This document shows, piece by piece, positions 1 through 47,560 of a stretch of 47,560 nucleotides of DNA. The stretch is from a virus (lineage: Duplodnaviria > Heunggongvirae > Uroviricota > Caudoviricetes). Numbering within the stretch: position 1 is the first letter of the stretch; each line of letters begins with the position of its first letter. The notes beneath the pieces were generated by a model, which saw nothing but the letters and a program-made list of their open reading frames with translations, did not search any database and was not told the origin of the DNA. The stretch lies in IMG/VR virus record IMGVR_UViG_2630968533_000001. One strand, given 5' to 3'. A program made the translations under genes and the position numbers.

Positions 1-6
1 TGATAA

Positions 7-31
7 GCCCCTGTTGCAAAGGGGCTTTTTT
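7..31 (+). terminator. Rho-independent terminator (GCCCCT stem / AGGGGC, then T-run)
   Basis: Hairpin gcccct-gttgcaa-aggggc followed by TTTTTT at the window start; implies a + strand gene ending just upstream of the window. Confidence 0.5.
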
Positions 32-40
32 GTGCTCATA

Positions 41-153
41 GAATTATATAATTATATATTTATATAAAAAGTGCTTTACAGGTGGGAAAAAATTTCCTAT
101 GGTTATGCCCGAAACCGAGCGATACCCGCCCTGGTTAAACCGGAGATAACCCG
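41..153 (+). promoter_or_regulatory. Conserved promoter-leader cassette, copy 1 (AT-rich palindrome, -35 TTTACA 75-80, 17-bp spacer, -10 TATGGT 98-103, conserved leader, GGAG SD)
   Basis: Near-identical to 9344-9461 and 16303-16415; sigma70-like hexamers with 17-bp spacing read directly; ends at ATG 154. Confidence 0.55.
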
Positions 154-534
154 ATGAGCATGATTAAAATCCGCAAAAACGCTTTCCTTAAAATTCAAAC
201 TATCCTGGCTGGTTCTGTTGGCGTGATTTGCCGTTCTTCTTCAAGCCGCATCGATGACGGCTACGATGATGAGTATCGTTTGTCCTCGTGCGATGAGGCT
301 TTAACCTGGCTGAAGGAGAATCAGGAACGTGCCCAGGTATATCTGGAAACAGAGAACGGCAATCAGATGCTCCGTATTAGCGGTCGTTATGGATTTGAAA
401 CCACATTCATGGCCTATTTTAATCAGGCTTACTTTGACAAGGAGTTGGCCTGGTACACTGATCGCATGAGCAAAAGCGAGCCAGCCCCGATTACACCGCC
501 GAACGATAAACCATTTTTATTCCTCGTTAAGTAA
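154..534 (+). CDS. Hypothetical protein (126 aa) expressed from cassette copy 1
   Basis: ORF track; ATG directly after the conserved leader and SD; no domain recognised. Confidence 0.6.
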   Translation: MSMIKIRKNAFLKIQTILAGSVGVICRSSSSRIDDGYDDEYRLSSCDEALTWLKENQERAQVYLETENGNQMLRISGRYGFETTFMAYFNQAYFDKELAWYTDRMSKSEPAPITPPNDKPFLFLVK

Positions 535-637
535 ACACAATGCGCAAAGTGTCAAAATGACACTTTGCGAGTGTTAATATAGGGGGCGTTTGAAGATAGA
601 TAACTTATTGTGGGGCAAGCCGATAACTTACATTGGG

Positions 638-1063
638 TTAGCTTGAATAGGTAGTTGGTATTTTGAGCATATGGCCAATCTCTTCGAGATGCTTAGATGG
701 ATTCTCCCCAGTCTTACCTTCATGTATTGACGCTATATAGTTCAAATTTTGAGCTGCCCCAAGAATCTCGGTGGCTGATGGAACAAGACGAAAGCCGATA
801 TGTAACTTTTTGATATAGAAAGGTAAAGTGGAATATTTCGCCATTAACTGTGCTGCGGAATCTTTTAGATCATGAATGATTTCTGGCTTTAAGTTCGAGC
901 CAGGATTCACTATTTTTGCTTGGTTACACAATAACAGATTGGATATTTTCCCTAGCTGTTCCCTGAATGAAATGTAAGGCTCAATAGCTCCTTTGACGAT
1001 GAGTTGGCCTAGAACAAAAACACTTACACCAGTGACCACGGTGACAAAAGCAGATGAACTCAT
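638..1063 (-). CDS. Hypothetical membrane-anchored protein (141 aa, N-terminal TM helix)
   Basis: ORF track; hydrophobic N-terminus SSSAFVTVVTGVSVFVLGQLIV; divergent from the HTH gene at 1165. Confidence 0.5.
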   Translation of the reverse strand: MSSSAFVTVVTGVSVFVLGQLIVKGAIEPYISFREQLGKISNLLLCNQAKIVNPGSNLKPEIIHDLKDSAAQLMAKYSTLPFYIKKLHIGFRLVPSATEILGAAQNLNYIASIHEGKTGENPSKHLEEIGHMLKIPTTYSS

Positions 1064-1164
1064 TTTTTACCTAAAGCCTAAAGATTGGATTGTTAATACA
1101 TCTTATTTTGTCGTGAGTGGCTATGTCTAATTTATTGAATATCTAGGGAAAGGTAGAGGATGTA

Positions 1165-1425
1165 ATGACGGGTTACGAATTGAAATTATGGCGTCGTGGG
1201 ATGAACTGGACGCAGGAGCGAGCCGCCGAAGAGTTTGGGATATCGTTGGCTACATATAAGCGATATGAGAAGGGTGAGCCGCCGAGGGTCATTGAGATGG
1301 CCATTCGCGTTCTGTCGTTTGACGATATGGTTAAGGATCTTTCACACCTTGATAAAGATGTGATTCTGTTAAGGCTGCAAACCCTTGTATGGGAAAAGGT
1401 TAAAGTGTCGTCAGAATTGGAATAA
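1165..1425 (+). CDS. Small HTH (XRE-like) DNA-binding protein
   Basis: ORF track; N-terminal LWRRGMNWTQERAAEEFGISLATYKRYEKG resembles a Cro/C1-type helix-turn-helix. Confidence 0.55.
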   Translation: MTGYELKLWRRGMNWTQERAAEEFGISLATYKRYEKGEPPRVIEMAIRVLSFDDMVKDLSHLDKDVILLRLQTLVWEKVKVSSELE

Positions 1426-1486
1426 GGGATCAAATGATCCTTTACGGATCGTTTTATGGTGGTGTAATGTAAGCGCCAGAAAGACA

Positions 1487-1510
1487 AAAACCGCCTTGCC
1501 GGGCGGTTTT
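1487..1510. terminator. Bidirectional intrinsic terminator-like hairpin (AAAACCGCC...GGCGGTTTT)
   Basis: Perfect stem ccgcc/ggcgg flanked by an A-run and a T-run. Confidence 0.5.
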
Positions 1511-2023
1511 CAGTCTGAAATTTAAATCTTGCTTGGTAGGCTGGATTTAAAAAGACACCTCTTGATTGGGGCGGCTTTCTTGCGTCTAAAGATAATCAAA
1601 TCTTTTTGCGCCTGCAACCCCTTTTTTACTGGTGCCCATTTCAGACTCACGCTCGCGTCGTTGTCTTTGCCACTTCGTTGGGTTCGGTGTTTTTGGGCGA
1701 AGTGGCGCGCGGGTATGCGTACAAGGGGAAAGTGTGCTGACGCAAGCCAGGAACAGCGATCTAAACTAAGTCGAGTCTGAGAAAGGCAGGAGTGCGACAA
1801 CTCGCCTGTGCTCTATGAGCAGAAGAAGGTATATCAGACGACCAATGGCATGATTGTGGGCCACAGGGCGCACACGGCGGCGAAGCATTGGAAACGATGT
1901 GGAGCTATCTGGTGGCATGAGTTCCGGTACTCGATCTCGAGCTTTTTTTGATGCTTTTGAGAAGGGGCCGGAACTCCGGTAAAGGGCACCCTGTATGGGG
2001 GGAGGGGGGGGTGTGTCTGAAGG

Positions 2024-2236
2024 GTGGTTATCGGTTATGGTGGAATTATGATGCGTAGAAAAGCGAGTTTGCTGCAAGCTGTTGGGTCCATTATTTCTTT
2101 GTTTCCGGCAGTTGATCATTTTCGTCATATGGCGACACGTTCCAGTATGGGCTTAGCGCGTGATGCTGACGCTATTCGAAAGGATTTTCAGAAAGTCTCT
2201 GGCGTTGATAAGAGAGAAAAGAGTAAGGGGCCGTAG
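2024..2236 (+). CDS. Small hypothetical ORF (alternative start ATG 2048), low confidence
   Basis: ORF track; ends just before the hairpin at 2225-2242; preceded by a G-rich tract; no homology recognised. Confidence 0.2.
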   Translation: MVIGYGGIMMRRKASLLQAVGSIISLFPAVDHFRHMATRSSMGLARDADAIRKDFQKVSGVDKREKSKGP

Positions 2237-2242
2237 CCCCTT
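2225..2242. terminator. Hairpin AAGGGGC-CGTA-GCCCCTT between convergent genes
   Basis: Perfect 7-bp stem directly downstream of the antirepressor stop (minus) and the small + ORF. Confidence 0.4.
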
Positions 2243-2246
2243 GTAG

Positions 2247-3416
2247 TTATGGTCTGCTCTTCTGTGCCAGCTTATCAGCACATGTTTTTATCAGATCCTG
2301 TAGTGTCCTGGCTGGCAGGTTTGCATCCAGTACGCTGAGTATGCTGTTGTGATCTGCTTGGTCGACTACTTTGCCTGTCGGTGGTAGTAGCTTGAGCTGA
2401 GGATTCAGGTTTTCGTCAAAGCTGATAAGTGCTCTGGCGTTTCTGAGCAGATCAAGAAGTAAGGCTGATATCACATTTTCCTGAGTCATTGCTGACAGAT
2501 TTAGCGCCGCTTTGGTTTTCCCTGTTGCCTTGTCAAACTCCTTGATTAGTTCCTTCCTGTAGTTCGGTTCCGTTAATAGCCGATTATGCTCTGTTGCCGC
2601 GCGGATAATCGTTTTTTCCTGGTACAGTCGTTTAGCCAGATCACGCTCGTACTGTGTTTTTAACACGCTGCTGATAGCGTTAAAGGCTTCAATGTAGGCC
2701 AGCTTGATATCTTTCACGCCTGGACCGTCGATACTTTCCATGAGCAAGGTAAATCCGTCTTTTGTCATGCGATAGATTGTTATTTCGCGGTCGCTTCCTT
2801 CCAGCGGTCGTTGCTCTTTAAAGAAATGACGTGCCGCAGCTGTGCGAGGAATGCGTAACGCATCGATGGCCATAACGATGGAATTGTTTGTGGTGCTGAA
2901 TGCCTGGGCAACATCGGCTGAGGTTGTGAGTGGCTCGTTGTTGCACACCTTAATGTAAAACATCGGTTTGGCGTTGAGCGTATCGACAACCTCACGAGCA
3001 TTGTTTGGCGAGACGGTTACGGTCGCGGCCGTTTGTGTGTTCTGGCTGAAATAGCAGTCTTCCAGCCGTTCGAACACATCCCAAGCCTGATCGGTTTCAA
3101 GCATTTTGGCGTGACGTGCAGCCCCGCGTTCTGTCCAGAGAATGAGGGAGCGGGCTTTCGGGGAAATTTGTAACCCTCTTAAAGATGGTTGCACATTTTG
3201 TGAGTGACTTAAAGTCACTCGCAAAGTTTTTAACTCATCGCCAGCCACTTTGAAAAAATGCTTTCCTTCAATAAAGCGGTTTGCGTTACGTGAGTAATTT
3301 TTTTTGATGTTATCAACGTCTGTGCCGTATAGCTTTGCCAGTAGTTCAGTAGTGATAACGGGGATCTGGTTATGCAGGATAGGCTGTAGGGTGTTAACGG
3401 TCGGAAGCGTTTTCAT
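2247..3416 (-). CDS. Phage antirepressor (N-terminal ORF6N-like and Rha-like domains)
   Basis: ORF track; N-terminal motif ITTELLAKLYGTDVDNIKKNYSRNANRFIEGKHFFKV typical of ORF6N antirepressors; central PLTTSADVAQAF segment Rha-like; start overlaps the stop of the upstream small ORF (ATGA). Confidence 0.65.
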   Translation of the reverse strand: MKTLPTVNTLQPILHNQIPVITTELLAKLYGTDVDNIKKNYSRNANRFIEGKHFFKVAGDELKTLRVTLSHSQNVQPSLRGLQISPKARSLILWTERGAARHAKMLETDQAWDVFERLEDCYFSQNTQTAATVTVSPNNAREVVDTLNAKPMFYIKVCNNEPLTTSADVAQAFSTTNNSIVMAIDALRIPRTAAARHFFKEQRPLEGSDREITIYRMTKDGFTLLMESIDGPGVKDIKLAYIEAFNAISSVLKTQYERDLAKRLYQEKTIIRAATEHNRLLTEPNYRKELIKEFDKATGKTKAALNLSAMTQENVISALLLDLLRNARALISFDENLNPQLKLLPPTGKVVDQADHNSILSVLDANLPARTLQDLIKTCADKLAQKSRP

Positions 3417-3604
3417 TTTGCACCTCCCATAACTACTTTGGTTACGAGGGAGATTTTTGCGTCAGAAACAGCGTTATCGTTGCTGGCGATGCGCATAGCT
3501 TCGCGCTCGATGATTTCAGCCAGGCGGAATTTATCGGCGTATGAGGCTTTCTTGAGAAGGATCTTTACGAGGTTGACGTAATAGTCATGGGGTAGGTTTG
3601 TCAT
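3413..3604 (-). CDS. Small protein (63 aa) translationally coupled to the antirepressor (icd-like position)
   Basis: ORF track; 4-nt overlap with the antirepressor start; SD-like AAGGGA upstream on the minus strand. Confidence 0.45.
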   Translation of the reverse strand: MTNLPHDYYVNLVKILLKKASYADKFRLAEIIEREAMRIASNDNAVSDAKISLVTKVVMGGAK

Positions 3605-3769
3605 TGTGATGATTCCCTTAAAGGTTAAGGATACTCACCACCGTCAGGTTCCAATCATTGGGTGGTGAGACGTGCAGGGTTGGAACTACCGGACACAATG
3701 ACGAACCGGCGAGTCTTACGACTCCCCCGCACGCCCCACCATAATTTGGGTGTAGCAGTGCTTTACGCA

Positions 3770-3869
3770 TAAAAAAACCGCTAACGCGGTATGCGCCATT
3801 GTGTCTACGGGGTTCCAATCCCGACCGTAGATTTTGCTACGGCTCGGAAAGTGTCCACCAATGGCGCAT
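3770..3869 (-). ncRNA. Candidate structured small RNA / leader element (c4-like hypothesis)
   Basis: On the minus strand an 11-bp terminal stem (3791-3801 with 3859-3869) encloses an inner hairpin ctacgg/ccgtag, followed by hairpin accgc-gtta-gcggt and a U7 run (3770-3790); loop sequence has a near-complement at about 3680-3695 in the downstream leader. Confidence 0.25.
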
Positions 3870-4360
3870 TCATGTCAATACGGCGGGATTTTAACAGAGA
3901 CAACCACATAGCGTGGGTTTATTGGTAGGCAGAAACAAAAAAACCGCCCTATTGAGGACGGTTCTTTCGTGCTGATCGGATTCGCGGTCCTTTCAGCATA
4001 ACGTCGTTGTATAAACAACCACGCAAGCACAAGCAGCAAGTTAATTTTACCCAAAAGGTAATAATAGTCCACTATTATGCTTCAAAAAATTGTGGTTCTT
4101 GTTGTGCCTGCAAACTCACAGATTGTGGGTAGGTTACTGATTTTGTGAAAATAAACGAGTTTTTTCGTTTAATTTCTTTCCTATTACTAATCTTAAAATA
4201 ATCGTAAAATACCTGTGGACCTTCCCGCCGATTCGCACCCGGGCACCGACTTTAGGGGAGGATTCTCCGTTGCCGTACATGCAAGCACAAGCAGCCGTGC
4301 TTGCTCTCGCGTTGTTTTCGTCGGTGGGGATGCCGTGAAACGGCCTGTAAGGGCCATACA

Positions 4361-4483
4361 ATGAAAAAATACTGTATGTGTATTTTTATCGTTGTTACTG
4401 GGGCTTTGTTTACGCCACATGGGGAGGGTTGGAAGATTACTGATAACGCTCTGAATGTGACGATAAACATTAGCAGCAAGTAG
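4361..4483 (+). CDS. Small hydrophobic ORF (40 aa, MKKYCMCIFIVVTGALF...), speculative
   Basis: In-frame ATG within ORF 4301-4483; hydrophobic N-terminus; followed by a strong terminator; no SD seen. Confidence 0.2.
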   Translation: MKKYCMCIFIVVTGALFTPHGEGWKITDNALNVTINISSK

Positions 4484-4487
4484 CGAT

Positions 4488-4512
4488 TAGGCCCCTTCGG
4501 GGGCCTTTTTTA
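4488..4512 (+). terminator. Rho-independent terminator (AGGCCCC-TTCG-GGGGCCT then T-run)
   Basis: Perfect GC-rich hairpin followed by TTTTTTAT. Confidence 0.55.
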
Positions 4513-4548
4513 TGGTTGAATTTAAACGCTGGAGGCCGTCACCTTCTC

Positions 4549-4797
4549 TTACTTCTGGTTGTATTGAGCCTTGAGTAACTCAAAAGATTTTGTCAGCACT
4601 TCTTTCAATGACATATCCATTGAGCTGGCGAACGTTTTGTACTCGCGTTTAAATTCAGGGTCGACGTTAAACGCCATTTGTGCCCCACCTGATTTGGTTC
4701 TGGTTGGCGTTTCAGTCGGGTCGAAAACCTGCGGTTGTTCGATCGATGGCGGTACGCCTTTGCTGTTCTTCTTTGGTGGTTTTGATGGTCCGGCCAT
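4549..4797 (-). CDS. ParG-like small ribbon-helix-helix partition/centromere-binding protein (82 aa)
   Basis: ORF track; lies directly downstream of parA in the same orientation; basic flexible N-terminus and C-terminal RHH-like segment MAFNVDPEFKREYKTFASSMDMSLKEVL; SD AGAGGGGA upstream. Confidence 0.5.
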   Translation of the reverse strand: MAGPSKPPKKNSKGVPPSIEQPQVFDPTETPTRTKSGGAQMAFNVDPEFKREYKTFASSMDMSLKEVLTKSFELLKAQYNQK

Positions 4798-4840
4798 GTG
4801 TATCCCCTCTTATATAAATCTATAAAACTATAATTATATA

Positions 4841-5509
4841 TTACGCGGCAGTAGTCAGAGCCTCAAGCTGGTTGATAATCCCCTGAATAACGTCGTCTGC
4901 CTTTTTGCGTGGCGCAACGTATGAGCATTCAATGAGGCTTAAGCCCTTATCCTGAGCTTTGCTCAGAGCTGGCTTGTGGGGAATGTACTTATCGACAACA
5001 AAGTATGGCGTATTAGCCAGGTACTCTTGGGCTTCAATGTAGTCGGCTTCGTTTTCAGCCGCGCCTGAGAACACCATGCAAATTTTCTTGATTGGCACAC
5101 CCTTTTTAACGATGCCGTGAGCTGTGTTAACGGTGGTTTCCAGGTCATCGGTAGAGAATCTGGTTGGCAAAATAACCATATCCAGAAATTCAGAGAGCTT
5201 CGGTACTGATTCAGATGCGTAGGCACCGCCATCGACGATAACCAGGTCGTATACTTCTGATTCGATGATTTTCTGGACTTGTGATGGCGTGCCGCACGGC
5301 TGCGCCGCGATTGCAGGTTCGATATTGTTGGCCATTCTGCGTTGTACCCAACGCGTTACCGTTCCGTTAAGCACATCCATATCGATCAGGCATACATTCC
5401 AGCCGGCCTTTGCATAAGCAACTGCTAAAGCACGGGCAATTGTTGATTTGGTTACGCCGCCTTTTCCGTTGAAAATACCTACAGAGATAGTCATTTGTCG
5501 AGACTCCAT
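4841..5509 (-). CDS. parA: ParA/ParF-type partition ATPase
   Basis: ORF track; deviant Walker A GKGGVTKST near the N-terminus; about 220 aa, typical of small type Ib ParA proteins. Confidence 0.85.
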   Translation of the reverse strand: MESRQMTISVGIFNGKGGVTKSTIARALAVAYAKAGWNVCLIDMDVLNGTVTRWVQRRMANNIEPAIAAQPCGTPSQVQKIIESEVYDLVIVDGGAYASESVPKLSEFLDMVILPTRFSTDDLETTVNTAHGIVKKGVPIKKICMVFSGAAENEADYIEAQEYLANTPYFVVDKYIPHKPALSKAQDKGLSLIECSYVAPRKKADDVIQGIINQLEALTTAA

Positions 5510-5511
5510 GT

Positions 5512-5620
5512 ATTTGGTTATATAATTCTATAAATCTATATTTATAGAACGAGGTAAGCATAACCAACTTTTTGGCGGATGAAAAGCGTTTTATATAATT
5601 ATATAAATCTATAATCATGT
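5512..5620. repeat. Iterated AT-rich boxes upstream of parA (putative partition operator/centromere-like site)
   Basis: Two related boxes (5518-5549, 5589-5616) containing TATATAATT(A/C)TATA and AATCTATA; perfect 14-bp palindrome TATATAATTATATA at 5592-5605. Confidence 0.4.
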
Positions 5621-5644
5621 AAGCGGGCGTTAGCCCGCTTTCAG

Positions 5645-6019
5645 TCAGAGGTCAGCTATCGTTGATATCAGTTGATTTGCTAGCTGTCGCTGTTTACGTG
5701 AGAGGGTGAGAGCAGCTTCTGAGCGGTCGCTAAGAGGGGTGTTTTCATCAAGAATCATGAGGCATACAGAAATAATAGCCCTGTTATATGCCATCAATGG
5801 CTGGCACAGCTTCGATATCGCTGGCACATCGTATTGTAAGGCCGTTTTGAGGCAGACTTTTTGTTCTGATGCCAGATGAAGGATAGATTCTATCCAGTCG
5901 ATATCTTTCTCATTATCAATGATTTGGCATAACATACACTCAATCGCTATGTTCAACGCTTGGATTTCGATTCCAGCAGTGATCAGAGTTTCGTTTTTAT
6001 TGGCTGTATGTAATTCCAT
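5645..6019 (-). CDS. Hypothetical protein (124 aa) downstream of the repressor
   Basis: ORF track; no domain recognised; operator-like palindrome sits just upstream of its start. Confidence 0.5.
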   Translation of the reverse strand: MELHTANKNETLITAGIEIQALNIAIECMLCQIIDNEKDIDWIESILHLASEQKVCLKTALQYDVPAISKLCQPLMAYNRAIISVCLMILDENTPLSDRSEAALTLSRKQRQLANQLISTIADL

Positions 6020-6052
6020 GCGTAGCCTCTTTTATACTTTTACATGTTGTCA

Positions 6053-6071
6053 AAACCACAAAATGTGGTTT
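6053..6071. promoter_or_regulatory. Operator-like palindrome AACCACA-N3-TGTGGTT
   Basis: Perfect inverted repeat read directly; same half-site family as the palindromes in the cI/cro intergenic region. Confidence 0.35.
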
Positions 6072-6111
6072 TTTTGAGCGTAGAAATGCACGGCTTTCGC
6101 CGTGCTGTGTA

Positions 6112-6768
6112 TCATAACCAGTTGACAACACTAACTACGCGGCCAAGAACTTTATAACGCTTAAATTCCTCGTTATTCAGATGCTTAGTGTTCATTTCAG
6201 CATCCCTTTCGGTTGACAGCATAACAGCATTGTCACCCGGTATGACTCTACAGTGCCTCAAAACAACCAGGCCATTTCTGTCTTCAAGGGCATAGATCCC
6301 CTCATGAATCTCTGTATCGTCTGTATTAATCAGGACTTGGGAGCCAGGGGATATTGTTGGTGACATTAACTCATCGTTGCTCTGGAGAACTGACAGAGAC
6401 GATGGGTTGATGTTCTTGCTTCGTAGAATCTCCTGTTCTATCGCCAGCACTGGCTTTTCTCCGGCGTGCGATGCTATGTCATTTTTTATAGCTACAAGCC
6501 CAGGAATAACAGGAGCGTTAGTATTCTGGGGTGGGAACGGGTTATCTGTTAAGCACGCGATATAAGGCGCTGATGCTTTCAGGGCGTGCGCGATTTTCTT
6601 GATGGCAGGTATAGATGGTTGTCTTAATCCGGCCTCATAGTTCTGCAAGGTGCTTAAGCCTATTCCAGTGACTTGCTGGAGATCTCCGGCAGTCATGCCG
6701 GATTGTTTCCGTAGAGTCTGAATGCGCAGACCTATTTCTTTCTTGATGTTCTCGTCGTTGCTTTTCAT
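6112..6768 (-). CDS. cI-like repressor (N-terminal HTH plus C-terminal S24/LexA-like peptidase domain)
   Basis: ORF track; N-terminal HTH IGLRIQTLRKQSGMTAGDLQQVTGIGLSTLQNYEAG; C-terminal autocleavage-type domain; divergent from the cro-like gene. Confidence 0.8.
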   Translation of the reverse strand: MKSNDENIKKEIGLRIQTLRKQSGMTAGDLQQVTGIGLSTLQNYEAGLRQPSIPAIKKIAHALKASAPYIACLTDNPFPPQNTNAPVIPGLVAIKNDIASHAGEKPVLAIEQEILRSKNINPSSLSVLQSNDELMSPTISPGSQVLINTDDTEIHEGIYALEDRNGLVVLRHCRVIPGDNAVMLSTERDAEMNTKHLNNEEFKRYKVLGRVVSVVNWL

Positions 6769-6941
6769 GTCTCATCAATCGTGAATGGTGGGTTATTTAT
6801 ACATTACCACATTTAGTGGTTTTCACATGGTAAGACGAGAGGTGGACCACAAATAGAAGGTTATTTTTTGTTTCGCCCATTGAAAAACTCACGATATGTG
6901 GTTTTAATACCACATATCGTGGTTTAACTGGAGTTCGTTAA
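6769..6941. promoter_or_regulatory. Divergent repressor/cro promoter-operator region
   Basis: 12-bp perfect inverted repeat CACGATATGTGG/CCACATATCGTG at 6890-6921 and ACCAC-N5-GTGGT at 6806-6820 between the divergent genes. Confidence 0.5.
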
Positions 6942-7436
6942 ATGACCTTTCAGGAGTGGGTTGACGAAAATGGAGGCCAAATTGGTGTTGCCAGAAAGTT
7001 TGGCTTTACGTCATCACTGATTGGTGCCTGGTATCGCTTCGAGAGATTCCCTCGTGCGGATAACCTGACGCTGCTGGTGGCGTATTCGGAAGGCCGGATT
7101 AACGTCCAGCAATGGGCGGCAGATTTTGCCGAACGTCAGCGCCAGCGTAGCGATGGCACATCGGTTCGGCAGAACAAGATCAAAGGGAATCTCCCTGTTA
7201 ACTGCTTATCAAGGCTGAAAGCGGTTTTCTCTGAGCTGGGGATGCCTGCGGAGCGTTGCAATCTACGCGGTCCGCGATTCATTGCTCGCTGGAAACACTC
7301 ACACGTAACCGTTTCAGAGGTTCGTGATGCGATTACCGTGCTGGAGCTTAAGAATAAAGATTCCAGCGATATCGAGCTGATTCATAAGGAGATTAGCAAC
7401 GCCCGGCGTTCAGCACTTGGGAGGCTTGAGGAATGA
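6942..7436 (+). CDS. Cro/YdaS-like HTH regulator with C-terminal extension (164 aa)
   Basis: ORF track; N-terminus FQEWVDENGGQIGVARKFGFTSSLIGAW resembles Cro/YdaS-type HTH; first gene of the rightward early operon. Confidence 0.5.
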   Translation: MTFQEWVDENGGQIGVARKFGFTSSLIGAWYRFERFPRADNLTLLVAYSEGRINVQQWAADFAERQRQRSDGTSVRQNKIKGNLPVNCLSRLKAVFSELGMPAERCNLRGPRFIARWKHSHVTVSEVRDAITVLELKNKDSSDIELIHKEISNARRSALGRLEE

Positions 7437-7948
7437 TGATTCTGGCCTTCTTTGGTGATAATCACCAGATTCAATCGCAGGTGGTGCACTACCTTGATCA
7501 AACGATTAAAGGATTTGTTATCGATCATATTGATAACGATAGCAAACGTCTATCTGTAGAGCAGAAAATTGGAGGTGTGCAGCGACTGGTTGCCAGCCGT
7601 AACAGACGTGACACCGTAACAGTCGTTACGGGGATTACGGAGGTCATGGAGTACCAGATGTTGCTGCATCGTGGAGCTGTTTTCTGCGTTCTTCCTGGTA
7701 TTCTGCCAGCAATTCTTGCTCGTGGTTTTGTCCCTATTGATGAGTCGTTCTTATATGTAACCCCAAGCCGTTCCCTTCTGGATACGGAGGCGAAGCGTCG
7801 CATTTATATGATGCCGGACGAGGCATTTTCTGAATGTTACCGCCGTGAAATGAGGTTGGTTAAACGAGAAGTGTCTGTTGTTCGTGATGGCAGGTTTTTA
7901 AGAAGCCGCACGGTGAAAAGCACCAGAAATGACGGGGGCCATCAATGA
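7433..7948 (+). CDS. Hypothetical early protein (171 aa)
   Basis: ORF track; start overlaps the upstream stop; no domain recognised. Confidence 0.45.
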   Translation: MMILAFFGDNHQIQSQVVHYLDQTIKGFVIDHIDNDSKRLSVEQKIGGVQRLVASRNRRDTVTVVTGITEVMEYQMLLHRGAVFCVLPGILPAILARGFVPIDESFLYVTPSRSLLDTEAKRRIYMMPDEAFSECYRREMRLVKREVSVVRDGRFLRSRTVKSTRNDGGHQ

Positions 7949-8178
7949 GTAGTTATGTTCGCGGTGCTGCGATGCATTGCCAGAATCCCCAATTCTGGCG
8001 CTTTCTGACCAGTAAAACAGGGAAGAACGTTTCAAACAGTTCTGAGGCCTCTGTGATTCTGCGTGAGTTTTGCGGGATCTCATCCCGTAAAGAGCTGGCA
8101 AAGAACTACGCGGCCAGAAGCATGTATGTCCAGTTAATCAACGAGTTCAACCTCTTTATCAATGGTAAGGGGCGCTGA
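7945..8178 (+). CDS. Hypothetical protein (77 aa)
   Basis: ORF track; translationally coupled within the early operon. Confidence 0.4.
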   Translation: MSSYVRGAAMHCQNPQFWRFLTSKTGKNVSNSSEASVILREFCGISSRKELAKNYAARSMYVQLINEFNLFINGKGR

Positions 8179-8582
8179 TGAACGGACGTACACCAACGAA
8201 GAAAGAGAAACTTTATATACAAGCGGTGCTCACTCACGTGGGTTGCATAGCTTGCATTATTGATGGCCGTGAAATTGAGAATCCAGAGCTGTGGACGGAG
8301 CTACATCACGATCCTGATTACGGCAGCGTTGATGAGAATTGCCACTTCCATAGCTTTGGGTTGTGCGCACCACATCATCGCGGTGTTGTGCCTGGTGGTG
8401 GGCGTGTGCCTCCGCATATTGCCGTTCGTCACCCTCCCCTGAGTAATTGTGCTCGCTTTGTTGAGCGTTATGGCACAGATGAATTTTTGTGTGCGCAGAC
8501 GTGGGAGCTGTTGCCGCAGTCAGTTAAAGACGAAATTGGGTTTGATCTTAGTCTTGGTGAAGTACCAGGGGATACCAAATGA
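8178..8582 (+). CDS. Cys/His-rich putative zinc-binding protein (134 aa)
   Basis: ORF track; CIAC ... CHFHSFGLCAPHH cluster suggests metal binding; family not resolved. Confidence 0.4.
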   Translation: MNGRTPTKKEKLYIQAVLTHVGCIACIIDGREIENPELWTELHHDPDYGSVDENCHFHSFGLCAPHHRGVVPGGGRVPPHIAVRHPPLSNCARFVERYGTDEFLCAQTWELLPQSVKDEIGFDLSLGEVPGDTK

Positions 8583-8911
8583 GATATACCGGCTTTCGCA
8601 AACCAGCGACAAGGAAAAGCAAATACGGCAATAAAAAAACGGTTGTCGATGATATCGCTTTTGATAGCAAAAAAGAGGCTGATTACTACTGCGAACTGAA
8701 GCTACTGAGAAAAGCTGGCCGCGTTGTGACGTTTCTTATGCAGGTGCCTTTTCATCTGCCAGGTGGTGTCGTTTATAAACTTGATTTCATGGTGTTTTAT
8801 GACGATGGGACGATTGATTGTGTCGACACTAAAGGTGTGCGAACAGACGTCTACATCATGAAGAAAAAGCAGGTAGAGGCGCTTTATCCCGTCACGATAC
8901 GGGAGATCTGA
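8579..8911 (+). CDS. DUF1064-like phage protein
   Basis: ORF track; N-terminal KYGNKKTVVDDIAFDSKKEADYYCEL matches the DUF1064 signature as recalled. Confidence 0.5.
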   Translation: MRYTGFRKPATRKSKYGNKKTVVDDIAFDSKKEADYYCELKLLRKAGRVVTFLMQVPFHLPGGVVYKLDFMVFYDDGTIDCVDTKGVRTDVYIMKKKQVEALYPVTIREI

Positions 8912-8914
8912 ACA

Positions 8915-9292
8915 GTGAGACGCGATCTGGATAGCTTGTTTGAGCTATGGGCGCTGTGGGTGCGCAATGGCTGCAACGCCCGTAGCGGTTTCGCGTCGAT
9001 GTTAGAAATGATGATGGTTACGCGCTGCCAGTTTACCGGAGGGGGCGGCGCACCAAATGACTCACTGGAAACCAGTATAGAGGGAGCGGTGACGGCCCTC
9101 ACGGTAGTTGATGAGACTGCGGCGCTGGTTGTCCGAATTGAATACGGGGCGTGGGAGATTCGGGGCCTCGACATAAATGCACCGCATATTGATAAAGCCC
9201 ACGCCCTTTCTCTTAGCCTCAGACAGTATCGCCGGAAGCTGGCAAAAGCCAGGGCGTATGTTGTCGACTATTTGAAAAAGCGAAGAGAGTAA
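8915..9292 (+). CDS. Hypothetical protein (125 aa)
   Basis: ORF track; N-terminal LFELWALWVRNG motif; family unresolved. Confidence 0.4.
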   Translation: MRRDLDSLFELWALWVRNGCNARSGFASMLEMMMVTRCQFTGGGGAPNDSLETSIEGAVTALTVVDETAALVVRIEYGAWEIRGLDINAPHIDKAHALSLSLRQYRRKLAKARAYVVDYLKKRRE

Positions 9293-9343
9293 AAGTGTCA
9301 TTTTGAGCTGTTTTGATGGTGTGTAGACATCGGGAACATCGAA

Positions 9344-9461
9344 AATCTATAAATATATAATTATAGATTTATATAAAAAGTGCTTTACAGGTGGGAAAAA
9401 ATTTCCTATGGTTATACCCGAAACCGAGCGATACCCGCCCTGGTTAAACCGGAGAAATCTG
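9344..9461 (+). promoter_or_regulatory. Conserved promoter-leader cassette, copy 2
   Basis: About 95 bp identical to copies 1 and 3 (TTTATATAAAAAGTGCTTTACAGGTGGGAAAAAATTTCCTATGGTTATACCCGAAACCGAGCGATACCCGCCCTGGTTAAACCGGAG); ends at ATG 9462. Confidence 0.55.
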
Positions 9462-10529
9462 ATGAATAAACAAGTAATTATTTCTGACTGGATCAACAAC
9501 CCTAACAGCCTGTTAAGCACTGATACTGGCTACCTATTACGCCATGTTAATGGTCGTATGGTCAAAAGCGATGAGCACGAAACCTTTTTCTTTGTTGAAG
9601 ACGATGGGCGTATCTATGAGGATGGTTACTCTTATGAAGCCCAAACTGGTTGTATCCCTGCGGAGCTGGTGGACGTAACAGAAGATCTGCGCAAAGCATG
9701 GCTTGAACAGCAGCAGCGCGGAGATGATTACGTAAACACCTATCAGGAACGCCAGAACGCGCGTCTTGCCCGATATATTGCTCGTGCAGAAAAAGCCAGA
9801 AAAGAAGGTGCGGTAGCGCATAAGCGAGCGCATGACCTGTTGGATGTGATCCCGTTAGGCCAGCCGATTTTAGTTGACCATTATAGCGCGAAAGGCCATC
9901 GCCGCCGTTTGTCTAAAGCTGATGCGTTATTCAGAAAAGCGTTTGTTGAATGCGAAAGTAAAGCATCACACTACGAGAGCAAAGCCGCAGGTGTTGGTCG
10001 TAATGGAATTTCGTCTGATGATCCTGATGCGCTATTTAAGTTGCTTCGTAAGCTGCAAGGCTGCATGAAGTCACACGTCAAAATGAAGGCCGCAAATAAG
10101 GCCATTCGCAAATACAAAAAAGACCAAATACAGCAGCTTTCTGCATTAATCGATCTCAGGTTTACAGAAAGCGAAGCCAAAGAGTTACTGGCCGGAGATT
10201 TCTGTGGGCACATCGGATTCCCTTCATACGCACTGAGCAACAATAACGCCGAAATCAAACGACTACAGAGCCGTATTAAGGAGCTTGAATCGGTCAAGTC
10301 TGTAACAGGAGCACAGCGCGAAGAATACGACGGCTTTTCTATGGAGATAGATCCAGAGGATAACCGCATCCTGTTTTATTTCCCTGGCAAACCAGAGGCA
10401 AACATTCGTTCGCTGCTTAAATCACGCGCCTTTAAGTGGAGTCCAACCCGTAATGCATGGGTTCGCAAGATTACTCCAAACGCCCTGGCTGATGCCCGAT
10501 ATCTAAAAGAATCGCTATTGAAAGCCTGA
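9462..10529 (+). CDS. Hypothetical protein (356 aa) expressed from cassette copy 2
   Basis: ORF track ORF 9408-10529, but the ORF-track start lies inside the conserved leader; ATG 9462 sits at the same position relative to the leader as in copies 1 and 3. Confidence 0.55.
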   Translation: MNKQVIISDWINNPNSLLSTDTGYLLRHVNGRMVKSDEHETFFFVEDDGRIYEDGYSYEAQTGCIPAELVDVTEDLRKAWLEQQQRGDDYVNTYQERQNARLARYIARAEKARKEGAVAHKRAHDLLDVIPLGQPILVDHYSAKGHRRRLSKADALFRKAFVECESKASHYESKAAGVGRNGISSDDPDALFKLLRKLQGCMKSHVKMKAANKAIRKYKKDQIQQLSALIDLRFTESEAKELLAGDFCGHIGFPSYALSNNNAEIKRLQSRIKELESVKSVTGAQREEYDGFSMEIDPEDNRILFYFPGKPEANIRSLLKSRAFKWSPTRNAWVRKITPNALADARYLKESLLKA

Positions 10530-10538
10530 CAGTAAGCC

Positions 10539-10568
10539 TACGGCGGGACGTCTCCCGCCGTATATAGA
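10539..10568 (+). terminator. Intrinsic terminator-like hairpin (CGGCGGGA-CGTC-TCCCGCCG) with T/A-rich tail
   Basis: Perfect 8-bp GC-rich stem directly after the stop at 10529. Confidence 0.45.
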
Positions 10569-10606
10569 ATTATATATTTATACAAATGTATAAGGACGCC
10601 TCGACA

Positions 10607-10888
10607 ATGAAACGCAAAATTATTAACCCCCAAGATGTGATTAATTTCCTGACCGATCACCCATGTTCAAAAGTGGACGTAATCGCGGAGCACATTGGTG
10701 TGTCGCAGAACTCTATGCGTTGCAGACTGAGAAGCATGGTTGCCGAAGGACAGATAACAACCAGGAAAATAAATGGTTGCCTGTACTACTCCGCTAAACC
10801 GGAATTGCCATTTGGCATGAATCCTAACTCCATGTTGTTTAACACCTTATTAGCCAAAGTTAAGCCGTTGAGAGGGGCTGTGGCATGA
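10607..10888 (+). CDS. Putative winged-HTH DNA-binding protein (93 aa)
   Basis: ORF track ORF 10586-10888; in-frame ATG 10607 with SD AAGGA; motif DVIAEHIGVSQNSMRCRLRSMVAEGQI resembles a wHTH. Confidence 0.45.
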   Translation: MKRKIINPQDVINFLTDHPCSKVDVIAEHIGVSQNSMRCRLRSMVAEGQITTRKINGCLYYSAKPELPFGMNPNSMLFNTLLAKVKPLRGAVA

Positions 10889-11250
10889 GCATCAAAACCC
10901 ATACCGGAATAATCATTACCAATGATGGTGAGAAAAAAGTGAAGTTGCGCGAGACGCCGACAACCTGGTGTGTTGGTCCGAAAGAAACATATCGCAAGGA
11001 AGATGGCCGTCGTTGTGGGGCACCACTTTCCCGCCGTCGCCTCCTTTTGAGCACGATAAAACCTATCGGGCAGGTTGAGCAACCAACGACTCCGGTAACG
11101 AAGATTTCAGACAAGAGTCTGGCAAACCTGATCGCCGATGCGGACAAGGTGCTGGAGCGGAACACCCCAGTAGCCGATGAGGAATGGTGGCAGGATTTCC
11201 GAGCCGCAATGCTAGAGCTTCAGGAACGTCGTCGGGAGGAGTTGAAGTGA
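10885..11250 (+). CDS. Hypothetical protein (121 aa)
   Basis: ORF track; coupled start/stop. Confidence 0.45.
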   Translation: MSIKTHTGIIITNDGEKKVKLRETPTTWCVGPKETYRKEDGRRCGAPLSRRRLLLSTIKPIGQVEQPTTPVTKISDKSLANLIADADKVLERNTPVADEEWWQDFRAAMLELQERRREELK

Positions 11251-11438
11251 GCAAGAAAAATGCCGGATGGGTCAGGCCAATGAAGGCGAATAAACATCAT
11301 TATTTTAATGAAGGTGAAGTAACCAGCATTTGCGGCCGTTGGATGTATTTTGGTGATTACCGTGAGCCAGACACTTTTGAGAGTCCTGATGATTGCGTGT
11401 CTTGTCGCCGGAAATTGAACAAGGTGGCTTCTAAATGA
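11247..11438 (+). CDS. Small CxxC zinc-ribbon-like protein (GTG start)
   Basis: In-frame GTG 11247 within ORF 11184-11438, preceded by strong SD GGGAGGAG; contains ICGRW ... CVSCRR. Confidence 0.4.
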   Translation: MSKKNAGWVRPMKANKHHYFNEGEVTSICGRWMYFGDYREPDTFESPDDCVSCRRKLNKVASK

Positions 11439-12118
11439 AAGAACGTGGTGTTGTTTTTAATGACGATATGGTTAGGGCCATCCTCGAAGGAAGGAAGACG
11501 CAGACTCGCCGACCTGTAAAAAATGTCAGGGCCGATAACTGCCTGGTTATCCGTAAACCGACAAAGAAACGCAATGGTGTCTATACCCACGTTATGGATG
11601 CACCGGAACATGGTTTATGCCCGTTCGGTAACGTTGGTGATCGCATATGGGTCCGTGAAGCGTGGGCGATATTAGGCAATGAGGATGGTTGCAGTGTGGA
11701 CTGGAACGACAACCTTTGTCGTGGCGATGAGAAGAACGCAGCAAGGATTTATCGGGCCAGTTGTGAGCAAAAGTCTGGTGATTACGGTTTATGGTCGATA
11801 CCCGATGATGCCGACTGGAAACCTCACACTGTGAATGAAAAGTTTGATGGCGGGTGGCGTCCATCAATTCACATGCCGCGCTGGGCTTCACGTATTTTGC
11901 TGGAAATTACCGACGTGCGTGTGGAACGGCTGCATGACATGAGCGAGGCAGATGCTAAAGCAGAAGGCGCATCTCCGGTGACGTACAAGATTACACCGCC
12001 GGAAGCTGTTTATCGCGTTGGCTTTGGTGATATCTGGCGCGGTATTTACGGGCAAGAGAACTGGCTATCTAACCCGTGGGTATGGGTAATTGAGTTTAAG
12101 CGTATTAAGGAAGCATAA
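11435..12118 (+). CDS. ASCH-domain-like protein
   Basis: ORF track; N-terminal FNDDMVRAILEGRKTQTRRP typical of ASCH/PUA-like proteins as recalled. Confidence 0.45.
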   Translation: MKERGVVFNDDMVRAILEGRKTQTRRPVKNVRADNCLVIRKPTKKRNGVYTHVMDAPEHGLCPFGNVGDRIWVREAWAILGNEDGCSVDWNDNLCRGDEKNAARIYRASCEQKSGDYGLWSIPDDADWKPHTVNEKFDGGWRPSIHMPRWASRILLEITDVRVERLHDMSEADAKAEGASPVTYKITPPEAVYRVGFGDIWRGIYGQENWLSNPWVWVIEFKRIKEA

Positions 12119-12120
12119 CT

Positions 12121-12465
12121 ATGAGCAAATCACTTAACGCACGCTGCATCCGTCGCTGGACCGTCGAATTTAAAGGCCGCTGCGACTCAAAATATAGCCC
12201 GTATTGGCGTAAGCGCGACCTGCGGGGGTACATCCGTGAGGTTGCACTGAACACCGCGGATTGCATGGTCGAGCGTATGGCCGAGGATAATGCGATGGTA
12301 GATTTTCAGGGGGCTAATCGAGGATGGTCGCCGGAGTTCTCAGCCTGGTACCACGAACGCCGTGAACAGTATCTCAAAGAGGCGCGCGACCATCTGAACG
12401 AAGACGCCACCAATGACGAGGTTGACGAGGAGATTCAGAACGAGCTGGAGGCCTGGAATGACTAA
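12121..12465 (+). CDS. Hypothetical protein (114 aa)
   Basis: ORF track. Confidence 0.45.
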   Translation: MSKSLNARCIRRWTVEFKGRCDSKYSPYWRKRDLRGYIREVALNTADCMVERMAEDNAMVDFQGANRGWSPEFSAWYHERREQYLKEARDHLNEDATNDEVDEEIQNELEAWND

Positions 12466-13177
12466 CAGCACAGCAATTAACTATCAGGCACTACGTGAGA
12501 TAGCAAAACAGGCAACACAGGGCGAATGGGTCGCATTTATTTCGCCGGGCAAACACGGCACGTACGCTGTGCACACACCAGGAGATAATCATCACGGAGA
12601 TATTGTCGACTGGCCAGGATTCGACGAACAGAAAAACGCAGAGAACAACGCTCGTTATATCGCAGCTTTCAACCCAGAAGTAGTGCAGGCGTTGCTGAAT
12701 GAACGGGAAGCACAAAGCAAACGCATTGCTGAACTGGAGGCCAGTCGTGCGGCGCTGGCGGCGGAGAATGCAGGGCTTAAGGCGATATGTGATGACCGTC
12801 GCAGGTTCATCATGAATGGGGTGCAGACGGGTTATATCAAGGTGCCAACAGCGGAAACAGCTCCAGACCTTGAGACAATTCGCATTGCTATATCACCACA
12901 AAAGCCCATTCCAGCCACCGATGCTTTCCTGGCTGAAATACGTGCGGAGGCACGCAACGAGGGGATTAACTACACCGCAAGCCGTCTTGCTGCTGCGTTC
13001 AATCACGGATTTATCAATAAGTCTTTGCGTGAAGTTTTCGACGTTACACGCATGATTTTGTCAGCGAAAGAAGAGTTGGCTAATGAACCGCACCCGATTG
13101 ATGGCCTGTCCGGTGAATATGCGGAGAAATCTCTTGAGGAGTGGGCGGAACAGATTCGTAAAGGAGGCGACAAGTGA
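12458..13177 (+). CDS. Ead/Ea22-like protein
   Basis: ORF 12413-13177; likely start ATG 12458 after SD GGAG; N-terminal NYQALREIAKQATQGEWVAF plus coiled-coil, typical Ead/Ea22-like signature as recalled. Confidence 0.5.
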   Translation: MTNSTAINYQALREIAKQATQGEWVAFISPGKHGTYAVHTPGDNHHGDIVDWPGFDEQKNAENNARYIAAFNPEVVQALLNEREAQSKRIAELEASRAALAAENAGLKAICDDRRRFIMNGVQTGYIKVPTAETAPDLETIRIAISPQKPIPATDAFLAEIRAEARNEGINYTASRLAAAFNHGFINKSLREVFDVTRMILSAKEELANEPHPIDGLSGEYAEKSLEEWAEQIRKGGDK

Positions 13178-13365
13178 GCAATTTAGCGAGGCTACGAGCA
13201 GTATTTAGATATTCAGAGCGGGTAATGAGGCACATACAACCGAAAACATGGCAGAAATTGGATTCTGTGGGAGTTAAGTTGGAGAAGATTACTCAACTTA
13301 AGCAGTGGAATATCGGCGAATATTATGGAAGTCCTGGTCGGGATGTTCAGTTGGTAAAAAGTTGA
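13174..13365 (+). CDS. Hypothetical small protein (63 aa)
   Basis: ORF track. Confidence 0.35.
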   Translation: MSNLARLRAVFRYSERVMRHIQPKTWQKLDSVGVKLEKITQLKQWNIGEYYGSPGRDVQLVKS

Positions 13366-13511
13366 ACATTGCTTTTTTATTGATCGATTAACCACGATAT
13401 GAAGGTTTTTTTATGGGGAAACCTTGTTTTAGGTGGTAACTGGGTGTAGTGTTTCATTTAACGTAGTAAAACTGCGTTAAGCGATTACCGCGTAATTTGT
13501 TGCTTTATGAA

Positions 13512-13542
13512 GCCCTGCCTTTTTCGGCGGGGCTTTTTTTTT
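13512..13542 (+). terminator. Intrinsic terminator immediately upstream of the holin gene (tR'-like position)
   Basis: 8-bp stem GCCCTGCC/GGCGGGGC (one G-U pair) followed by a T9 run, 14 bp before the holin start. Confidence 0.5.
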
Positions 13543-13555
13543 AACGAGGATTTCA

Positions 13556-13951
13556 ATGTCAGCAGAACCAATTTCCGGTACGGCCGTTGCTGCTGGTGGC
13601 CTGATGGGTGCCAGCGTTTTTGGTATTGCAACTGGTATTGATTACGGCGTTGTATTCGGGGCATTTGCTGGCGCTGTTTTCTATGTTGCTACAGCGGTGA
13701 ATATTAGCCGTCTCAAGCTGATTGGCTATTTCTTTACATCGTTCATTGTTGGAGTGATTGGAGCGCCGTTAGTTGGCTCATTTCTTGCCAAATGGACCAG
13801 CTACAACGATCGACCTCTTGATGCGCTTGGTGCGGTTATTGTGGCTGCATTGACAATTAAAATCCTCACGTTCGTAAACAGCCAGGATCTCGGTAGCATC
13901 TTTGGAATGCTTTCCCGCTTACGTGGAGGGGGTTCAAATGGTAAGCAGTGA
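13556..13951 (+). CDS. Holin-like membrane protein (131 aa, multiple TM segments)
   Basis: ORF track; Gly/Ala-rich hydrophobic segments; first gene of the lysis cassette. Confidence 0.5.
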   Translation: MSAEPISGTAVAAGGLMGASVFGIATGIDYGVVFGAFAGAVFYVATAVNISRLKLIGYFFTSFIVGVIGAPLVGSFLAKWTSYNDRPLDALGAVIVAALTIKILTFVNSQDLGSIFGMLSRLRGGGSNGKQ

Positions 13952-14234
13952 CCCGTCAGCACTGATTAATGCGGTGCTTTGCACAGTAATAGTAATGGCG
14001 CTGATGCTTTATCGACGGAAAGACTCCAGGCATCGTCCATTTGTTTCCTTTCTGGCTTATATCTACGTCATTGTATACGCCAATGTTCCCTTCCGTTATG
14101 TGTTCGGTCTTTATCAAGAATCCCACTGGCTGGTGGTTATTGGAAATCTGATTATCTGCATCGTTGTTCTGTATTTCAGGGGCAATCTGGCGCGGATAGT
14201 TGACGCATTAGGATTTAATCATGACCAAAGATGA
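13938..14234 (+). CDS. Second holin/antiholin-like membrane protein
   Basis: ORF 13902-14234; likely start ATG 13938 with SD GGAGGGGG; three hydrophobic segments. Confidence 0.4.
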   Translation: MVSSDPSALINAVLCTVIVMALMLYRRKDSRHRPFVSFLAYIYVIVYANVPFRYVFGLYQESHWLVVIGNLIICIVVLYFRGNLARIVDALGFNHDQR

Positions 14235-14763
14235 GATTTTTAACAGCATTCTTGGAAAAGAGGGCGGCTATGTGGATCACCCTGACGACAAGGGAGGCCC
14301 AACAATGTGGGGCATCACTCAGAATACTGCCCGTGCTCACGGATACCGTGGCGATATGCGAGATCTGACGCGAGAACAGGCTCTGATGATTCTTGAAGGT
14401 GATTATTGGTATGGGCCTCGTTTTGACCAGGTGGCGCAATTTTCCCCTGATATTGCGGCTGAGATGTGCGATACGGGCGTCAACATGGGGCCGACTGTGG
14501 CTACGAAGATGCTTCAACGTTGGCTGAATGTTTTCAACCGTGGCGGGAAGTTGTATCCAGATATGGATGTGGATGGGCGAATCGGCCCGCGCACCATTGC
14601 GGCATTACGTGCTTATCTTGGGAATCGGGGAAAAGACGGCGAACGGGTAATGCTGACGGCCCTGAACTGTACGCAGGGCGACCGTTATCTGGACCTGGCG
14701 GAGAAACGCGAAGCAAATGAGTCGTTTGTCTATGGCTGGATGAAAGAGCGAGTGGTGGTATGA
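14221..14763 (+). CDS. Endolysin (GH108-like N-terminal domain plus peptidoglycan-binding C-terminal domain)
   Basis: ORF track; N-terminal GKEGGYVDHPDDKGGPTMWGIT is the GH108 signature as recalled; position between holin and spanins. Confidence 0.8.
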   Translation: MTKDEIFNSILGKEGGYVDHPDDKGGPTMWGITQNTARAHGYRGDMRDLTREQALMILEGDYWYGPRFDQVAQFSPDIAAEMCDTGVNMGPTVATKMLQRWLNVFNRGGKLYPDMDVDGRIGPRTIAALRAYLGNRGKDGERVMLTALNCTQGDRYLDLAEKREANESFVYGWMKERVVV

Positions 14764-15038
14764 CTGGTTTGAAGGCCGTTTTGTCATTTATTGGCACAAT
14801 TATATTGGTTGCATTCGGCGCGTTTGGTTTTGGTCGTATGAAGGGGCGAGAAAAGGCCGAAGATGAAGCTGAAAAGCAGCGCATTAATGAGAATGCAGCC
14901 GCCGTAAAAGCCACTGCGGAGCGGCGTATAGAAGTGACAAAAGAGGTGGGGAATGTACAGCAGAGTGTTAACCATATGGCTGATGACGATGTTGATCGCG
15001 AGCTGCGGGAGTCGTGGAAGCGTCCCGGTGGTGGTTGA
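14760..15038 (+). CDS. i-spanin (Rz-like)
   Basis: ORF track; N-terminal TM helix then charged coiled-coil; Rz1-like ORF begins inside its 3' end. Confidence 0.55.
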   Translation: MTGLKAVLSFIGTIILVAFGAFGFGRMKGREKAEDEAEKQRINENAAAVKATAERRIEVTKEVGNVQQSVNHMADDDVDRELRESWKRPGGG

Positions 15039-15162
15039 TACCGCCTGTGATTGGGTAAAGCCCATCTACCTGACTGATCACGACATCGATGTTATGGACC
15101 GCCAGACAAAGAAAGATATTCTGGCTCATAACAGGGCATGGGAAATCAACTGTCCAAAGTAA
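14953..15162 (+). CDS. o-spanin (Rz1-like lipoprotein) overlapping Rz in another frame
   Basis: ORF track; signal peptide with lipobox-like LIASC; starts within the Rz coding region. Confidence 0.55.
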   Translation: MYSRVLTIWLMTMLIASCGSRGSVPVVVDTACDWVKPIYLTDHDIDVMDRQTKKDILAHNRAWEINCPK

Positions 15163-15331
15163 TATATATTTCTATAATTATATAAATATATAGTTACAAC
15201 ATTCTATGCGCTTTTCTCATGGGCGCACGCATCAACCATGTTTGTCTGATATGCCGCCGCGCCCAAAAATCCTGAATTTATTGGCTGGGATTTTCGTGCG
15301 CGGCGCCACACCAGACAAACAAATCAAATAT

Positions 15332-15407
15332 GGCCCCTTAGCTCAGTGGTTAGAGCAGGCGACTCATAATCGCACGGTCATCGGTTCAAATCCGGTAGGG
15401 GCCACCA
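15332..15407 (+). tRNA. tRNA with CAT anticodon (tRNA-Met or lysidine-type tRNA-Ile2-like)
   Basis: Cloverleaf read by hand: acceptor GGCCCCT/AGGGGCC, D-arm GCTC/GAGC, anticodon loop CTCATAA (CAT at 15365-15367), T-arm ATCGG-TTCAAAT-CCGGT, encoded CCA; G1-C72 paired so not an initiator; 5' half resembles E. coli ileX as recalled. Confidence 0.85.
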
Positions 15408-15714
15408 ATTCACTCTCACACATAAAGATAAGCGCGGTGGAGTTACTTCTTCGTGCTCATCTTTATGCGTGCCTGGTGCGCATTTCGGGCGAACGTGGGG
15501 CTAAGTTACAGGCAGGGCCTGTTATCCGCAAAGGGGTAAAAGCTGGAGCGGCACGGAACTGTAGCCGTGTTACCAAAACAGCGTTGTCGGGCGATATCCG
15601 GCACACAACAGGCAAGGGCATTAATCAGTCTGGTTAGCGCCCTTTTCGTTGTGTTTGCTGTAGAGCTGGCCAGCGTTATGACTGCCGGAGATAAGCGCCG
15701 GAGGCACAATTAAC

Positions 15715-16302
15715 ATGGAGGAAATTGCATTGTTTAATCTGATTTATGCAGATCCCCCCTGGGAATACAAAGACAAGTGTAAGGATGGGAATCGTGGAGC
15801 TGGTTTTAAGTATCCAACGATGAAAGCTGAGGAGATTGCTCGTATTCCTGTCTGGCAGCTTGCTAATCCTGAATCGTGTTTGTTGGCCATGTGGTGGGTT
15901 CCGACTCAGCCAGAAGAAGCGTTGCTGGTGGTGAAAGCATGGGGATTCAGGCTTATGACCATGAAGGGCTTCACATGGAACAAATGTGGTAGCCGACAAC
16001 CAGATAAGCTGGTGATGGGGATGGGGCATATGACTCGTGCAAACAGTGAAGATTGCTTGTTTGCGGTAAAAGGCAAATTGCCGACCCGCCTTGATGCGGG
16101 GATCATTCAGTCGTTTACATCGCTTCGTCTGGAGCATTCTCGGAAGCCTGATGTGGTTCGTGACAAGCTGGTAAGGCTGTTAGGTGATGTTCCTCGTATT
16201 GAGCTGTTTGCTCGCGGTGATTTACCTGATGGTTGGCATGGCTGGGGCAACCAGTGCAATGGAGGTATCCAGTTGCATGATGCTCTCTGGCAAGTGGCAT
16301 AG
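15715..16302 (+). CDS. MT-A70 family adenine DNA methyltransferase
   Basis: ORF track; catalytic DPPW motif in LIYADPPWEYK near the N-terminus. Confidence 0.8.
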   Translation: MEEIALFNLIYADPPWEYKDKCKDGNRGAGFKYPTMKAEEIARIPVWQLANPESCLLAMWWVPTQPEEALLVVKAWGFRLMTMKGFTWNKCGSRQPDKLVMGMGHMTRANSEDCLFAVKGKLPTRLDAGIIQSFTSLRLEHSRKPDVVRDKLVRLLGDVPRIELFARGDLPDGWHGWGNQCNGGIQLHDALWQVA

Positions 16303-16415
16303 AATTATATAATTATATATTTATATAAAAAAGTGCTTTACAGGTGGGAAAAAATTTCCTATGGTTATACCCGAAACCGAGCGATACCCGCCCTGGTTAA
16401 ACCGGAGATAACCCG
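16303..16415 (+). promoter_or_regulatory. Conserved promoter-leader cassette, copy 3
   Basis: Near-identical to copy 1; perfect palindrome TATATAATTATATA at 16306-16319; -35 TTTACA 16337-16342, -10 TATGGT 16360-16365. Confidence 0.55.
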
Positions 16416-16685
16416 ATGAAAGTACAAGACCGTGAAGTAGTAAAAAACCTCCTGCAATACCTGACCTCAAAAAACCTGACGAGCAGCGTTGAGTTCCGTG
16501 AAGCGTTAAAACATTTCAACGTCACTACGGTTTATCGTTGGGAAAACAAACATTCTGAAAGACCGTATGTGGTGGATGTTTTTGCGCCTGATATTGAGTG
16601 CGGTTTTGAGCGCCATTCATTCAAAAAGAAACATTCCGCTGATGTTTTTTGTGAGGTTGTATGTGCGGCAGGAGATGATGAGTGA
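16416..16685 (+). CDS. Hypothetical protein (89 aa) expressed from cassette copy 3
   Basis: ORF track; ATG directly after the conserved leader. Confidence 0.55.
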   Translation: MKVQDREVVKNLLQYLTSKNLTSSVEFREALKHFNVTTVYRWENKHSERPYVVDVFAPDIECGFERHSFKKKHSADVFCEVVCAAGDDE

Positions 16686-16882
16686 TGCGTATTTCCTTCA
16701 AACGTGCGACTGAGCAGCAACGCAAAGAGTTCCTGGCTGATGATGTTGCGGCCGTTTATGACCTCATGAAAGAGGTTGTGGAATCAGGAAACTACACGGC
16801 GGCAAAGATGCTTAAACTGCAATTCTTGCTGGGCGACCTGAAATACAAATCCGAAGTTGTCGCCGGACGACGCGAGCATTAA
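16682..16882 (+). CDS. Hypothetical protein (66 aa)
   Basis: ORF track; coupled to the upstream gene; followed by a terminator. Confidence 0.45.
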   Translation: MMRISFKRATEQQRKEFLADDVAAVYDLMKEVVESGNYTAAKMLKLQFLLGDLKYKSEVVAGRREH

Positions 16883-16905
16883 ACCGTAACGATAACGAAC
16901 AACGA

Positions 16906-16931
16906 GCCTCGGCAATTGCCGGGGCTTTTTT
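16906..16931 (+). terminator. Rho-independent terminator
   Basis: 8-bp stem GCCTCGGC/GCCGGGGC with AATT loop, then TTTTTT. Confidence 0.5.
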
Positions 16932-16956
16932 ACATCCAGACAAAGGAGAACATGGG

Positions 16957-17256
16957 ATGCCTTCGACAAGCACCAAAAAAGAAATGGCGGTTAGTGATGT
17001 GCTTTACGCGCTTTCGACTATATGTGACGGAGCAATGATGAGGATGAAAGTCCTCCATGAAGCATACGAAAAAAGTCACGATGAGGCAGCTAAAGAGTGC
17101 CTGAATGAGATTGTGGACTTCCTTGATAGCCATCGTTCAGTTATATCGCGTCAACCGACAGCGTCGTCCATCACGATTAGCGCACCGGTTATCAATATAT
17201 CAGTAACTGCGGCGTGTAAATCAGCAGCGGAAGATGATTGTGCTTATGCCGAGTGA
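16957..17256 (+). CDS. Hypothetical protein (99 aa)
   Basis: ORF track. Confidence 0.45.
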   Translation: MPSTSTKKEMAVSDVLYALSTICDGAMMRMKVLHEAYEKSHDEAAKECLNEIVDFLDSHRSVISRQPTASSITISAPVINISVTAACKSAAEDDCAYAE

Positions 17257-17446
17257 TTTGTTCTGGTTTCCGCTTCCAATAAGAGATTTGTTGGTATTTC
17301 TGGCTGGCGCTTACGTCTGGAGAAAAGCGAAAGACACCTCGTTATCTTTGAGGTTTGTCTTGGCTATATCGGTAGGAACCGCGCTGGGGACGGCGTATCT
17401 TTTGACATTACTGGAGATATTCATTGAAGAATGGATAGTTTCATGA
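17234..17446 (+). CDS. Small membrane protein (70 aa, two hydrophobic segments)
   Basis: ORF track. Confidence 0.4.
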   Translation: MIVLMPSDLFWFPLPIRDLLVFLAGAYVWRKAKDTSLSLRFVLAISVGTALGTAYLLTLLEIFIEEWIVS

Positions 17447-17595
17447 ATGGTGTTGGCATTTTTCTGATGGTTGTGGCCGTGTGGTTTTGTTTCTCGCTGG
17501 TGTTTATTGCTGGTGTCCTGTGGCGCATCTTAGTGGCGCAGACAGCTTTTCGGCGTAAGCGAGAGCAAATGCACCTTGATTTATATCGAAAGTAA
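17443..17595 (+). CDS. Small membrane protein (50 aa), not in the ORF track
   Basis: Hand translation: ATG 17443 overlapping the upstream TGA, MNGVGIFLMVVAVWFCFSLVFIAGVLWRILVAQTAFRRKREQMHLDLYRK, stop 17593-17595, followed by a terminator. Confidence 0.3.
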   Translation: MNGVGIFLMVVAVWFCFSLVFIAGVLWRILVAQTAFRRKREQMHLDLYRK

Positions 17596-17602
17596 CTCTT
17601 AC

Positions 17603-17634
17603 AGCCTCGCGGTGTCGCGGGGCTTTTTATTTTC
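17603..17634 (+). terminator. Rho-independent terminator
   Basis: Stem AGCCTCGCG/CGCGGGGCT with GTGT loop, then TTTTTATTTTC. Confidence 0.5.
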
Positions 17635-17644
17635 AGGTGATGTT

Positions 17645-18055
17645 ATGGAAAAGAAAGAAGATAAACCGATTGCCATTGGTGCAGAGTCTGTTCCGTTTAA
17701 GTTTGAATTATCCCAACTGGTAACAATGCGTATCAGTGACGAATGGGGAGAAGTTCAAGCCCGTGCTCAGTATGCAAATGGCGAAAACCAGTATCTGATT
17801 CACTATCAGGCGGCTGATGGCCGTGCTACCACAGAGTGGTTCGGTGAGTCGATGCTGATTGCGATGGAGGATAAACGTCATCCTGGCTGCCCTGTTTTTG
17901 CCTGTATTGATTTGCCAGAAGGCGCGGTACTTGAAGACGACGAAGAAGAATGCTCATCTGATGGCGAACTTGTCATTACCGGAATCGTTGATGGTAAGCC
18001 GGAATACTCTCGTATTGAGGTAAATAACGGCTGCCTCCGTTTGATCCCTGCGTAA
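17645..18055 (+). CDS. Hypothetical acidic protein (136 aa)
   Basis: ORF 17576-18055; in-frame ATG 17645 downstream of the terminator. Confidence 0.5.
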   Translation: MEKKEDKPIAIGAESVPFKFELSQLVTMRISDEWGEVQARAQYANGENQYLIHYQAADGRATTEWFGESMLIAMEDKRHPGCPVFACIDLPEGAVLEDDEEECSSDGELVITGIVDGKPEYSRIEVNNGCLRLIPA

Positions 18056-18116
18056 CGCATTACAGCAGCTCTTGTGCCTATCAGGGGCTGCGATAATGCG
18101 CAAACCAAAGCTGCCT

Positions 18117-18160
18117 CATTAACTCCAGCTCGCTGTGGAGTTAATGCTGGTGGCTTTTTT
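18117..18160 (+). terminator. Terminator-like 11-bp perfect hairpin with downstream T-run
   Basis: CATTAACTCCA-GCTCGCTG-TGGAGTTAATG then GCTTTTTT a few nt later. Confidence 0.4.
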
Positions 18161-18289
18161 ATTACTGGAAGGTGGGCGACCGCCGTCAGTTGCGACCTGA
18201 CGACAGTCATTCATACCCACAGGGTGCCGTGGATACAAACCGAGGCCCACTTGCTTGCACAAGCGAGGGGATTTTAGCGGATAAACGGC

Positions 18290-18913
18290 ATGACAAAACA
18301 ACTTAATGTGGTTTCTTTACCACTTTCTGTGTTGATTGGTTATGAAAAGAACGCTCGCACACACTCCGTGGAGCAGGTAGATCAGATTGTTGCCAGCATA
18401 CAGGAGTACGGATGGACTAATCCGATCCTGATAGACGAGAACAACGTTGTAATTGCTGGTCATGGTCGAATTGCTGCGGCCACTCAGTTGGGGATGGATG
18501 ATGTTCCCTGCATTGTTCTGGCTGGGCTAACGGAGAATCAGAAGAAGGCATATCGTCTGGCCGACAACCGTATTCCGCTGAATGCTGGTTGGGATGAAGA
18601 GCTGTTAAGCGCGGAGCTTGCAGATCTTGCGGCCGATGATTTTGCTCTGGACTCAATTGGTTTTACTCAGCGCGAACTGGATAACTTATTGAGTGCGGCG
18701 GTCTACGATGACACAGAGGGTATGGATATCCCATTTGAGAAGGATGAGGCCAAATCAGGCGTAAAAGTTCAGTACCTGTCATTTGGAGGTCATAAAATCC
18801 CGGCAACGGATGAGGAAGCGGATCGTTTTGACTGCGCGGTGTCTCGTTATGTTGATGATAATGGCAGCTATATCGGATTTGTATCCGCATTGCTGGCTGG
18901 GGAGGTGTGCTAA
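18290..18913 (+). CDS. ParB/Srx-like N-terminal domain protein
   Basis: ORF track; ParB-like nuclease-domain pattern with AGHGRIAAA; paralogue of the gene at 21579. Confidence 0.7.
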   Translation: MTKQLNVVSLPLSVLIGYEKNARTHSVEQVDQIVASIQEYGWTNPILIDENNVVIAGHGRIAAATQLGMDDVPCIVLAGLTENQKKAYRLADNRIPLNAGWDEELLSAELADLAADDFALDSIGFTQRELDNLLSAAVYDDTEGMDIPFEKDEAKSGVKVQYLSFGGHKIPATDEEADRFDCAVSRYVDDNGSYIGFVSALLAGEVC

Positions 18914-20286
18914 TGCTTCACCTCAATTACGACATAACGCACCTACGCGGCGCGGAATATAACCCGCGTTTTATCGGTGAAGATGATCTTGCGAGGCTGG
19001 CGGAAAGCGTCAGGGAGCTGGGGCTTGTGAAGCCATTGATAGTGCGCGGCGATTTGCTGGTGGCGGGACACCAAAGGACGAAGGCGCTACGTAAGTTGGG
19101 AATAACGCGTGCTGCGGTGTATGTGTTGCCCTGTGAAACGACGGTATACGACGAAGTACGGTTTAACCAACTGCATAACGGAACGGATTTTGATAGCGGA
19201 GATGAGCGTTGCAGGGTGTCCGGTCTGGAAGATAAGCATGGTTTTGTTCAGGTATCGGCAAGCCAGATCTCAGGCAATATGCGCGCGAAAATGGCATATG
19301 TTCGAAAGAACATAGCGGAACTGGTTATCAAGTATGGTCCGTGGGGTGGTTGTGTTGCGACTCAGTCTGGCGAGGTTATTCACTGTGCTCAGTATGCATT
19401 AGCAGCGAAGATGACGCGTACACCGCTAACGGTGTTTGTGATCCCTGATGTTGAGAAGGAAAAATACCAAAGTTATCTGAATAAAACTTATGGTGTATTT
19501 GAGTATTCTCATCTGGAGAAAACAACATACATCCAGACGTATGCGCAGCTTATGCGGTTGCGTAATGGTGGCAGCCTGAAATCAAACCTGTATGAGTCGT
19601 TGATCCTCCCGATCATTGCCAAGACGCCAAGAGGAATTGATTTTGGTTCGGGGCAGGGAGACTACGCGCGAATGCTCAGGGCAAAGGGATATAACCTGCA
19701 TGATCTCGAGCTTTTCCGCCGTAAGGGCGCTGGAAACACTCTGGATAGGACCGCAACAAACCGGATGATTGATACGCTGGTGGACGACTTAAAAACGCGA
19801 GGGCGTTACGACTACGTGATTTGCGATAGCGTTTTGAACTCGGTCGATAGTGTCGAGGCTGAATGGTCCGTTCTGACGGTTCTGAAAGGCTTGTGTAAAG
19901 CTGGTGGGTCAATATTCTTTTCTGGCCGTAGCCGTGGAGAGCTGGAAACAGTCCTGAAGCAAACACAAGCTGCGAGTTCCAAAAGCCGGCTTTATTTTAT
20001 TGATCATAACGGTTTTACCGCGTTGTACCGGAAGGGGCACTGGTTTTACCAGAAGTTTCACTCTGATGAGGAAGTGAAGCAGTTGTGTCGTGTACATGGT
20101 TTCAGGATTAAGCGGTCAATATTCAACTGTAAGAGCTGGTATTTGCACGTCATTAACGATGATTCCCTTAGTTGGGCGAGTCTGGAGAAAGCTGTTCGTT
20201 TTGAGTTTGAGTTGCCGTTGCCTGGTGGTTCAACAATCGGACGATCTGATGATGTGCTGGCGGCTTTCCGGCCGTTGATTAAGTAG
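18907..20286 (+). CDS. ParB-like N-terminal domain fused to a class I SAM-dependent methyltransferase-like domain (459 aa)
   Basis: ORF track; N-terminal LIVRGDLLVAGHQRTKALRKLG ParB-like; C-terminal GIDFGSGQGDYARML (motif I-like) and RYDYVICDSVLN; no DPPY/NPPY DNA-methylase motif seen. Confidence 0.6.
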   Translation: MLMLHLNYDITHLRGAEYNPRFIGEDDLARLAESVRELGLVKPLIVRGDLLVAGHQRTKALRKLGITRAAVYVLPCETTVYDEVRFNQLHNGTDFDSGDERCRVSGLEDKHGFVQVSASQISGNMRAKMAYVRKNIAELVIKYGPWGGCVATQSGEVIHCAQYALAAKMTRTPLTVFVIPDVEKEKYQSYLNKTYGVFEYSHLEKTTYIQTYAQLMRLRNGGSLKSNLYESLILPIIAKTPRGIDFGSGQGDYARMLRAKGYNLHDLELFRRKGAGNTLDRTATNRMIDTLVDDLKTRGRYDYVICDSVLNSVDSVEAEWSVLTVLKGLCKAGGSIFFSGRSRGELETVLKQTQAASSKSRLYFIDHNGFTALYRKGHWFYQKFHSDEEVKQLCRVHGFRIKRSIFNCKSWYLHVINDDSLSWASLEKAVRFEFELPLPGGSTIGRSDDVLAAFRPLIK

Positions 20287-20302
20287 TGTGTAGGAGGCGC
20301 TG

Positions 20303-21022
20303 GTGGCTGACAGAATTGAGATAAAGATGGATTTTTCTTCTCAGGATATTCAACGACAACTCCAGCGCCTTGAAGAACGCGAATTGCCGTTCGCAATGGC
20401 GCTTGCGGCAACCAGAACGGCAAAGGCTTCTCAGGCTGCGATTAAGAATGAAATTAATCGGGTATTTGACAGGCCCACGCCGTGGATTCAGAACTCTACT
20501 TACGTTTTGGCCGCAAAGAAGGGTGATCCTACAGCCATTGTGTATGCTCGTGAATGGGGAGGAACGCCAGCACCTGTAACGTTGACTCCGCAAATCGAAG
20601 GTGGCCAACGACAGTACAAACGCTCAGAAGGGGCGCTAAGGGCTGGTGGATATTTGCCTAACGGCTGGCAGCTTGCTCCTGGTCCCGGCGCAAAGCTGGA
20701 CAAATACGGGAATATTTCGCGGGGGCAATTACAGCAGGTCTTATCTGGCCTAAGAGTTCAGCGAGATGCGCATCAAAATCGCCGTCAGGGCAAGCCTACG
20801 GAGTTTTTTGTTGTTCGACCTGGTACAAGTAACCCGCTTCAACCAGGCGTCTGGCAGCGCGTTGGGCGGCGTCCTACGTTGATCCTTACGTTTATCCAGC
20901 AACCTAACTATTCGCAGCGTCTTGATTGGCATGGCGTGGCGCTGCGTGCTGGTGAGGATGCGTTTGCTGATGAAGTCACAAAGGCTATTGATGACATTCT
21001 TTCTAAGACCTTCTCTCGTTAA
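20303..21022 (+). CDS. Hypothetical protein (239 aa)
   Basis: ORF track; no domain recognised. Confidence 0.5.
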   Translation: MADRIEIKMDFSSQDIQRQLQRLEERELPFAMALAATRTAKASQAAIKNEINRVFDRPTPWIQNSTYVLAAKKGDPTAIVYAREWGGTPAPVTLTPQIEGGQRQYKRSEGALRAGGYLPNGWQLAPGPGAKLDKYGNISRGQLQQVLSGLRVQRDAHQNRRQGKPTEFFVVRPGTSNPLQPGVWQRVGRRPTLILTFIQQPNYSQRLDWHGVALRAGEDAFADEVTKAIDDILSKTFSR

Positions 21023-21199
21023 TCATCGTGTGGTTGATGGTGTTGTTATGCAGAGTGTATTCACTGTGTTCTGTAGCGTCGCTCGCTGGCTGTCTGTGGG
21101 GGAGCACGAGCATCGTTTCATCGTCCGGCAGAATTGGGTCCTTCTGGCCAAAAGCGTTGGATGCGGGTCATTCGAACCCCGATATTCGGCTAGCTAAAC

Positions 21200-21578
21200 G
21201 TGAAAAAAGTTAGGTTAAAAGTTGCGGTAAAAGAAATTTACTCATCTCATTGAAAAATATCGGGAAAACGTGATTTTTTCTGTATTTGTGCTGGTAAAAA
21301 GAAAGTGGAAAATTTTCTTTTAGATCATCAAGATACGCGCAGATCTTTAACCAATGTGATGTTGTTCTGATAAAAATCGTTATAAATCATGCAAATACAT
21401 CCAATCTTTTAACCAAAACACCATCGCAAGATCCTTTTTACTTATAAAAACTTAATAAAATCAGATAATTATGCTGGTTTGTGTGATTTTTCATGAGTAA
21501 AAAGATCGTCATTTTTCTCTTTTAGTATCAATAAGTTAAACAGTTTTCTTTAACCTGTTGTGTTATGGCGGTTAAAAA
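21200..21578. promoter_or_regulatory. AT-rich non-coding region with an imperfect ~75-bp direct repeat and GATC-containing boxes
   Basis: Matching blocks (GTAAAAAG, TTTTAG, TTTAACC) in 21290-21370 and 21493-21570 offset by about 203 bp; 379 bp without an ORF. Confidence 0.35.
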
Positions 21579-22169
21579 ATGGCTCTAAAAATCGAATATT
21601 TACCAGTCGGTAAGTTGCTCAGATATGCCAAAAATTCACGGACTCATTCAGATGAGCAAGTTGAACAGTTGGTGAACAGTATCCGTGAGTTCGGTTTCAC
21701 TAATCCTGTGCTGATCGATGAAAAGAATGAACTGATTGCGGGGCATGGGCGGCTTGCAGCAGCCGAAATTCTGGAAATGGATAAAGTTCCGGCGATTCGG
21801 TTGAGTAACCTTTCTGAAAAACAGAAGAAGGCTTACAGGATTGCAGATAACAAGCTGGCCTTAAATGCTGGCTGGGATATGCAGCTTCTGGCCGAAGAAG
21901 TCAAAGAGTTAATGGATGATGATTTTGATATTGATCTGCTTGGGTTTAATGATGCAGAGCTTGACGAAATGTTAAGCGATGAACAGCCGCAGGAAGAAGA
22001 CGATAATTCTTCCCCTGTTGTTCAAATTAAGTACCTGGCTATTGATAAAGAACGTATTCCCGCGACGGATATGGAAATTGCATTGTTGCTGGATGTTTAT
22101 CGTCAGTACCACGACGCGCATGAAACGCATGAGGGATTTGTTCAGTATCTTGCTAATGGTTGCAAGTAA
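21579..22169 (+). CDS. ParB/Srx-like N-terminal domain protein
   Basis: ORF track; paralogous to 18290-18913 (shared LIAGHGRLAAA and QKKAYRIADN motifs). Confidence 0.7.
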   Translation: MALKIEYLPVGKLLRYAKNSRTHSDEQVEQLVNSIREFGFTNPVLIDEKNELIAGHGRLAAAEILEMDKVPAIRLSNLSEKQKKAYRIADNKLALNAGWDMQLLAEEVKELMDDDFDIDLLGFNDAELDEMLSDEQPQEEDDNSSPVVQIKYLAIDKERIPATDMEIALLLDVYRQYHDAHETHEGFVQYLANGCK

Positions 22170-22720
22170 TGGCCATCGTCAGTAAGTCAGAGTTTGCCCG
22201 CCGGAAAGGTATTTCTCCGGCAATGGTTACGAAGCTCTGTCGTTCCGGTCGCATTCCAGTGCTGAAAAGCGGCAAGCTGGATTTTGATAAAGCCAGTGCG
22301 GCTTATGAAGCGAGCCGACAGGTTGGTCGTGAGGTATCTGCTGAAAATGGAAAAAGAGGGCATGGGATATCTTCGGAACAACCAGAGTTACCCGCTGATG
22401 ATGCCGGATTAGCTGGTGGTACTTCCGGTGTTGCGGTGCAATTCAACAAGGCTAAGACCGCAGAAAAAATTTATCAGGCAAAGCTGAAACGCCTTGAATT
22501 TGAAGAAAAGGAAGGCTCTCTCATCGCTAAAGATGCGGTCAGGGATGATGCATTTCTGGCAGCTAATGAATTGCGTAGCCGCTTATTTAGTATTGCTCCA
22601 AGAGCAGCTCCCCGTTGTGAAGGCAAAACAGCCAGGGAGATCGAGCGCATTATTGAAGACGAGATTAATTTTGCGCTTCAGGCGCTCCAGGAATCCCGAT
22701 TTATTAAGCAGGAAGAATAA
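22169..22720 (+). CDS. terS: Terminase small subunit
   Basis: ORF track lists a TTG start at 22160; ATG 22169 overlaps the upstream stop (TAATG); N-terminal HTH-like segment; immediately upstream of terL. Confidence 0.6.
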   Translation: MAIVSKSEFARRKGISPAMVTKLCRSGRIPVLKSGKLDFDKASAAYEASRQVGREVSAENGKRGHGISSEQPELPADDAGLAGGTSGVAVQFNKAKTAEKIYQAKLKRLEFEEKEGSLIAKDAVRDDAFLAANELRSRLFSIAPRAAPRCEGKTAREIERIIEDEINFALQALQESRFIKQEE

Positions 22721-22725
22721 ACCTC

Positions 22726-24582
22726 ATGGGCGAAACAGTATGGAGCACCGCTTTTTTCCGTGCGCTTCGCCCTAAATCACGGCTAACTGTTTCCGAATGG
22801 GCTGATAAGTATCGTCATGTAGCGCCGGGAACGTCTCCAGAGCCAGGGCCGTGGCGTACAAGCCGAGTGCCATATTTGCGTGAACCAATGGATGTTATTG
22901 GTGACGCTGATACAGAAACAGTAGTGATGCAATGTAGCTCGCAAATTGGTAAATCCGAATTACAGCTAAATGTTATGGGTTACTTTGCAGATCAGGAGCC
23001 ATCTCCTCAGTTGATGATTTATCCAACGGTAGAGGCGGCTGAGGCTTTTTCAAAAGAGCGTATTGATCCGACGTTCAAATATTCCCCTGGTTTGAAACAC
23101 AAGCTGCATGAAGGGAAAGAGGGGCGCGGTGCAGCCAAAAAGTCCAGCACGACTATACGTATGAAGCATTACGCTGGTGGATATATAGCACTTGTTGGTG
23201 CTAATTCCCCAGCAGGTCTTGCATCCAGGCCAATTCGAATACTGTTAGCTGATGAGATTGATCGTTACGGTGTGACGCAGGAGGGCGACCCACTAAAACT
23301 AGGTATTCAGCGTACTACCAACTTTCATAATCGTAAGAAAGTTTTTGTTTCTACTCCTGTTTTGGAGGAAACAAGCAAAATCCACAAGTGGTTTAAGCTC
23401 TCCGATCAGCGTTACTACCATGTTCCTTGCCCATGTTGTGGCACCATGCAGGTGATGAAATGGTCGCAAGTCAGATGGGATAAGAGCGATTCAGGTGAGG
23501 CGTTACCGGAAACGGCCAGATATGAGTGCTGTGAGTGCGGCGGGATTATGCGCGGATCTGGTAAACCAGACGTTGATTGGTTGGCGAAGGGGGTATGGAT
23601 AGCTGAACATACTGGAGTTAAAGGTATTGTTGGTTTTCATATTAACAGTCTTTACTCCCCGTGGGTTGCATTGTCAGAGCTGGTTGAAGAATTTACGGAA
23701 GCAACCAGAAACCGCGATAAAAATGGATTAATGGAGTTTATTAACCTTAAGCTGGGTGAGCCATGGAAAGAGGATGCTAAAGACGATATCGATCCTGAAT
23801 ACTTGTTGCAACGCAGAATAAGGTTTGAAGAGTTTTTACCAGATGATGTTTTATTGTTAAGTGCTGGTGTTGACGTACAGGACACGTATTTAGTTTGTGA
23901 ATTGGTCGGTTGGGGAAAAGGTAAGGAGTCATGGGGGATAGAATATAAAATATTCCCAGGTGATCCCGCACAAGATGTTGTCTGGAAACAACTTGATGAA
24001 TACTTACTCCGTAGCTGGTCATTCCGTGACGGTCGAAAATTACAGATTTCTTCCGTTTGTATTGACTCTGGTGGGCATTTTACGACAGAGGTATATCGCT
24101 TTACTAAGCCGAGAGAATCAAGGCGAATATACTCTATCAGGGGGCGTGGTGGGGTAGGTTTACCATTTATAGGAAAGCCAAGTAATAATAACCGTGTGGG
24201 TGCTATGTTGTTTAATTTGGGGGTTGATGATGGTAAAGGGACCATCATGGCAAGAATTAAACTACATGATCCTGGTCCTGGTTATATGCATTTCCCATTA
24301 GATTCTGACAGAGGATATGATACCGAATACTTTAAAGGATTATTATCAGAGAAAAAAATATTTGAATATAAAAATGGGCAGACAAAAGAAAAGTGGGTGA
24401 AAGTCTACGAGCGTAACGAGCCTCTTGATTGCCGTAACTATGCAACTGCCGCGATGGAAATTCTGAACCCTAATTTTAACTGGCTTGCCGAACAGGAAAT
24501 GCGAGGTAATGTGTATGTGCAGAACTCGTCAGGTATACGTAGAAGACGCCGTAGAGTTATAAGTAAAGGCGTAACCATATAG
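22726..24582 (+). CDS. terL: Terminase large subunit (lambda GpA family)
   Basis: ORF track; 618 aa with LLADEIDRY-type ATPase motif and lambda gpA-like organisation as recalled. Confidence 0.9.
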   Translation: MGETVWSTAFFRALRPKSRLTVSEWADKYRHVAPGTSPEPGPWRTSRVPYLREPMDVIGDADTETVVMQCSSQIGKSELQLNVMGYFADQEPSPQLMIYPTVEAAEAFSKERIDPTFKYSPGLKHKLHEGKEGRGAAKKSSTTIRMKHYAGGYIALVGANSPAGLASRPIRILLADEIDRYGVTQEGDPLKLGIQRTTNFHNRKKVFVSTPVLEETSKIHKWFKLSDQRYYHVPCPCCGTMQVMKWSQVRWDKSDSGEALPETARYECCECGGIMRGSGKPDVDWLAKGVWIAEHTGVKGIVGFHINSLYSPWVALSELVEEFTEATRNRDKNGLMEFINLKLGEPWKEDAKDDIDPEYLLQRRIRFEEFLPDDVLLLSAGVDVQDTYLVCELVGWGKGKESWGIEYKIFPGDPAQDVVWKQLDEYLLRSWSFRDGRKLQISSVCIDSGGHFTTEVYRFTKPRESRRIYSIRGRGGVGLPFIGKPSNNNRVGAMLFNLGVDDGKGTIMARIKLHDPGPGYMHFPLDSDRGYDTEYFKGLLSEKKIFEYKNGQTKEKWVKVYERNEPLDCRNYATAAMEILNPNFNWLAEQEMRGNVYVQNSSGIRRRRRRVISKGVTI

Positions 24583-24593
24583 AGGAAATATAA

Positions 24594-24833
24594 ATGAACA
24601 ATGAAGCATTTTCTCTGACTGAAGCCAGAGAGATGTTATCTGTCTGGCGGGAAGCATATCGCGCTATTGCTATTGGCGGTCAGTCATATAAATTTGGTAC
24701 GCGGCAGTTAACTCGTGCGGATTTATCAGAAGTCAGAAAAGAGATGGATTACTGGCGTAATGAAGTAGAAAGATTATCAGCAGGTGTACGCCGAGGCCCA
24801 CGAATTAAACGAGTGGTGATAAGAGATTTATGA
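24594..24833 (+). CDS. Head-tail joining protein (gpW-like)
   Basis: ORF track; 79 aa between terL and portal, as lambda W. Confidence 0.5.
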   Translation: MNNEAFSLTEAREMLSVWREAYRAIAIGGQSYKFGTRQLTRADLSEVRKEMDYWRNEVERLSAGVRRGPRIKRVVIRDL

Positions 24834-26404
24834 ATATTCTTGATCGAGTTATTGCGCCGTTTTCACCTCAGAGGGCATTAAATCGAGCTTTGGCAAGAAA
24901 ACGGTTAGAAGCACTTGAAGGTATTAATAACCTTGGATATTCACGTCATGGTGCAAGCACTCATAAAAAATCATTAAGGGGTTGGTTTAGTAAAGCTGGT
25001 TCTCCTGATGATGATATTGTTAAAAATATAGATAAATTGCGTGAGCGTTCTCGTGATCTCTTCATGGGAAACCCGCTATCTGTTGGCGCAATAAAAACTA
25101 TCAGGACAAACGTTGTTGGTTCCGGTTTAAAACTAAATGCGAACATTGATGCCGATTTCTTGGGGATGACGCAGGAAGAAGCGCGAGCATGGGAAAAGCA
25201 TGTTGAGCGTGAGTTTAGATTATGGGCTGATTCTCCAAATTGTGATGCATCAAGAATGTGTACTTTTGGACAATTGCAATCATTGGTCCAAATATCTGCG
25301 TTAACATCTGGCGATATATTTGCTGCGCTACCAGTTATTAAGCGTAAGGGTGTTATATATGATTTGTGCGTCTATTTAATTGAAGGTGATCGTGTTTGCA
25401 ATCCAGAGGATCGTTTTATACCAAATCTTTACGGTGGCGTAGAGGTTGGTGAATTTAGCGAGCCTGTGGCGTACTGGGTTGCAAAACATCACCCAGCCGG
25501 GACTTCTGGTTTTGTAACCCGCAAGTGGGAACGTATTCCCGCATATGGGAGTAAAACAGGAAGAAGAAATATTCTGCATGTCATGCAGGATTTTGAAAGG
25601 CCTGGGCAACGCCGTGGCGTTCCTGTCCTTGCTCCTGTAATTGAAGCATTGAAGCAGTTAGGACGATACACCGATGCTGAATTGGTTGCTGCGGTTGTGT
25701 CAGGGATGTTTACTGTCTTTATTAAAACAGACGCTCCTGATGGGCCAGTCGGTGAATCGGGTATCCCTCAGTACGAGCAGATCGATAACCATGATAATAA
25801 CACCCAAGAAATGGGGAATGGCTCCATAGTAAGTTTGGGTGAAGGTGAGTCGATAGATACAGCAAATCCCGGGCGACCAAATACGGCATTTGATGGTTTT
25901 GTTGTCGCCATATGCCGTCAAATTGGGGCTGCTTTAGAACTCCCTTACGAACTCTTGGTAAAGCATTTTACAGCAAGTTATAGCGCAAGCAGGGCCGCAT
26001 TACTTGAAGCCTGGAAAATGTTCCGTATGCGACGTGACTGGATGGTTCAGTCATTTTGCCAACCGATCTATGAGGAATGGTTGGCCGAAGCCGTTGCTAA
26101 AGGTCGTGTTATTGCCCCTGGTTTTTTTTATGGGCCTGAATATCGCGCTGCATGGAGTGGCGCTCAATGGTATGGCCCATCACAAGGCCAATTAGATCCC
26201 CTTAAAGAAGTCAAAGCTGCAAAACTGCGTGTTGAGGAAACATTCTCTACCCGTGAAAAAGAAGCGGCTGAAATGTCAGGTCTTAACTGGGAAGAAACCG
26301 CACAAATCTGTGGCAGAGAAGAGAATGCTCGCCGTGAGTTGGGGCTTATTACACCTCCTGTTTCTGAGGTAAATGAACAAAATATGGAGACTGATGATGC
26401 CTAA
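24830..26404 (+). CDS. Portal protein (lambda gpB family)
   Basis: ORF track; 524 aa, position after terL and gpW. Confidence 0.85.
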   Translation: MNILDRVIAPFSPQRALNRALARKRLEALEGINNLGYSRHGASTHKKSLRGWFSKAGSPDDDIVKNIDKLRERSRDLFMGNPLSVGAIKTIRTNVVGSGLKLNANIDADFLGMTQEEARAWEKHVEREFRLWADSPNCDASRMCTFGQLQSLVQISALTSGDIFAALPVIKRKGVIYDLCVYLIEGDRVCNPEDRFIPNLYGGVEVGEFSEPVAYWVAKHHPAGTSGFVTRKWERIPAYGSKTGRRNILHVMQDFERPGQRRGVPVLAPVIEALKQLGRYTDAELVAAVVSGMFTVFIKTDAPDGPVGESGIPQYEQIDNHDNNTQEMGNGSIVSLGEGESIDTANPGRPNTAFDGFVVAICRQIGAALELPYELLVKHFTASYSASRAALLEAWKMFRMRRDWMVQSFCQPIYEEWLAEAVAKGRVIAPGFFYGPEYRAAWSGAQWYGPSQGQLDPLKEVKAAKLRVEETFSTREKEAAEMSGLNWEETAQICGREENARRELGLITPPVSEVNEQNMETDDA

Positions 26405-27461
26405 TTGGTGGGAAATAAAAAATAGCACGGGTGAAGATGACTCTCCGGCTGAACTTTTAATTTACGGGTATATTGGTGAATTTGATGAGGTTTCTTCTTC
26501 TGACATAGTTAATAAATTAAAGGATATTTCATCAAATACTATCAACGTAAAAATTAATAGTTATGGTGGTTCTGTTTTTACTGCTCAAGCTATTCTTTCA
26601 TCATTAAAGCGTCATAAGGCGAATATTACGGTTTATATCGACGGGATTGCTGCATCGGCTGCAACTATTATTGCAATGGCGGGTGATAAAATTATTATCC
26701 CATCTAATGCTATGATGATGATCCATAATCCGTGGATATTTGCTGCTGGCGATGCGGATGAATTGCGTGATATTGCTGAGATGATGGATAAGATACGCAA
26801 TAGTATTTTATCTGCATATAAGGAGAAAACAGGGCTTTCTGAGGATAAATTAATTGAACTAATGGATCAGGAAACATGGCTAAATGCAGAAGAGGCTGTA
26901 GAGCTTGGATTTGCTGACGAAGTTGAAAAACCAATACGCTTATCCGCTTCTATAAAGGAAGGGATGCTTTCGCTTAATGGAATAACTTTTGAAGCATCAA
27001 GGTTTTCAAAATTACCTGATTCACTCGCAAAGTTGCCGCAAAATAAAAATGAGTTATCTACTGAATCAAATGAACAAAATGAGGACGATATTGTGACTCT
27101 TGATGAATTAAAAAATAAATATCCAGAATTATACAATCAGGTTTTTAATGCTGGTAAAGACGAGGGCGTTAAATCAGAACGCGAGCGCATTGAAACAATC
27201 GAGAATAGCGTGATTCCTGGTCATGACGACCTGGTTAAGAATGCAAAATTCAAAACAGGAGTTTCTGCGGCTGAACTTGCTTTGGAAATTATGAATGCAG
27301 AGCGAGCGCGTAACAAAAACTTTCTTAATCAACGGCAAGAAGACGCAAGTGAGGTGAATGATTCAGTTGATGTTAATCAACCAGAAAACAACGGCAACAA
27401 ACAGGCTGAAGCAGTAAAAAATGTTATTGGGTCAGTATTTAAAAACCGCGATAAAAATTAA
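26373..27461 (+). CDS. Prohead protease (S49/ClpP-like) with C-terminal scaffold-like region
   Basis: ORF track; S49 core NSYGGSVFTAQAI ... GIAASAATIIAMAGDKIIIPSNAMMMIHNPW; start may be ATG 26394 or 26397. Confidence 0.8.
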   Translation: MNKIWRLMMPNWWEIKNSTGEDDSPAELLIYGYIGEFDEVSSSDIVNKLKDISSNTINVKINSYGGSVFTAQAILSSLKRHKANITVYIDGIAASAATIIAMAGDKIIIPSNAMMMIHNPWIFAAGDADELRDIAEMMDKIRNSILSAYKEKTGLSEDKLIELMDQETWLNAEEAVELGFADEVEKPIRLSASIKEGMLSLNGITFEASRFSKLPDSLAKLPQNKNELSTESNEQNEDDIVTLDELKNKYPELYNQVFNAGKDEGVKSERERIETIENSVIPGHDDLVKNAKFKTGVSAAELALEIMNAERARNKNFLNQRQEDASEVNDSVDVNQPENNGNKQAEAVKNVIGSVFKNRDKN

Positions 27462-27470
27462 GGTGAGTTT

Positions 27471-27854
27471 ATGCGAGAGTCTTTTTCATTTGAACCAGAT
27501 AATCTGATTATTTCTGGTGGTATGCCAGCAATTCCAGCAAGTATTAAACTTGCCAGCGGTAAAGTAAAACGGGGTGAGTTACTTGCTTTTGTCAGTATTG
27601 ATCAGACAACAAATGTTGTCACTGTGGCGCCAATAAATCTCTCTGGTGAAGGGGAGGCAAAAGAACCGTATTGTATCGCTCAACACAATATTGATGCGAC
27701 TGATTCAGCGCAAGTCGGAACAGCATGGCTGACCGGAATGTTCAATGCACATGCGGTTATCCTTCCTGAATCAGCAAAAGTTGCCGATGTATATCTGGCT
27801 TGCCGGAAGGTTGGAATATTCCTTAATACCGCACAACAAAATCCATCTGCATAA
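27471..27854 (+). CDS. Head decoration protein (gpD-like)
   Basis: ORF track; 127 aa between protease and capsid genes. Confidence 0.5.
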   Translation: MRESFSFEPDNLIISGGMPAIPASIKLASGKVKRGELLAFVSIDQTTNVVTVAPINLSGEGEAKEPYCIAQHNIDATDSAQVGTAWLTGMFNAHAVILPESAKVADVYLACRKVGIFLNTAQQNPSA

Positions 27855-27874
27855 TATAAAGAGGTCGTATTTTT

Positions 27875-28918
27875 ATGCCGAATATTGATATTTTTGAACG
27901 ACGTACGATGCTTGAGCCTGTTATTCAGAATTTCAAGGCTCGTCGTTTTCTTCTTCGTACCTTTTTTCCTGGTGTTCAGACCTTTAATACAAAGAAAGTT
28001 GATCTGGATTTTGTTCGCGGTGGCCGTACTATGGCTCCGTTTGTTGGTAAAGGTTTTGGCTCAAAAACCGTTGAGCGACGCGGCTTTGTAACGAGAACTC
28101 TGGAGCCACCACTTGTTGCACCTGATTTGGTAACAACAGCCGAGCTGCTTTTAAACAGGCTTCCGGGTGAGAATATTTACAACGCAAAATCGCCAGCAGA
28201 ACGAGCCGCCGAGCAATTAGGTAAAGATTTGCTTGAGCTTGATGAAATGGTTAACCGCCGTGAAGAATGGATGTGTGCACAAGTCTTGTTTACGGGGCAG
28301 GTTGATATTGTTGGTGAAGGAGTGGATGACACAGTTTATTTTTGGCCTGAAGAGGAAGGAGATAAACCATATCTTGAACTGACAGGTGATGATTTATGGA
28401 GTGCAGCAAAATCAGATCCGTTAGTCAATGTTCGCAACTGGAAACGTCGGGTATCACTAACTTCAGGTTTTACACCTCGTGTTGCCGTAATGGGCGCAAA
28501 AGTTGTTGATGCCTTCGTTAAAAATGAAGCAGTAACTAAATATCTTGATAATCGCCGAAAAGAGCTTGGGTATATTGAGCCTAAAGAGTTAGAAGAAGGC
28601 GTAACTCATTATGGCAATCTTGAAGGTGTCGATTTTTATGGTTACGACGAACTTATTCGCAATGATAAAACAGGAAAACCTGAACCATTAGTACCGGAAG
28701 ATAAGATCCTCTTTGGCTCTCCTGGTCGAGGAACGATGCTGTATGGTGCTGTAGAGCTTGTAGATGACGCCGAAAAGACTCTAACGATTGTTGAGTCACC
28801 ACGAGTTCCAGACACTTGGGTAACTCGTAAGCCGGCTGGCCGTTATGTTGCCATGAAGTCATCTCCACTGCCTAATCCTGGTGTGGCTGATGCCTATCTG
28901 GTGGCTAAGGTGGTTTAA
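27875..28918 (+). CDS. Major capsid protein (lambda gpE-like)
   Basis: ORF track; N-terminal FKARRFLLRTFF and C-terminal RVPDTWVTRKPAGRYVAM resemble lambda gpE as recalled. Confidence 0.85.
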   Translation: MPNIDIFERRTMLEPVIQNFKARRFLLRTFFPGVQTFNTKKVDLDFVRGGRTMAPFVGKGFGSKTVERRGFVTRTLEPPLVAPDLVTTAELLLNRLPGENIYNAKSPAERAAEQLGKDLLELDEMVNRREEWMCAQVLFTGQVDIVGEGVDDTVYFWPEEEGDKPYLELTGDDLWSAAKSDPLVNVRNWKRRVSLTSGFTPRVAVMGAKVVDAFVKNEAVTKYLDNRRKELGYIEPKELEEGVTHYGNLEGVDFYGYDELIRNDKTGKPEPLVPEDKILFGSPGRGTMLYGAVELVDDAEKTLTIVESPRVPDTWVTRKPAGRYVAMKSSPLPNPGVADAYLVAKVV

Positions 28919-29311
28919 ATGGCCAGACTGATTAAAAACATTGATACGATAAGCCACGGCTCGCTAAAAGCGGGCCGTTTGCTTAATGGGCTAATGGATA
29001 ACTCCAGAATTGCCGAACTGATTGCGTCAGGACATGCTATTGCCACCGAAGAGGATGGTGATTTGGCATCGGCTGGGGGCTATGATGCTGCTAAGTTAGC
29101 TTTTGAGCATGGATACGCATCTGCTGTTAATGATGCTGTGGACGCGGGGTTGATTACGCGAACGGAGGCGGGTAGCTGTGTATTCGAGGTTGAGTTTGAG
29201 GATGATGGCGGCAATGAGGAAATGGTTGCTGATGATTCATCTGAATCTGTAGCTACTTCTGATACCAGTAATGCGAAAAAATCAACGCAAAAAAAAGGTA
29301 ATAAGAAGTAA
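28919..29311 (+). CDS. Hypothetical head-associated protein (130 aa)
   Basis: ORF track; acidic C-terminal tail; position only. Confidence 0.4.
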   Translation: MARLIKNIDTISHGSLKAGRLLNGLMDNSRIAELIASGHAIATEEDGDLASAGGYDAAKLAFEHGYASAVNDAVDAGLITRTEAGSCVFEVEFEDDGGNEEMVADDSSESVATSDTSNAKKSTQKKGNKK

Positions 29312-29655
29312 TGAACTCCTTCAAAGAGGTTATAGCGCAAGATATTTCTGCAATATTCCTCAATGAAAAAGAGTTTGCCGATACATATAACATAGACGGC
29401 AAGGATATCCTTGCCGTTATTGATACAGACCTTATTCATGAGCGGAATAAACGCTCATATGCTGAGTTTGCAGAGGGAATAAATCAGGGGCAAATAATAT
29501 TATTTGTTTCAAGAAAAGATTTTCCTGTTCTCCCTGTCAAAGACCAGTCAATGAAAATCAACGGTAAAAATTATATTGTTGATGAAGTATCAGATAATGT
29601 TGGTGTATTGGAAATAACTCTCACTGTTAATACTAACAGAGGAATGCCGATTTGA
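29311..29655 (+). CDS. Putative head-tail connector/adaptor protein
   Basis: ORF track; position between head and tail modules. Confidence 0.4.
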   Translation: MNSFKEVIAQDISAIFLNEKEFADTYNIDGKDILAVIDTDLIHERNKRSYAEFAEGINQGQIILFVSRKDFPVLPVKDQSMKINGKNYIVDEVSDNVGVLEITLTVNTNRGMPI

Positions 29656-30137
29656 TTAATCTTTTGATAGATGCAATAAAAAATCGGTTGGAACATGAGG
29701 TTTTCCATGATTTATTAGTGCAGGGGCCTCCTTATGATGAAACAGACAGCGATATTAAATTGTTTGTTCCAACAATATTTAAAGGGTACTTGCCTCCTAA
29801 ATCACAACCATCTCCAGATAAACCGCCAGAATTTCCTCATGTGATTATCAGGCCCACGGAAGGAGGAATGCAGCCTGAAACGGATGAAGTTAAGGTTAAG
29901 TTTCTTCTAGGTGGTTTTTGTGAGGACCATACTGGATATGAATGGGTAATGGCTCTTCTTGAAAGGATGATGTTTCATTTTCAGGAGAAGCCTTTACTTG
30001 AAGAGAAATTTCTCTTTCAGGGTGATATCAGATGGCGAATGTTTGATGATCAACCATATCCATATTGGATAACGGAAGCAACTGGAACGTGGCTAGTATT
30101 AAAGCCTCAGAATATTCAGTCTCAGGAGTTTATCTAA
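29652..30137 (+). CDS. Putative neck/tail completion protein
   Basis: ORF track; position. Confidence 0.4.
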   Translation: MINLLIDAIKNRLEHEVFHDLLVQGPPYDETDSDIKLFVPTIFKGYLPPKSQPSPDKPPEFPHVIIRPTEGGMQPETDEVKVKFLLGGFCEDHTGYEWVMALLERMMFHFQEKPLLEEKFLFQGDIRWRMFDDQPYPYWITEATGTWLVLKPQNIQSQEFI

Positions 30138-30428
30138 ATGGCTAATAAGAAAAGTAGTAAAGAAGATATAGAAAAGAAGGAAGATGTTGCTCAAACATTT
30201 GTATATATAGGGCCAACAATCCCTCAACTCTCAATTTTGAAGCATAAACTATTTAAGAATGGCTTATCTCCAGAGTGTGAAAAATTAATATCACATATTC
30301 CTGGTGCAAAGTGTTTGTTTGTGGCAACCAGTGATTTTTCAGATGCAGAAAAAAGACTTTCTGATAAAACCAGTGTCGAGTATGTAATGTACTCTAGAGT
30401 TTCTTCTTCTATCATGGAGATTAAATAA
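30138..30428 (+). CDS. Hypothetical protein (96 aa)
   Basis: ORF track. Confidence 0.35.
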   Translation: MANKKSSKEDIEKKEDVAQTFVYIGPTIPQLSILKHKLFKNGLSPECEKLISHIPGAKCLFVATSDFSDAEKRLSDKTSVEYVMYSRVSSSIMEIK

Positions 30429-31891
30429 TGGGATATCGCCACGGTATTTATATATCTGAGCTGGCTACATCTATAACTCCTCCAGTACAAGTTAGTGCTG
30501 GGTTGATTGTCGCATTTGGTACAACTCCTGTTAATCAGTTAGAAGATCCAGCCTCAGCGGTAAATAAACCTATCATTGCTTATACATACGCAGAGGCCGT
30601 ATCTAAAATAGGATATAGCACAAACTTCGAGAAATATACTTTAAGCGAAGTAATTAAAGTCGCATTTGGAATATATGGTGTTGCGCCAGTTGTATTTATC
30701 AATGTGCTTGATCCAGCAAAGCATAAGAAAGACGTAACTGATGAGGTAGTAAAACTTTCTGGCGGGAAAGGTACGCTCTCTAACGATGGTGTCTTATATA
30801 AATCTGTTGTTGTGAAAAAAGCAGATGGTGATTCTCCAGGGTTAACGGTTGATACAGATTATGTACTGGCGCTGGATGATAATGGCTATACGGTCATTAC
30901 CGCTATTAGCGGAGGAAAAATTACTGAAAAAGACGCCACTCTTAAGGTTAGTTATACGCATCTTGATCCCGGGGCTGTAACTAAAAACGATATTATTGGT
31001 GGTGTGGATTCCAACACTAAAGCGAATACGGGGCTTGAGTTACTGTCGGATGTTTATCCCCGCTTCAAACTAGTTCCAGGACAAGTGATTGCGCCTGGAT
31101 TTAGTTCTGATAGTGAAGTTGGCCAGCTAATGGCGGCTAAAGCTGCGCTGATTAGTGAATTGTTCAAAGCAGAAGCTATCACCGATGCGCCGACTGATAA
31201 ATCTACTATCAGTGATTATTCTGCTGTTCCTGAATGGAAGCAGAACAATAATCATATGGCAGCTAACCAGACAGTGTGCTGGCCGATGGTGAAACTTGGT
31301 GACAATATTTACCATCACTCAACCCATTTAGCGGCAGCAACATGCTTGCTGGATAGTCAGTATGGTGATATTCCATCACGTTCTCCGTCAAATATAAAAC
31401 TACAGATGGACGGTGCTGTACGTAAAGATGGCAGTGAGGTATGGCTTAACATTAGCCAGGCAAACTACTTAAATGGACAGGGGATTGTAACAAGCCTTAA
31501 TTTTGATGGTTGGAAATCATGGGGAAACCGTAATGCTATTTATCCAACATCTACAGACCCCAAAGACGCATTTCGTGTTTGCCGACGTATGTTTAACTGG
31601 GTGGGTAATACGTTAATTCTTTCGTATTGGTCAAAAATAGACAATCCTGCAAACCGTCGATTAATTGAATCGATTGTTACTAGTGCGAATATTTGGCTTA
31701 ACGGCCTCACTGGTAATCAGGATATTGCAGGTGGTGTTGTTACCTTTGATCAGTCTGAAAACACGATTACGTCATTGATGGACGGGATTGTTAAATTCCA
31801 TGTAAAAATGACACCATTCTCACCTGCCAGAGATATAGAGTTCGTCATGGAATATAATCCTGATTATCTGCTGAACTTGTTTTCTGAATAA
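30428..31891 (+). CDS. Tail sheath protein
   Basis: ORF track; 487 aa directly upstream of the tube gene and frameshifted chaperone pair, the characteristic myovirus arrangement. Confidence 0.65.
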   Translation: MGYRHGIYISELATSITPPVQVSAGLIVAFGTTPVNQLEDPASAVNKPIIAYTYAEAVSKIGYSTNFEKYTLSEVIKVAFGIYGVAPVVFINVLDPAKHKKDVTDEVVKLSGGKGTLSNDGVLYKSVVVKKADGDSPGLTVDTDYVLALDDNGYTVITAISGGKITEKDATLKVSYTHLDPGAVTKNDIIGGVDSNTKANTGLELLSDVYPRFKLVPGQVIAPGFSSDSEVGQLMAAKAALISELFKAEAITDAPTDKSTISDYSAVPEWKQNNNHMAANQTVCWPMVKLGDNIYHHSTHLAAATCLLDSQYGDIPSRSPSNIKLQMDGAVRKDGSEVWLNISQANYLNGQGIVTSLNFDGWKSWGNRNAIYPTSTDPKDAFRVCRRMFNWVGNTLILSYWSKIDNPANRRLIESIVTSANIWLNGLTGNQDIAGGVVTFDQSENTITSLMDGIVKFHVKMTPFSPARDIEFVMEYNPDYLLNLFSE

Positions 31892-31907
31892 ATAATAGGA
31901 GGTTGCT

Positions 31908-32429
31908 TTGAGCAATCAAATTCCTGAGAGACTTATTAACTTTACAGTATACGGTGAAGGAAACCGTATTATCGGTGTTGCTGACGCAAAGCTGCCATCA
32001 ATTGAGATGATGACAGAAACTGTTAGTGGTGCAGGTATCGCTGGAGAGCTTGAGAGCGGAACGCTGGGGCATTTCAAACCAATGACTGTCTCTCTTAAAT
32101 GGCGAACTCTGACCTCTGCTGGTACAAAATTATTTCTATCCTCATCGCATCAGGTAGATTTTCGCGGTAGCCAGCAGGTTTATGATGCAGGAACAGGAAA
32201 ATATAAAACGGTTCCTATTCGGGCTTCAATGAAGCTAAACCCTAAAAAACTGGATTTAGGTTCGCTACAGGTGGCAAAGGCTACTGATTCAGAGAATGAA
32301 TTTGAAGTTCTCTATATCAAATTATTTATTGATGGAAAAGAAGTCCTGGAAATTGATAAGTTGAACTTTATTTGTATCTTTGATGGTGAAGATATATTAA
32401 AAAGCGTTCGTGATGATTTAGGTTTATAA
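31908..32429 (+). CDS. Tail tube protein
   Basis: ORF track; 173 aa after the sheath. Confidence 0.65.
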   Translation: MSNQIPERLINFTVYGEGNRIIGVADAKLPSIEMMTETVSGAGIAGELESGTLGHFKPMTVSLKWRTLTSAGTKLFLSSSHQVDFRGSQQVYDAGTGKYKTVPIRASMKLNPKKLDLGSLQVAKATDSENEFEVLYIKLFIDGKEVLEIDKLNFICIFDGEDILKSVRDDLGL

Positions 32430-32438
32430 GGTGACAAA

Positions 32439-32720
32439 ATGGAAACCGTTAAATTAAGTAAAGAATATCGTTTTGAAGACTTTGAGCCGGTGACTGAACT
32501 CAACCTTGATTTAGACAACCTAAAAGGCAGTGATATTTTAGAGGTATCGGACTTACTGCAATCTCAAGGGCATGTTTCAGTTCAAACATCACTTGATAAT
32601 AAAGTCCATGCAGCCTTGGCTGCTCGCTGTATTGGTCGTCCAATAGAGTATCTGAATGGATTACCAGCGAAAGACTTTGTTAAAGTTTGTCAAAAGGTAC
32701 AGAATTTTTTGCTCTCGTAG
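32439..32720 (+). CDS. Tail assembly chaperone (gpE/gpG-like)
   Basis: ORF track; small acidic protein immediately before the tape measure; overlapping -1 frame ORF. Confidence 0.55.
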   Translation: METVKLSKEYRFEDFEPVTELNLDLDNLKGSDILEVSDLLQSQGHVSVQTSLDNKVHAALAARCIGRPIEYLNGLPAKDFVKVCQKVQNFLLS

Positions 32721-32869
32721 GTTTTGATGAGCAAAAACCTATTGATAAGCAAATAATGAGGGCCGCGAGTTCTCTATCTCAATCATCTCAATCAACACCT
32801 ATATCCTACTGGCTTTCGCTTCGGTTGAGGCGAATCGTCGCATGGATTGACGTGTTTAATGAGGATTAA
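32687..32869 (+). CDS. -1 frame extension of the tail chaperone (gpE'/gpGT-like frameshift product)
   Basis: ORF in the -1 frame relative to 32439-32720; slippery TTTTTTG at 32705-32711 in the overlap. Confidence 0.45.
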   Translation: MSKGTEFFALVGFDEQKPIDKQIMRAASSLSQSSQSTPISYWLSLRLRRIVAWIDVFNED

Positions 32870-32874
32870 TACTA

Positions 32875-35667
32875 ATGGCCAGCAATAAGAACTTTAAGCT
32901 GGCTTTTGAAATTGGCGGCAAAGTTGCCGCCTCTCTCCCCAAAAGTTTTACTACAGCTAATCAGGCTGTTGCTAAATTAAATGCAGAGCTTGCTGGATTA
33001 ACGAAAGAACATGGGGAAATTCAAAAGCTACAATCTGTAAAAGTAAAGGTTGGACAGACTGCCCTCGAATATCATAAAGCTGCCGCTCGCGTTGAAGAGT
33101 TACAGAAGCAAATAAAAAACACGGCCAATCCAACCAGAGCGATGCTTCGTGACTTTGAGAAGGCAAAAACACATTCATCAAATTTACGAGCATCACTACG
33201 TTCTCAGCGTGAAGAACTGGCCGCTTTAAAGTCTGCCTATCAGGGAGCTGATACATCTGCCAGAGCTTTGGCCTCAAGAGAGAAAGAGCTTAAAGCCAGC
33301 ATTGATCGTAATCGTGAGGCTCAGGCCCGTAGCGTTGAGCAGGTTAACCGCTACAGAACGGCTTTGGCTTTAGCCAGAGCAAATGTTCAGCAAGTGAAAA
33401 AACAGCAGGAGGAACTTAACCGGGCATTAGAAAAACAACGTATTGATAAAATTAACAGCTATAAAAATGCGTTGGCTGAAGCACGGAAAAATGTTCTTGC
33501 AGTAAAACGTGCTCAGGAGGAGTTAAACCGCGCGTTGGAAAGGCAGCGTGAATTGAAGCGAGAGCATCTTGGTGAGGCAAAGAGTCAACTTGTAAGGTCA
33601 GGATTACAAACTGGTGCTGTAGCGGCTGGTGCATTTGCTGCTGCTAACAATGCAGCAAATTTCAATCGTGAAAACAAAATGATTGGTCTTACGGCAGATA
33701 TGAAGCCGGAAGAAGTTCAGGCGATGGGGCAGGCGATGCTTGTTACCGGAACGGCTACCAACCAGTTTGCATCTGATATTCAGGCCGCTCAGGGTTTTCT
33801 CGTCGCTGCTGGGCAGGATTATAAAGAGGCTCAGGCGAATCTACTAACTATTGGGCGAACAGCTACAGCTACTGGCTCTGATATCCTCGATGTCTCGAAA
33901 GCATCATTTACATTAAGTGACTCATTGAAGATTGATCCATCTCAAATGAAGTCTGCAATGGGGATTCTGGTTCAGGCAGGGAAAGAGGGGAACTTTGAAT
34001 TTAAAGATATGGCCAAAAATCTTCCTGTGCTTGGTGCTCAGTTCCAGGCATTAAAAATGGGAGGTAAAGAAGCAGCCGCGACGATGGGTGCAGCTTTGCA
34101 GATAGCTCGCAAGGGGGCTGCAACTTCGGATGAGGCTGCTAATAATATGAACAACTTTTTGGCAAAAATACTTTCCCCTGAAACACTAAAAAAAGCAAAG
34201 AAAAATTTCGGTGTAGATTTATATAAAATTGTTACAACAGCGCAGAAAAAAGGGAAGAATCCATTCGAAGCTGCAATGCATTCTGTCATGAAAATGACTA
34301 AGAACGGAGATCAGAAGTTACTTGGTGAACTATTTGGCGATATGCAGGTTCAGAACTTTGTTCGTCCGATGATTCAAAACTGGAAGGAATACCAGAGAAT
34401 CAAAGCAACATCTCTTGGAGCTGGAAGTGCTGTTATTGACCGCGATTTTGCCAACATAACGAAAGATAATGCGGAGCGATTGAAACAATTACGTATTCAG
34501 GCTAGCAATGCATCATTAAGTTTTGGTCAGGCCTTGCAACCTGCTTTGAATGCCGCGCTTAGTGTTTTGGTTCCGCTGATTACAAAAATTAGTGAATTTG
34601 TAGCTAACAACCCCAATTTTGTGTCTCAGATAGTGATGGCGGCAGGTGCGTTTCTAACCATGAAAAGTGTGGTTATAGCGTGTAGGGTAGCTATGCTGGC
34701 TTTATCTGTAGCGACAAAGCTAACACCCTTCGGGTGGATTCAGATGGCTATATCTGCGCTGGTTGCCGCAGGAATATTGCTCTATCAGAATTGGGATAAG
34801 ATCAGAGATTATGCTGTCAGAGTTTGGCCTTCTGTTAAGGAATATACAGTTAAATCATTTGAGGCTATAAAAAACTTTATCTTAAACTTTGACCTCAATG
34901 GATGGATTATATCTATGTTTGGTAAAGCATGGGATTATCTTTCCAACATAAACTGGAGTTCGGCAGGAGTAAGAATTTACAGTACATTAATTAGTGCTTT
35001 TAAATGGATGTCTCCGCTTCCGTTCTTAATTAAAGCATTTAAAATTACAACAAATTACCTTTCTGGCATTAACTGGAGCGAAACAGGAAAGAAAATCATA
35101 GATACACTGGTATCTGTTTTTATGCGTTTTTCACCAGTTGGACTCTTTATAAGAGCATTCCAATCTGTAACGACTTATTTATCTGGAATAAACTGGAGTG
35201 AGTCAGGCGCAAAAATAATTGAGACGTTAATCACTGGGATAAAATCAAAAGCAAATGCTTTAATTAATGAAGTGAAAGGCGTTTTTTCTTCTGTACGTGA
35301 GTATTTACCGTTCTCTGACGCGAAAAAAGGTCCATTCTCACAGCTAACAAAGTCAGGTGGTGCAATAATGACTACTCTGGCATCAGGTGTTAGCAGGAAT
35401 AACAGCTTACAGAATGCAATAGCAAGCAAGTTCGGGCAATCAAATTTATCACCTCACGGGATATCTGCCGCTGGGACTTCTGGACCTCGCCAGAACGTTA
35501 ACGCTGTGACTGGTGGAATAACCTATTCACCTGTAATCAATCTTCCGGCTGGTTCACCAAAGGAAACTGAGGCGGCAGCTAAAAGAGCATTAGATGCGGG
35601 ATATTCTGATTTTGAGAAGAAATTGAGTGCTCATATGTTCCAACAACGGAGATTAAGTTTTGGATGA
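32875..35667 (+). CDS. Tail tape measure protein
   Basis: ORF track; 930 aa, coiled-coil N-terminus, hydrophobic central segments, tandem ~40-aa repeats with YLSGINWSE. Confidence 0.85.
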   Translation: MASNKNFKLAFEIGGKVAASLPKSFTTANQAVAKLNAELAGLTKEHGEIQKLQSVKVKVGQTALEYHKAAARVEELQKQIKNTANPTRAMLRDFEKAKTHSSNLRASLRSQREELAALKSAYQGADTSARALASREKELKASIDRNREAQARSVEQVNRYRTALALARANVQQVKKQQEELNRALEKQRIDKINSYKNALAEARKNVLAVKRAQEELNRALERQRELKREHLGEAKSQLVRSGLQTGAVAAGAFAAANNAANFNRENKMIGLTADMKPEEVQAMGQAMLVTGTATNQFASDIQAAQGFLVAAGQDYKEAQANLLTIGRTATATGSDILDVSKASFTLSDSLKIDPSQMKSAMGILVQAGKEGNFEFKDMAKNLPVLGAQFQALKMGGKEAAATMGAALQIARKGAATSDEAANNMNNFLAKILSPETLKKAKKNFGVDLYKIVTTAQKKGKNPFEAAMHSVMKMTKNGDQKLLGELFGDMQVQNFVRPMIQNWKEYQRIKATSLGAGSAVIDRDFANITKDNAERLKQLRIQASNASLSFGQALQPALNAALSVLVPLITKISEFVANNPNFVSQIVMAAGAFLTMKSVVIACRVAMLALSVATKLTPFGWIQMAISALVAAGILLYQNWDKIRDYAVRVWPSVKEYTVKSFEAIKNFILNFDLNGWIISMFGKAWDYLSNINWSSAGVRIYSTLISAFKWMSPLPFLIKAFKITTNYLSGINWSETGKKIIDTLVSVFMRFSPVGLFIRAFQSVTTYLSGINWSESGAKIIETLITGIKSKANALINEVKGVFSSVREYLPFSDAKKGPFSQLTKSGGAIMTTLASGVSRNNSLQNAIASKFGQSNLSPHGISAAGTSGPRQNVNAVTGGITYSPVINLPAGSPKETEAAAKRALDAGYSDFEKKLSAHMFQQRRLSFG

Positions 35668-35878
35668 TTATAGAACGGTTCAAGGGGACTCATGGGATAG
35701 TATCGCTTTAAAGTTGTATGGTAATGAGTACCTGTCTTATCTTCTTATTGATGCTAATACTGAGCACCGCTTTACGGTGCTTTTTTCTGCGGGAATTATT
35801 CTTAAAGTTCCTGATGCTCCGGTTATGCCAATATCAGTAAACAATTTTCCTCCGTGGAGACGCAATAGTGTTACGTAA
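35660..35878 (+). CDS. Tail protein X-like (LysM-like small protein)
   Basis: ORF track; YRTVQGDSWDSIALKLYG resembles P2 gpX as recalled. Confidence 0.5.
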   Translation: MDDYRTVQGDSWDSIALKLYGNEYLSYLLIDANTEHRFTVLFSAGIILKVPDAPVMPISVNNFPPWRRNSVT

Positions 35879-36869
35879 AACGCTTTTTGATGTTATATAT
35901 CAGAATGTAAATATTACCGCTCATATGTCACCTGATGTTTTGTCAATGTCTTATACAGATAATGAAGATGGTCAGGTCGATGATATTTCTATTATATTAA
36001 AAAATGATGATGGGAAATGGTCTGGAGACTGGACACCTAAAAAGGGTGATTTTATTGATTTGAGCTTTAAGCCTATAAATCAAATCGTCCTTGAGTGCGG
36101 GAAATTCCAGGTAGATGGCATAACTTGCTCTGGACCACCTTCTGTGGTTGAGGTAACTGCTGTTTCTGTTCCTGTTTCATCAGGCATTAGACGTGATTTA
36201 AAAAGTAATGCATGGGAAAAAACAACTCTTAAAGATATAGCAACTTCTATAGCTAAATTAGCTAACCTTGAACTGTTGTTTCTTATTGATGGTGATAGTA
36301 ATCCATATTATGCGCGTGAAGATCAAATGGAGGAAAGCGATTTAAAATTTCTCCATCGACTTTGCCAGGATGAAGGGTTGTCGTTAAAGGTCACTGATAG
36401 CCAATTAATAATATTTGCTCAAGAGATGTTTGAGCAAAAAGATCCTATCGCTACGCTTACGTTAGGTATTGATGAGATAATCAGATATAGCTTTAGCACA
36501 CAATCTACAGATTTGTATAAAAGTTGCACGTGCAAATATCGCGTACCTAAAAAAAGAAAGTCGCTTTCGTATACTTGGGTAGATCCATCCGTAGAAGAAG
36601 GGTCGAATCTTAAGATAAGAAAACTGGTAGCTAATTTAGATGAAGCAAAACGTAAGGCAAAGGCTGCTTTGCGGCTTAAAAATAGATATCAAAATACCGG
36701 ATCTTTAGTATTGGTTGGAGACACCAGATTGGTAGCTGGTGTAACTATAAATCTGGAGGGATTCGGTTCATTTTCTGGAAAATATCTTATATCGAAAGCT
36801 GTGCATTCAATTGGGACTAGTGGTTATACCACCTCGATTGATGTCCGAAGAGTAATTAATGGGTATTAA
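35868..36869 (+). CDS. Tail/baseplate hub protein (P2 gpD-like)
   Basis: ORF track; position after tape measure and X. Confidence 0.55.
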   Translation: MLRKTLFDVIYQNVNITAHMSPDVLSMSYTDNEDGQVDDISIILKNDDGKWSGDWTPKKGDFIDLSFKPINQIVLECGKFQVDGITCSGPPSVVEVTAVSVPVSSGIRRDLKSNAWEKTTLKDIATSIAKLANLELLFLIDGDSNPYYAREDQMEESDLKFLHRLCQDEGLSLKVTDSQLIIFAQEMFEQKDPIATLTLGIDEIIRYSFSTQSTDLYKSCTCKYRVPKKRKSLSYTWVDPSVEEGSNLKIRKLVANLDEAKRKAKAALRLKNRYQNTGSLVLVGDTRLVAGVTINLEGFGSFSGKYLISKAVHSIGTSGYTTSIDVRRVINGY

Positions 36870-36871
36870 TT

Positions 36872-37492
36872 ATGAATGATTTAGAAACATTATTACGTCA
36901 GACTATAAGAGTTGGCGTTGTTTCTGATATTGATGATGGTGATGTTACAGCAAGAGTTACTTTCGATGATCAGGATAACGTCACTTCGGCAAAGTTATCA
37001 GTTATTGTGAAAAATACAGATAAGAATGCTGATTACTGGATGCCAGATATTGGTGAGCAAGTTTTGTGTATCTTTCATCCCGCGGGGCCGCAACAAGGTT
37101 TTATTCTTGGTAGTTTTTATGATGAAACACAGAAGCCGCCATCTAATACTGTTAATAAACGCGTCATTAGATTTAATAACGGAACTCGTATTGAGATAGA
37201 CAGAGAATCTAATTTACTCCTTGTTGATGCTGTCGGAGATGTAACCATTAAGGCTACAGGAACCGTAACTATTGATGCTCCAGAAACCATCATTACCGGA
37301 AATGCTACAGTTGAAGGATTACTAACCTTCAAAGGTGGAATGAAAGGATCTTCTGCTGGAGGTGTTGCAGCTACAATTTCTGGGAATGTTAAGGTTGTTG
37401 GTGGTGATATAGATGTTGATGGGATTAAATCTAAAGGCCACCATCACACAGCTCAGGGGGAATACGCTCCGACAACGGAGGCTCAGGCATGA
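36872..37492 (+). CDS. Baseplate spike protein (gpV-like)
   Basis: ORF track; conserved GEQVL motif and overall resemblance to P2 gpV as recalled. Confidence 0.7.
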   Translation: MNDLETLLRQTIRVGVVSDIDDGDVTARVTFDDQDNVTSAKLSVIVKNTDKNADYWMPDIGEQVLCIFHPAGPQQGFILGSFYDETQKPPSNTVNKRVIRFNNGTRIEIDRESNLLLVDAVGDVTIKATGTVTIDAPETIITGNATVEGLLTFKGGMKGSSAGGVAATISGNVKVVGGDIDVDGIKSKGHHHTAQGEYAPTTEAQA

Positions 37493-37956
37493 TTGTGGGT
37501 ATGCTTGGTACAATGCCTTTTGTTGCCTCATCAATAGTGGTGAATACGTTCAACAATTTTAAAAGGACGTCAAAGCGTCGTGTAGCGCGCCATGATGTTA
37601 TTGGGCTTAAACCTGTTCTGGAGGATATAGGTCCAGATCTGGATGAAGTTAGTTTTAATATGCGGTTGGATACAACACTTGGCATTGTTCCATTGGCTGC
37701 GCTTTCATTACTTAGGACAATGCAATCAATTCAGGAAGTAAATCCTGTTGTAATTGGTATTCAGTATTTTGGTAATTTTATAATTACAGATATAGAGGAA
37801 TCATGGACTTATTTCGGTCCAACTGGGAATCCACGAGTGATTATCGTCGGCATTAAATTACAGGAAGTCGGACAGACCTCTCTGAAAGAAGCATTAGTTG
37901 ATATTGCTGGCAATATAGAGTCAAAAACTAGAAGTGCGTTAGGTAAATTATTATGA
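37489..37956 (+). CDS. Tail/baseplate protein (tentatively gpU-like or Mu gp46-like)
   Basis: ORF track; 155 aa within the baseplate cluster. Confidence 0.4.
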   Translation: MIVGMLGTMPFVASSIVVNTFNNFKRTSKRRVARHDVIGLKPVLEDIGPDLDEVSFNMRLDTTLGIVPLAALSLLRTMQSIQEVNPVVIGIQYFGNFIITDIEESWTYFGPTGNPRVIIVGIKLQEVGQTSLKEALVDIAGNIESKTRSALGKLL

Positions 37957-38273
37957 ATAATACGTTTACCATATCATCACCTTCTTACTCGATTGATTGG
38001 TCGCCCAAAACAGTTGTAGAAGAAGTTTTGCAAAATGTCTCTACTATTATTAATACTCAAATTGGCACTGTACCATATGCCAGAAAATTAGGAATTAATT
38101 CAAGTCTTGTTGATAGCCCTAGTCCAATTTTTATTGCTACAGCAACACGAGAAATAATTCAAAAAATTAGTGAGTTTGAGCCTAGAGCGATTATCCATTC
38201 TGTTACTTTTGAAAGAACGGACGTTTCTGATGGTTTTATTAGGCCAAAACTTGTGATAGGAGTTAGAGAATGA
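37953..38273 (+). CDS. Baseplate wedge protein (gpW/gp25-like)
   Basis: ORF track; 106 aa immediately upstream of the J-like gene. Confidence 0.6.
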   Translation: MNNTFTISSPSYSIDWSPKTVVEEVLQNVSTIINTQIGTVPYARKLGINSSLVDSPSPIFIATATREIIQKISEFEPRAIIHSVTFERTDVSDGFIRPKLVIGVRE

Positions 38274-39394
38274 CGTTGCCGCGTGGTGGTTTGCCAGATA
38301 TTACTTTCGCAGATTCTAACCCGACTGATATAACAACTCGTTCAATCAGGGCTTTTGAGAGTATAACAGGTGAAACATTAGCACCTGCTGATCCACGTAG
38401 ATTATTCATCTTATCATTGTGTGAGATTATTATACAGCAAAGAAAAGCTATCGATTTTTCTGCAAAACAAAACCTTCTTACATATGGTGAAGGTGAATAT
38501 CTCGACCATATAGGCTATCTGACGGATACGCCTAGGCTGGAAGCTCAATCTGCCTTGACTACATTTGAGTTTAATCTGTCAACAAAATTATCGGGGATAT
38601 ATACAATACCTGCTGGCACTCAAGTTTCAACTGGAAATGGTGTTATTTTCCAAACAGATATGTTGTTGGAAATACCTGCTGGGAAAACAGTTGGTACAGT
38701 CTCAGGATATGCTGTTATACCTGGTTTATCTGGGAATGGCTTTTTACCAGGGCAAATAAATGAGTTGGTGACTCCGTTGCCGTATGTTTCCAGAGTAAGG
38801 AATGTAACAACATCTAATTCTGGTGCTGATACGGAGTCAGATGATAATTATGCTGAAAGAATAAAACTGTCGCCGGAAAAACTGTCTACAGCAGGGCCGG
38901 AGGATTCTTATAAATATTGGACAAGAACAGCCAATCAGAATATAAAAGATGTGAATGTATATACACCATCGCCCGGAATTGTAGAAATCCGTTCTTTGTT
39001 AGAGAACGGAGATATACCTTCTGATGAACTATTAGAGCAGATAAATAGCGTTCTCTCTGCAACTAATATTCGACCATTCACAGATAAAGTTCTTGTTAAG
39101 AAACCAGAGAGCATTGAATACGATATAATAATTAAATACTGGATTAACTCATCGGACAAAAACAGAACAACTTTAATTCAAAGTGAGGTTGAGAAAGCTA
39201 TTGATGAGTATAAACAATGGCAACGTTCGGTTATGGGAAGAGATATAAATCCAGATGAAATTATTCAACGTTTAAAAAATGCTGGGGCTAAAAGATTAGA
39301 AATATCAAGTCCTGTTTTTAATGTGGTTGGAGAGACACAGGTCGCCAGAGAGAGAAATATAAATTGCCAGTATGCGGGGTTAGAGGATGGCTGA
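38270..39394 (+). CDS. Baseplate J-like protein
   Basis: ORF track; segment AGPEDSYKYWTRTANQNIKDVNV parallels the P2 gpJ core as recalled. Confidence 0.7.
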   Translation: MTLPRGGLPDITFADSNPTDITTRSIRAFESITGETLAPADPRRLFILSLCEIIIQQRKAIDFSAKQNLLTYGEGEYLDHIGYLTDTPRLEAQSALTTFEFNLSTKLSGIYTIPAGTQVSTGNGVIFQTDMLLEIPAGKTVGTVSGYAVIPGLSGNGFLPGQINELVTPLPYVSRVRNVTTSNSGADTESDDNYAERIKLSPEKLSTAGPEDSYKYWTRTANQNIKDVNVYTPSPGIVEIRSLLENGDIPSDELLEQINSVLSATNIRPFTDKVLVKKPESIEYDIIIKYWINSSDKNRTTLIQSEVEKAIDEYKQWQRSVMGRDINPDEIIQRLKNAGAKRLEISSPVFNVVGETQVARERNINCQYAGLEDG

Positions 39395-39968
39395 TATCTT
39401 TAATGTTAGCTTGTTGGATGTTTTACCTCCTAACTTAGCTAGCGATCCCAACGTGATAGCTATGTCGAAAGCTATTGATGATGAACTACAAGCAATTAAC
39501 AATTTAATATATAAGACAGAAATATATAGCGTTGTTGATAACCTGGACTCAGTTGTTCTCGATCATTTAGCTTGGCAATGGAATGCTGATACATGGAGGG
39601 ATAGTTGGCCTGTATCGTTAAAGCGTTCTGTTTTTAAATCAATAATACGAACAAAGCGAATAAAGGGTACAAGGGCAGCGGTTGAAGATGTAGTAAATAG
39701 CTTGGGTGGAGAGGTAAACATAACAGAATGGTTTGAAACATCACCACCTGGCGAACCATATACAGCCTCAATTGTTGCTTCGATTAACTCTTTTGATGGT
39801 GCTGTTCCTTCGAAAGAGATGTTGGAGGATACGTTAAGAAGTATCAAGAGTGCAAAGTCGGCAAGAACACTATTTACATTTTCGCAAGCAACCAATGTTT
39901 CAGGTGGTGTTGGTATTGTCGGTGCTTTCCAGCCTGTGTCTTATGTACGATTAATTGGTGAGTGCTAA
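39387..39968 (+). CDS. Tail protein I-like (P2 gpI family)
   Basis: ORF track; LDHLAWQWNADTWRDSWP ... NITEWFETSPPGEPY closely parallels P2 gpI motifs as recalled. Confidence 0.7.
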   Translation: MADIFNVSLLDVLPPNLASDPNVIAMSKAIDDELQAINNLIYKTEIYSVVDNLDSVVLDHLAWQWNADTWRDSWPVSLKRSVFKSIIRTKRIKGTRAAVEDVVNSLGGEVNITEWFETSPPGEPYTASIVASINSFDGAVPSKEMLEDTLRSIKSAKSARTLFTFSQATNVSGGVGIVGAFQPVSYVRLIGEC

Positions 39969-39998
39969 TTTGCGATTTGTTAATCCAAGGAATTAAGC

Positions 39999-42845
39999 GT
40001 GAGTAAATTATTATTTACGATGACTGACGCCGGGCGTAAGGCGCTGGTTAATGCCAACAAGACTGGAACAAATAAAGTTGAGATCGTTTCTGTTGGTTTA
40101 GGTAGTAGATATTATGCCACATCAACCACACAAACAAAAATAACAGATGAAATAAAGCGACTTACCACAATAGGAGGCAAAGTCGTTTCTCCTGATACCA
40201 TTCATGTAACTGCGAAGGATGATAGTAAAGATGAGTATGTTGTCCATACAATAGGTTTGTATACAAATAAAGGAACATTGTTTGCTGTATACTCGCAAGA
40301 ACAAGTAATAATAAATAAAGCATCTTCTACAATTGCTTTAATATCAAGTGATATAGCAATTAAAAATCTTGATACTAAAAACATTACATTTGGTGATGTT
40401 GAGTTTATTAACCCTCCCGCAACCGAAACTGTTGTTGGAGTAGCAAGATTTGCTAATGAACAAGAAATTGATGCAGGTACAGATGATTCCCTGGCTGTTT
40501 CAGCAAAGCGGCTTAAGCAAGCTATTGTAAAACATGAGCAATCACGTAATCATCCTGATGCAACTTTAACATCAAAAGGCATTGTTCAACTCAGTAATGC
40601 CACCAATAGCACGTCTGAAAAGCTCGCAGCGACGCCTAAGGCTGTTAAGGCTGCATATGACCTGGCTAACGCTAAATACACCGCACAGGACGCTACCACG
40701 GCGCGAAAAGGGATTGTTCAGCTCAGTAGTGCCACTAACAGTACGTCTGAAACGCAGGCGGCAACGCCAAAAGCGGTCAAGGCAGCAAATGACAACGCAA
40801 ATTCACGTCTGGCGAAAAATCAGAACGGTGCAGATATCCAGGATAAATCAGCTTTTCTGGACAATGTTGGCGTTACCAGCCTGACGTTTATGAAAAACAA
40901 TGGCGAAATGCCGCTTGATGCTGATCTGAATACGTTTGGTCCTGTTAAGGCTTATTCAGGTATCTGGTCTAAAGCAACATCCACCAACGCAACACTGGAG
41001 AAAAATTTCCCGGAAGATAATGCTGTCGGTGTGCTTGAGGTTTTTGCTGCCGGCAATTTTGCAGGTACGCAACGCTTTACCACGAGAGACGGCAATGTAT
41101 ACATGCGTAAACTCGCCAATAAGTGGAATGGCACTGATGGTCCGTGGGGCGTATGGCGTCACACTCAATCTGCTACCCGCCCTTTGAGTACGACTATAGA
41201 CCTGAATACGCTTGGAGCCGCCGAGCATCTTGGTTTATGGCGTAACAGTAGCTCAGCTATAGCTTCATATGAACGCAATTATCCAGAGGAAGGCGGCTTT
41301 GCTCAGGGGATGCTTGAGATCCTCGAAGGCGGAAATTATGGAAGAACGCAACGTTATACCACTCGCCGTGGAAATATGTATGTCCGCTGTCTTGCGGCAA
41401 GCTGGGATGCATCAAATCCGCAGTGGGAACCGTGGTTAAGAGTCGGTCATCAGTCAGAGAGTCGTTATTACGACGGTGATTTGAATGATGTAACCTCACC
41501 AGGTATTTACAGCGTTACAGGTAAAGCGACCAACGGTCCAATACTGGACGGAAACGGCGTGACAGTCCTCGGTATTCTGGAGGTGTTGAGGCGCTTTGAT
41601 GGTGTTAATGTATGGCAGCGTTATACAACTGCCGGAACAGGTACAACCCTTAAAGGCCGCACCTTTGAGCGCGTCTTTACCGGCAGCTCATGGAGCGAAT
41701 GGCGGGAAGTCTACACCTCGTATTCACTTCCCCTGAATCTGGGTATCGGCGGTGCTGTGGCAAAGCTCACCAGCCTGGACTGGCAGACCTACGATTTTGT
41801 GCCGGGCAGTCTGATAACCGTTCGGCTTGATAACATGACCAATATTCCCGACGGTATGGACTGGGGCGTCATTGATGGCAACCTGATAAACATCTCAGTC
41901 GGTCCGAGTGATGATTCTGGTTCGGGACGCTCAATGCATGTATGGCGCAGCACTGTAAGTAAAGCCAACTACCGCTTTTTTATGGTTCGCATTTCAGGAA
42001 ATCCGGGAAGCCGCACGATCACGACAAGACGTGTGCCAATTATCGACGAAGCTCAGACATGGATGGCGAAACAGACATTCAGCGGTGGTCTTTCAGGCGA
42101 ACTATCCGGCAATGCTGCTACAGCAACAAAGCTGAAAACGGCAAGGACAATTAACGGCGTAAAATTTGACGGCTCGGCAAATATTGAAGCGTTTCCGCCA
42201 GGTGTTCCGCTGCCGTGGCCATCAGATACGCCACCTGCAGGTTATGCAATCATGCTGGGGCAGACGTTTGATAAGGCAGCATATCCGAAACTGGCTATTG
42301 CCTATCCTTCTGGTGTTATTCCAGATATGCGCGGCTGGACAATCAAGGGCAAACCCGCCAGTGGTCGGGCCGTATTGTCTCAGGAACAGGATGGCATTAA
42401 ATCGCACACCCACAGTGCCAGCGCATCCAATACGGATTTGGGTACGAAAACCACATCGTCGTTTGATTACGGTACTAAATCAACGAATAACACAGGTGCA
42501 CATACCCATAATGTATCTGGTACTGCAAATAGTGCTGGCGCACATACTCATACCGTTCCATTAAGGAGACCAAACAGTGGCGGTATGAATTTCGACTGGC
42601 TGGATGGTTCATCAAGTGGCACGGTGGTGGGGAATGGAACTGTGCCTTCTTCTGGCGCACATACCCACTCAGTATCAGGTACCGCTACAAGTGCTGGGGC
42701 ACATGCACACACTGTTGGTATTGGCGCTCATACGCACTCTGTTGCGATTGGTTCACATGGACACACCATCACCGTTAACGCTGCTGGTAACGCGGAAAAC
42801 ACCGTTAAAAACATCGCATTTAATTATATTGTGAGGCTTGCATAA
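39999..42845 (+). CDS. Tail fibre protein (948 aa; GTG start)
   Basis: ORF track; duplicated collar motif [21 protein letters not shown]; His-rich C-terminal GAHTH repeats; followed by Tfa. Confidence 0.85.
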
Positions 42846-43462
42846 TGGCATTCAGAATGAGTGAACAATCACGTACCGTAAAAATTTATAACCTGCTGGC
42901 CGGAACTAATGAGTTTATTGGTGAAGGTGACGCATATATTCCACCTCATACAGGGCTGCCAGCTAATTCTACAGATATCGCCCCACCGGAAATTCCTGCT
43001 GGCTTTGTGGCAGTTTTTAACAGTGAAAATGAATCGTGGAATATTGTTGAAGACCATCGTGGTAAAACGGTCTATGACGTGGCGTCGGGGGACGCATTGT
43101 TTATTTCTGAACTCGGACCGCTACCAGAGAATGTCACCTGGTTGTCGCCAGCAGGGGAGTATCAGAAGTGGGACGGCGTATCCTGGGTGAATGATGAGGA
43201 AGCAGAAAAACTGTTTCGGATACGGGAAGCGGAAGAGAAAAAGGCAAGGTTGATCCAGGAAGCAACAGATAACATCGCAATTCTGCAGGATGCAGTTAAT
43301 CTTGAAATAGCAACAAACGAGGAAAATTCACAACTGGATTCCTGGAGAAAATACAGAGTATTAGTGAGTAGAATTGACACCAGTACAGCTCCGGATATCG
43401 TATGGCCAGAGCTGATGAATCAGGGTTATGTTCGGGAGGACGAGCAGATAACTTCAGACTGA
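42845..43462 (+). CDS. Tail fibre assembly protein (Tfa)
   Basis: ORF track; 205 aa immediately after the fibre gene. Confidence 0.75.
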
Positions 43463-43989
43463 AATTTAGTGATGAATGTTGAATCATCAGGAATATCATG
43501 CAATACCAATGCATGAGCACCTATTGTGACATTGTTTCCTATACGCACTTTGCCACCAAGAATGGTGGCATTACAACCAATGGTCACATTATGCCCTATA
43601 ACAATATCCATATCATTAAATTCCCCGCGAAGTCCAATAGTTACTCCGGGCTTAATTGAACAATTTTCACCGATTGTTACTTTGTGACCGATAACAACAC
43701 TGTTGAGATAAGAAATATCAAAGCCTTTCCCTATATTTACAGTTAAAGGGACTGTTACATTATATTTATCAAGAATGAAACGTTCTATTTTTCCCGCAAT
43801 CTTCCGACAGTATCCGCCTTTATCAAAAAGGTATTTGGCTATGCGCCACCAAAATAAATAACGAACCCTTCTATGTTTTATTGCGCGAACAATTGCCTTT
43901 CGCCAGGAGAAAGGACGCTCGCTACCGATTACTTCATAGTGAATACAGTCTTTAAGTTCATTAATATTCATATCTTTATTATTCAGCAT
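43426..43989 (-). CDS. Hexapeptide-repeat (left-handed beta-helix) acetyltransferase, CysE/WcaB-like
   Basis: ORF track; repeated [LIV]-G-x-x-x-x-I-G hexapeptides ([49 protein letters not shown]); convergent, 3' end overlaps Tfa by about 37 nt; AT-rich. Confidence 0.75.
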
Positions 43990-44469
43990 AAGATAATCAT
44001 GTGACCAATTATTGTAATAATTTTAATGGTATGTTTCTACTGGCTATCCAGCGTGTCTGATACCCAGTAACAAATCGTTAACACAGGTGCAATCAAATGG
44101 TGAGTGTTAAGACTGGCCACTTATTACCAGGTATGAGGGTATGAGTGGCCAGCATTAAATCAGAACAGCCCTTTAACTGAACTGGCCGCGCTGTTAAGGG
44201 ATGATGTCACCTTATCTTTGAAGCCGGACAGCATATTGCTGAACGATGAGTTTACCGCAGGTTTCTGGCTGGGAATCATTGACTGGAGTTAGGCCAGTAG
44301 TATGATGCTCGCAAAACGAGATCCAATTTAGATCCTTTTACTGGTGGATTATCGTTCGATCAGTGAGAGACTTCGTGCATGACCGAAAGTGTTGTGGTAG
44401 AGTTCTCTTAAAACCACGTAACGTGGTTATGATTGTGGGTGTCTGGTTGGAAAGTGACCAGATATGGAA

Positions 44470-44590
44470 ACAAAAAGCCCGCAGATAAATCTGCGGGCTT
44501 CTTGCGACATCCACGGAAAACCAACAATTAACCATGGGCGCCTCGACAACTCCCATTATACGTTGGTTTTCCGTGGACGCAAGAGCGAAC
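44470..44590 (-). ncRNA. CopA-like antisense RNA region (copy-control hairpins in the repA leader)
   Basis: On the minus strand: long stem-loop (44510-44577, arms TCCACGGAAAACCAAC / GTTGGTTTTCCGTGGA) followed by hairpin GCCCGCAG-ATTTA-CTGCGGGC and U-run (44471-44499), the architecture of IncFII CopA antisense RNAs. Confidence 0.45.
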
Positions 44591-44592
44591 AT

Positions 44593-45441
44593 ATGGATAG
44601 ACCAATGCCGTCTCTACGTTCAGCTTACGTTTGTAATTTGTCGCCGGAGTTCCAGCCTCCAAAGCACCATACGCACAAGCTGCCGCTGGTGTTATCTGAT
44701 GCTTTACAGCGCATTAATGGGCGTGATCTTACGTGTGAGGTTGCGTTCTACGTTAATCAACCGTCAGAGCGGAAGCGCCGGATAAACGAGCATCGTCGTC
44801 GGGCGATTAATGCTGTGATCGCTGCGATTTTGCACCATGTAAACATCATTTCTAAGCGGGTTCTGGCCAGTGCTGAGGCGTTGGCTGATTTTTGCGGCCT
44901 GTCTACCGTATCCGAAGCTGGGAACAAGTCTATAACACGCTGTACAAGGGCGTTGTCGCAACTGAAAGCGTTAGGTTTTATTGATTATGAACGTCGCTGG
45001 GATCGGGTGAATAAACAGTATTGGCCAGCGAAAATAGAGATTCGTGATCAACTGCTGGAAACCGTTGGTATTACTGAACAAGCATGGAGACGTGCGGTTA
45101 GCCAGAAACTTAATTACTTCAATGCGAAGAATAGCGAACGGCTTAAAAAAGCGATAACGGAGGCTGATTATAAGCGTATTGTTATTCAGGAGCAGATGGA
45201 GAATGTATGGCGTCAGAGGAAGACGGCCAGAGAGATAAAGGCAAAACAGAAAGCAGCGGAGAGAGCTGCGCGTCTTGTTCGGGAAAAGGGAGAGGCCGAA
45301 CTTCGTCATCAAATCACTAGAGAGGTTAGCCAGGAATTTGCTGATGGCATGTATCCTGGAGCTGACCTTGCATATTTACGATCCCTCGTTGAGCAGCGTT
45401 ATAACAGGTTAAGAAAGACCTGGAAATCACTCCAACATTAA
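44593..45441 (+). CDS. repA: Replication initiator RepA (IncFII RepA1-like)
   Basis: ORF track ORF 44464-45441; core CGLSTVSEAGNKSITRCTRALSQLKALGFIDYE recalled as close to R100/R1 RepA1; start placed at ATG 44593 to match the ~285-aa length of RepA1. Confidence 0.75.
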   Translation: MDRPMPSLRSAYVCNLSPEFQPPKHHTHKLPLVLSDALQRINGRDLTCEVAFYVNQPSERKRRINEHRRRAINAVIAAILHHVNIISKRVLASAEALADFCGLSTVSEAGNKSITRCTRALSQLKALGFIDYERRWDRVNKQYWPAKIEIRDQLLETVGITEQAWRRAVSQKLNYFNAKNSERLKKAITEADYKRIVIQEQMENVWRQRKTAREIKAKQKAAERAARLVREKGEAELRHQITREVSQEFADGMYPGADLAYLRSLVEQRYNRLRKTWKSLQH

Positions 45442-45479
45442 CCCACCTGAATGATGAATCCGGTTTTACCGGAGGATTA

Positions 45480-45700
45480 TCTACGTCGCAATAAAACATC
45501 TGTTCAAAAAACAATCTAAATTAATTTTCTCTAAACCTGAACACAGCAAAAATATCGCCTTTACAGGCATCGGCTAATAAAGTTATCCACAGTTTTGATA
45601 TGTATATGCAAATGGTTTTTTATAATAGATGCACTAAACAAATAAATGCAAAATCACTTTCTTTTATTAAGACTTTCTTTATTTAACTTACGCAGGCTTT
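45480..45700. promoter_or_regulatory. Putative origin region with DnaA box TTATCCACA (45583-45591) and AT-rich tract
   Basis: Perfect DnaA-box consensus directly downstream of repA followed by about 100 bp of AT-rich sequence, as in IncFII oriR layouts. Confidence 0.45.
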
Positions 45701-45910
45701 GCCTGTGAATATGTTCGCCCTTGCAGCGAGCTAAAGCTCGCGCCGGTTCGAGTCGCTACGCTCAAATATACCTCCTCCGGCACTTGCCGGAGGCATGGAG
45801 CAGCCTGATCATCCTTTTCGAAACGGCGCGTTTCGAACTATACAAAATCAATTTATATAAGGCCGAAATAAGGCCTACGGCCGGGCTTTGCAGGAGGAAG
45901 GGGCGAGCCT
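45700..45910. repeat. Cluster of five short GC-rich hairpins
   Basis: Perfect short inverted repeats caggc/gcctg, gcgagc/gctcgc, ctccggca/tgccggag, cgaaacg/cgtttcg, aggcc/ggcct within 200 bp. Confidence 0.35.
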
Positions 45911-46072
45911 TATCAATAAACGTCGATAAATACGCACACAGTAGCCATCAGAACGCGATAAAACGTAAGAAACATCATTTCCTATTAGACATAGAAAACT
46001 TGTCTTATACGCAATGTAGTAAATTTCTATTGCCACATAGGAAAAGATTTCCTACCATCGTAGATATAATAA

Positions 46073-46372
46073 ATGGAGATGGTTATGGATAAAGATACTG
46101 TTTTAAAAATGTTGAATCCGGCTTGTTTAAAAAAAGCGGATGAATGGGAATCTCCTACATGTGGAGAAGTTCGGGCAGTCATTGGCCTGACCGGAATGAG
46201 CGGCTCGCAGTTAGCCAAAAAACTAGGCTTAAAAGATAGTCGCAATGTTCGCAACTGGCAGATGTTAAAGGAGTCCACATCCAGATCCAGCATTCCGTAT
46301 GCAGCCTGGGCGCTGCTGTGTTACTTCGCTGGGTTAGGGTTAATCTTCATTGATAACAAAACAGATGTTTGA
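46073..46372 (+). CDS. Putative HTH DNA-binding protein with hydrophobic C-terminus (99 aa)
   Basis: ORF track; GEVRAVIGLTGMSGSQLAKKLGLKDSRNVRNWQ resembles an HTH. Confidence 0.45.
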   Translation: MEMVMDKDTVLKMLNPACLKKADEWESPTCGEVRAVIGLTGMSGSQLAKKLGLKDSRNVRNWQMLKESTSRSSIPYAAWALLCYFAGLGLIFIDNKTDV

Positions 46373-46659
46373 AACATGCAAATATGAGGTTTGTTATGGA
46401 ACTTGTACGCAAAACACGCAAAGAGTTCTTGGACCTGTATCGCATGGGAGCTTTCACTTGTGTTGTGGCTACCCAGGACGAAGTGACAAAAAGCTGGCGG
46501 CTTTTTGCTCTCAATAAAAAAGGGATTGCCGTTTTCATTGAAAAAGCCCGTGGTGGTATCCGCGAATGGGCGGGATTGAATTATGTGGCTGATTTTTGCG
46601 CAGCTATGGGGATTCGTCGCTGGGAAGTCCATATGCCAGGAGTAAAGTCACAAAAATAG
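46369..46659 (+). CDS. Hypothetical protein (96 aa)
   Basis: ORF track; coupled to the upstream gene. Confidence 0.45.
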   Translation: MKHANMRFVMELVRKTRKEFLDLYRMGAFTCVVATQDEVTKSWRLFALNKKGIAVFIEKARGGIREWAGLNYVADFCAAMGIRRWEVHMPGVKSQK

Positions 46660-46897
46660 GACTTTCGCGTCGAAAATGAGGCGAAACTGAAAACGAGATT
46701 TCATTAACAAATAAGCAACATAAAAAACGGTGGAAAACGCCCAGGAAAACATGATCTTTTGAGCGGATTTTTTAGATCCGACAATGAACGGTGATCCGGT
46801 GGTGCCGATAACGTCCATTATGTTAAATAGCCCCGTTTTTCTTGAAATTATAACTCACAGGTTATATAGTTAGTGATATAAACTACAGGTTATAGGA

Positions 46898-47251
46898 TTG
46901 AGCATGTGGACGGTACTTTTTAGCCAGCGATTTGACGACTGGCTAAATGAGCAAGAAGACGCTCTTCAGGAAAAGGTTTTGGCTGATTTGAAAAAGCTAC
47001 AGGTTTACGGACCTGAGTTACCCAGGCCATATGCCGATACCGTAAAAGGTTCTCGGTACAAAAATATGAAAGAGCTTCGCGTTCAGTTTTCTGGCCGTCC
47101 GATAAGAGCCTTTTATGCGTTCGATCCGATTCGCCGGGCCATCGTTCTTTGTGCAGGAGACAAAAGTAACGATAAGCGGTTTTATGAAAAACTGGTGCGT
47201 ATAGCTGAGGATGAGTTTGCAGCACATCTGAACACACTGGAGAGCAAGTAA
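46898..47251 (+). CDS. RelE/ParE-superfamily toxin (HigB-like gene order)
   Basis: ORF track; KELRVQFSGRPIRAFYAFDPIRRAIVLCAGDKSNDKRFYE matches the addiction-module killer signature as recalled; toxin gene precedes the antitoxin. Confidence 0.7.
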   Translation: MSMWTVLFSQRFDDWLNEQEDALQEKVLADLKKLQVYGPELPRPYADTVKGSRYKNMKELRVQFSGRPIRAFYAFDPIRRAIVLCAGDKSNDKRFYEKLVRIAEDEFAAHLNTLESK

Positions 47252-47550
47252 TGAGAACATTAGATGAGGCGATTGCCAGCCGTTCACCTGAAAGCCAGGC
47301 GCGAATTAAAGAAATGGCAGATGAGATGATTCTTGAGGTCGGCTTGCAGATGATGCGTGAAGAACTCCAGTTATCACAAAAACAGGTTGCTGAGGCGATG
47401 GGTATAAGCCAGCCAGCAGTAACAAAGCTGGAGCAGCGCGGAAATGATTTAAAGCTGGCGACATTAAAGCGTTACGTTGAAGCTATGGGAGGCAAATTAA
47501 GCCTGGATGTTGAGCTTCCCACAGGAAAACGAATAGCGTTTAACATCTGA
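47251..47550 (+). CDS. HTH (XRE-type) antitoxin, HigA-like
   Basis: ORF track; start overlaps toxin stop (TAATG); HTH LSQKQVAEAMGISQPAVTKLEQRGNDLKLATL. Confidence 0.7.
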   Translation: MRTLDEAIASRSPESQARIKEMADEMILEVGLQMMREELQLSQKQVAEAMGISQPAVTKLEQRGNDLKLATLKRYVEAMGGKLSLDVELPTGKRIAFNI

Positions 47551-47560
47551 TCAGAACGAA

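Follow-up and report, generated by a model that had tools for sequence, protein, structure and literature searches.

The window analysed here, a whole stretch of 47,560 nucleotides, is an E. coli phage-plasmid of about 47.5 kb. Besides a gene for a cI-like repressor of 218 aa at 6112-6768 (HTH_3 and a weak S24 match), it carries on the minus strand an operon for an antirepressor-like protein headed by a structured leader. Public records of this phage-plasmid family annotate the locus only with 'hypothetical protein' or 'Rha family regulator'. In the direction of transcription, leader and operon contain the following features:

3903-3917, no strand assigned: palindromic operator-like site, CCCACGCTATGTGGT on the minus strand, at the left boundary of the conserved module
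3888-3896, minus: candidate extended -10 promoter TGTTAAAAT, predicted start about 3881, as read from the sequence
3850-3878, minus: proximal promoter, TTGACA (3878-3873), 17-nt spacer, GACACT (3855-3850), predicted start G3843, by alignment
3859-3869, minus: 5' arm of an 11-bp repeat inside the promoter spacer, ATGCGCCATTG, pairing with CAATGGCGCAT at 3801-3791
3771-3843, minus: IsrK-type short RNA, a c4-a1b1 element with terminator (Rfam RF01394, RF03163)
3812-3818, minus: a1 box UUGGAAC in the loop of hairpin 2, exact complement of a'
3797-3805, minus: b1 box GACACAAUG, 9-nt complement of the b' loop
3771-3790, minus: intrinsic terminator ACCGC-GUUA-GCGGU plus U7, from sequence and fold
3661-3740, minus: C4 antisense RNA, ends by alignment to annotated P1 c4 (Rfam match 3746-3658)
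3692-3702, minus: b', the loop of C4 hairpin 3, GUCAUUGUGUC, complementary to b1 and b2
3680-3686, minus: a', the unpaired C4 segment GUUCCAA, complement of a1 and a2
3648-3654, minus: a2 box UUGGAAC, 7 nt past the C4 3' end, complement of a'
3606-3641, minus: hairpin enclosing the Shine-Dalgarno sequence of ORF63 (AAGGGA, 3619-3614), a predicted fold
3600-3608, minus: b2 box CACAAUGAC over the ORF63 AUG (3604-3602), 9-nt perfect complement of b'
3413-3604, minus: ORF63 (63 codons), leader ORF, placed as icd is in P1 (PHROG 7886, E = 2e-47)
2247-3416, minus: 389-aa antirepressor-like protein with ORF6N and Rha domains (Pfam and PHROG)
2225-2242, minus: terminator-like hairpin closing the operon, from a sequence scan

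The 389-aa protein matches Pfam PF10543 (7.8e-21) and PF09669 (4.2e-12) as well as PHROG anti-repressor families. Its gene has a Shine-Dalgarno sequence of its own, GGGAGGUG, at 3428-3421, and its start overlaps the stop of ORF63 (ATGA, 3416-3413). The translationally coupled 63-codon ORF that the original prediction had placed before the antirepressor is therefore present. The record of Yersinia phage vB_YpM_39, on which a literature search found no paper, lists ORF63 as a CDS. Against P1 Icd, ORF63 gave no BLASTP alignment, and it had no Icd match in Pfam or NCBIfam, where NF033153 matches P1 Icd (52.6 bits) and not ORF63. Against P1 Ant1 the 389-aa protein gave BLASTP E values above 7 only; the KilAC ANT domain PF03374, which P1 Ant1 matches at 1.2e-30, is not found in it beside PF10543 and PF09669. 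The label 'icd/ant-like' consequently holds by position and fails by homology, since ORF63 is no Icd homologue and the domains of the 389-aa protein are ORF6N and Rha in place of KilAC. The protein-level roles of both products are assigned here from position and family annotation.

Two RNA families score above their Rfam gathering thresholds, in tandem on the operon strand. C4 (RF01695) reaches 77.8 bits against a gathering score of 45, with a full-length match (model positions 1-87; minus strand, 3746-3658), and isrK (RF01394) 67.7 bits against 50 (model match 1-77; minus strand, 3843-3771). The c4-a1b1 model (RF03163) gives 38.8 bits at 3856-3804, which is under its gathering score of 46.7; its two hairpins and a1 loop can still be recognised here, within the stretch matched by isrK. 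The C4 segment 3740-3661 has a minimum free energy (MFE) of -46.1 kcal/mol (z = -6.2), and its MFE structure is the family fold, with a long basal stem round the tetraloop hairpin (GUAA, a GNRA loop), a variable-loop hairpin bearing b', and a single-stranded a'. Compensatory changes were seen in 7 of 23 C4 pairs among 27 relatives. In the IsrK-type RNA, hairpin 1 is followed by hairpin 2, whose loop holds a1, and then by b1 and the intrinsic terminator; this RNA aligns with the annotated a1/b1 sites of P1. The terminator stands directly after b1 in every related locus inspected and is bracketed by a conserved and co-varying helix (GGCGCAU 3797-3791 with AUGCGU 3770-3765; P1 counterpart CGGACA/UGUCCG). 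In 13 of 14 diverse loci, and in Gifsy-1 itself, C4 is preceded by an isrK match at a distance of about 25 nt.

All the sequence elements named in the original prediction could be located as described: a structured leader of about 270 nt (about 274 nt counted from the -35 hexamer and 239 nt from the predicted start), an 11-bp terminal stem (a perfect inverted repeat, 3869-3859/3801-3791), a minus-strand hairpin with a U7 run (ACCGC-GUUA-GCGGU at 3790-3777, then U7 at 3777-3771), a loop sequence recurring at about 3647 (GATTGGAAC at 3820-3812 and 3656-3648), and a near-complement of it at about 3683 (GTTCCAA, 3686-3680). Their roles turned out to be inverted. The element of about 80 nt with its U7 hairpin had been taken for the c4-equivalent small RNA, but it is this element that matches isrK and c4-a1b1 and holds target boxes; the real C4 is the segment containing the near-complement, which is its a' box, and the copy at about 3647 is the target a2. 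Folding and Rfam searches of the minus strand, which had been proposed as a check, recovered a structured leader and a C4 RNA, the latter not in the element expected. The parallel to P1 immI was right in the class of module, a c4 type, and wrong in that a target or decoy RNA was mistaken for the repressor RNA.

Both antisense boxes of C4 have perfect complements on either side of it, a' with 7/7 positions at a1 and a2 and b' over 9 nt at b1 and b2, and all four boxes occurred together in 0 of 20,000 flank shuffles. A G-U-tolerant search also returned an alternative b2, ACGGTGGTGAGT, with 6 G-U pairs, which we regard as a spurious product of that search; the perfect 9-mer was preferred. RNAduplex, run on a candidate TimR-like sRNA and ryfA, was too permissive to interpret, and an exact-complement search was used instead. 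The hairpin at 3641-3606 round the ribosome-binding site is not significant on its own (z only -0.8). The pair b1 (3805-3797) and b2 (3608-3600) had been missed earlier, and with it the decisive target, b2 on the ORF63 AUG.

Co-variation of the boxes was followed through 86 non-redundant related loci with 13 a' types, 33 b' types and 40 combinations. The a' box is matched exactly by a1 in 85/86 loci and by a2 in 86/86, and b2 sits on the Shine-Dalgarno sequence or the AUG of the first ORF in all 86. The longest downstream complementarity is at least 8 nt in 91% of cognate pairs versus 4% of non-cognate pairs. Five matched alleles occur in the window's own family, whose members have the promoter and ORF63 in common; here a', a1 and a2 change together and/or b', b1 and b2 change together. 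The b' allele of vB_YpM_39 is CCAUGGUGA.

In alignment, the proximal promoter corresponds to P1c4/P51b, an annotated promoter of P1, and it has the geometry of Gifsy-1 PisrK (TTGACA-17-CTATAT); the predicted start, 3843, is also where position 1 of the Rfam isrK model lies. Only 3/6 consensus positions are matched by its -10 hexamer GACACT, and a two-hexamer promoter scan reported neither of the two leader promoters. The CTGTTAAAATCCC portion of the candidate extended -10 promoter is conserved in the family. Another upstream candidate, TTGTCT-17-TATTGA, was rejected; its -35 is not conserved in two relatives (L077 and L130) and its -10 lacks the final T. The operator-like palindrome would, as judged from its position, overlap the -35/spacer region of the candidate extended -10 promoter. 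Its motif ACCAC-N5-GTGG, first spotted by eye and then confirmed statistically, has 12 matches in the window versus 0.21 expected; three sites are found between the cI-like and cro-like genes (6806-6923), and the leader site is kept in 10/10 family members examined, even beside unrelated upstream DNA. Apart from an A-run, the ant promoter has no long k-mer in common with the cI-cro intergenic region, and no LexA box (CTG-N10-CAG type) was found near the promoter.

The 11-bp repeat is not a chance product: among 500 dinucleotide shuffles of 3900-3771 the mean was 6.2 bp, and 11 bp was never reached. Its 3' arm (3801-3791) is overlapped by b1. The 5' arm lies between the predicted -35 and -10 hexamers and would be RNA only in transcripts begun further upstream. 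Similar spacer arms that pair just 3' of the a1 hairpin recur, with compensatory changes, in lambdoid families as well as in P1 and Gifsy-1; in Gifsy-1 the arm precedes the start of the Rfam isrK model (taken as the IsrK +1). An occasional 'third stem' with covariation has been mentioned by Weinberg 2010. A functional third stem in transcripts entering from upstream, so that promoter choice, set by the primary repressor, decides the anti-C4 decoy role of the leader, is a rather improbable reading. Such transcripts would come from the candidate operator-controlled extended -10 promoter (3896-3888) or from read-through, and the stem would mask b1 and the terminator-bracketing helix in them.

We conclude, with a probability of about 0.8, that the module is an RNA switch of the P1 immI and Gifsy-1 isrK type which governs the antirepressor operon. 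The element is an ordinary copy of the P1-type 'second immunity' switch, unannotated until now, and no new kind of system. In a switch of this type, a small C4 RNA is cut from the leader of the antirepressor operon and blocks translation of that same operon. A c4-type antisense module here resides on a replicon that has a cI-like repressor as well, in line with the second layer of immunity foreseen in the original prediction.

The promoter at 3878-3850 (minus strand) would produce leader RNA from about 3843, and most transcripts would end at the terminator 3790-3771, giving an IsrK-like RNA of about 73 nt that displays a1 and b1. C4 (3740-3661) would be carried by read-through transcripts and excised from them, its 5' end presumably by RNase P as in P1. 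Acting in trans, it would pair through a' with a2 (3654-3648) and through the b' loop with b2 (3608-3600) on the ORF63 start codon. Covering of the start codon would preclude translation of ORF63 and hence of the ATGA-coupled antirepressor, which itself would be expected to inactivate the cI-like repressor at 6112-6768. In P1, polarity follows translational repression. The a1/b1 RNA upstream, having the same two boxes, may serve as a competitor for C4; competition of a1/b1 with a2/b2 for c4 has already been proposed for P1 (PMC2864571 supplement). For Gifsy-1 it has been reported that the short IsrK RNA binds Hfq and switches on orf45-anrP in trans, that overexpressed IsrK raised an anrP translational fusion more than 100-fold, and that IsrK is followed downstream by STnc1160, a processed RNA that is stable (PMC4825925).

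The published Gifsy-1 model, backed by compensatory mutants (PMC4825925), offers another reading, in which the C4-like segment works only in cis within an inactive read-through fold, the short terminated RNA opens this fold in trans, and no free C4 repressor RNA takes part. The full leader (3843-3605, 239 nt) is indeed highly structured, with an MFE of -100.5 kcal/mol (z = -6.0; 0/200 shuffles fold as well), and in its MFE structure a1/b1 are paired in cis with a'/b', so that some of the control may be exerted within one molecule and not through free C4. As the whole explanation we consider riboregulation by the short RNA improbable. It would give a2/b2 no reason to track a'/b', and they do so in 86/86 loci and in the five family alleles. 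Moreover, STnc1160 of Gifsy-1 lies where Rfam finds C4 (69 bits), and c4 of P1 is annotated as a discrete 77-nt RNA.

Just as improbable, in our estimation, is a control of the P4 type, in which C4 on nascent a1/b1 and a2/b2 would mainly enforce termination, at 3790-3771 and/or by Rho within ORF63, rather than block ribosome binding. The constant place of the terminator directly behind b1 and the conserved, co-varying helix bracketing it speak for this reading, as does the IsrK paper (PMC4825925), where P4 CI RNA with seqA/seqC is described as a structural homologue that works by termination. The position of b2 on the start codon or the Shine-Dalgarno sequence in all loci, however, points to translational control. 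Termination and translational mechanisms are not mutually exclusive.

It is very hard to maintain that the element with the 11-bp stem and the U7 hairpin (3869-3771) is a repressor small RNA acting in trans on the copies at about 3683 and 3647, even though it ends in a genuine intrinsic terminator, its inverted repeat is non-random, and a short stable RNA of the IsrK type exists in Salmonella. The element matches target boxes (isrK and c4-a1b1) and not C4, aligning with a1/b1 of P1; the copy at 3656-3648 is identical and not complementary to it, so its RNA could not pair there; its 5' stem arm lies in a promoter spacer; and the homologue studied experimentally, IsrK, activates and does not repress. 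Equally hard to maintain is an inactive remnant that has kept c4-module homology in the window plasmid and lost the function: the closest plasmid, ECOR39 RCS82_pI, does have ORF63 frameshifted by a 1-nt deletion (which may reflect module decay in some copies or a sequencing error) and a shorter annotated antirepressor CDS, but both ORFs of the window are intact, its four boxes are perfect, and family members keep matched allele sets.

The RNA switch read here as the P1 immI type has the same one-strand order as immI of P1/P7 (c4 - icd - ant1/ant2), namely promoter, a1, b1, terminator-like hairpin, c4, a2, b2, small ORF and antirepressor. The ATGA overlap of small ORF and antirepressor is found in both (P1 L003 2888-2891; window 3416-3413). 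The C4 RNAs are homologous, with an identical 5' stem, the AAUUAU|GG 5' context and a 3' ACC tail in common, and the proximal promoter is P51b-like; immediately upstream there is a candidate repressor-type operator in the window and Op51 in P1. The two differ in a'/b' specificity and in the site of b2, which in the window is on the AUG, 37 nt after a2, and in P1 on the Shine-Dalgarno sequence, 22 nt after a2. ORF63 is outside the Icd family, the antirepressor is of the ORF6N and Rha type whereas that of P1 has the KilAC ANT domain, and the primary repressor is cI-like, not P1 C1.

The Gifsy-1 locus isrK-orf45 (STnc1160)-anrP resembles the window in having isrK (79.3 bits), C4 about 25 nt later (69 bits), a2/b2, an antirepressor-like gene and the same promoter geometry, and the window RNA 3843-3771 is a homologue of IsrK. 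Unlike ORF63, the coupled leader ORF orf45 has its AUG at the 5' edge of C4 and extends across C4, a2 and b2; the corresponding frame of the window meets a stop after 8 codons, and ORF63 is a separate ORF downstream of b2. The published Gifsy-1 model assigns no C4-repressor role to the segment (PMC4825925). By its description, P4 CI RNA is likewise a small RNA, processed from an untranslated leader, that pairs with sites up- and downstream of itself, and P4 seqA was cited by the IsrK authors as a structural homologue of IsrK (PMC4825925). P4 CI RNA, however, causes premature termination of replication genes, whereas the window RNA would mask the start codon of the antirepressor operon.

With this analysis, the annotation of the phage-plasmid family gains a C4 RNA and an IsrK-type RNA, four target boxes and a candidate operator. 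It also joins two literatures, as Gifsy-1 isrK-orf45-anrP and P1 immI have the same RNA architecture, which allows the 'activation' by IsrK to be understood as titration of a C4 repressor. Within this family of E. coli/Yersinia phage-plasmids, one conserved backbone is combined with at least five matched C4 specificity alleles. Such matched alleles amount to heteroimmunity of the P1/P7 type and predict which family members can exclude each other.

A search of the minus strand against Rfam at curated thresholds, as suggested in the original prediction, returned isrK and C4 in tandem, and a second pass with relaxed thresholds added c4-a1b1. The parts of the module are as follows (a' and b', pairing segments of C4 RNA; a1/b1 and a2/b2, upstream and downstream target boxes; ORF63, the 63-codon leader ORF):

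3917-3903, minus: operator-like palindrome, CCCACGCTATGTGGT
3896-3888, minus: candidate extended -10 promoter, TGTTAAAAT
3878-3850, minus: predicted proximal promoter, TTGACA-17-GACACT
3856-3804: c4-a1b1, relaxed thresholds, 38.8 bits (below gathering, 46.7)
3843-3771, minus: isrK, 67.7 bits (gathering 50)
3818-3812, minus: a1, in the loop of the second IsrK hairpin
3805-3797, minus: b1, 9-nt complement of b'
3746-3658, minus: C4 antisense RNA, 77.8 bits (gathering 45)
3702-3692, minus: b', GUCAUUGUGUC, loop of C4 hairpin 3
3686-3680, minus: a', GUUCCAA, single-stranded within C4
3654-3648, minus: a2, starting 7 nt past the C4 3' end
3608-3600, minus: b2, CACAAUGAC, spanning the ORF63 AUG (3604-3602)
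3604-3413, minus: ORF63
3416-2247, minus: 389-aa ORF with ORF6N and Rha domains, matching PHROG anti-repressor families

The original prediction had proposed a c4/icd/ant-like module with an ~80-nt element and its U7 hairpin as the repressor RNA. The class is borne out by the C4 match and by the box set a1-b1-c4-a2-b2, which the P1 record annotates together with icd and ant1; the assignment of parts is not. Given the isrK and C4 matches, the element is by homology IsrK/a1b1 and not C4, and the real C4 lies downstream of the IsrK terminator, where it holds the near-complement of the loop that the prediction described. Alignment with the annotated 77-nt P1 c4 places the predicted ends of mature C4 at 3740-3661; this segment folds into the C4 family structure (-46.1 kcal/mol, z = -6.2), with compensatory changes at 7 of 23 pairs in 27 relatives. 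The structured leader was recovered (-100.5 kcal/mol, z = -6.0 for 3843-3605), its minimum free energy fold pairing a1/b1 with a'/b' in cis, as were the hairpin (3790-3777, then U7) and the recurring loop sequence, GATTGGAAC at 3820-3812 and again at 3656-3648, with its complement GTTCCAA at 3686-3680. All four complements together were found in 0/20,000 flank shuffles; in P1, likewise, the a1/b1/a2/b2 sites have their complements in the hairpin loop (b') of c4 and in its 3' single strand (a').

An IMG/VR scan for the conserved C4 5' stem gave 120 loci which, with P1 and close relatives, yielded 86 non-redundant modules with 13 a' heptamers, 33 b' loops and 40 combinations. Upstream, 85 of the 86 have an exact reverse complement of a', and downstream all of them do; complements of b' at b1 and b2 measure 7-10 nt, and b2 invariably sits on either the Shine-Dalgarno sequence or the start codon of the first ORF downstream. 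Downstream complementarity of at least 8 nt was seen in 91% of cognate C4/flank pairs versus 4% of non-cognate pairs. Within the window's own family, whose members share the promoter and ORF63, there are five alleles, in which either a', a1 and a2 (GTTCCAA, ACGCCAA, AGGCTAA) or b', b1 and b2 (GTCATTGTG, CCATGGTGA, TCATGATGA) were switched jointly, as selection on C4-target pairing would predict; these matched alleles mirror P1/P7 heteroimmunity.

In 13 of 14 diverse loci isrK lies ~25 nt upstream of C4. Salmonella Gifsy-1 carries isrK (79.3 bits), then C4 (69 bits), a2 (UUGGCGU) and b2 on the anrP Shine-Dalgarno. There, processing yields a stable RNA, STnc1160, that maps downstream of IsrK, short IsrK RNA raises an anrP translational fusion >100-fold in trans, and pairing of IsrK with the downstream segment was shown by compensatory mutants (PMC4825925). 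The STnc1160 segment is where Rfam places C4, and in C4 terms IsrK can be read as titrating a'/b'. At 34214-34131 (minus) in Gifsy-1, the published orf45 starts at an AUG on the C4 5' edge and reads through C4, a2 and b2, whereas the matching frame in the window ends after 8 codons.

We favour a P1-type mechanism (probability about 0.82), in which C4 would cover the ORF63 start, the coupled antirepressor would consequently not be produced, and the terminated a1/b1 RNA would compete for C4, a role proposed earlier for a1/b1 in P1 (PMC2864571 supplement). An IsrK-type model in which the C4-like segment works purely in cis, with no separate C4 repressor, is improbable, as it leaves the a2/b2 co-variation unexplained. 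A P4-like termination component may contribute, though as the main mode of control it is improbable; a conserved helix bracketing the IsrK terminator hints at it: GGCGCAU (3797-3791) pairs with AUGCGU (3770-3765) just past the U-run, in read-through RNA only, and the helix is kept with different sequences elsewhere (CGGACA/UGUCCG in P1-type loci). That the upstream element is itself the repressor RNA is hardly credible, being contradicted by its isrK/a1b1 homology and by the 3656-3648 copy, which is identical to it and not complementary. In the window, the 3' strand of the C4 basal stem, CUCACCACC (3669-3661), has an alternative downstream partner, GGUGGUGAG (3642-3634), conserved in most lambdoid-type loci, and this pairing would set a2 in a hairpin loop; a second option for GGUGGUGA is UCAUCAC beside b2, enclosing the ORF63 Shine-Dalgarno.

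The proximal promoter aligns with the annotated P51b of P1, and its geometry is that of Gifsy-1 PisrK; the isrK model has its position 1 at 3843. The closing stem ascribed to the element corresponds to an 11-bp inverted repeat without mismatches (ATGCGCCATTG 3869-3859 / CAATGGCGCAT 3801-3791; 0/500 shuffles), whose 5' arm lies inside the proximal promoter spacer and is therefore missing from RNA started at 3843. Where b1 alleles differ among family members, the repeat is shortened to 9 bp and the 5' arm is unchanged, so that the stem does not co-vary within the window's family. Several other, unrelated families (P1, lambdoid types) also have a spacer arm that can pair with the 3' side of the a1 hairpin, and the differences are compensatory (AATTCCGGG/CCCGGAATT versus AATTTCGGG/CCCGAAATT, and others); 26 of 65 distinct cases show a complement of 8 nt or longer, compared with 0.8% in controls. 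An occasional third stem of this sort was noted by Weinberg et al. (PMC2864571 supplement). Arm and partner lie at ~2409-2416 / 2460-2467 in P1 and at ~34345-34336 / 34283-34276 in Gifsy-1. If IsrK +1 is taken from where the Rfam model starts, the Gifsy-1 arm lies upstream of it, and the stem could then arise only in transcripts entering from upstream.

The palindrome at 3917-3903 bounds the conserved module on the left in every relative examined. It would overlap the -35/spacer of the candidate extended -10 promoter, and the two may correspond to the C1-controlled P51a, which precedes P51b in P1 as they precede the proximal promoter. The motif ACCAC-N5-GTGG has 12 matches in the window versus 0.21 expected; sites of ACCAC-N5-GTGG(T) include 3903-3917, 6055-6069, 6806-6820, 6889-6902, 6909-6923, 36134-36148 and 44413-44427. 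Three sit in the interval between the cI-like gene and the cro-like gene, and single copies upstream of the antirepressor leader and ~40 bp upstream of a 325-aa ORF at 44464, probably repA. This distribution suggests that lysis-lysogeny, the antirepressor operon and perhaps also replication are under one repressor.

Over 2200-4100 the window shares 99.6% identity with the E. coli ECOR39 plasmid RCS82_pI (NZ_LT985302; 47.8 kb, circular) and 90-97% with >50 further Escherichia plasmids of ~47-50 kb as well as with Yersinia phages vB_YpM_39/41/44. Because these records hold RepA, ParA, a cI-like HTH protein and HigB-type toxins beside phage genes, the window is, judged by gene content, a phage-plasmid. 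Records of the relatives checked carry no RNA annotation at the locus (PLSDB gene tables leave out RNA genes in any case), which is annotated as 'Rha family transcriptional regulator' or 'ORF6N domain-containing protein' plus hypothetical proteins. In RCS82_pI, CCC replaces the CCCC of the window (~3590) around codons 5-6 of ORF63, with a frameshift after 12 codons, and the annotated Rha-family CDS has only 717 nt, which may reflect decay or a homopolymer sequencing error. The window also carries a tRNA gene (15332-15404, plus; 67 bits in Rfam) whose anticodon loop, CUCAUAA, gives the anticodon CAU, of Met or Ile2 type.

Next to the module lies a ryfA RNA (4215-4511, plus; 141.8 bits) encoding a hydrophobic peptide of 40 aa (4361-4483, MKKYCMCIFIVVTGALF...) that resembles a TimP-type type I toxin. 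Divergent to it is a candidate sRNA of ~100 nt (~4037-3937, minus), with a promoter-like site (4071-4044) in front and a terminator (~3957-3937) at its end. Over 15 nt it is perfectly complementary to ryfA (4023-4037 against 4281-4295), and it is probably the antitoxin RNA.

The proposed coupling of ORF63 to the antirepressor-like ORF agrees with their ATGA overlap. A likeness of ORF63 to icd did not hold: it is a member of PHROG 7886 (unknown function), is not similar to P1 Icd, and is not matched by the NCBIfam Icd model, which matches P1 Icd. The 389-aa protein gave no alignment with P1 Ant1, which has a KilAC ANT domain where the former has ORF6N and Rha, and at other loci C4 directly precedes Rha- or Bro-type genes without a leader ORF. 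The RNA switch is thus homologous to that of P1, and the cargo proteins are not. The module is an unannotated new member of the C4/IsrK antirepressor-control family, a class known already.

Follow-up and report, generated by a model that had tools for sequence, protein, structure and literature searches.

Positions 3,900 to 4,512 of a 47,560-nt DNA from a virus of the Caudoviricetes (IMG/VR record IMGVR_UViG_2630968533_000001; this whole stretch is referred to below as the window) carry a direct repeat, hairpins and a short hydrophobic open reading frame, from which an earlier note, made from the sequence letters, had proposed a candidate small-RNA or type I toxin-antitoxin-like locus. The question raised by this arrangement is whether the parts belong together as a gene pair and, if so, of which family, under what control and to what benefit of the element carrying it. 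We conclude, with a probability of roughly 0.85 covering both identity and regulatory mechanism, that the locus is a diverged, previously unannotated copy of the enterobacterial timP/TimR type I toxin-antitoxin pair. The family is known and this member of it is new; the novelty lies in the phage-plasmid context. The assignment of both genes, of their pairing site and of the switch helices is deduced from sequence, a covariance model and covariation. Coordinates are collected in Table 1.

Table 1. Features of the timP/TimR locus (positions in the window; strand as given, a dot where neither applies)
Feature	Position	Strand	Basis
TimR intrinsic terminator: GC-rich hairpin (3970-3935) followed by U7	3932-3970	-	fold, alignment
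Predicted TimR antitoxin sRNA, ~105-110 nt	3932-4041	-	fold, homology, alignment
TimR 5' antisense segment, 5'-GCUGCUUGUGCUUGCGUG-3', repeat copy 1	4020-4037	-	18-bp contiguous helix with 4278-4295 (1 G.U)
TimR promoter: -35 TGGACT (4071-4066), 16-nt spacer, -10 TAAAAT (4049-4044)	4044-4071	-	promoter scan
Hypervariable spacer between the divergent genes	4072-4204	.	alignment
timP -10 box TAAAAT, predicted start ~4215-4218	4205-4210	+	conserved distance
timP (ryfA) toxin mRNA, ~297 nt	4215-4511	+	RF00126 match; fold z = -4.0
SL1: lower stem 4221-4226/4255-4260, upper stem 4228-4230/4240-4242	4221-4260	+	Rfam structure, pair counts
Pseudoknot site 1, CACCGAC, in SL1	4244-4250	+	Rfam structure, pair counts
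Site 2, GCCGU, pairing partner of site 4 (ACGGC, 4340-4344)	4272-4276	+	pair counts
SL2 hairpin: 4281-4288/4297-4304, loop 4289-4296, holding the TimR target 4278-4295	4278-4304	+	MFE fold, Rfam, pair counts
SL3 with pseudoknot site 3, GUCGGUG, 4320-4326	4307-4338	+	7 Watson-Crick pairs with site 1
Site 4 and SL4 (4342-4346/4351-4355), sequestering Shine-Dalgarno AAGGG (4349-4353)	4340-4355	+	pair counts
timP ORF, 40-aa TimP-like peptide, hydrophobic signal-like N-terminus	4361-4483	+	ORF listing, NF040796
timP intrinsic terminator: 7-bp GC stem, UUCG loop, U-run	4489-4512	+	terminator scan

The plus strand encodes a timP-like mRNA

Foremost among the evidence is a match over the full length of the Rfam ryfA model (RF00126; model positions 1-296 of 296) at 4215-4511 on the plus strand, with 141.8 bits against a GA of 80 and an E-value of 1.7e-36. 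ryfA is the timP mRNA, and the pair consists of a small membrane toxin and an antisense RNA (Andresen 2020, PMC7667032); under the names timP/TimR, ryfA/STnc2070 or RyfA1/RyfB1 it is found on the chromosomes of Salmonella, E. coli and Shigella (PMC7667032, PMC11228461, PMC13000454). Four relatives (L009, L019, L021 and L022) score 134-167 bits on the same model and the chromosomal E. coli copy 315, and the first 200 nt of the mRNA share only about 67-68% identity with chromosomal E. coli timP (blastn). The match, an ORF at the position of TimP and a minus-strand set of repeat, promoter and terminator that corresponds to a TimR-type antitoxin (PMC7667032) together bear out the type I proposal.

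The small hydrophobic ORF singled out at 4361-4483 is indeed present. Its 40 codons span +147 to +269 of the mRNA, close to the +145 to +261 of the Salmonella timP ORF (PMC7667032), and its product, MKKYCMCIFIVVTGALFTPHGEGWKITDNALNVTINISSK, consists of MKK followed by 14 hydrophobic residues, with a mean Kyte-Doolittle value of 2.36 over residues 4-17 and of -0.53 over the rest, near those of E. coli TimP (2.34 and -0.68). The peptide aligns over residues 1-40 of 40 with the NCBIfam model NF040796 (toxic_TimP) at 23 bits (E 7.1e-5; curated cutoff 45), on which chromosomal E. coli TimP scores 86.8. Its identity to chromosomal TimPs is 22-39%, and that between most genera 35-49% (71% for one pair). 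The ORF is intact in all 12 aligned homologues and keeps 39-41 codons in every lineage despite roughly 20-30% nucleotide divergence, its substitutions are conservative and dN/dS ranges from 0.06 to 0.99, mostly well below 1. The other ORFs here overlap one another, as had been noted, and lack Pfam or PHROG matches; the possibility that the region is a degraded gene was dropped after a Pfam and PHROGs scan of all overlapping ORFs in 3875-4483 yielded a single, meaningless 14-bit thioredoxin match.

Upstream of the mRNA is a -10-like hexamer whose distance from position 1 of the Rfam model is constant among the lineages, chromosomal E. coli included; the -35 element of timP is poor, and the transcription starts of timP and TimR are both predictions. 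Another plus-strand promoter-like site, at 4335-4362, is considered spurious since it falls inside the 5'UTR and is unneeded by the model. Downstream, the terminator scan placed a stem at 4489-4506 followed by a T-run, in agreement with the strong terminator proposed at 4488-4512; its helix is paired in 100% of cells, with four compensatory pairs.

A putative TimR antitoxin on the minus strand

RNA folding, suggested in the earlier note as a check, gave z = -4.9 for the TimR region and z = -4.0 for the timP mRNA. The predicted TimR leaves its 5' end unpaired; the region is homologous to the chromosomal TimR region of E. coli (blastn), and both the middle hairpin (3997-3971) and the terminator are conserved with compensatory changes in the alignment. 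The terminator-like hairpin proposed at 3935-3965 is recovered by the fold as a hairpin running from 3970 to 3935 and then a U-run, and was not listed by a simple terminator scanner; it could also stop plus-strand transcripts, given the A-tract upstream of it. An Rfam search of the minus-strand sRNA returned no TimR family, the best match being RNAI at 26 bits (below its GA of 47), which we set aside as a generic resemblance between RNAs built of hairpins plus a terminator.

The -35/-10 layout of the TimR promoter is kept in divergent relatives, with a predicted start at about 4037-4041 and with the complementarity to timP beginning 6-8 nt past the -10 box in every lineage. Between the two divergent genes lie at least three unrelated types of spacer, flanked by sequences that are otherwise 93-100% identical; that of the window holds an 11-bp tandem duplication (4188-4198 and 4199-4209; repeat family D5). 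The gap from the TimR 5' end to the timP start is likewise hypervariable, at about 175 bp here and about 75-80 bp in E. coli.

The direct repeat as an antisense pairing site

Both copies of the 15-bp repeat GCAAGCACAAGCAGC reported at 4023-4037 and 4281-4295 are exact and occur nowhere else in the window. At full length the repeat covers 18 nt (4020-4037 and 4278-4295) with 17 of 18 positions identical, and the single difference turns into a G.U pair once one copy is read as antisense RNA. Allowing up to two mismatches, GCAAGCACAAGCAGC has three matches in the window against 0.16 expected, a number that no shuffle reached. The hairpin that the second copy had been said to form with GTGCTTGC is present both in the MFE fold and in the Rfam consensus structure, 4281-4288 pairing with 4297-4304. 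That the direct repeat is an sRNA-mRNA pairing site, and that the family was already known, had escaped the earlier note.

The predicted TimR/timP helix measures 18 bp here and 20 bp in chromosomal E. coli, and relative to the AUG its site lies at -83 to -66 here, at -82 to -66 in L019 and at -83 to -64 in chromosomal E. coli. Salmonella TimR combines an 18-nt complementarity of its 5' end to timP with a terminator (PMC7667032); once paired, it weakens both SL2 and the pseudoknot, and translation is blocked. In the window, the first 18 nt of TimR are predicted to bind SL2 along its 5' arm and loop (4278-4295).

Unrestricted RNAduplex runs on whole regions produced meaningless end-to-end duplexes and were replaced by a search for the longest contiguous helix and by duplexes restricted to the sites. 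Covariation was read directly from the site-pair haplotypes and not from a MAFFT alignment of the concatenated site pairs, which was left out of pair counting because it set indels out of register. Six haplotypes of the interaction site were distinguished, each with the same changes in both copies, so that conservation of the repeat in related elements, another check put forward at the outset, takes the form of two copies that change together across six variants, chromosomal E. coli included. In a 7 x 7 matrix of duplexes the cognate combination is the most stable one in every row and every column. Predicted duplexes with chromosomal TimR reach -19 to -24 kcal/mol, against -36 kcal/mol for the cognate duplex, and the phage-plasmid timP is predicted to pair poorly with the chromosomal TimR of its host. 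From the matrix, chromosomal TimR would give weak rescue or none, and the TimRs of two close phage-plasmid alleles, those of the YpM39/ATCC 25922 type and of the pHN68 type, would rescue.

A conserved translation switch in the 5'UTR

In Salmonella timP, translation is governed by a switch in which site 2 pairs with site 4 (Eleftheraki 2026, PMC13000454). Here, too, SL4, the last of four stem-loops, hides the Shine-Dalgarno sequence; by analogy, translation would require both the pseudoknot (4244-4250/4320-4326) and a long-range helix (4272-4276/4340-4344), the latter opening SL4. Judged by pairing across the aligned homologues, every one of these elements of Salmonella timP (the pseudoknot, the hairpin sequestering the Shine-Dalgarno sequence and the site 2-4 helix) has been preserved, with compensatory changes. 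Over 12 sequences the site 2-4 helix is paired in 100% of cells, compared with 30-54% in slid controls; the pseudoknot helix is likewise 100% paired, with both partners replaced in two of its seven pairs when mobile and chromosomal lineages are compared, as is SL4, with one compensatory pair (CG in six sequences, UA in six). Overall, 95.6% of cells are paired, compared with 39-48% in slid controls.

One element departs from this pattern. Pairing of site 1 with site 2 locks the inactive conformation (PMC13000454), and in every mobile copy the register of this "OFF-lock" used by E. coli is interrupted by a central A.C mismatch, so the inactive conformation may differ from that of Salmonella; an alternative 4-bp site 1-2 register, GGCA with UGCC, is present. 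By homology, the 40-aa peptide would insert into the inner membrane and make the membrane leaky; toxicity, membrane targeting and translation control are all properties carried over from experiments on the Salmonella homologue.

A phage-plasmid carrier

The carrier is a circular, ~47.5-kb phage-plasmid of myovirus type, on which phage structural genes and ParA were found. The timPR slot lies between the isrK/C4/antirepressor module and the parA operon, the position of the locus relative to ant being different in L019 and L021. In PLSDB, timPR is present in 59 plasmids, the par locus in 60 and the terminase in 59; in 5426 complete E. coli genomes, the phage-plasmid locus occurs in 71 and chromosomal TimR in 5425. 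Infectious relatives include the Yersinia phages vB_YpM_39, 41 and 44, and a Salmonella relative has a RelE/ParE type II toxin-antitoxin system near the slot and no ryfA match. In those listed records that have annotation, the ATCC 25922 reference-strain plasmid among them, the matching stretch bears no annotation for the peptide or for the two RNAs. ATCC 25922 has the ACAGC allele, whereas AR_0067 is among the strains with the allele of the window.

A search of species-representative genomes brought to light no chromosomal source for the mobile lineage: a 27-mer specific to this lineage had no match in their contigs, and a looser SL1 pattern retrieved only chromosomal copies (Escherichia, Shigella, Salmonella, Citrobacter, Kluyvera, Pseudocitrobacter and Superficieibacter) and chance GC-rich matches. 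The literature searched makes no mention of a plasmid- or phage-borne timPR or ryfA, which is not to say that none was ever reported, and no type in the phage-plasmid table of PMC12977533 matches the element in both size and morphology.

Might the locus be a decaying passenger copied from a chromosome, its repeats and hairpins mere leftovers? An Rfam score far under that of the chromosomal copy (142 versus 315 bits), a peptide below the NCBIfam cutoff, the lack of annotation in any record and the imperfect site 1-2 register would all suit such a history. Against it stand the coordinated changes in both pairing sites across six haplotypes, the compensatory changes in the pseudoknot, SL4, the terminator and the TimR hairpin, an ORF that is intact everywhere, promoters conserved at the right distances, and the retention of the locus by about 59 of 60 family members in PLSDB; this explanation is already disfavoured, and we regard it as very improbable. 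The idea that an AT-rich intergenic region gave rise to the repeat and hairpins by chance draws only on the general frequency of short repeats, several others of which in the window are probably due to chance, and is refuted by the Rfam match (E-value 1.7e-36), the shuffles (three repeat matches versus 0.16 expected), the covariation of the two sites and the pair counts.

Comparison with known toxin-antitoxin systems

The assignment to timP/TimR places the locus closest to chromosomal timPR, with which it shares an mRNA of about 300 nt fitting the same covariance model, an equally placed ORF of 38-41 codons whose product begins with a hydrophobic, signal-like segment, a Shine-Dalgarno sequence in SL4, a 7-bp SL1-SL3 pseudoknot, the site 2-4 helix, and a divergent upstream sRNA of homologous body whose 5' end, complementary to SL2 some 65-83 nt before the AUG, is followed by a terminator. 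It differs in its setting, on a phage-plasmid beside parA as opposed to between sseA and sseB (a location usual for the family but not strictly defining it), in the "address" formed by the SL2 loop and the TimR 5' end, and in the site 1-2 OFF-lock register, mismatched in the mobile copies.

Four type I pairs of E. coli, tisB/istR-1, shoB/ohsC, zorO/orzO and dinQ/agrB, also have divergent, adjacent toxin and sRNA genes and a short complementarity that appears in the DNA as a direct repeat and acts far upstream of the ribosome-binding site. Their toxins and RNAs are unrelated to those described here, and their mRNAs depend on 5' processing or on standby sites, neither of which timP requires (PMC7667032).

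The hok/sok system (parB) of plasmid R1 likewise comprises the mRNA of a small membrane toxin under a labile antisense RNA on an extrachromosomal replicon, and the killing of plasmid-free segregants proposed below would be the role of hok/sok, a likeness in proposed function only; in sequence and structure the two systems are unrelated. Sok overlaps hok/mok in cis, activation proceeds via 3' processing and coupling to mok, and RNase III cleaves the duplex. In timPR, by contrast, a trans-encoded divergent sRNA acts on an unprocessed mRNA with a structural switch (PMC11228461). Hallmarks of hok/sok are an antisense RNA overlapping in cis, a mok leader ORF, fbi/tac elements and a peptide of the Hok family; Rfam found no hok/sok match in the window, the peptide has no Pfam match and the sRNA does not overlap the mRNA.

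Other phage-plasmids likewise have a toxin-antitoxin cassette near maintenance functions. [quoted passage not shown]

Possible roles of the phage-plasmid pair

The most likely role of the locus, which we propose tentatively and at less than even odds, is post-segregational killing that keeps the plasmid prophage stable in its host: in cells that had lost the plasmid, TimR, being labile, would disappear sooner than the timP mRNA, and such segregants would be killed. We know of no case of post-segregational killing by a timPR. TimP at native levels may be too weak to kill plasmid-free segregants. Deletion of the chromosomal timR of Salmonella caused no growth defect, and the discoverers of the chromosomal pair found no growth, persister, biofilm or P22 phenotype (PMC7667032).

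Alternatively, the pair may serve defence or exclusion and not addiction, TimP being released either in abortive infection, once an incoming phage has stopped transcription of the host or of the prophage, or in the presence of a competing element. T4 is excluded by type I systems, hok/sok for one (cited in PMC13000454); the slot of the locus, flanked by the immunity region (isrK/C4/ant) and the par region, holds variable cargo, with a shifted position relative to ant in L019 and L021 and with the RelE/ParE system, without a ryfA match, near the slot of one relative; and the hypervariable promoter spacer fits fast-evolving accessory loci. Salmonella timPR deletions nevertheless left P22 infection unaffected (PMC7667032), and adjacency to parA together with presence in nearly every family member fits maintenance at least as well. 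We consider a defensive role unlikely.

A further possibility is that the ~300-nt RNA is mainly a regulatory sRNA (RyfA) acting on host genes for stress, biofilm or virulence to the benefit of the lysogen, the peptide being secondary. The RNA is highly structured (z = -4.0), and RyfA of UPEC and APEC is described as a ProQ-bound sRNA affecting stress resistance and virulence (PMC8205139, PMC10664665, PMC13188913). That the ORF stays at 39-41 codons although the nucleotide sequences differ by roughly 20-30%, and that dN/dS is for the most part well under 1, speaks for the peptide, as does the dependence of toxicity on the start codon in Salmonella (PMC7667032), and the conserved elements (Shine-Dalgarno sequestration, pseudoknot, site 2-4 helix) are elements of translation control; we hold a primarily regulatory RNA to be quite improbable, though the RNA may serve both functions.

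Returning to a timP/TimR toxin-antitoxin pair, a broader and doubtful proposal is that a distinct mobile timPR lineage was recruited as an addiction or defence cassette by myovirus phage-plasmids of Escherichia, Klebsiella and Yersinia, its SL2-loop/TimR-5' "address" having been re-tuned so that chromosomal TimR cannot neutralise it. If so, a natural setting that gives TimP toxicity a clear selectable function would have been found for the first time, and the several address variants would represent incompatibility or exclusion groups among co-circulating phage-plasmids. The NCBIfam cutoff for TimP misses the phage-plasmid lineage. The naturally matched TimR/timP alleles form a series against which the model of pairing and pseudoknot built in Salmonella can be checked independently, on evolutionary grounds, and a copy on a phage-plasmid beside partition genes provides a setting in which timPR function may be assayed through plasmid loss, phage exclusion and cross-talk with the chromosomal pair.

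Identification of a mobile timPR locus

The type I toxin-antitoxin-like locus proposed in the earlier note at 3900-4512 proved to be a diverged, mobile member of the timPR/ryfA family, in which an upstream-encoded, opposite-strand small RNA, TimR, represses the toxin gene timP (Andresen et al. 2020, PMC7667032). An Rfam scan of the whole window revealed a ryfA match covering 296 of 296 model positions (RF00126; 141.8 bits versus a gathering score of 80, E = 1.7e-36) [Table]. ryfA is not a non-coding RNA but the mRNA of TimP, a toxic inner-membrane protein of 38 amino acids whose ORF spans +145 to +261 (PMC7667032); the ORF of the window, which starts at +147, is the small hydrophobic ORF described previously and encodes a 40-residue peptide with a strongly hydrophobic N-terminal half. 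This peptide aligns over its full length with NCBIfam toxic_TimP (NF040796; E = 7e-5) but scores 23 bits against a curated cutoff of 45, which is probably why annotation pipelines overlook it. The ORF is unbroken (39-41 codons) in all lineages compared, with pairwise dN/dS values of 0.06-0.99 and conservative substitutions. Mobile TimP peptides share 22-39% identity with the chromosomal TimPs of Escherichia, Salmonella, Citrobacter, Kluyvera, Pseudocitrobacter and Superficieibacter, about the spread seen between most of those genera. The other ORFs of the interval overlap one another, as originally noted, and match no protein family, while the terminators proposed on either strand were both recovered, that on the minus strand by RNA folding and with its U-run included.

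Features of the timPR locus and of the module to its left
Feature	Position	Strand	Remark
P1-immI-like anti-immunity module	2247-3843	-	left of timPR
ORF6N+Rha antirepressor-like gene	3416-2247	-	
63-aa ORF	3604-3413	-	phrog_7886
C4 antisense RNA	3746-3658	-	RF01695
isrK	3843-3771	-	RF01394
TimR terminator hairpin	3970-3932	-	
Direct repeat, first copy	4023-4037		
Predicted TimR promoter	4071-4044	-	sigma-70-like; TGGACT, 16-nt spacer, TAAAAT
ryfA (timP mRNA)	4215-4511	+	RF00126
Site 1	4244-4250	+	CACCGAC
Site 2	4272-4276	+	GCCGU
Direct repeat, second copy	4281-4295		
Site 3	4320-4326	+	GUCGGUG
Site 4	4340-4344	+	ACGGC
SL4	4342-4346 with 4351-4355	+	covers SD AAGGG
timP ORF	4361-4483	+	
timP terminator	4489-4512	+	

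The direct repeat as TimR/timP pairing site

The 15-bp direct repeat to which the earlier note drew attention, GCAAGCACAAGCAGC, is found at exactly two places in the 47.6-kb window; with up to two mismatches, three matches are found versus 0.16 expected from shuffles. The hairpin at the second copy was reproduced by the Rfam structure and RNA folding, the copy forming the 5' arm and loop and GTGCTTGC the partner. Extended to 18 nt (4020-4037 and 4278-4295), the copies are identical at 17 of 18 positions. Because a minus-strand small RNA reading through one copy is complementary to a plus-strand mRNA carrying the other, 4037-4020 (minus strand, 5'-GCUGCUUGUGCUUGCGUG-3') can form an uninterrupted 18-bp helix (one G.U pair) with 4278-4295. 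Counted from the AUG, this helix spans -83 to -66, and the 20-bp helix of the chromosomal E. coli pair spans -83 to -64. Judged from sequence, the repeat is the antitoxin-toxin pairing site. The TimR promoter, whose layout is kept in every lineage examined, places the predicted transcription start at ~4037-4041, exactly where complementarity begins. The predicted TimR (~105-110 nt) folds (z = -4.9) with its 5' end left unpaired, followed by a middle hairpin and then a strong terminator, and its body is homologous to chromosomal TimR, with compensatory substitutions in both hairpins.

Conservation of the repeat was followed in relatives drawn from E. coli plasmids, Yersinia phages, IMG/VR contigs and Logan assemblies, among which both copies change in step. 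The variable part of the site, the loop of stem-loop SL2 in the timP 5'UTR, takes six forms among lineages: AAGCAGC in the window, AAACAGC in ATCC 25922 and vB_YpM_39, AAGCGG(C/U) in pHN68 and JE86, UAACCUG in the relatives L019 and L021, AAGUAAGC in L022 and CCCACAGUG in chromosomal E. coli. In all six, the change is mirrored in the TimR gene. When duplex energies were predicted for a 7x7 matrix, the most stable value of each row and column fell on the cognate pair; chromosomal TimR is predicted to pair with the timP mRNA of the window at -18.8 and -23.9 kcal/mol versus -35.9 for the cognate duplex, about half as stable.

Conservation of the translation switch

In the switch described by Eleftheraki and Holmqvist (PMC11228461) and Eleftheraki et al. 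2026 (PMC13000454), the timP SD is trapped in SL4, and translation requires both a 7-bp SL1-SL3 pseudoknot (sites 1-3) and the opening of SL4 by a helix between sites 2 and 4; the pseudoknot is disrupted when TimR binds SL2. Across 12 aligned timP mRNAs (nine mobile, three chromosomal), 95.6% of cells are paired, versus 39-48% with partners slid. Pairing is complete (100%) in the pseudoknot, in SL4 and in the site 2-4 helix; two pseudoknot pairs differ on both sides from lineage to lineage, and SL4 has one compensatory pair. For the site 1-2 'OFF-lock', the register used for pairing in E. coli is interrupted by a central A.C mismatch in all mobile copies, although an alternative 4-bp register exists. 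The switch is conserved, the 'OFF-lock' alone not being clearly kept.

Genetic context and distribution

The window is a phage-plasmid encoding large terminase, portal, major head, tail sheath and tape-measure proteins, with a ParA ATPase and an 82-aa partner directly to the right of timPR. TimR transcription runs toward the immI-like module, its own terminator being the sole separator. Near-identical elements are circular, non-mobilizable plasmids of ~47-50 kb (59 in PLSDB) whose hosts include E. coli and Klebsiella, and infectious Yersinia phages (vB_YpM_39, 41 and 44). They occur in 71 of 5426 complete E. coli genomes, with plasmids accounting for 72 of the 73 places; the adjacent par locus also matched plasmids of E. 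fergusonii and E. albertii. The PLSDB counts for timPR (59), par (60) and terminase (59) are essentially equal, making timPR a core feature of this phage-plasmid family. Neither RNA nor peptide is annotated in any listed mobile match that has annotation; chromosomal timP, found in 5425 of 5426 E. coli genomes, is annotated under every chromosomal match listed. No report of a plasmid- or phage-borne timPR was found in the literature searched.

The surroundings of the locus vary. A 177-bp segment just past the timP terminator is absent from the window (4512-4548, junction near 4534) and present in the close plasmid L001 (3686-3861), in both Yersinia phages compared and, as ~895-bp match spans suggest, in other listed plasmids; since the short direct repeat CGCTGGAG bounds it, its absence points to a deletion through recombination between short repeats. 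In relatives, an unannotated minus-strand ORF (MSEQQYTRLLKTRLTDLKRLQAGRLF...) lying downstream of the par operon begins inside this segment. The spacer bearing both divergent promoters (4042-4214; columns ~155-340 of alignment A1 of the relatives) is hypervariable, with at least three unrelated types among relatives that share 93-100% identity in TimR and timP. The window type contains an 11-bp tandem duplication (4188-4198, 4199-4209) that doubles the TAAAAT -10 box and, ahead of the timP promoter, an inverted repeat of 12 nt (GAAAATAAACGA / TCGTTTAATTTC) with a T-rich run after it (4147-4176, plus strand), a possible operator or weak insulating terminator. In many relatives (L005-L009), ATCC 25922 and the Yersinia phages among them, an additional plus-strand helix-turn-helix gene (~540-573 bp; for example L006, 953-1525) stands between isrK and the TimR terminator; the window has no such gene. 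In divergent L019 (2078-2652) and L021 (2800-3366), timPR lies on the opposite side of the Rha/C4/isrK module, so the cassette moves within the accessory region; in L019 it adjoins an IS91-family transposase. In plasmid 3 of Salmonella Weltevreden (L023), a related phage-plasmid sharing 80% identity in par, ryfA gave no match, and a RelE/ParE type II pair (156-802) lies ~2.7 kb upstream of par, suggesting that TA cassettes are swapped in this region.

Upstream of the intact pair, K-12-like chromosomes (E. coli PS200, L010, 181-420) have a second TimR-like gene together with a timP 5' end that is truncated; pairing with intact timP is better for this distal TimR-like copy (-35.8 kcal/mol) than for the adjacent copy (-30.5), and Rfam assigns part of the region to IS128 (RF00125). 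Elsewhere in the window are a tRNA-Met (CAT) gene (15332-15407, plus strand) and, between a small HTH gene (1165-1425) and the antirepressor-like gene, a stretch (~1500-2240) of overlapping low-quality ORFs on both strands, where no Rfam match reached the gathering score.

Inferred role and significance

Chromosomal timPR is already present in every E. coli host. Helix mismatches abolish rescue in Salmonella (PMC7667032), and together with the weaker duplexes predicted for chromosomal TimR this suggests that phage-plasmid timPR is probably insulated from the host copy. Its adjacency to par, its near-universal retention in the family and the lower stability of TimR than of timP mRNA in Salmonella (PMC7667032) make post-segregational killing or plasmid-prophage stabilisation its most likely role, tentatively (probability about 0.4). 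Abortive infection or exclusion, the main alternative, seems rather unlikely, and a riboregulatory role of timP RNA is a possible secondary function. De-repression of chromosomal timP did not slow growth of Salmonella (PMC7667032), making the strength of TimP at native levels uncertain.

Neither the kind of system nor its mechanism is novel. What is new is the phage-plasmid setting of timPR, its escape from current annotation, and a re-addressed TimR/timP pairing site with a natural allelic series.

Follow-up and report, generated by a model that had tools for sequence, protein, structure and literature searches.

What does a two-gene operon surrounded by iterated AT-rich boxes do in the immunity region of a phage? 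A first-pass annotation of the locus had proposed a ParF/ParG-type partition operon supporting episomal maintenance. We followed up this proposal in the window, that is, in the whole 47.6-kb stretch of viral DNA analysed here, and in its relatives. The cassette is likely to be a partition and autoregulation module of type Ib (ParF/ParG-like), carried by a circular phage-plasmid that replicates by means of an IncFII-type RepA. This reading was obtained in silico, from gene identities, predicted fold, synteny, array statistics, conservation and the differences in repeat units between systems. DNA binding, repression, ATPase stimulation and stabilisation by the cassette would follow from it.

The element and the position of the cassette

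The window corresponds to an essentially complete circular phage-plasmid. Its cassette region is 98-99.8% identical to that of about 57 E. coli plasmids of 47-50 kb recorded as 'non-mobilizable', and likewise to that of three Yersinia phages for which Y. pestis EV76 was the isolation host (vB_YpM_39, 41 and 44). One E. coli plasmid of 47,558 bp shows 100% identity across the cassette, and the group also includes the 48.5-kb plasmid (NZ_CP009073.1) of the reference strain E. coli ATCC 25922. Close relatives further include Salmonella and Klebsiella plasmids as well as infectious Yersinia phages. The element encodes an IncFII-type RepA and a HigB/RelE toxin-antitoxin pair. In the RefSeq relative pMB9698_3, the annotation includes myovirus head and tail genes and lysis genes, together with an IncFII-type RepA and a RelE/HigB toxin-antitoxin pair. 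Membership of the pSLy3/SSU5 phage-plasmid group was considered and rejected; published work places those elements in a different supergroup. Our search of the literature for the element or its accessions found no paper.

Among 5,426 complete E. coli genomes, 70 contain the cassette. It occurs 71 times in these genomes, 70 times on a plasmid of about 47-57 kb and once on a chromosome, in agreement with the episomal state proposed at first. A 32-kb deletion derivative that does not contain the cassette is also recorded as a plasmid. Because this derivative persists as a plasmid, the cassette may be dispensable for the element.

As first described, the cassette is flanked by antirepressor and repressor genes. 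More precisely, it is located between the ant/C4-RNA immunity region and the CI-like repressor. Two hairpins are found at its borders:

4489-4506, no strand assigned: GC-rich hairpin in the gap between the small gene and the ryfA RNA, a terminator-like site on the plus strand
5618-5643, minus strand: hairpin after the upstream orf124 gene, seen as inverted repeat I19 and in the sequence

The ryfA RNA (4215-4511) is convergent with the small gene of the cassette. The second hairpin is a putative terminator that would separate the cassette from the repressor operon.

The ATPase and its small partner

The operon is read from the minus strand and contains the following features:

5557-5585, minus strand: putative parA promoter, with -35 TTTTCA (5580-5585), a 17-nt spacer and -10 TATGCT (5557-5562)
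4841-5494, minus strand: parA (654 nt), ParF-like deviant Walker-A ATPase of 217 aa, starting at an RBS-preceded ATG
4549-4797, minus strand: gene of the 82-aa predicted centromere-binding protein, with its own RBS (GAGGGG)

From its first ATG, the parA open reading frame spans 4841-5509 and would encode the 222 aa initially reported. No RBS precedes this ATG at 5509, whereas the ATG at 5494 is located 9 nt after a GGAG (5504-5507) and is the start used by the RefSeq relatives. ParA is therefore probably 217 aa long; its identity as a Walker-type ParA stands, and its length is to be corrected. The protein matches Pfam CbiA (1.7e-12), PHROG 164 'ParA-like partition protein' (2e-39) and NCBIfam ParA_partition (4.7e-22 over 10-211, at 78.5 bits, below the equivalog cut-off of 180). 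The deviant Walker A motif, GKGGVTKS, occupies residues 10-17. Since it begins at residue 10, ParA has no N-terminal HTH extension, nor does it carry a regulatory domain. Residues K11, K16, D38, D40 and D88 are invariant in the ParA family alignment A6. With its deviant Walker A and its A'/B aspartates the protein belongs to the ParA/MinD superfamily, and its 217 residues fall in the range of the short ParAs of type Ib (about 200-230 aa).

A profile built from the six family members of A6 aligned over its full length with ParF, the ParA of TP228 (5u1g, 4dzz; E 1e-11; profile positions 4-208 against ParF 3-203). ParF was the only full-length relative of solved structure, nearly all other matches covering just Walker A. 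Searching genome contigs with the ParA alignment returned generic Walker-A ATPases only.

The putative promoter, TTTTCA-17-TATGCT, agrees with the consensus at 8 of 12 positions and lies under the cut-off of the promoter scanner. Its positional equivalents are TTTACA-17-TAATCT in a Serratia phage-plasmid and TTTACA-17-TAAGCT in the metagenomic contig L008. Because of its position and of these equivalents, we infer that it drives parA.

The gene of the 82-aa protein follows parA after a spacer of 43 bp, hence it is the immediately downstream small gene characteristic of type Ib. Alone, the protein has no match in Pfam, NCBIfam or PDB sequences, and only one clear family was found, PHROG 6024, whose function is not assigned. 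A word-indexed homologue search gave only relatives with at least 80% identity. When 1.84 billion representatives were searched exhaustively with a profile, 102 relatives were found at E up to 1e-3, nearly all of 72-90 aa. The family of predicted ribbon-helix-helix (RHH) centromere-binding proteins contains over 100 clusters. Its alignment (A2) is made of three parts: a conserved N-terminal motif (P7, K/R9, K/R10, K13-G14 and P16-P17, giving the pattern P-x-[KR]-[KR]-x-x-K-G-x-P-P), a variable linker and a conserved C-terminal block (L-N-F-K-V-x-x-E-F-x-R-E-F-K-x-x-A).

Several lines of evidence point to an RHH fold for the C-terminal block. When 84 members were scanned singly against Pfam, RHH_10 was matched by 37, Antitox_RHH by 21, 56B_RHH by 8 and ParG by 5. 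Against PDB sequences, the family profile gave three matches, all of them RHH proteins (56B, ParG 1p94 and an antitoxin); residues 27-74 of ParG 1p94 aligned with profile positions 28-75 at E 0.16. Comparison of the small-protein family with ParG using hhalign gave a 64% probability over the RHH domain, residues 34-77 being in register with ParG 30-73. In an AlphaFold2 model computed with 84 sequences, pLDDT is above 90 at residues 41-80. This region is predicted to form a beta-strand (about 40-46) and two helices (47-59 and 64-80). The tail (1-40) is basic, of lower confidence and without predicted secondary structure. The 50 matches listed by Foldseek against the PDB are nearly all RHH proteins, including the PutA DNA-binding domain, CdbA, AmrZ, CopG, ParD and Arc, with target TM-scores of 0.65-0.86. 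The prediction of a disordered basic tail followed by a C-terminal RHH domain is well supported, and the RHH-like character suggested from the sequence at first is borne out by the agreement of the modelled fold, Foldseek, Pfam RHH families and profile matches.

The relationship with ParG has to be stated with more care. Profile comparison, which had been recommended as a check, connects the protein with RHH families and, weakly, through hhalign, with ParG; it does not make it a member of the Pfam ParG family. Pfam ParG (PF09274) did not match the window protein at E up to 0.1, and it matched 5 of the 84 family members, with a best E of 2.7e-4. The 82-aa protein thus appears to be analogous or distantly related to ParG and to stand outside the Pfam ParG family.

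The association of the two genes is conserved. A homologue of the small protein is encoded directly after a ParA of 207-217 aa in all seven informative loci, namely Serratia pJSRIV006_2, Y. pestis pTP33, Erwinia pETR006-a and the metagenomic contigs L008, L009, L090 and L093/L094; two other contigs were too short to judge adjacency. The gene layout of ParF/ParG-type systems, a ParF-like ATPase followed by a small RHH-like protein, is supported as the first-pass annotation had it. L009 has a gene for a T4SS coupling protein; genes for ParE-type toxins are found both there and in L093, and the part in view of either contig shows none of phage type. As the pair is found in such surroundings, it is a general plasmid cassette and not a phage-specific device. 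L009, L090 and L093 have nothing in common with the window but ParA and the RHH protein.

Arrays of 8-bp units inside and outside the cassette

The AT-rich boxes form arrays in which an 8-bp unit, ATAKAWTT in consensus, is repeated four times in tandem. These arrays are almost pure A/T, and base identity within them is highest at lag 8 (0.71). With up to 2 mismatches, TATAAATCTATA occurs 47 times in the window, compared with 5.3 +/- 2.1 times in shuffled sequences. Four consecutive ATAKAWTT units, with up to 8 mismatches, were found as eight arrays, compared with 0.13 per shuffled genome. Three arrays belong to the cassette and five more lie outside it, all intergenic:

4808-4839: array A, four 8-bp units, filling the spacer between parA and the small gene
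5516-5547: array B, four 8-bp units, between the -10 and the parA RBS (5' UTR)
5589-5620: array C, four 8-bp units, directly upstream of the parA -35
38-69: dispersed array 1, upstream of a TTTACA-17-TATGGT module and ORF 154-534
9343-9374: dispersed array 2, upstream of the same TTTACA-17-TATGGT module and the DUF3560 gene (9408-10529)
10564-10595: dispersed array 3, adjoining the RBS that precedes the ORF with its start at 10607
15160-15191: dispersed array 4, 140 bp upstream of tRNA-Met (15332-15407)
16299-16330: dispersed array 5, upstream of the third TTTACA-17-TATGGT copy and ORF 16416-16685

No strand is assigned to the arrays. Their orientation seemed at first consistent with transcription; since the unit is nearly palindromic, no orientation is claimed.

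The placement of array A is repeated in L008 and L093, and L009 has an array at the 3' end of parA. The iterated boxes noticed at first as candidate centromere or operator sites are thus real, are not due to chance and occupy the positions expected of a type Ib system, but they are not confined to the cassette. Because five arrays lie outside it, the label 'centromere/operator' is too narrow. Three of the dispersed arrays directly precede a promoter module present three times, made of TTTACA-17-TATGGT and a conserved leader, with ORF 154-534, the DUF3560 gene and ORF 16416-16685 under its control. Most simply, the dispersed arrays are additional candidate binding sites of the same RHH protein. 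Three other assignments were considered and rejected. A role as RepA iterons does not fit, since the element has an IncFII-type RepA and lacks repeats of this sort near repA. Nor does a role as CI operators, no array being located in the cI-cro intergenic region. Finally, the arrays were discarded as sites of the weakly winged-helix-like protein encoded by the ORF at 10607, which is absent from the Serratia element.

Relatives at increasing distance were then compared. In the Salmonella plasmid LN890526, the small protein is 89% identical and one compared backbone segment shows about 72% DNA identity. All eight arrays are kept there at corresponding positions. Array C in particular is conserved next to a diverged promoter spacer, the sequence between arrays B and C being scrambled. 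The Serratia phage-plasmid is more distant; it has siphovirus-type structural genes, a syntenic immunity region and a small protein about 38-40% identical. Its cassette shows the layout of the window: array, promoter, array, then the parA RBS. It also has its own promoter-leader module in three copies, each after an array, and one array that abuts an RBS. In this element the unit is TTTAAATA-like and is found at six places, most of which correspond to sites of the window.

Among the metagenomic contigs, the cassette of L008 contains three arrays with Serratia-type units, one of them in the spacer. L093, L009 and L090 have arrays of 8-bp units flanking parA and at the parA-parB junction, with the units TCGTTAWT, TTCGTTAW and TTAGCGAW. 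Over its 20 kb, L009 has two-unit tandem matches in the par locus only, with two isolated single-unit matches elsewhere.

Residues 40, 42 and 44 of the beta-strand are predicted to face the DNA because residues 41, 43 and 45 are hydrophobic. These three positions read Q-A-N in the window, with ATAKAWTT, and P/A-N-N in the Serratia element and L008, with TTTAAATA-like units. They read x-N-K in L009, L093 and L090, whose units have a C/G core. The sequence of the unit differs between systems along with these predicted DNA-facing residues, a coherent pattern in a small sample of six systems. The ParA/RHH pair is the only common candidate trans-acting factor across the array-bearing systems.

Alternative explanations and a model for the cassette

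The arrays might be bound by another factor, such as a phage early protein or the host proteins H-NS, Fis or IHF, or might act as UP-like elements, the RHH protein recognising only some of them or a different site. Almost pure A/T arrays, several of which are located at about -38 to -70 of promoters, the position of UP elements, would suit such a role. Moreover, the dispersed arrays could be bound by one of several proteins of unassigned function that the window has in common with the Serratia element, and the ORF at 10607-10888, located after one array, gives weak winged-helix matches. However, this ORF has no Serratia homologue. A host factor or a UP role leaves unexplained the difference in unit between E. 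coli/Salmonella and Serratia, uniform within each genome, as well as the location of arrays within the operon and the 5' UTR. In addition, the 8-bp period is out of phase with helical bending, and non-phage loci that have just ParA and the RHH protein in common with the window also possess 8-bp-unit arrays around parA. A UP-element or host-factor role for the arrays is unlikely, and binding by some other factor, taken as a whole, has a low probability.

Alternatively, the pair may mainly serve transcriptional control, with the RHH protein as a global repressor or activator, ParA as a co-regulator and partition as a minor or absent function. Five of the eight arrays are indeed found at other promoters or genes, the cassette is inside the immunity region, the derivative without it persists as a plasmid and omega, an RHH partition protein, is a known global regulator (PMC9499535). 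Against this, the same pair with flanking arrays is present on non-phage plasmid contigs beside toxin-antitoxin genes, and in L009 no tandem array was seen outside the par locus over the 20 kb examined; together, these features are the hallmark of a partition cassette. ParA is also ParF-like over its full length, and the tail motif is conserved, as expected of an ATPase-stimulating peptide. We consider a predominantly regulatory pair to be improbable.

A last candidate for the ParA partner is a protein with a ParB/Srx N-terminal domain encoded about 13 kb away, by one of two genes:

18290-20286: ParB/Srx N-terminal-domain gene
21579-22169: ParB/Srx N-terminal-domain gene

Although the RefSeq annotation of close relatives also includes ParB/Srx-domain proteins, it is most improbable that they are the partner and the 82-aa ORF an unrelated small regulator: these genes adjoin the terminase in the late region, and in the Salmonella relative one of them has a methyltransferase domain, either fused to it or encoded after it; ParA and the RHH protein are adjacent in all seven loci; and the Serratia element, L008, L009, L090 and L093 keep ParA and the RHH protein without any ParB/Srx protein, which argues against a partnership of the latter with ParA.

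We therefore return to the type Ib partition and autoregulation module. In the corresponding model, the 82-aa protein would dimerise through its C-terminal RHH domain. Each 8-bp unit would take up one dimer, with cooperative coating of a four-unit array. The arrays on either side of the parA promoter and the array of the parA-parB spacer would serve both as operator, in negative autoregulation, and as centromere. The basic N-terminal tail would contact nucleoid-bound ParA-ATP and stimulate its ATPase, and ATP hydrolysis by ParA would allow the plasmid copies to be spaced apart before division. The dispersed arrays would give rise to a multi-site partition complex, to co-regulation of plasmid-state promoters, or to both.

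The binding sites of the centromere-binding protein are probably dispersed, as are those of omega. A further step can be proposed tentatively, and we lean slightly against it: the RHH partition protein may double as a genome-wide regulator, the eight arrays linking the partition complex to 'plasmid-state' promoters and the sites having co-evolved with the beta-strand. In this proposal, the 'plasmid-state' set is formed by the three promoter-leader modules, tRNA-Met, the DUF3560 gene and the operon itself. The different unit of the Serratia lineage would be a sign of such co-evolution of the sites with the DNA-reading strand.

The system is of a known kind, a type Ib ParA with a predicted RHH centromere-binding protein, of which this member was previously unannotated. 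The element is common in E. coli, yet its partition protein is annotated only as 'hypothetical'; the small ORF should now carry the label ParG-like (RHH) partition protein. The tail motif of the family and its differing 8-bp arrays provide natural specificity variants for DNA reading by RHH proteins.

Among known systems, ParF of TP228 is likewise a short ParA (206 aa versus 217 aa here). ParG and the 82-aa protein are both about 80 aa long, with a disordered N-terminal tail and a C-terminal RHH domain. The tail of ParG uses an arginine-finger-like residue, whereas the conserved tail motif found here is lysine- and proline-rich. The predicted autoregulatory layout also resembles that of TP228. 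In this plasmid, parH is made of tetramer boxes with AT-rich spacers, coated cooperatively by ParG (PMC3130281). Like the candidate sites of the window, the cis site is upstream of the ATPase gene and consists of short A/T-rich boxes with an 8-bp pitch (PMC3130281). The box sequences differ, ACTC in TP228 and ATAKAWTT here. TP228 has a single parH of about 100 bp plus an operator; here, the sites are four-unit blocks, three in the cassette and five elsewhere.

The delta-omega-parS system of the Inc18 plasmid pSM19035 has a larger ATPase, delta being about 284 aa long. It has multiple arrays of contiguous short repeats and an RHH centromere-binding protein, as predicted here. Omega recognises six parS arrays, which overlap the promoters of copS, delta and omega; activation of the ATPase takes four or more contiguous repeats (PMC9499535). 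This minimum parallels the four units per array found here. The omega repeats are non-palindromic; the promoters overlapped by their arrays belong to several operons, and the arrays have a double role, in partition and in global regulation. Their units have a pitch of 7 bp (WATCACW), against 8 bp here. Omega_Repress is absent among the listed Pfam matches of the window protein and of the 84 family members, so that neither the family nor the heptads that define omega are found. The functional resemblance, several promoter arrays of four units each, is therefore best viewed as an analogy. The hosts also differ, Firmicutes for pSM19035 and Enterobacterales for the present element, as do the genes beside the extra arrays, which are copy-control and toxin-antitoxin genes in pSM19035 and phage-plasmid accessory genes and a tRNA gene here.

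The phage-plasmid N15 has four dispersed centromere sites (PMC7205306). Like the candidate sites described here, they are scattered rather than clustered in a phage-plasmid genome. N15 SopAB is of type Ia, like SopAB of F and ParAB of P1: its large ParA bears a regulatory domain at the N-terminus, its centromere-binding protein is an HTH protein of the ParB family and its sites (IR1-4) are palindromic. The present cassette is, unlike N15, of type Ib with a predicted RHH protein and direct-repeat arrays; it has neither the large ParA with an N-terminal DNA-binding domain nor the HTH ParB of type Ia. According to Ravin and colleagues, SopB binding in N15 reportedly also affects phage gene expression. 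Next to omega and SopB, the dispersed arrays may offer a further case of a partition protein taken over as a phage-plasmid regulator.

Surroundings of the partition cassette

Directly 3' of the RHH gene, 185 bp present in all other relatives examined are absent from the window. Two CGCTGGAG direct repeats bound this deletion.

Window 4527-4549: deletion junction (counterpart in the related locus L002, 20135-20320)

A conserved 49-aa ORF, beginning MSEQQYTRLLKTRL, was lost with the deleted segment. Both the Serratia plasmid and the metagenomic contig L008 carry a homologue with 50-56% identity, 3' of their RHH genes. The 49-aa ORF may be the third gene of the par operon.

On the same side of the cassette, an Rfam model matches ryfA over its full length; this RNA and the RHH gene converge. 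Two further Rfam hits, a P1-type C4 antisense RNA and isrK, lie 5' of the ORF6N/Rha antirepressor gene.

2247-3416: ORF6N/Rha antirepressor gene
3658-3746, minus strand: P1-type C4 antisense RNA (Rfam)
3771-3843, minus strand: isrK (Rfam)
4215-4511, plus strand: ryfA RNA (Rfam)
5645-6019, minus strand: 124-aa ORF, acidic and helical (PHROG 7632)

Together, ryfA, the C4 RNA, isrK and the antirepressor gene amount to a P1 immI-like immunity region adjoining the partition cassette. The 124-aa ORF sits between the CI-like repressor and the par cassette; no similarity was detectable between its product and the Serratia protein at the equivalent position.

Two proteins with a ParB/Srx N-terminal domain are encoded in the late region, adjoining the terminase.

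18290-20286, plus strand: ParB/Srx N-terminal-domain protein
21579-22169, plus strand: ParB/Srx N-terminal-domain protein

In the Salmonella relative, a methyltransferase domain is linked to one such protein. These proteins are not partners of ParA and probably have a role in DNA modification or packaging.

Array-promoter-leader modules

The window contains one module three times in near-identical form: an array is followed by the promoter TTTACA-17-TATGGT and by a leader of about 50 nt that ends in CCGGAGATAAC-N-ATG. The Serratia relative (L006) has its own set of three.

Window: 38-153, 9343-9407, 16299-16415
L006: 16903-17030, 19238-19370, 26195-26325

Because the changes in the leader hairpin are compensatory (AACC...GGTT vs GGCC...GGCC), they suggest a conserved RNA structure adjoining the Shine-Dalgarno sequence. 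One array-promoter module is retained, with RepA, the toxin-antitoxin pair and the structural genes, in pCREC-544_3 (NZ_CP024829.1; 32,182 bp), which arose naturally from the phage-plasmid by deletion and is devoid of the repressor, the parA-RHH cassette, the early genes and the lysis genes.

Another array lies 140 bp upstream of a tRNA gene.

15332-15407, plus strand: tRNA-Met (CAT)

A 143-aa ORF (15206-15637) overlapping this gene is probably spurious.

The pTP33/Erwinia branch

In the pTP33/Erwinia branch of the RHH family, the beta-strand reads D-L-N-F-K-V-S. The AT-rich 8-bp arrays were not found upstream of parA in this branch (Y. pestis pTP33, L004 2190-2260), where TCAC-containing candidate repeats (ATCAC, TTCAC and similar) replace them. 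These candidate repeats resemble omega-type heptads.

Follow-up and report, generated by a model that had tools for sequence, protein, structure and literature searches.

The 47.6-kb window analysed here (the whole stretch of 47,560 nucleotides) is a complete E. coli phage-plasmid, and its ACCAC-N5-GTGGT sites are, with a probability that we put at about 0.8, operators of its 218-aa repressor, through which that protein would also control replication and anti-immunity. The motif (ACCACNNNNNGTGGT) has five exact matches in the window compared to 0.03 expected, a count that none of 100 shuffles reached. Allowing one mismatch gives nine matches versus 0.82 expected. Against a position weight matrix trained on sites from nine lineages, the window's own among them, six window sites (OD, O3, OR2, OR1, Orep and Oant) reach 22–31.5 bits, while the null maximum has a mean of 8.4 and a 95th percentile of 15.3. 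The extended consensus of the sites is aaACCAC-R-NNN-Y-GTGGTtt, and A-runs and T-runs flank them. Each strong site is intergenic and lies beside a gene start or candidate promoter: those of the early operon, the repressor gene, the 124-aa gene, repA and the ant operon. A sequence-only reading of this DNA had described such an operator family around a cI-like repressor; a motif search across the element bears the family out and extends it to the candidate promoters of repA and of the antirepressor operon. To our knowledge, the ACCAC half-site is unlike any known operator.

Other matches were rejected. One exact match, at 36134 within a tail gene, has poor flanking bases; ATCC 25922 carries a mutated version of it and Salmonella lacks it. 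Two one-mismatch sites where a ParB-like gene begins, 18298 and 18319, are separated by 21 bp; coding sequence accounts for them, and the pair decays in relatives. The tail-fibre site at 41358 falls within a coding sequence and has a score of only 6.4, and the score of the site at 4115 (11.8) is below 15.3, the 95th percentile of the null maximum.

The region around the repressor gene contains the following features.

5645–6019, minus strand: 124-aa gene downstream of OD; phrog_7632, unknown function; syntenic in all lineages.
6055–6069, no strand assigned: OD, ACCACAAAATGTGGT; exact match, between the repressor terminator and the 124-aa gene.
6088–6105, minus strand: repressor terminator hairpin, GCACGGC-N4-GCCGTGC, from an alignment of nine lineages.
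6112–6768, minus strand: repressor gene, 218 aa; N-terminal HTH_3 and LexA/S24-like C-terminal domain.
6806–6820, no strand assigned: O3, ACCACATTTAGTGGT; exact match, repressor-proximal putative operator.
6846–6860, plus strand: asymmetric half-operator, ACCACAAATAGAAGG; ACCAC-N5-GRAGG, kept in nine of nine lineages.
6880–6908, plus strand: candidate rightward early promoter PR; putative -35 TTGAAA (6880–6885), 17-bp spacer, putative -10 TTTAAT (6903–6908).
6888–6902, no strand assigned: OR2, CTCACGATATGTGGT; matrix score 26.9, within the spacer of candidate PR.
6909–6923, no strand assigned: OR1, ACCACATATCGTGGT; exact match, conserved in nine lineages.
6942–7436, plus strand: 164-aa gene, the first rightward gene; possible Cro/YdaS-like HTH in residues 1–70 and a 95-aa extension.

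OD is the best consensus match and has the top matrix score (31.5). Its full palindrome, AAAACCACA-AAA-TGTGGTTTT, occupies 6052–6072; the part at 6053–6071 (AAACCACAAAATGTGGTTT) has perfect arms of 8 bp, which reach 9 bp at 6052–6072, and between them 3 bp that are not self-complementary. In O3, pairing is limited to the 5-bp arms ACCAC/GTGGT, with A at both position 6 and position 10. The sequence-only reading had listed 6053–6071 and 6806–6820 as perfect palindromes and 6890–6921 as a 12-bp perfect inverted repeat. All three sequences are present at these positions, and the first two are inverted repeats, though interrupted ones with unpaired centres rather than perfect palindromes. The third, CACGATATGTGG/CCACATATCGTG, is exact (a repeat search gives 16-nt arms, 94% complementary), but it is not a single unit: it is composed of OR2 and OR1, 15-bp operators at a distance of 21 bp from each other. 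The full site at 6888–6902, the half-operator at 6846–6860 and the sites outside its range had escaped that reading.

The 173-bp intergenic region between the repressor and early genes holds three full sites and one half-operator, with OR2 and OR1 placed over candidate PR. OR1 spans about -6 to +9 of this promoter, and its centre is 26 bp upstream of the 164-aa gene's ATG. The -35 block of PR, ATTGA(A/T)A, is kept in eight of nine lineages; the AT-rich hexamer that separates OR2 from OR1 shows conservation too. A consensus promoter scanner called no promoter at PR, repA or OD; PR was missed because its -10 has no A at position 2. The promoters that we infer at these sites are weak matches. The centre of O3 is 45 bp upstream of the repressor ATG, and the site probably overlaps the repressor's own promoter, with TATAAA (6801→6796) as the candidate -10. 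A different repressor promoter with the -10 TAACCT (6863→6858), which would place OR2 at -44, was rejected; its hexamer is not conserved in lineages L015–L018. From the centre of the half-operator it is 40 bp to that of O3 and 42 bp to that of OR2. On the other side of the repressor gene, OD lies downstream of the terminator hairpin, whose T-run is weak in the window and T6-7 in most relatives. It is the site that had been noted ahead of the 124-aa gene, 35 nt upstream of that gene's ATG (6019, minus strand). Relative to a weak candidate for an extended -10, TGTAAAAGT (6044→6036, minus strand), OD would occupy about -40 to -26.

This layout suggests how the sites might work. As a dimer, the repressor would place one HTH on each 5-bp half-site, the two halves of a site being separated by one helical turn. 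From their positions in the PR spacer and over its start site, at a 21-bp distance, OR2 and OR1 would jointly silence the lytic/early operon, and O3, beside the repressor gene, would most likely serve autoregulation. OD may cover the -35 of the weak leftward promoter of the 124-aa gene or may act as a distant partner site.

Conservation was assessed across nine lineages from E. coli, Salmonella, Citrobacter, Klebsiella and Yokenella, whose repressors are 60–66% identical. The relatives were gathered by a homologous-protein search followed by retrieval of contigs encoding those proteins; a single-protein search for related loci in genome contigs gave no match. Column identity is 97% in the half-sites, 59% in the central 5 bp and 65% in other intergenic positions (Mann-Whitney p about 1e-7), and within the E. 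coli lineage the differences at the sites are confined to central bases. OD is in the same place in nine of nine lineages and varies in its central bases only; O3 and OR2 are likewise kept in all nine. Each class retains its own deviations from the consensus: position 10 of O3 is always A, and the left half of OR2 is always weakened, to CCCAC or CTCAC, so that its position 1 is always C. These conserved deviations would fit graded affinities. The long repeat at 6890–6921 is broken in the ATCC 25922 variant and in Salmonella, with the half-sites retained there. OR2 and OR1 are 21 bp apart in nine of nine lineages, and the asymmetric site lies 40–42 bp from O3 and 41–42 bp from OR2; these conserved spacings are whole numbers of helical turns. 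An absence of the motifs from relatives, which had been named in advance as evidence against operators, was not seen: the motifs occur in every relative.

The 218-aa protein is a good candidate for the factor that binds these sites. It matches Pfam HTH_3 (E 4.5e-11, 43 bits versus a cutoff of 23), its Peptidase_S24 match is below the 23.3 cutoff (E 0.0018, 18.4 bits), and its PHROG annotation is 'transcriptional repressor'. The best Foldseek matches of its AF2 model (pLDDT 74) are a lambda-186 hybrid repressor, LexA, 186 CI and lambda cI. The N-terminal part of the model matches P22 c2, SinR and C.BclI, and the C-terminal fold matches the LexA C-domain (TM 0.70), UmuD' and the lambda cI CTD. 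No sequence similarity to characterised repressors was detected; the best phage matches outside the family are Vibrio phage repressors with 26–30% identity. HTH residues 9–49 are invariant in the family and the C-terminal domain diverges, and the invariant HTH appears to be the counterpart of the invariant half-sites. The proposal that the sites are operators of a cI-like repressor is strongly supported by the HTH_3 and S24-like fold and by site conservation in nine lineages. A Ser-Lys dyad was not found in the repressor: in an approximate MAFFT alignment with LexA, cI and UmuD sequences, D-E-L-M with an invariant Leu134 aligns with G-x-S-M, the Lys position is an invariant Arg171, and there is no conserved Ala-Gly. 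An hhalign comparison of the repressor with LexA gave no usable alignment. The C-terminal domain thus seems to lack the dyad, which makes RecA-stimulated self-cleavage unlikely.

We consider it improbable that the 164-aa protein, rather than the 218-aa repressor, is the sole or main binder of the sites. Its gene begins 19 bp after OR1, the first 60 residues of the protein hardly vary within the family, and in a profile search residues 1–70 match stand-alone proteins of 70–82 aa that themselves have sub-threshold YdaS_toxin, P22_Cro and HTH matches. The product of this gene, which had been labelled 'cro-like', is atypical and found in this plasmid family only; the resemblance to Cro/YdaS-type HTH proteins is confined to the first ~70 residues and stays below family thresholds. 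Against it as the main binder, Cro of PY54 leaves the OL sites upstream of repA unbound (PMC4488713), and a lysogeny-maintenance repressor accounts better than a lytic-phase protein for the sites near repA and the ant operon and for the one downstream of the repressor gene. The 164-aa protein also belongs to no HTH family at Pfam thresholds, and its AF2 model is poor (pLDDT 56). As an equally conserved HTH protein it could nevertheless be a binder or second binder. In lambda-type switches both proteins share operators, so shared binding would be compatible with operators of the 218-aa repressor.

A still smaller chance is that the sites belong to some other plasmid or host protein, be it a KorA/KorB-style regulator, a partition protein, or a ParB/Srx-domain or small HTH protein. 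The plasmid encodes several other HTH and ParB/Srx-domain proteins, and its dispersed palindromes resemble KorA/KorB regulons, for which such palindromes at replication and maintenance promoters are typical. However, four or five sites are concentrated near the repressor gene and the divergent early promoter, the classical position for immunity operators, and the partition locus has its own, different repeats at 5510–5618. The motif travels with the plasmid across five genera, which makes a host factor unlikely. That the inverted repeats act as RNA hairpins, with 6890–6921 a minus-strand terminator and 6052–6072 a second terminator after the repressor gene, is barely credible: the scanner does list 6921→6890 as terminator-like (13 pairs, then AGTTTTTCAA) and A-runs and T-runs flank the repeats, but the 6890–6921 hairpin is not conserved (lineages such as L003 and L002 have other central bases, and conservation is limited to the 5-bp half-sites), a conserved OR2 base would break the stem, O3 would form a 5-bp stem only, the half-sites are invariant rather than co-varying while the nearby repA-leader stem does show compensatory change, and the sites keep a helical phasing, 21 and about 41 bp, that is characteristic of DNA binding.

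Control by the 218-aa repressor would extend to replication through a site upstream of repA.

44413–44427, no strand assigned: Orep, ACCACGTAACGTGGT; exact match, score 29.9, about 180 bp upstream of repA.
44593–45441, plus strand: repA, IncFII-type replication initiator; in relatives annotated repA and carrying PF02387 (IncFII_repA).

Orep is a 17-bp perfect palindrome (AACCACGTAACGTGGTT) found in the same place in six of six lineages for which the repA region is available. It lies just downstream of a conserved putative extended -10, TGnTAGAGT (44395–44403), and abuts a second candidate, TATGAT (44428–44433). The repA start is probably 44593 or 44605, and the first in-frame ATG (44464) is probably not used; the phrog_7060 match in repA begins at residue 53. 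The leader contains an antisense-RNA-like double stem-loop and a terminator on the opposite strand. This antisense candidate is strongly structured (z = -10.7), an RNA stem in the leader shows a compensatory A-T to G-C change among lineages, and Rfam CopA (RF00042) gave no match at E <= 1. Both the IncFII-family RepA and the leader with its double stem-loop recall the IncFII plasmids R1 and R100, from which the present antisense element differs in having no Rfam CopA match. In the CopB circuit of IncFII plasmids, a repressor site on the repA promoter senses copy number. Here, by contrast, the site matches the operator of the phage repressor, and no copB gene was identified upstream of repA in the ORF lists inspected. 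A DNA invertase gene is present upstream of repA in relatives and none in the window.

From its position on the repA core promoter, Orep might allow the repressor to damp transcription of the replication initiator, in the manner of CB at the N15 repA promoter and of CopB in IncFII plasmids. Repressor concentration would climb with plasmid copy number and would therefore damp repA transcription, and loss of the repressor would boost replication. The same ~60 plasmids carry both repA and the repressor gene, and the one addition to this set is a deletion derivative. This 32-kb deletion plasmid, pCREC-544_3, which has no repressor gene, retains Orep and Oant. Repressor control of repA cannot be essential, because the deletion derivative was recovered as a plasmid.

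The sixth site precedes an operon that would provide anti-immunity.

2247–3843, minus strand: anti-immunity operon; Rfam matches at gathering score, Pfam and PHROG matches.
3416→2247, minus strand: antirepressor with ORF6N and Rha domains (Pfam and PHROG).
3604→3413, minus strand: 63-aa ORF of the operon.
3746→3658, minus strand: C4 antisense RNA, RF01695, 77.8 bits (gathering score 45).
3843→3771, minus strand: isrK-like RNA, RF01394, 67.7 bits (gathering score 50).
3903–3917, no strand assigned: Oant, ACCACATAGCGTGGG; operator-like, one mismatch, score 22.4.

Oant lies 60 bp upstream of isrK (minus strand). A site at this distance is present in lineages L003, L015, L017 and L018 and absent in L013 and L002. 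The isrK/C4 RNAs stand upstream of the ORF6N/Rha antirepressor in relatives in the same arrangement. Oant would cover the -35 region of an extended -10 promoter, TGTTAAAAT (3896→3888), the upstream of two tandem isrK-C4-ant promoters, and its occupation would keep the antirepressor silent in the lysogen, much like C1 at P1 immI. No LexA box was found near the ant operon; the single match in the window, at 29624, is coding and at chance level. The resulting model is testable: besides its role in immunity, the repressor would adjust an IncFII-type replicon and an antirepressor under RNA control.

A repressor with palindromic operators follows a textbook principle, and the system is of an ordinary kind, in a family for which we found no work on regulation. 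Like lambda, 434 and P22, the element has a two-domain repressor (XRE-type HTH and LexA/S24-like C-terminal domain), divergent repressor and early genes, several related palindromic operators between them that overlap an inferred early promoter, and two adjacent operators two helical turns apart with graded deviations from the consensus. In contrast to the three contiguous sites of lambdoid phages, two contiguous sites are followed here by the half-operator and a fourth site at about 41-bp steps. In addition, a 164-aa protein takes the position of 'cro', and the element is a plasmid with extra operators at the replication and antirepressor promoters.

The predicted placement of a prophage repressor operator at the repA promoter is reminiscent of N15, whose CB repressor occupies three OR sites as well as two at the repA promoter and controls copy number; in the telomere phage-plasmids N15 and phiKO2 this arrangement ties immunity to copy number (PMC4488713). 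Whereas N15 is linear, with a primase-type RepA and two OL sites, the related records of the present element are circular, with an IncFII-type RepA and one operator. The antisense-RNA-like leader is a further difference, as is the virion type, here one with a contractile tail. None of the N15-type phage records matched the region or the repressor.

In P1, P51a with Op51 and P51b form tandem promoters with an operator at the upstream one, and the predicted pair ahead of isrK is organized as in the P1 immI (c4-icd-ant) operon, with the operator of the primary repressor at the upstream promoter and a C4 antisense RNA (RF01695) preceding the antirepressor operon. Both elements are plasmid prophages whose primary repressor has dispersed operators, predicted ones in our case; for P1, dispersed C1 operators and control of Ant by c4 RNA are described (PMC8546580). 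The P1 operators are asymmetric 17-mers (ATTGCTCTAATAAATTT), in contrast to the palindromes found here, and C1 is not of the XRE/S24 type, unlike the lambda-like, HTH_3/S24-like repressor of the window.

The asymmetric motif in the switch has one further copy.

13391–13405, plus strand: second asymmetric motif copy, ACCACGATATGAAGG; upstream of the lysis genes.

This copy lies within a conserved promoter-leader-terminator unit (terminator at 13509–13536) upstream of the holin gene (13556), and exactly one copy is found at the late position in eight of eight lineages with data. The ACCAC/GAAGG columns of the half-operator at 6846–6860 are 96% identical. We tentatively put forward, with the odds against it, the joint proposal that the prophage repressor replaces CopB at the IncFII-type replicon and that ACCAC-N5-GAAGG is a hybrid site for the repressor and a second factor. 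Lysogeny, anti-immunity and plasmid copy number would then all come under the control of a single protein, and the GAAGG half might be read by the 164-aa protein or by a late regulator. With one asymmetric site in the switch and one in the late unit, the switch would be wired directly to late-gene expression. A 125-aa protein (8915–9292) was considered as antiterminator Q and rejected, having no Pfam or annotated PHROG support.

The sequence-only reading had taken the sites to define a candidate immunity specificity. The HTH and the half-sites are invariant, and such a specificity would be common to the whole known family rather than particular to this element; no heteroimmune siblings, that is, plasmids sharing repA with a different repressor, were found. 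From the shared operators, the whole family is predicted to be homoimmune. A search of the literature on the family, on the ATCC 25922 plasmid and on Yersinia phages vB_YpM_39/41/44 found nothing on regulation, and the family does not appear in the one phage-plasmid typing scheme checked. Its members are common; they are ~47–50 kb in size and number ~60 in PLSDB. One such phage-plasmid is carried by 70 of 5,426 complete E. coli genomes, including that of the quality-control strain ATCC 25922, which has a close relative of the element in the window; the operator consensus and predicted six-site regulon offer an immediate handle for ChIP or EMSA in that strain. Other hosts are Salmonella, Citrobacter, Klebsiella and Yokenella, and the family also includes phages isolated on Yersinia pestis.

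All repeats around the repressor gene share the core ACCAC-N5-GTGGT, which occurs five times exactly in the window (0.03 expected) and nine times when one mismatch is allowed (0.82 expected). A weight matrix built from sites of all lineages gives the 21-bp consensus aaaACCAC-R-NNN-Y-GTGGTttt and sets six window sites apart from all other sequence, the null maximum averaging 8.4 bits. The sequence-only reading had described perfect palindromes at 6053-6071 and 6806-6820. Both lie where it placed them, but neither is perfect: the first is an interrupted inverted repeat with 8-bp arms around AAA, and the second has only the 5-bp arms ACCAC and GTGGT around 5 bp. Its 12-bp inverted repeat at 6890-6921 is exact. 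Given the common core and the six sites resolved by the matrix, this repeat is two putative operators, OR2 and OR1, 21 bp apart; their shared central bases in the window's lineage are happenstance.

Putative operators (matrix scores 22-31.5 bits), asymmetric motif copies and associated genes
3903-3917: Oant, putative operator ahead of isrK
5645-6019 (-): 124-aa gene
6055-6069: OD, putative operator
6112-6768 (-): repressor gene, 218 aa
6806-6820: O3, putative operator
6846-6860: asymmetric motif, copy 1, switch region
6888-6902: OR2, putative operator, CTCACGATATGTGGT
6909-6923: OR1, putative operator
6942-7436 (+): early gene, 164 aa
13391-13405: asymmetric motif, copy 2, upstream of lysis genes
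44413-44427: Orep, putative operator ahead of repA
44593-45441 (+): repA, IncFII-type

The repressor family is small, with 13 clusters at 90% identity. The comparison took in loci whose repressors share 60-66% identity (Citrobacter, Klebsiella aerogenes, Yokenella, Salmonella and a metagenome); plasmids of Salmonella Weltevreden and of ATCC 25922 completed the set. The motifs recur at the same places in all nine lineages; absence, which would have weighed against the proposed operator family of a cI-like repressor at 6040-6941, was seen in none. Each lineage has a pair of sites exactly 21 bp apart beside the first early gene, another 45-47 bp ahead of the repressor ATG and a fourth that separates the repressor's terminator from the gene that follows. 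A site ~180 bp upstream of repA is present in all six lineages with that region available; of the seven with data around isrK, four have a site 60 bp ahead of it. Alignment of the intergenic region between the repressor and early genes gave 97% identity in half-site columns, compared with 59% for the central 5 bp and 65% for all other columns (p ~1e-7). The inter-site spacings of 21, 40-42 and 41-42 bp are constant to within 1-2 bp across lineages. OR2 begins with C, and O3 has A at position 10, in every lineage; these conserved, class-specific departures from the consensus have the look of graded-affinity operators.

Together with the repressor, the six sites are predicted to form a lambda-type repressor-operator system, a regulon that would join features known one by one from lambda, N15, P1 and IncFII plasmids. 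The 164-aa early protein is a possible but less likely sole binder, given the site locations; the similarity of its first 70 residues to HTH proteins of the Cro/YdaS type stays below thresholds. Binding by a different plasmid regulator is conceivable. The conservation pattern all but rules out RNA hairpins and chance, the class-specific departures being hard to reconcile with either. The repressor, our preferred binder, contains an HTH_3 domain. Its AlphaFold model (pLDDT 74; >85 within the HTH) resembles full-length lambda-186 hybrid repressor, LexA, 186 CI and lambda cI, and for the modeled C-terminal half the matches are the LexA C-domain and UmuD'. The helix-turn-helix falls within residues 9-49, a stretch that does not vary across the family, in contrast to the diverging linker and C-terminal domain. 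This invariance parallels that of the half-sites and suggests that one DNA specificity is common to the whole known family; no heteroimmune sibling was found on the same plasmid backbone. In a tentative alignment with reference sequences, the S24-like domain (residues ~130-175) has D-E-L-M in place of the G-x-S-M of LexA, cI and UmuD, and the positions of the catalytic Ser and Lys of these proteins hold invariant Leu (or Glu) and Arg, and because of these replacements the repressor is probably not self-cleaving. If this loss holds, induction would probably proceed through an antirepressor, not RecA-mediated cleavage.

The candidate early promoter PR, TTGAAA (6880-6885), 17 bp, TTTAAT (6903-6908), appears to be the sole plausible rightward promoter, and its -35 block and AT-rich -10 are conserved. 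OR2 would fill its spacer and OR1 would cover -6 to +9, so that two cooperatively bound repressor dimers would occlude it. Autoregulation via O3 is likely, because a possible leftward promoter (-10 TATAAA, 6801->6796) would have this site in its spacer; any placement of the repressor promoter is tentative. OD, beyond the repressor gene's conserved terminator, would cover -40 to -26 of a weak, putative extended -10 promoter of the 124-aa gene, or could equally well be a distant cooperative partner of OR. Every lineage has exactly two same-strand copies per plasmid of an asymmetric motif, ACCAC-N5-G(A/G)AGG, whose GAAGG half is 96% identical, conserved like a true half-site. This motif could act as a weak operator aided by cooperativity, or be a second protein's target. 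Copy 1 keeps a phasing of ~41 bp to both O3 and OR2. Copy 2 belongs to a strongly conserved unit ahead of the holin gene (13370-13545), comprising in order TTGAYC, the motif, a leader with the hairpin AACGTAG-TAAAA-CTGCGTT and a strong terminator (13509-13536). This unit looks like a promoter, structured leader and terminator of a late operon under antitermination control. No antiterminator gene was identified; a 125-aa ORF (8915-9292) considered as Q-like was dropped, its resemblance lacking family support.

Orep closely follows a conserved extended -10 (TGnTAGAGT, 44395-44403) of a putative promoter and abuts TATGAT. In the repA leader beyond it, the opposite strand encodes a two-stem-loop RNA with a terminal terminator (44470-44585 (-); -69 kcal/mol, z = -10.7), whose terminator stem shows a compensatory A-T to G-C change between lineages. 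Its position is that of IncFII CopA, and by analogy it may be a CopA-like copy-number controller; it has no Rfam CopA match. With Orep at the putative repA promoter and this RNA beyond it, the phage repressor would take the part of CopB, just as CB of N15 acts on that phage's repA promoter (PMC4488713). The natural 32-kb deletion plasmid pCREC-544_3 (locus L020, NZ_CP024829.1, 32,182 bp) is missing the repressor gene, the early genes, ParA and the lysis genes, and retains repA, intact Orep (7200-7214), Oant (324-338) and the structural genes. Control of repA by the repressor must therefore be modulatory, not essential, and this plasmid could be a natural test of repressor control over copy number. 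In relatives, the gene directly upstream of repA encodes a DNA invertase (resolvase family) and shares the strand of repA. The corresponding stretch of the window (43426-44400) has instead an opposite-strand ORF with hexapeptide repeats (acetyltransferase-like), then ~400 bp of non-coding DNA.

Oant overlaps the -35 region of a putative promoter of the extended -10 type, which reads TGTTAAAAT in the window and TGGTAGATT in the relatives' loci L015-L018. A second candidate promoter, TTGACA-17-GACACT, follows downstream and precedes isrK. P1 immI has one C1-controlled and one constitutive promoter, an arrangement that this tandem pair recalls. An isrK-like RNA and a C4 antisense RNA lie in tandem at 3658-3843 (-), both above Rfam gathering scores, followed by a 63-aa ORF and an ORF6N/Rha antirepressor, with the same layout in relatives. 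The operon resembles the anti-immunity type of P1 immI and N15 immA.

Across 1.9 kb around the motif sites, ~60 non-mobilizable E. coli plasmids of 46-52 kb are 99-100% identical to the window, among them a 47,558-bp plasmid (100%) and the 48.5-kb plasmid of ATCC 25922; Yersinia pestis phages vB_YpM_39, 41 and 44 are 99% identical. These matches make the window a complete phage-plasmid. It carries contractile-tail structural genes, IncFII-type repA, a ParA partition gene and a toxin-antitoxin pair, besides the isrK-C4-ant operon and the divergent repressor/early-gene pair. Literature searches returned no regulatory work on this family, and the phage-plasmid typing scheme we checked does not include it; the operator assignment is a solid, useful annotation in a widespread family. 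An AT-rich 28-bp repeat (TTATATAATTNTATAAATCTATA...), in 2-3 copies between the 124-aa gene and parA (5510-5618), shows no relation to the ACCAC motif and may be a partition site or an operator of the ParA operon. The interval from the ant operon to the partition genes contains a full-length match to ryfA RNA (4215-4511 (+); 141.8 bits against a gathering score of 80), and loci L017 and L018 also have ryfA copies. The window carries a tRNA-Met gene (anticodon CAT; 15332-15407), as do relatives.

Follow-up and report, generated by a model that had tools for sequence, protein, structure and literature searches.

The window, a stretch of 47,560 nucleotides, represents an E. coli phage-plasmid of 47.5 kb, complete and circular: it is plasmid p5 of E. 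coli 254D-1, which encodes RepA, ParA and RelE/ParE in addition to a complete set of myovirus genes. The segment between the lysis cassette and the ParB/Srx genes (15163-18289) contains a tRNA gene, an MT-A70 methylase gene, a promoter-leader cassette, six credible small ORFs, three canonical terminators and a fourth, weak one. Its GC content of 0.477, against 0.49-0.50 in the flanks, indicates that the base composition is not foreign, and no integrase, transposase or recombinase gene lies in or beside it. The features of the segment and its surroundings are as follows.

13556-15162: lysis cassette (two holins, GH108 endolysin, Rz and Rz1)
15154-15203, no strand assigned: AT-rich array immediately behind the Rz1 stop codon, with TATA boxes at 8-bp spacing; one of seven such loci in the replicon
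15239-15321, plus strand: long stable hairpin upstream of the tRNA gene, with no U-run (-40.3 kcal/mol, z -5.9)
15332-15407, plus strand: tRNA-Ile2 gene, anticodon CAU (ARAGORN; Rfam tRNA model, 67 bits)
15417-15471, plus strand: hairpin 3' of the tRNA (-25.4 kcal/mol, z -5.0)
15600-15658, plus strand: hairpin, an inner GC stem followed by UUUUCGUU (-26.7 kcal/mol, z -4.25)
15715-16302, plus strand: orphan MT-A70 (beta-class) N6-adenine DNA methyltransferase, 195 aa (Pfam PF05063, full-length, E 9.8e-23)
16292-16415, plus strand: promoter-leader cassette, copy 3, from the alignment of three copies
16416-16685, plus strand: orf89, the first gene behind the cassette (phrog_6143, E 5e-52, profile positions 1-88 of 218)
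16685-16882, plus strand: orf65 (phrog_6621, E 7e-49)
16904-16935, plus strand: intrinsic terminator T1, 10-bp GC-rich stem and U6 (-18.8 kcal/mol, z -4.7)
16957-17256, plus strand: orf99, acidic (phrog_8319), with a good SD (AAGGAGA)
17234-17446, plus strand: orf70, small hydrophobic membrane protein (GRAVY 1.05, hydrophobic segment at residues 39-60)
17443-17595, plus strand: orf50, membrane protein with a single pass (TM window at residues 1-36) and a basic C-terminus (pI 10.9); annotated by PGAP
17603-17632, plus strand: intrinsic terminator T2, 9-bp stem and U-run (-16.6 kcal/mol, z -3.1)
17645-18055, plus strand: orf136, acidic (phrog_1935), with a beta-rich, L33-like core (residues ~15-96) followed by a C-terminal extension that varies
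18107-18160, plus strand: intrinsic terminator T3, the end of the variable stretch (-27.5 kcal/mol, z -4.2, then U6)
18290-20286, plus strand: ParB/Srx protein (207 aa) and ParB_N-class I SAM methyltransferase (457 aa), from Pfam and PHROGs matches; these bound the segment
20303-21022, plus strand: orf239, a basic protein, its gene the final one ahead of the probable cos (matches phrog_1924, a family labelled 'minor tail protein', at E 6.7e-97)
21150-21190, no strand assigned: probable cos region, GCG/GGTCATTCGAACCCC, placed from the ends of Yersinia phage records
21579-22720, plus strand: second ParB/Srx paralogue (196 aa; phrog_620 and ParB_N), then TerS (phrog_57, E 7e-42)
22726-24582: TerL, with GpA ATPase and nuclease domains

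The initial annotation described this segment as an accessory island of about 3 kb separating lysis from packaging genes, and its account of the lysis cassette, the single tRNA gene, the MT-A70 methylase and a promoter cassette copy is borne out by the features above. Its premise that lambdoid lysis genes run directly into the packaging genes is mistaken: L31-L34 of phiP27 are located between the two, Serratia and Klebsiella lambdoid prophages carry small ORFs between the Rz and ParB genes, and in lambda bor and other ORFs precede cos. The lysis-to-packaging interval is an already known variable slot. The distance also requires correction, since TerS starts at 22169 and TerL at 22726, placing the terminase genes 7.0 kb rather than 3 kb from the lysis genes. 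The intervening block (18290-22169) holds two ParB/Srx genes, the ParB_N-SAM methyltransferase gene, orf239 and, over 556 nt, non-coding sequence that includes the probable cos site; the true start of the packaging genes is the segment 21579-22720. A boundary at 18290 is nonetheless sensible: the ParB/ParB-methyltransferase pair, a conserved module, adjoins the terminase genes in very distant phages, immediately preceding terS/terL in one Bacteroides and one metagenomic phage as well as in prophages of Serratia and Klebsiella.

Within this block, the two ParB/Srx paralogues share 48% identity, and the ParB/ParB-methyltransferase module is modelled by AF2 with a pLDDT of 93.8, its structural matches being generic class I methyltransferases only. 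The orf239 product has no match in Pfam or PDB and is 85% identical in Salmonella pAR-0407-1. Alignments to the Yersinia phages vB_YpM_39 and vB_YpM_41, whose records have the TerL start at 1562, both end at window position 21165, the last base of those records, so that a cos site near 21165 is probable. In our view, the accessory stretch itself is less intriguing than the repeated arrays and the ParB/ParB-methyltransferase module.

The arrays recur across the replicon: allowing up to two mismatches, the 14-mer TATATAATTATATA matches 19 times (0.22 expected), in 7 clusters, including matches at 15163, 15171 and 15179. About 40 nt of the array behind Rz1 are identical in Salmonella pAR-0407-1, where the flanks are ~79% identical, and the arrays on either side of the tRNA-methylase segment are inverted (32 nt, 88% complementary). 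Comparable arrays are known from parH of the TP228 ParF/ParG system, which consists of tetramer-box centromere-operators of type Ib partition, and from pSM19035, whose omega protein binds multi-promoter heptad arrays. The present arrays resemble these in their short boxes, their fixed 7-8 bp phase and their position upstream of a small parA gene and at several further promoters of the replicon, whereas the box sequence, TATA, is different. They could alternatively be UP elements or operators of the CI-like repressor. A further parallel is a small protein, encoded after parA, whose tail is disordered and which shows, by eye only, an RHH-like pattern; it has no Pfam or PDB match.

The promoter-leader cassette combines such an array (16298-16327) with a -35 element TTTACA (16337-16342), a spacer palindrome GGAAAAAATTTCC (16347-16359) and a -10 element TATGGT (16360-16365), followed by a 50-nt leader, an SD GGAG (16404-16407) and an ATG at 16416. 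Its 115-nt unit (16301-16415) is near-identical to 39-153 and 9348-9460, and nearly all columns are invariant in the alignment of the three copies. The cassette is ~90% conserved in the Salmonella relatives against a backbone ~75% identical, and the 73 E. coli records that match it mostly do so in three places each (median 3). A consensus promoter scan detects 7 promoter-like sites, the cassette among them, against 13.3 expected from shuffles, and a terminator scan detects 11 sites against 9.2 expected; neither indicates enrichment, and the individual elements rest instead on their own fold statistics and conservation. None of 200 shuffles folds as well as T1, T2 or T3, which span 16904-16927, 17603-17624 and 18107-18157 ahead of a U-run in each case. 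The initial annotation counted four intrinsic terminators, of which these three are canonical; the fourth is an atypical, weak candidate, the hairpin at 15600-15658, which the consensus scan missed and which is possibly a terminator ahead of the methylase gene.

The tRNA was read by ARAGORN as tRNA-Met from its CAT anticodon, an identity we rejected; because PGAP annotates tRNA-Ile in six records, it is assigned as the lysidine type, tRNA-Ile2, and would decode AUA once lysidine-modified. It resembles ileZ of phiP27, the two sequences differing in the D-arm and T-arm. AUA, a rare codon in E. coli, occurs 211 times among the 13,016 codons of this element (16.2 per thousand) and makes up 25% of its Ile codons; it is concentrated in the genes for TerL, the tape measure, gpJ, gpD and the fibre. 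Since neither Salmonella relative has the tRNA, it can be no more than helpful and is not required. The hairpin upstream of the tRNA has a Salmonella equivalent that folds alike (-45.5 kcal/mol, z -6.0) despite sequence changes, and may serve in RNA processing or stability. A 143-aa ORF at 15206-15637 runs across the tRNA and was rejected as spurious.

The methylase carries a DPPW motif at residues 13-16, matches phrog_359 (DNA methyltransferase, E 2.7e-101) and PADLOC MTase_II (E 1.2e-67), and has MTA1 and METTL3 as PDB relatives. It is 76% identical to the phiV10 methylase and ~72% identical to those of Stx2a phages, and no nuclease gene adjoins it. Among relatives, 13-16 nucleotide differences translate into just 3-4 amino-acid differences, a pattern that indicates purifying selection. 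DNA m6A methylation is the activity of phage MT-A70 enzymes, and GATC is the target both of p32 of Serratia phage BZS1 and of the Dam-like enzyme of Tn1549 (PMC7556043). The present enzyme shares with those of BZS1, Tn1549, phiV10 and Stx2a phages its Pfam family, size, DPPW motif, orphan status and temperate-phage context; the gene lies near the integrase in BZS1, HK639 and Stx2a phages, but after the lysis cassette here.

Seven small ORFs had been proposed, of which six (89, 65, 99, 70, 50 and 136 aa) are credible; the seventh, a 67-aa GTG ORF (18074-18277), overlaps T3, has few substitutions, mostly non-synonymous, and was rejected. Membrane proteins number two, orf70 and orf50, instead of the three first listed. 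By sequence, orf89 corresponds to the N-terminal domain of phrog_6143 and has a homologue in the N-terminal part of gp62 from Erwinia phage Pavtok; its first ~60 residues (47% identical) are kept in Salmonella 97-aa proteins, and it is dispensable, being cut to 8 codons in three relatives and replaced in a fourth. The following gene, orf65, is coupled to it translationally by a TGATG overlap and has no tblastn match in either Salmonella relative; its 2-4 nucleotide differences among relatives change 0-1 amino acids, a sign of purifying selection. Homologues of orf99 occur only on ~48 kb contigs of the E. coli/Yersinia family, some with the C-terminal part swapped after nt 173-179 to give a 151-aa form, and its 6-7 nucleotide differences yield 6 amino-acid changes. 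For orf70, two relatives show 3 nucleotide and 0 amino-acid differences; it has no Pfam or PHROG family match and receives no PGAP gene call. The orf50 product, 54 aa long if the start is at 17431, has no PHROG family, has a 46% identical homologue in S. salamae, and shows 8-10 nucleotide differences giving 7-8 amino-acid changes. The near-exclusively non-synonymous change in orf99 and orf50 would fit an arms race and weak or absent coding constraint equally well. The core of orf136 is 81% identical to phiP27 L33, and an exhaustive search with orf136 gives 620 representative clusters; its AF2 model is poor (pLDDT 50). None of the small ORFs matches Pfam, NCBIfam, PADLOC (defence systems only) or PDB, and their PHROGs matches are to families without an assigned function, so the suggestion that they are anti-defence, superinfection-exclusion or toxin-like genes is not supported.

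Comparison across related elements, proposed by the initial annotation as a check, reveals cargo turnover: the genes are not all conserved with known roles, since the cargo differs both in the E. coli/Yersinia family and in the Salmonella relatives. Within the former (97-98% identity), orf89 is deleted or replaced, orf99 is swapped for the 151-aa protein, and the place of orf136 is taken by a DUF2513 protein, by a truncated version, or by a pseudogene for tail-fibre assembly together with a variant. The two Salmonella relatives (~76% identity) lack the tRNA, orf65 and orf99/orf70, one having a 251-aa ORF instead, and homology resumes at 18094. The more distant Vibrio relatives (TerL 63-65% identical) have none of the segment's genes in their annotation. 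Across the relatives, a conserved skeleton (AT-rich array, long hairpin, MT-A70 gene, cassette, orf89-like gene and L33-like gene) is thus distinguished from variable inserts (tRNA, orf65, orf99/orf70 and the orf136 C-terminus). Accessory status and turnover therefore stand, while a wholesale insertion of ~3 kb does not, part of the segment being skeleton.

On this evidence, we regard 15163-18289 as probably a variable, non-essential right-end region of a temperate phage-plasmid, in which swappable inserts are set into a lineage-conserved skeleton. It resembles lambdoid morons and right-end regions, for instance lambda bor and the Rz-to-cos ORFs, in its variable length and content, its location within the late operon or at its end, the lack of a morphogenesis or lysis role, and its small, terminator-closed genes. 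It differs in having a single promoter-bearing unit, under a copy of the replicon's own repeated cassette, a native composition, a skeleton conserved across genera over about half its length, and, as host element, a plasmid-prophage with a myovirus tail instead of a lambdoid siphovirus. Phages of the 933W type (ileZ-argN-argO) and phiP27 (ileZ/argO) likewise have a late-region CAU tRNA-Ile, with presumed rare-codon supply, beside a DNA methylase gene, the phiP27 order being methylase L24, ileZ, argO, stx and lysis genes. In this element, a single tRNA follows the lysis genes instead of preceding them and is paired with an MT-A70 methylase, not the phiP27-type enzyme. The orf136 core shares with L33, which in phiP27 lies between the lysis cassette and HNH-cos-terS, its position relative to lysis and packaging genes, but orf136 carries an extra C-terminal domain of ~40 aa; L32 is not similar to orf50.

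The roles we infer for these parts are as follows. The tRNA-Ile2 would supply AUA decoding for AT-rich late genes. The orphan methylase may methylate phage DNA before packaging, allowing incoming genomes to escape restriction or other methylation-sensitive attack; if its target is GATC, it would duplicate host Dam, which counts against this protective role. The cassette, a unit of TATA array, sigma-70-type promoter with palindromic spacer, leader and SD, would drive orf89-orf65 up to T1 and, being a repeated copy, would place them under co-regulation with two other operons of the replicon. The promoterless units orf99-orf70-orf50-T2 and orf136-T3 are probably read through from upstream late or lysis transcription, a model that, like the promoter, is based only on geometry and consensus matches. 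If any of the small proteins acts in exclusion or host interaction, the L33-like protein and the two membrane proteins are the likeliest to do so.

Morons, of which the P22-like 'ant moron' is an instance (PMC2629481), offer another account, in which the small ORFs are anti-defence, superinfection-exclusion or toxin-like genes that benefit the lysogen or the infecting phage. Gene-by-gene replacement among elements 97-98% identical is in keeping with it, as are the two small membrane proteins, the excess non-synonymous change in orf99 and orf50, the terminators closing the units, the cargo without a functional match in any family library, and the repeated loss of orf89 while the coupled orf65 is always kept in the E. 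coli/Yersinia family. We nevertheless consider it unlikely: none of the proteins resembles a characterised anti-defence, exclusion or toxin protein (PADLOC covering defence systems only), the base composition is native, and the cross-genus L33-like and orf89-like genes fit a phage-cycle role better than strain-specific cargo. The sole promoter belongs to a repeated cassette that is the phage's own, so the small ORFs are not autonomous foreign morons, and the tRNA and methylase have more specific, ordinary explanations.

It is distinctly improbable that the segment is largely a regulatory and RNA-processing spacer of the late operon, its arrays, hairpins and terminators insulating or stabilising transcripts, and that some of the small ORFs (orf99, orf70 and orf50) are not genuine genes. 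Dense conserved RNA structure, including the hairpin at 15239-15321 kept in Salmonella and three or four terminators, points in that direction, as do the missing sign of purifying selection in orf99 and orf50, the lack of a PGAP call for orf70 and of PHROG families for orf70 and orf50. Against it, orf65, orf70, the MT-A70 gene and orf136 show synonymous-biased change or distant homologues, orf99 combines its SD with a PHROG family, and orf50 has its protein-level homologue in S. salamae.

Still less credible is the view that these genes are core lysis or packaging parts, such as lysis regulators or packaging cofactors. They share the late region and strand of the lysis and packaging genes, phiP27 and the E. 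coli and Salmonella elements all have an L33-like gene in the interval from lysis to terminase, and the MT-A70 gene and cassette occur in every relative examined; yet most of the ORFs vary in presence among viable, widespread relatives, including isolated Yersinia phages, and the distant Vibrio relatives are annotated without any of them. That the stretch is a discrete mobile element (integrative element or transposon) inserted beside or through the tRNA is hardly plausible: the tRNA gene and the inverted arrays would suit it, but recombination genes are missing, the two 'inverted repeats' belong to a regulatory array that occurs seven times across the replicon, GC content is native, flanking direct repeats were not found, and relatives differ by internal segment swaps and not by one clean insertion.

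The variable right-end region with its conserved skeleton is thus best regarded as a real but ordinary mosaic late-region accessory segment of a phage-plasmid.

The replicon that carries the island is represented among complete genomes by plasmid p5 of E. coli 254D-1 (47,558 bp, circular), which matches the 47,560-base window with a rotation of 910 bases; a 9.3-kb query taken from the window aligned to p5 with 100% coverage and 99.9% identity. Plasmid genes (RepA, a small ParA and a RelE/ParE toxin-antitoxin pair) stand beside a full set of myovirus genes that includes a lambda gpA-type terminase, and the window is therefore a phage-plasmid; it also encodes a CI-like repressor. Plasmids of 47-52 kb that are 97-98% identical occur in 73 of 5,426 complete E. 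coli genomes (about 1%), the reference strain ATCC 25922 among them; PLSDB has 61 close relatives at the same identity, all non-mobilizable, and the isolated Yersinia pestis phages vB_YpM_39, 41 and 44 are equally close (97-98%). Scanning species genomes with TerL gave just three short contigs from gut metagenomes, none with the lysis-ParB interval. The whole island region is absent from the Vibrio phages, the next-closest by TerL, which limits comparison at that distance. Rfam matches to the C4 antisense RNA, isrK and ryfA at 3658-4511 adjoin a Rha-family gene and an ORF6N antirepressor-like gene, and this locus suggests a P1/P7-type antisense immunity circuit besides the CI-like repressor.

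The lysis cassette, tRNA, MT-A70 methylase and promoter cassette copy described in the initial annotation are all present. From the lysis genes to the small terminase subunit, the elements are arranged as follows, with small ORFs named by length in amino acids and intrinsic terminators denoted T1 to T3:

13556-15162: lysis cassette (holin, second holin, GH108 endolysin, Rz, Rz1)
15154-15203: AT-rich array
15239-15321: very stable hairpin (-40 kcal/mol, z -5.9)
15332-15407: tRNA with a CAT anticodon
Between the tRNA and the MT-A70 gene: two further hairpins
15715-16302: MT-A70 methylase gene
16292-16415: promoter-leader cassette
After the cassette, in order: orf89-orf65 (translationally coupled), T1, orf99, orf70, orf50, T2, orf136, T3
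From 18290: 207-aa ParB/Srx protein; 457-aa protein with ParB_N and a class I SAM methyltransferase; basic 239-aa protein (orf239)
After the 239-aa protein: 556 nt of AT-rich non-coding DNA, a second ParB/Srx paralogue, TerS

Some counts made from the sequence needed revision. Six of the seven small ORFs proposed are credible, the seventh being a 67-aa GTG ORF (18074-18277) that overlaps T3 and lacks a coding signature; a 143-aa ORF spanning the tRNA is also spurious. Two of the three suggested small membrane proteins were borne out and the third was not, and three of the four intrinsic terminators are canonical, the fourth (about 15600-15658) being atypical. The long hairpin at 15239-15321, which lies between the array and the tRNA, is not a terminator because it has no U-run, and it may serve RNA processing or mRNA stability. 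In Salmonella plasmid pAR-0407-1 (L029, 6513-6597, -45.5 kcal/mol) the hairpin structure persists despite base changes. At a permissive threshold, the tRNA was the sole RNA family that Rfam found in the island.

The proposal that this region is accessory and undergoes cargo turnover holds, as its genes are exchanged singly within the 97-98% family and several are absent from the Salmonella relatives. In three close relatives (L002, L006 and L007) orf89 is cut to 8 codons and fused to orf65, and in a fourth (L008) orf89 and orf65 are replaced together. The C-terminal half of orf99 is swapped in relatives, yielding a 151-aa protein, and orf136 occurs in truncated form, gives way to a DUF2513 protein, or has a tail-fibre-assembly pseudogene ahead of it. 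Two Salmonella plasmids, with a backbone about 76% identical to the window, retain the first array, of which about 40 nt are identical, together with the long hairpin, the MT-A70 gene, a cassette of about 90% identity, a gene resembling orf89 and an 87-aa gene similar to L33 of phage phiP27; the tRNA, orf65, orf99 and orf70 are absent from both, and one has a 251-aa ORF between T1 and its orf50-like gene. Taken together, the swaps within the close family and the Salmonella comparison define the island as a conserved skeleton with variable inserts. Where the window has the tRNA, pAR-0407-1 (L029, 6595-6970) has about 376 nt that are unrelated in sequence, contain no tRNA and match nothing in Rfam.

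The initial annotation had likened this cargo to anti-defence, superinfection-exclusion or toxin-like morons, a term that we use in the Hendrix/Juhala sense (PMC2629481), with variable presence between otherwise adjacent genes, a promoter and terminator of their own and deviant base composition, the last often cited but not obligatory. Variable presence is seen for the tRNA, orf65, orf99/orf70, orf89 and the C-terminus of orf136, and not for the MT-A70 gene, the cassette, the orf89-like N-terminus or the L33-like core, which all relatives examined carry. For independent expression, a sigma-70-like promoter with 9 of 12 consensus matches precedes orf89-orf65 and terminator T1 follows it; the orf99-orf70-orf50 and orf136 units have terminators and no detectable promoter. 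Base composition is not deviant, the GC content of the island being 0.477 as against 0.495 for the lysis genes, 0.497 for the ParB block and 0.49 for the early region. The variable inserts thus fit the moron definition on variability and the lack of a structural role, would fit it only in part on independent expression, and do not fit it on composition. A discrete mobile element, such as a transposon or integrative element, is contradicted by the native GC content and the lack of a recombinase, and its apparent terminal repeats, inverted AT-rich arrays around the tRNA-methylase segment, belong to a family of arrays found at seven loci. Elsewhere in the replicon, an LbetaH (left-handed beta-helix) acyltransferase-like gene (43426-43971, minus strand), located just past the tail-fibre assembly gene on the opposite strand, may be a further moron-type cargo gene.

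The premise that lysis genes run directly into the packaging genes fails. In the window, TerS starts at 22169 and TerL at 22726, 7.0 kb past Rz1. The boundary at 18290 is nonetheless meaningful: a ParB of about 200 aa and a ParB_N-methyltransferase of about 460 aa, in usually overlapping or near-adjacent reading frames (18290-20286 in the window), lie 0-2 kb upstream of terS/terL in a Bacteroides phage, in the metagenomic phage contigs L019, L025 and L026, and in Serratia and Klebsiella lambdoid prophages. The order in these Serratia and Klebsiella prophages is Q, holin, lysozyme, Rz, one or two small unknown ORFs, ParB, ParB-methyltransferase and TerS; the small ORFs between Rz and ParB thus identify the lysis-ParB interval as a general variable slot, which is longer in the present replicon.

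Beyond the slot, the two ParB/Srx paralogues (18290-18913 and 21579-22169) are 48% identical and lie one on each side of a probable cos site. The alignments of Yersinia phages vB_YpM_39 and 41 both stop at window position 21165, the final base of those records, in which TerL starts at 1562, and the shared record end and the TerL position together would place cos at about 21165. These phage record ends fall inside GCG|GGTCATTCGAACCCC and suggest a probable cos region of about 21150-21190, with the site 143 nt past orf239 and about 410 nt ahead of the second ParB gene. In other phages, the ParB that partners the methyltransferase in the module is an orthologue of both ParB/Srx paralogues.

Besides the window, the ParB/ParB-methyltransferase pair was noted in L015, L019, L021 and L025-L027, in phages of Proteobacteria and Bacteroidota and in metagenomes. 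Four terminase types stand next to it in distant elements; it also occurs, with no terminase identified nearby, in a prophage region of Bradyrhizobium and in a further metagenomic contig. Module identity is 45-60% in proteobacterial and metagenomic homologues and 36% in the Bacteroides phage, across at least 777 clusters, with the invariant motifs GHQR, RFNQLHNGTDxD and IDFGSGQGDY. The AF2 model of the 457-aa protein is confident (pLDDT 93.8) but resembles no PDB entry over the whole chain, and Foldseek returned only generic class I methyltransferases for it; PDB sequence searches with orf239 and the first ParB/Srx protein gave nothing useful. Known ParB-adenine-methylase fusions of the Bce_0392 type combine ParB_N with an amino-methyltransferase that carries a (D/N)PP(Y/F/W) motif (PMC5512222). 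The 457-aa protein shares ParB_N with these fusions but is not one of them, as its C-terminal Methyltransf_23 domain carries IDFGSGQG and no DPPY-type motif, and its structural neighbours are small-molecule and tRNA methylases; the methyltransferase domain of the module does not belong with the DNA amino-methylases. Amidoligase_2 and GGACT/AIG2 genes adjoin the module in L017, L025 and L026, three distant contexts of prophage or metagenome origin. Literature searches returned no description of the island of this phage-plasmid family or of the ParB/ParB-methyltransferase module.

Within the skeleton, the MT-A70 protein matches PF05063 over model positions 1-172 of 172 (81.4 bits, cut-off 23.9) and contains the DPPW motif in YADPPWEY (residues 11-18), which assigns it to the beta-class N6-adenine methyltransferases. 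It is 72-76% identical to the methylases of phiV10 and Stx2a phages and is under purifying selection. A restriction-modification system can be set aside, as the methylase is an orphan: its neighbours are the tRNA and small ORFs without a nuclease family match, and no cognate nuclease gene lies beside it. Those family members from phages and transposons that have been characterised are DNA m6A methylases with GATC as their target (PMC7556043). The whole window holds 130 GATC sites against 209 expected (O/E 0.62), a depletion that is not diagnostic of the methylase target and is only suggestive as a sequence-based pointer to it. Among 4-bp palindromes in the window, GATC under-representation is second only to that of CTAG. 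The most likely role of the methylase would be self-protection of phage DNA.

The tRNA, a variable insert, was called Met by ARAGORN from its CAT anticodon and tRNA-Ile by PGAP in six independent records. Its CAU anticodon is combined with body features of the Ile2 type: the acceptor stem has the pairs C4-G69 and C5-G68, and the acceptor stem and the first 42 nt match E. coli ileX. In a tRNA of this type, TilS would convert C34 to lysidine and the tRNA would be charged with Ile. The replicon uses AUA for 16.2 per thousand of its codons and for 25% of those that specify Ile, and this codon is concentrated in structural genes (tape measure, 20; gpJ, 18; TerL, 13); in E. coli, the corresponding values are about 4-5 per thousand and 7%. 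Stx phages and phiP27 likewise carry a late-region tRNA-Ile2, and ileZ of phiP27 adjoins a methylase gene. Because the Salmonella relatives do without it, the tRNA is an optional aid.

None of the six small ORFs was matched by Pfam, NCBIfam or PADLOC, nor were the seven alternative cargo ORFs of relatives and the three small ORFs in the same slot of Serratia and Klebsiella prophages; PHROGs placed the cargo in function-unknown families only. In these libraries, of which PADLOC covers defence systems, no small ORF resembles a described defence, toxin or exclusion family, and such roles would be conjectural. The core of orf136 is shared with phiP27 L33, which has the same position, and this domain is widespread (620 representative clusters). 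The structure prediction for orf136 was poor (34 homologues, pLDDT 50), and when long proteins with the L33-like domain were compared with Pfam, the only matches were weak ones to Lcl_C. Homologues of orf99 are restricted to the present phage-plasmid family. Non-synonymous changes make up 6 of 6-7 differences between family members in orf99 and 7-8 of 8-10 in orf50 (17443-17595), a sequence pattern compatible with either an arms race or weak constraint. In MT-A70, orf65 and orf70, unlike orf99 (16957-17256) and orf50, changes are mostly synonymous.

The promoter-leader cassette occurs in three nearly identical copies (39-153, 9348-9460 and 16301-16415), which precede a 126-aa gene at 154, a DUF3560 operon at 9462 and orf89, respectively. 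It consists of a TATA-box array, a -35 element (TTTACA), a 17-nt spacer containing the palindrome GGAAA-N3-TTTCC, a -10 element (TATGGT), a 50-nt leader, a Shine-Dalgarno sequence and the start codon. Leader variation falls in a predicted hairpin loop. The cassette is about 90% conserved in the Salmonella relatives, the backbone of which is about 75-76% identical. Given three near-identical cassettes, orf89-orf65 would be co-regulated with the two other operons; its control would then belong to the element's own machinery and not to an imported promoter. A strong terminator with a U9 run (13509-13536) precedes the holin gene, 10 nt upstream of its start, and hints that late transcription of an antitermination type might read through T1-T3. 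The non-coding stretch 13366-13555 ends in this terminator, and its layout recalls late operons under antitermination control; no gene resembling Q was identified in this context.

The array that opens the island and the one within its cassette belong to a wider set in which TATA boxes are spaced 8 bp apart at seven intergenic loci, with 19 motif hits against 0.22 expected:

31-74, 4805-4843, 5505-5621, 9340-9383, 10554-10595, 15154-15203 and 16292-16335: phased TATA-box arrays

The arrays at 5505-5621, upstream of parA, and at 4805-4843 bracket the gene for the annotated 217-aa ParA. Type Ib partition systems (ParF/ParG-like) pair a small ParA with an RHH protein, and their centromere-operator consists of short phased boxes ahead of parA. 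The 82-aa product of the gene downstream of parA (4549-4797, minus strand) appears, from its sequence pattern judged by eye, to combine a disordered tail with an RHH; it had no Pfam or PDB match. In design, the arrays recall the centromere-operators of ParG and omega type, and by this analogy they may be sites of that kind, or else UP elements or repressor operators. An unlikely but more far-reaching reading sets the island within a replicon-wide regulon, in which the ParG-like partner or another phage regulator would read the seven arrays and three cassettes, and the fast-changing small proteins (orf99, orf70, orf50 and the L33-like family) would act as exclusion or counter-defence factors. 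Were it true, the state of plasmid maintenance would govern the switching of both accessory and early genes.

The island is a variable region of a textbook type, and its value lies in being a well-resolved example in a phage-plasmid family, where comparing the skeleton with the swappable slots yields a short list of small proteins for exclusion and counter-defence tests. Potentially more important than the island are a ParB and ParB-SAM-methyltransferase pair that is widespread and terminase-adjacent across phyla, a promoter-leader unit that is nearly identical at three places in the replicon and across genera, and phased TATA arrays through which gene control may be tied to plasmid partition.
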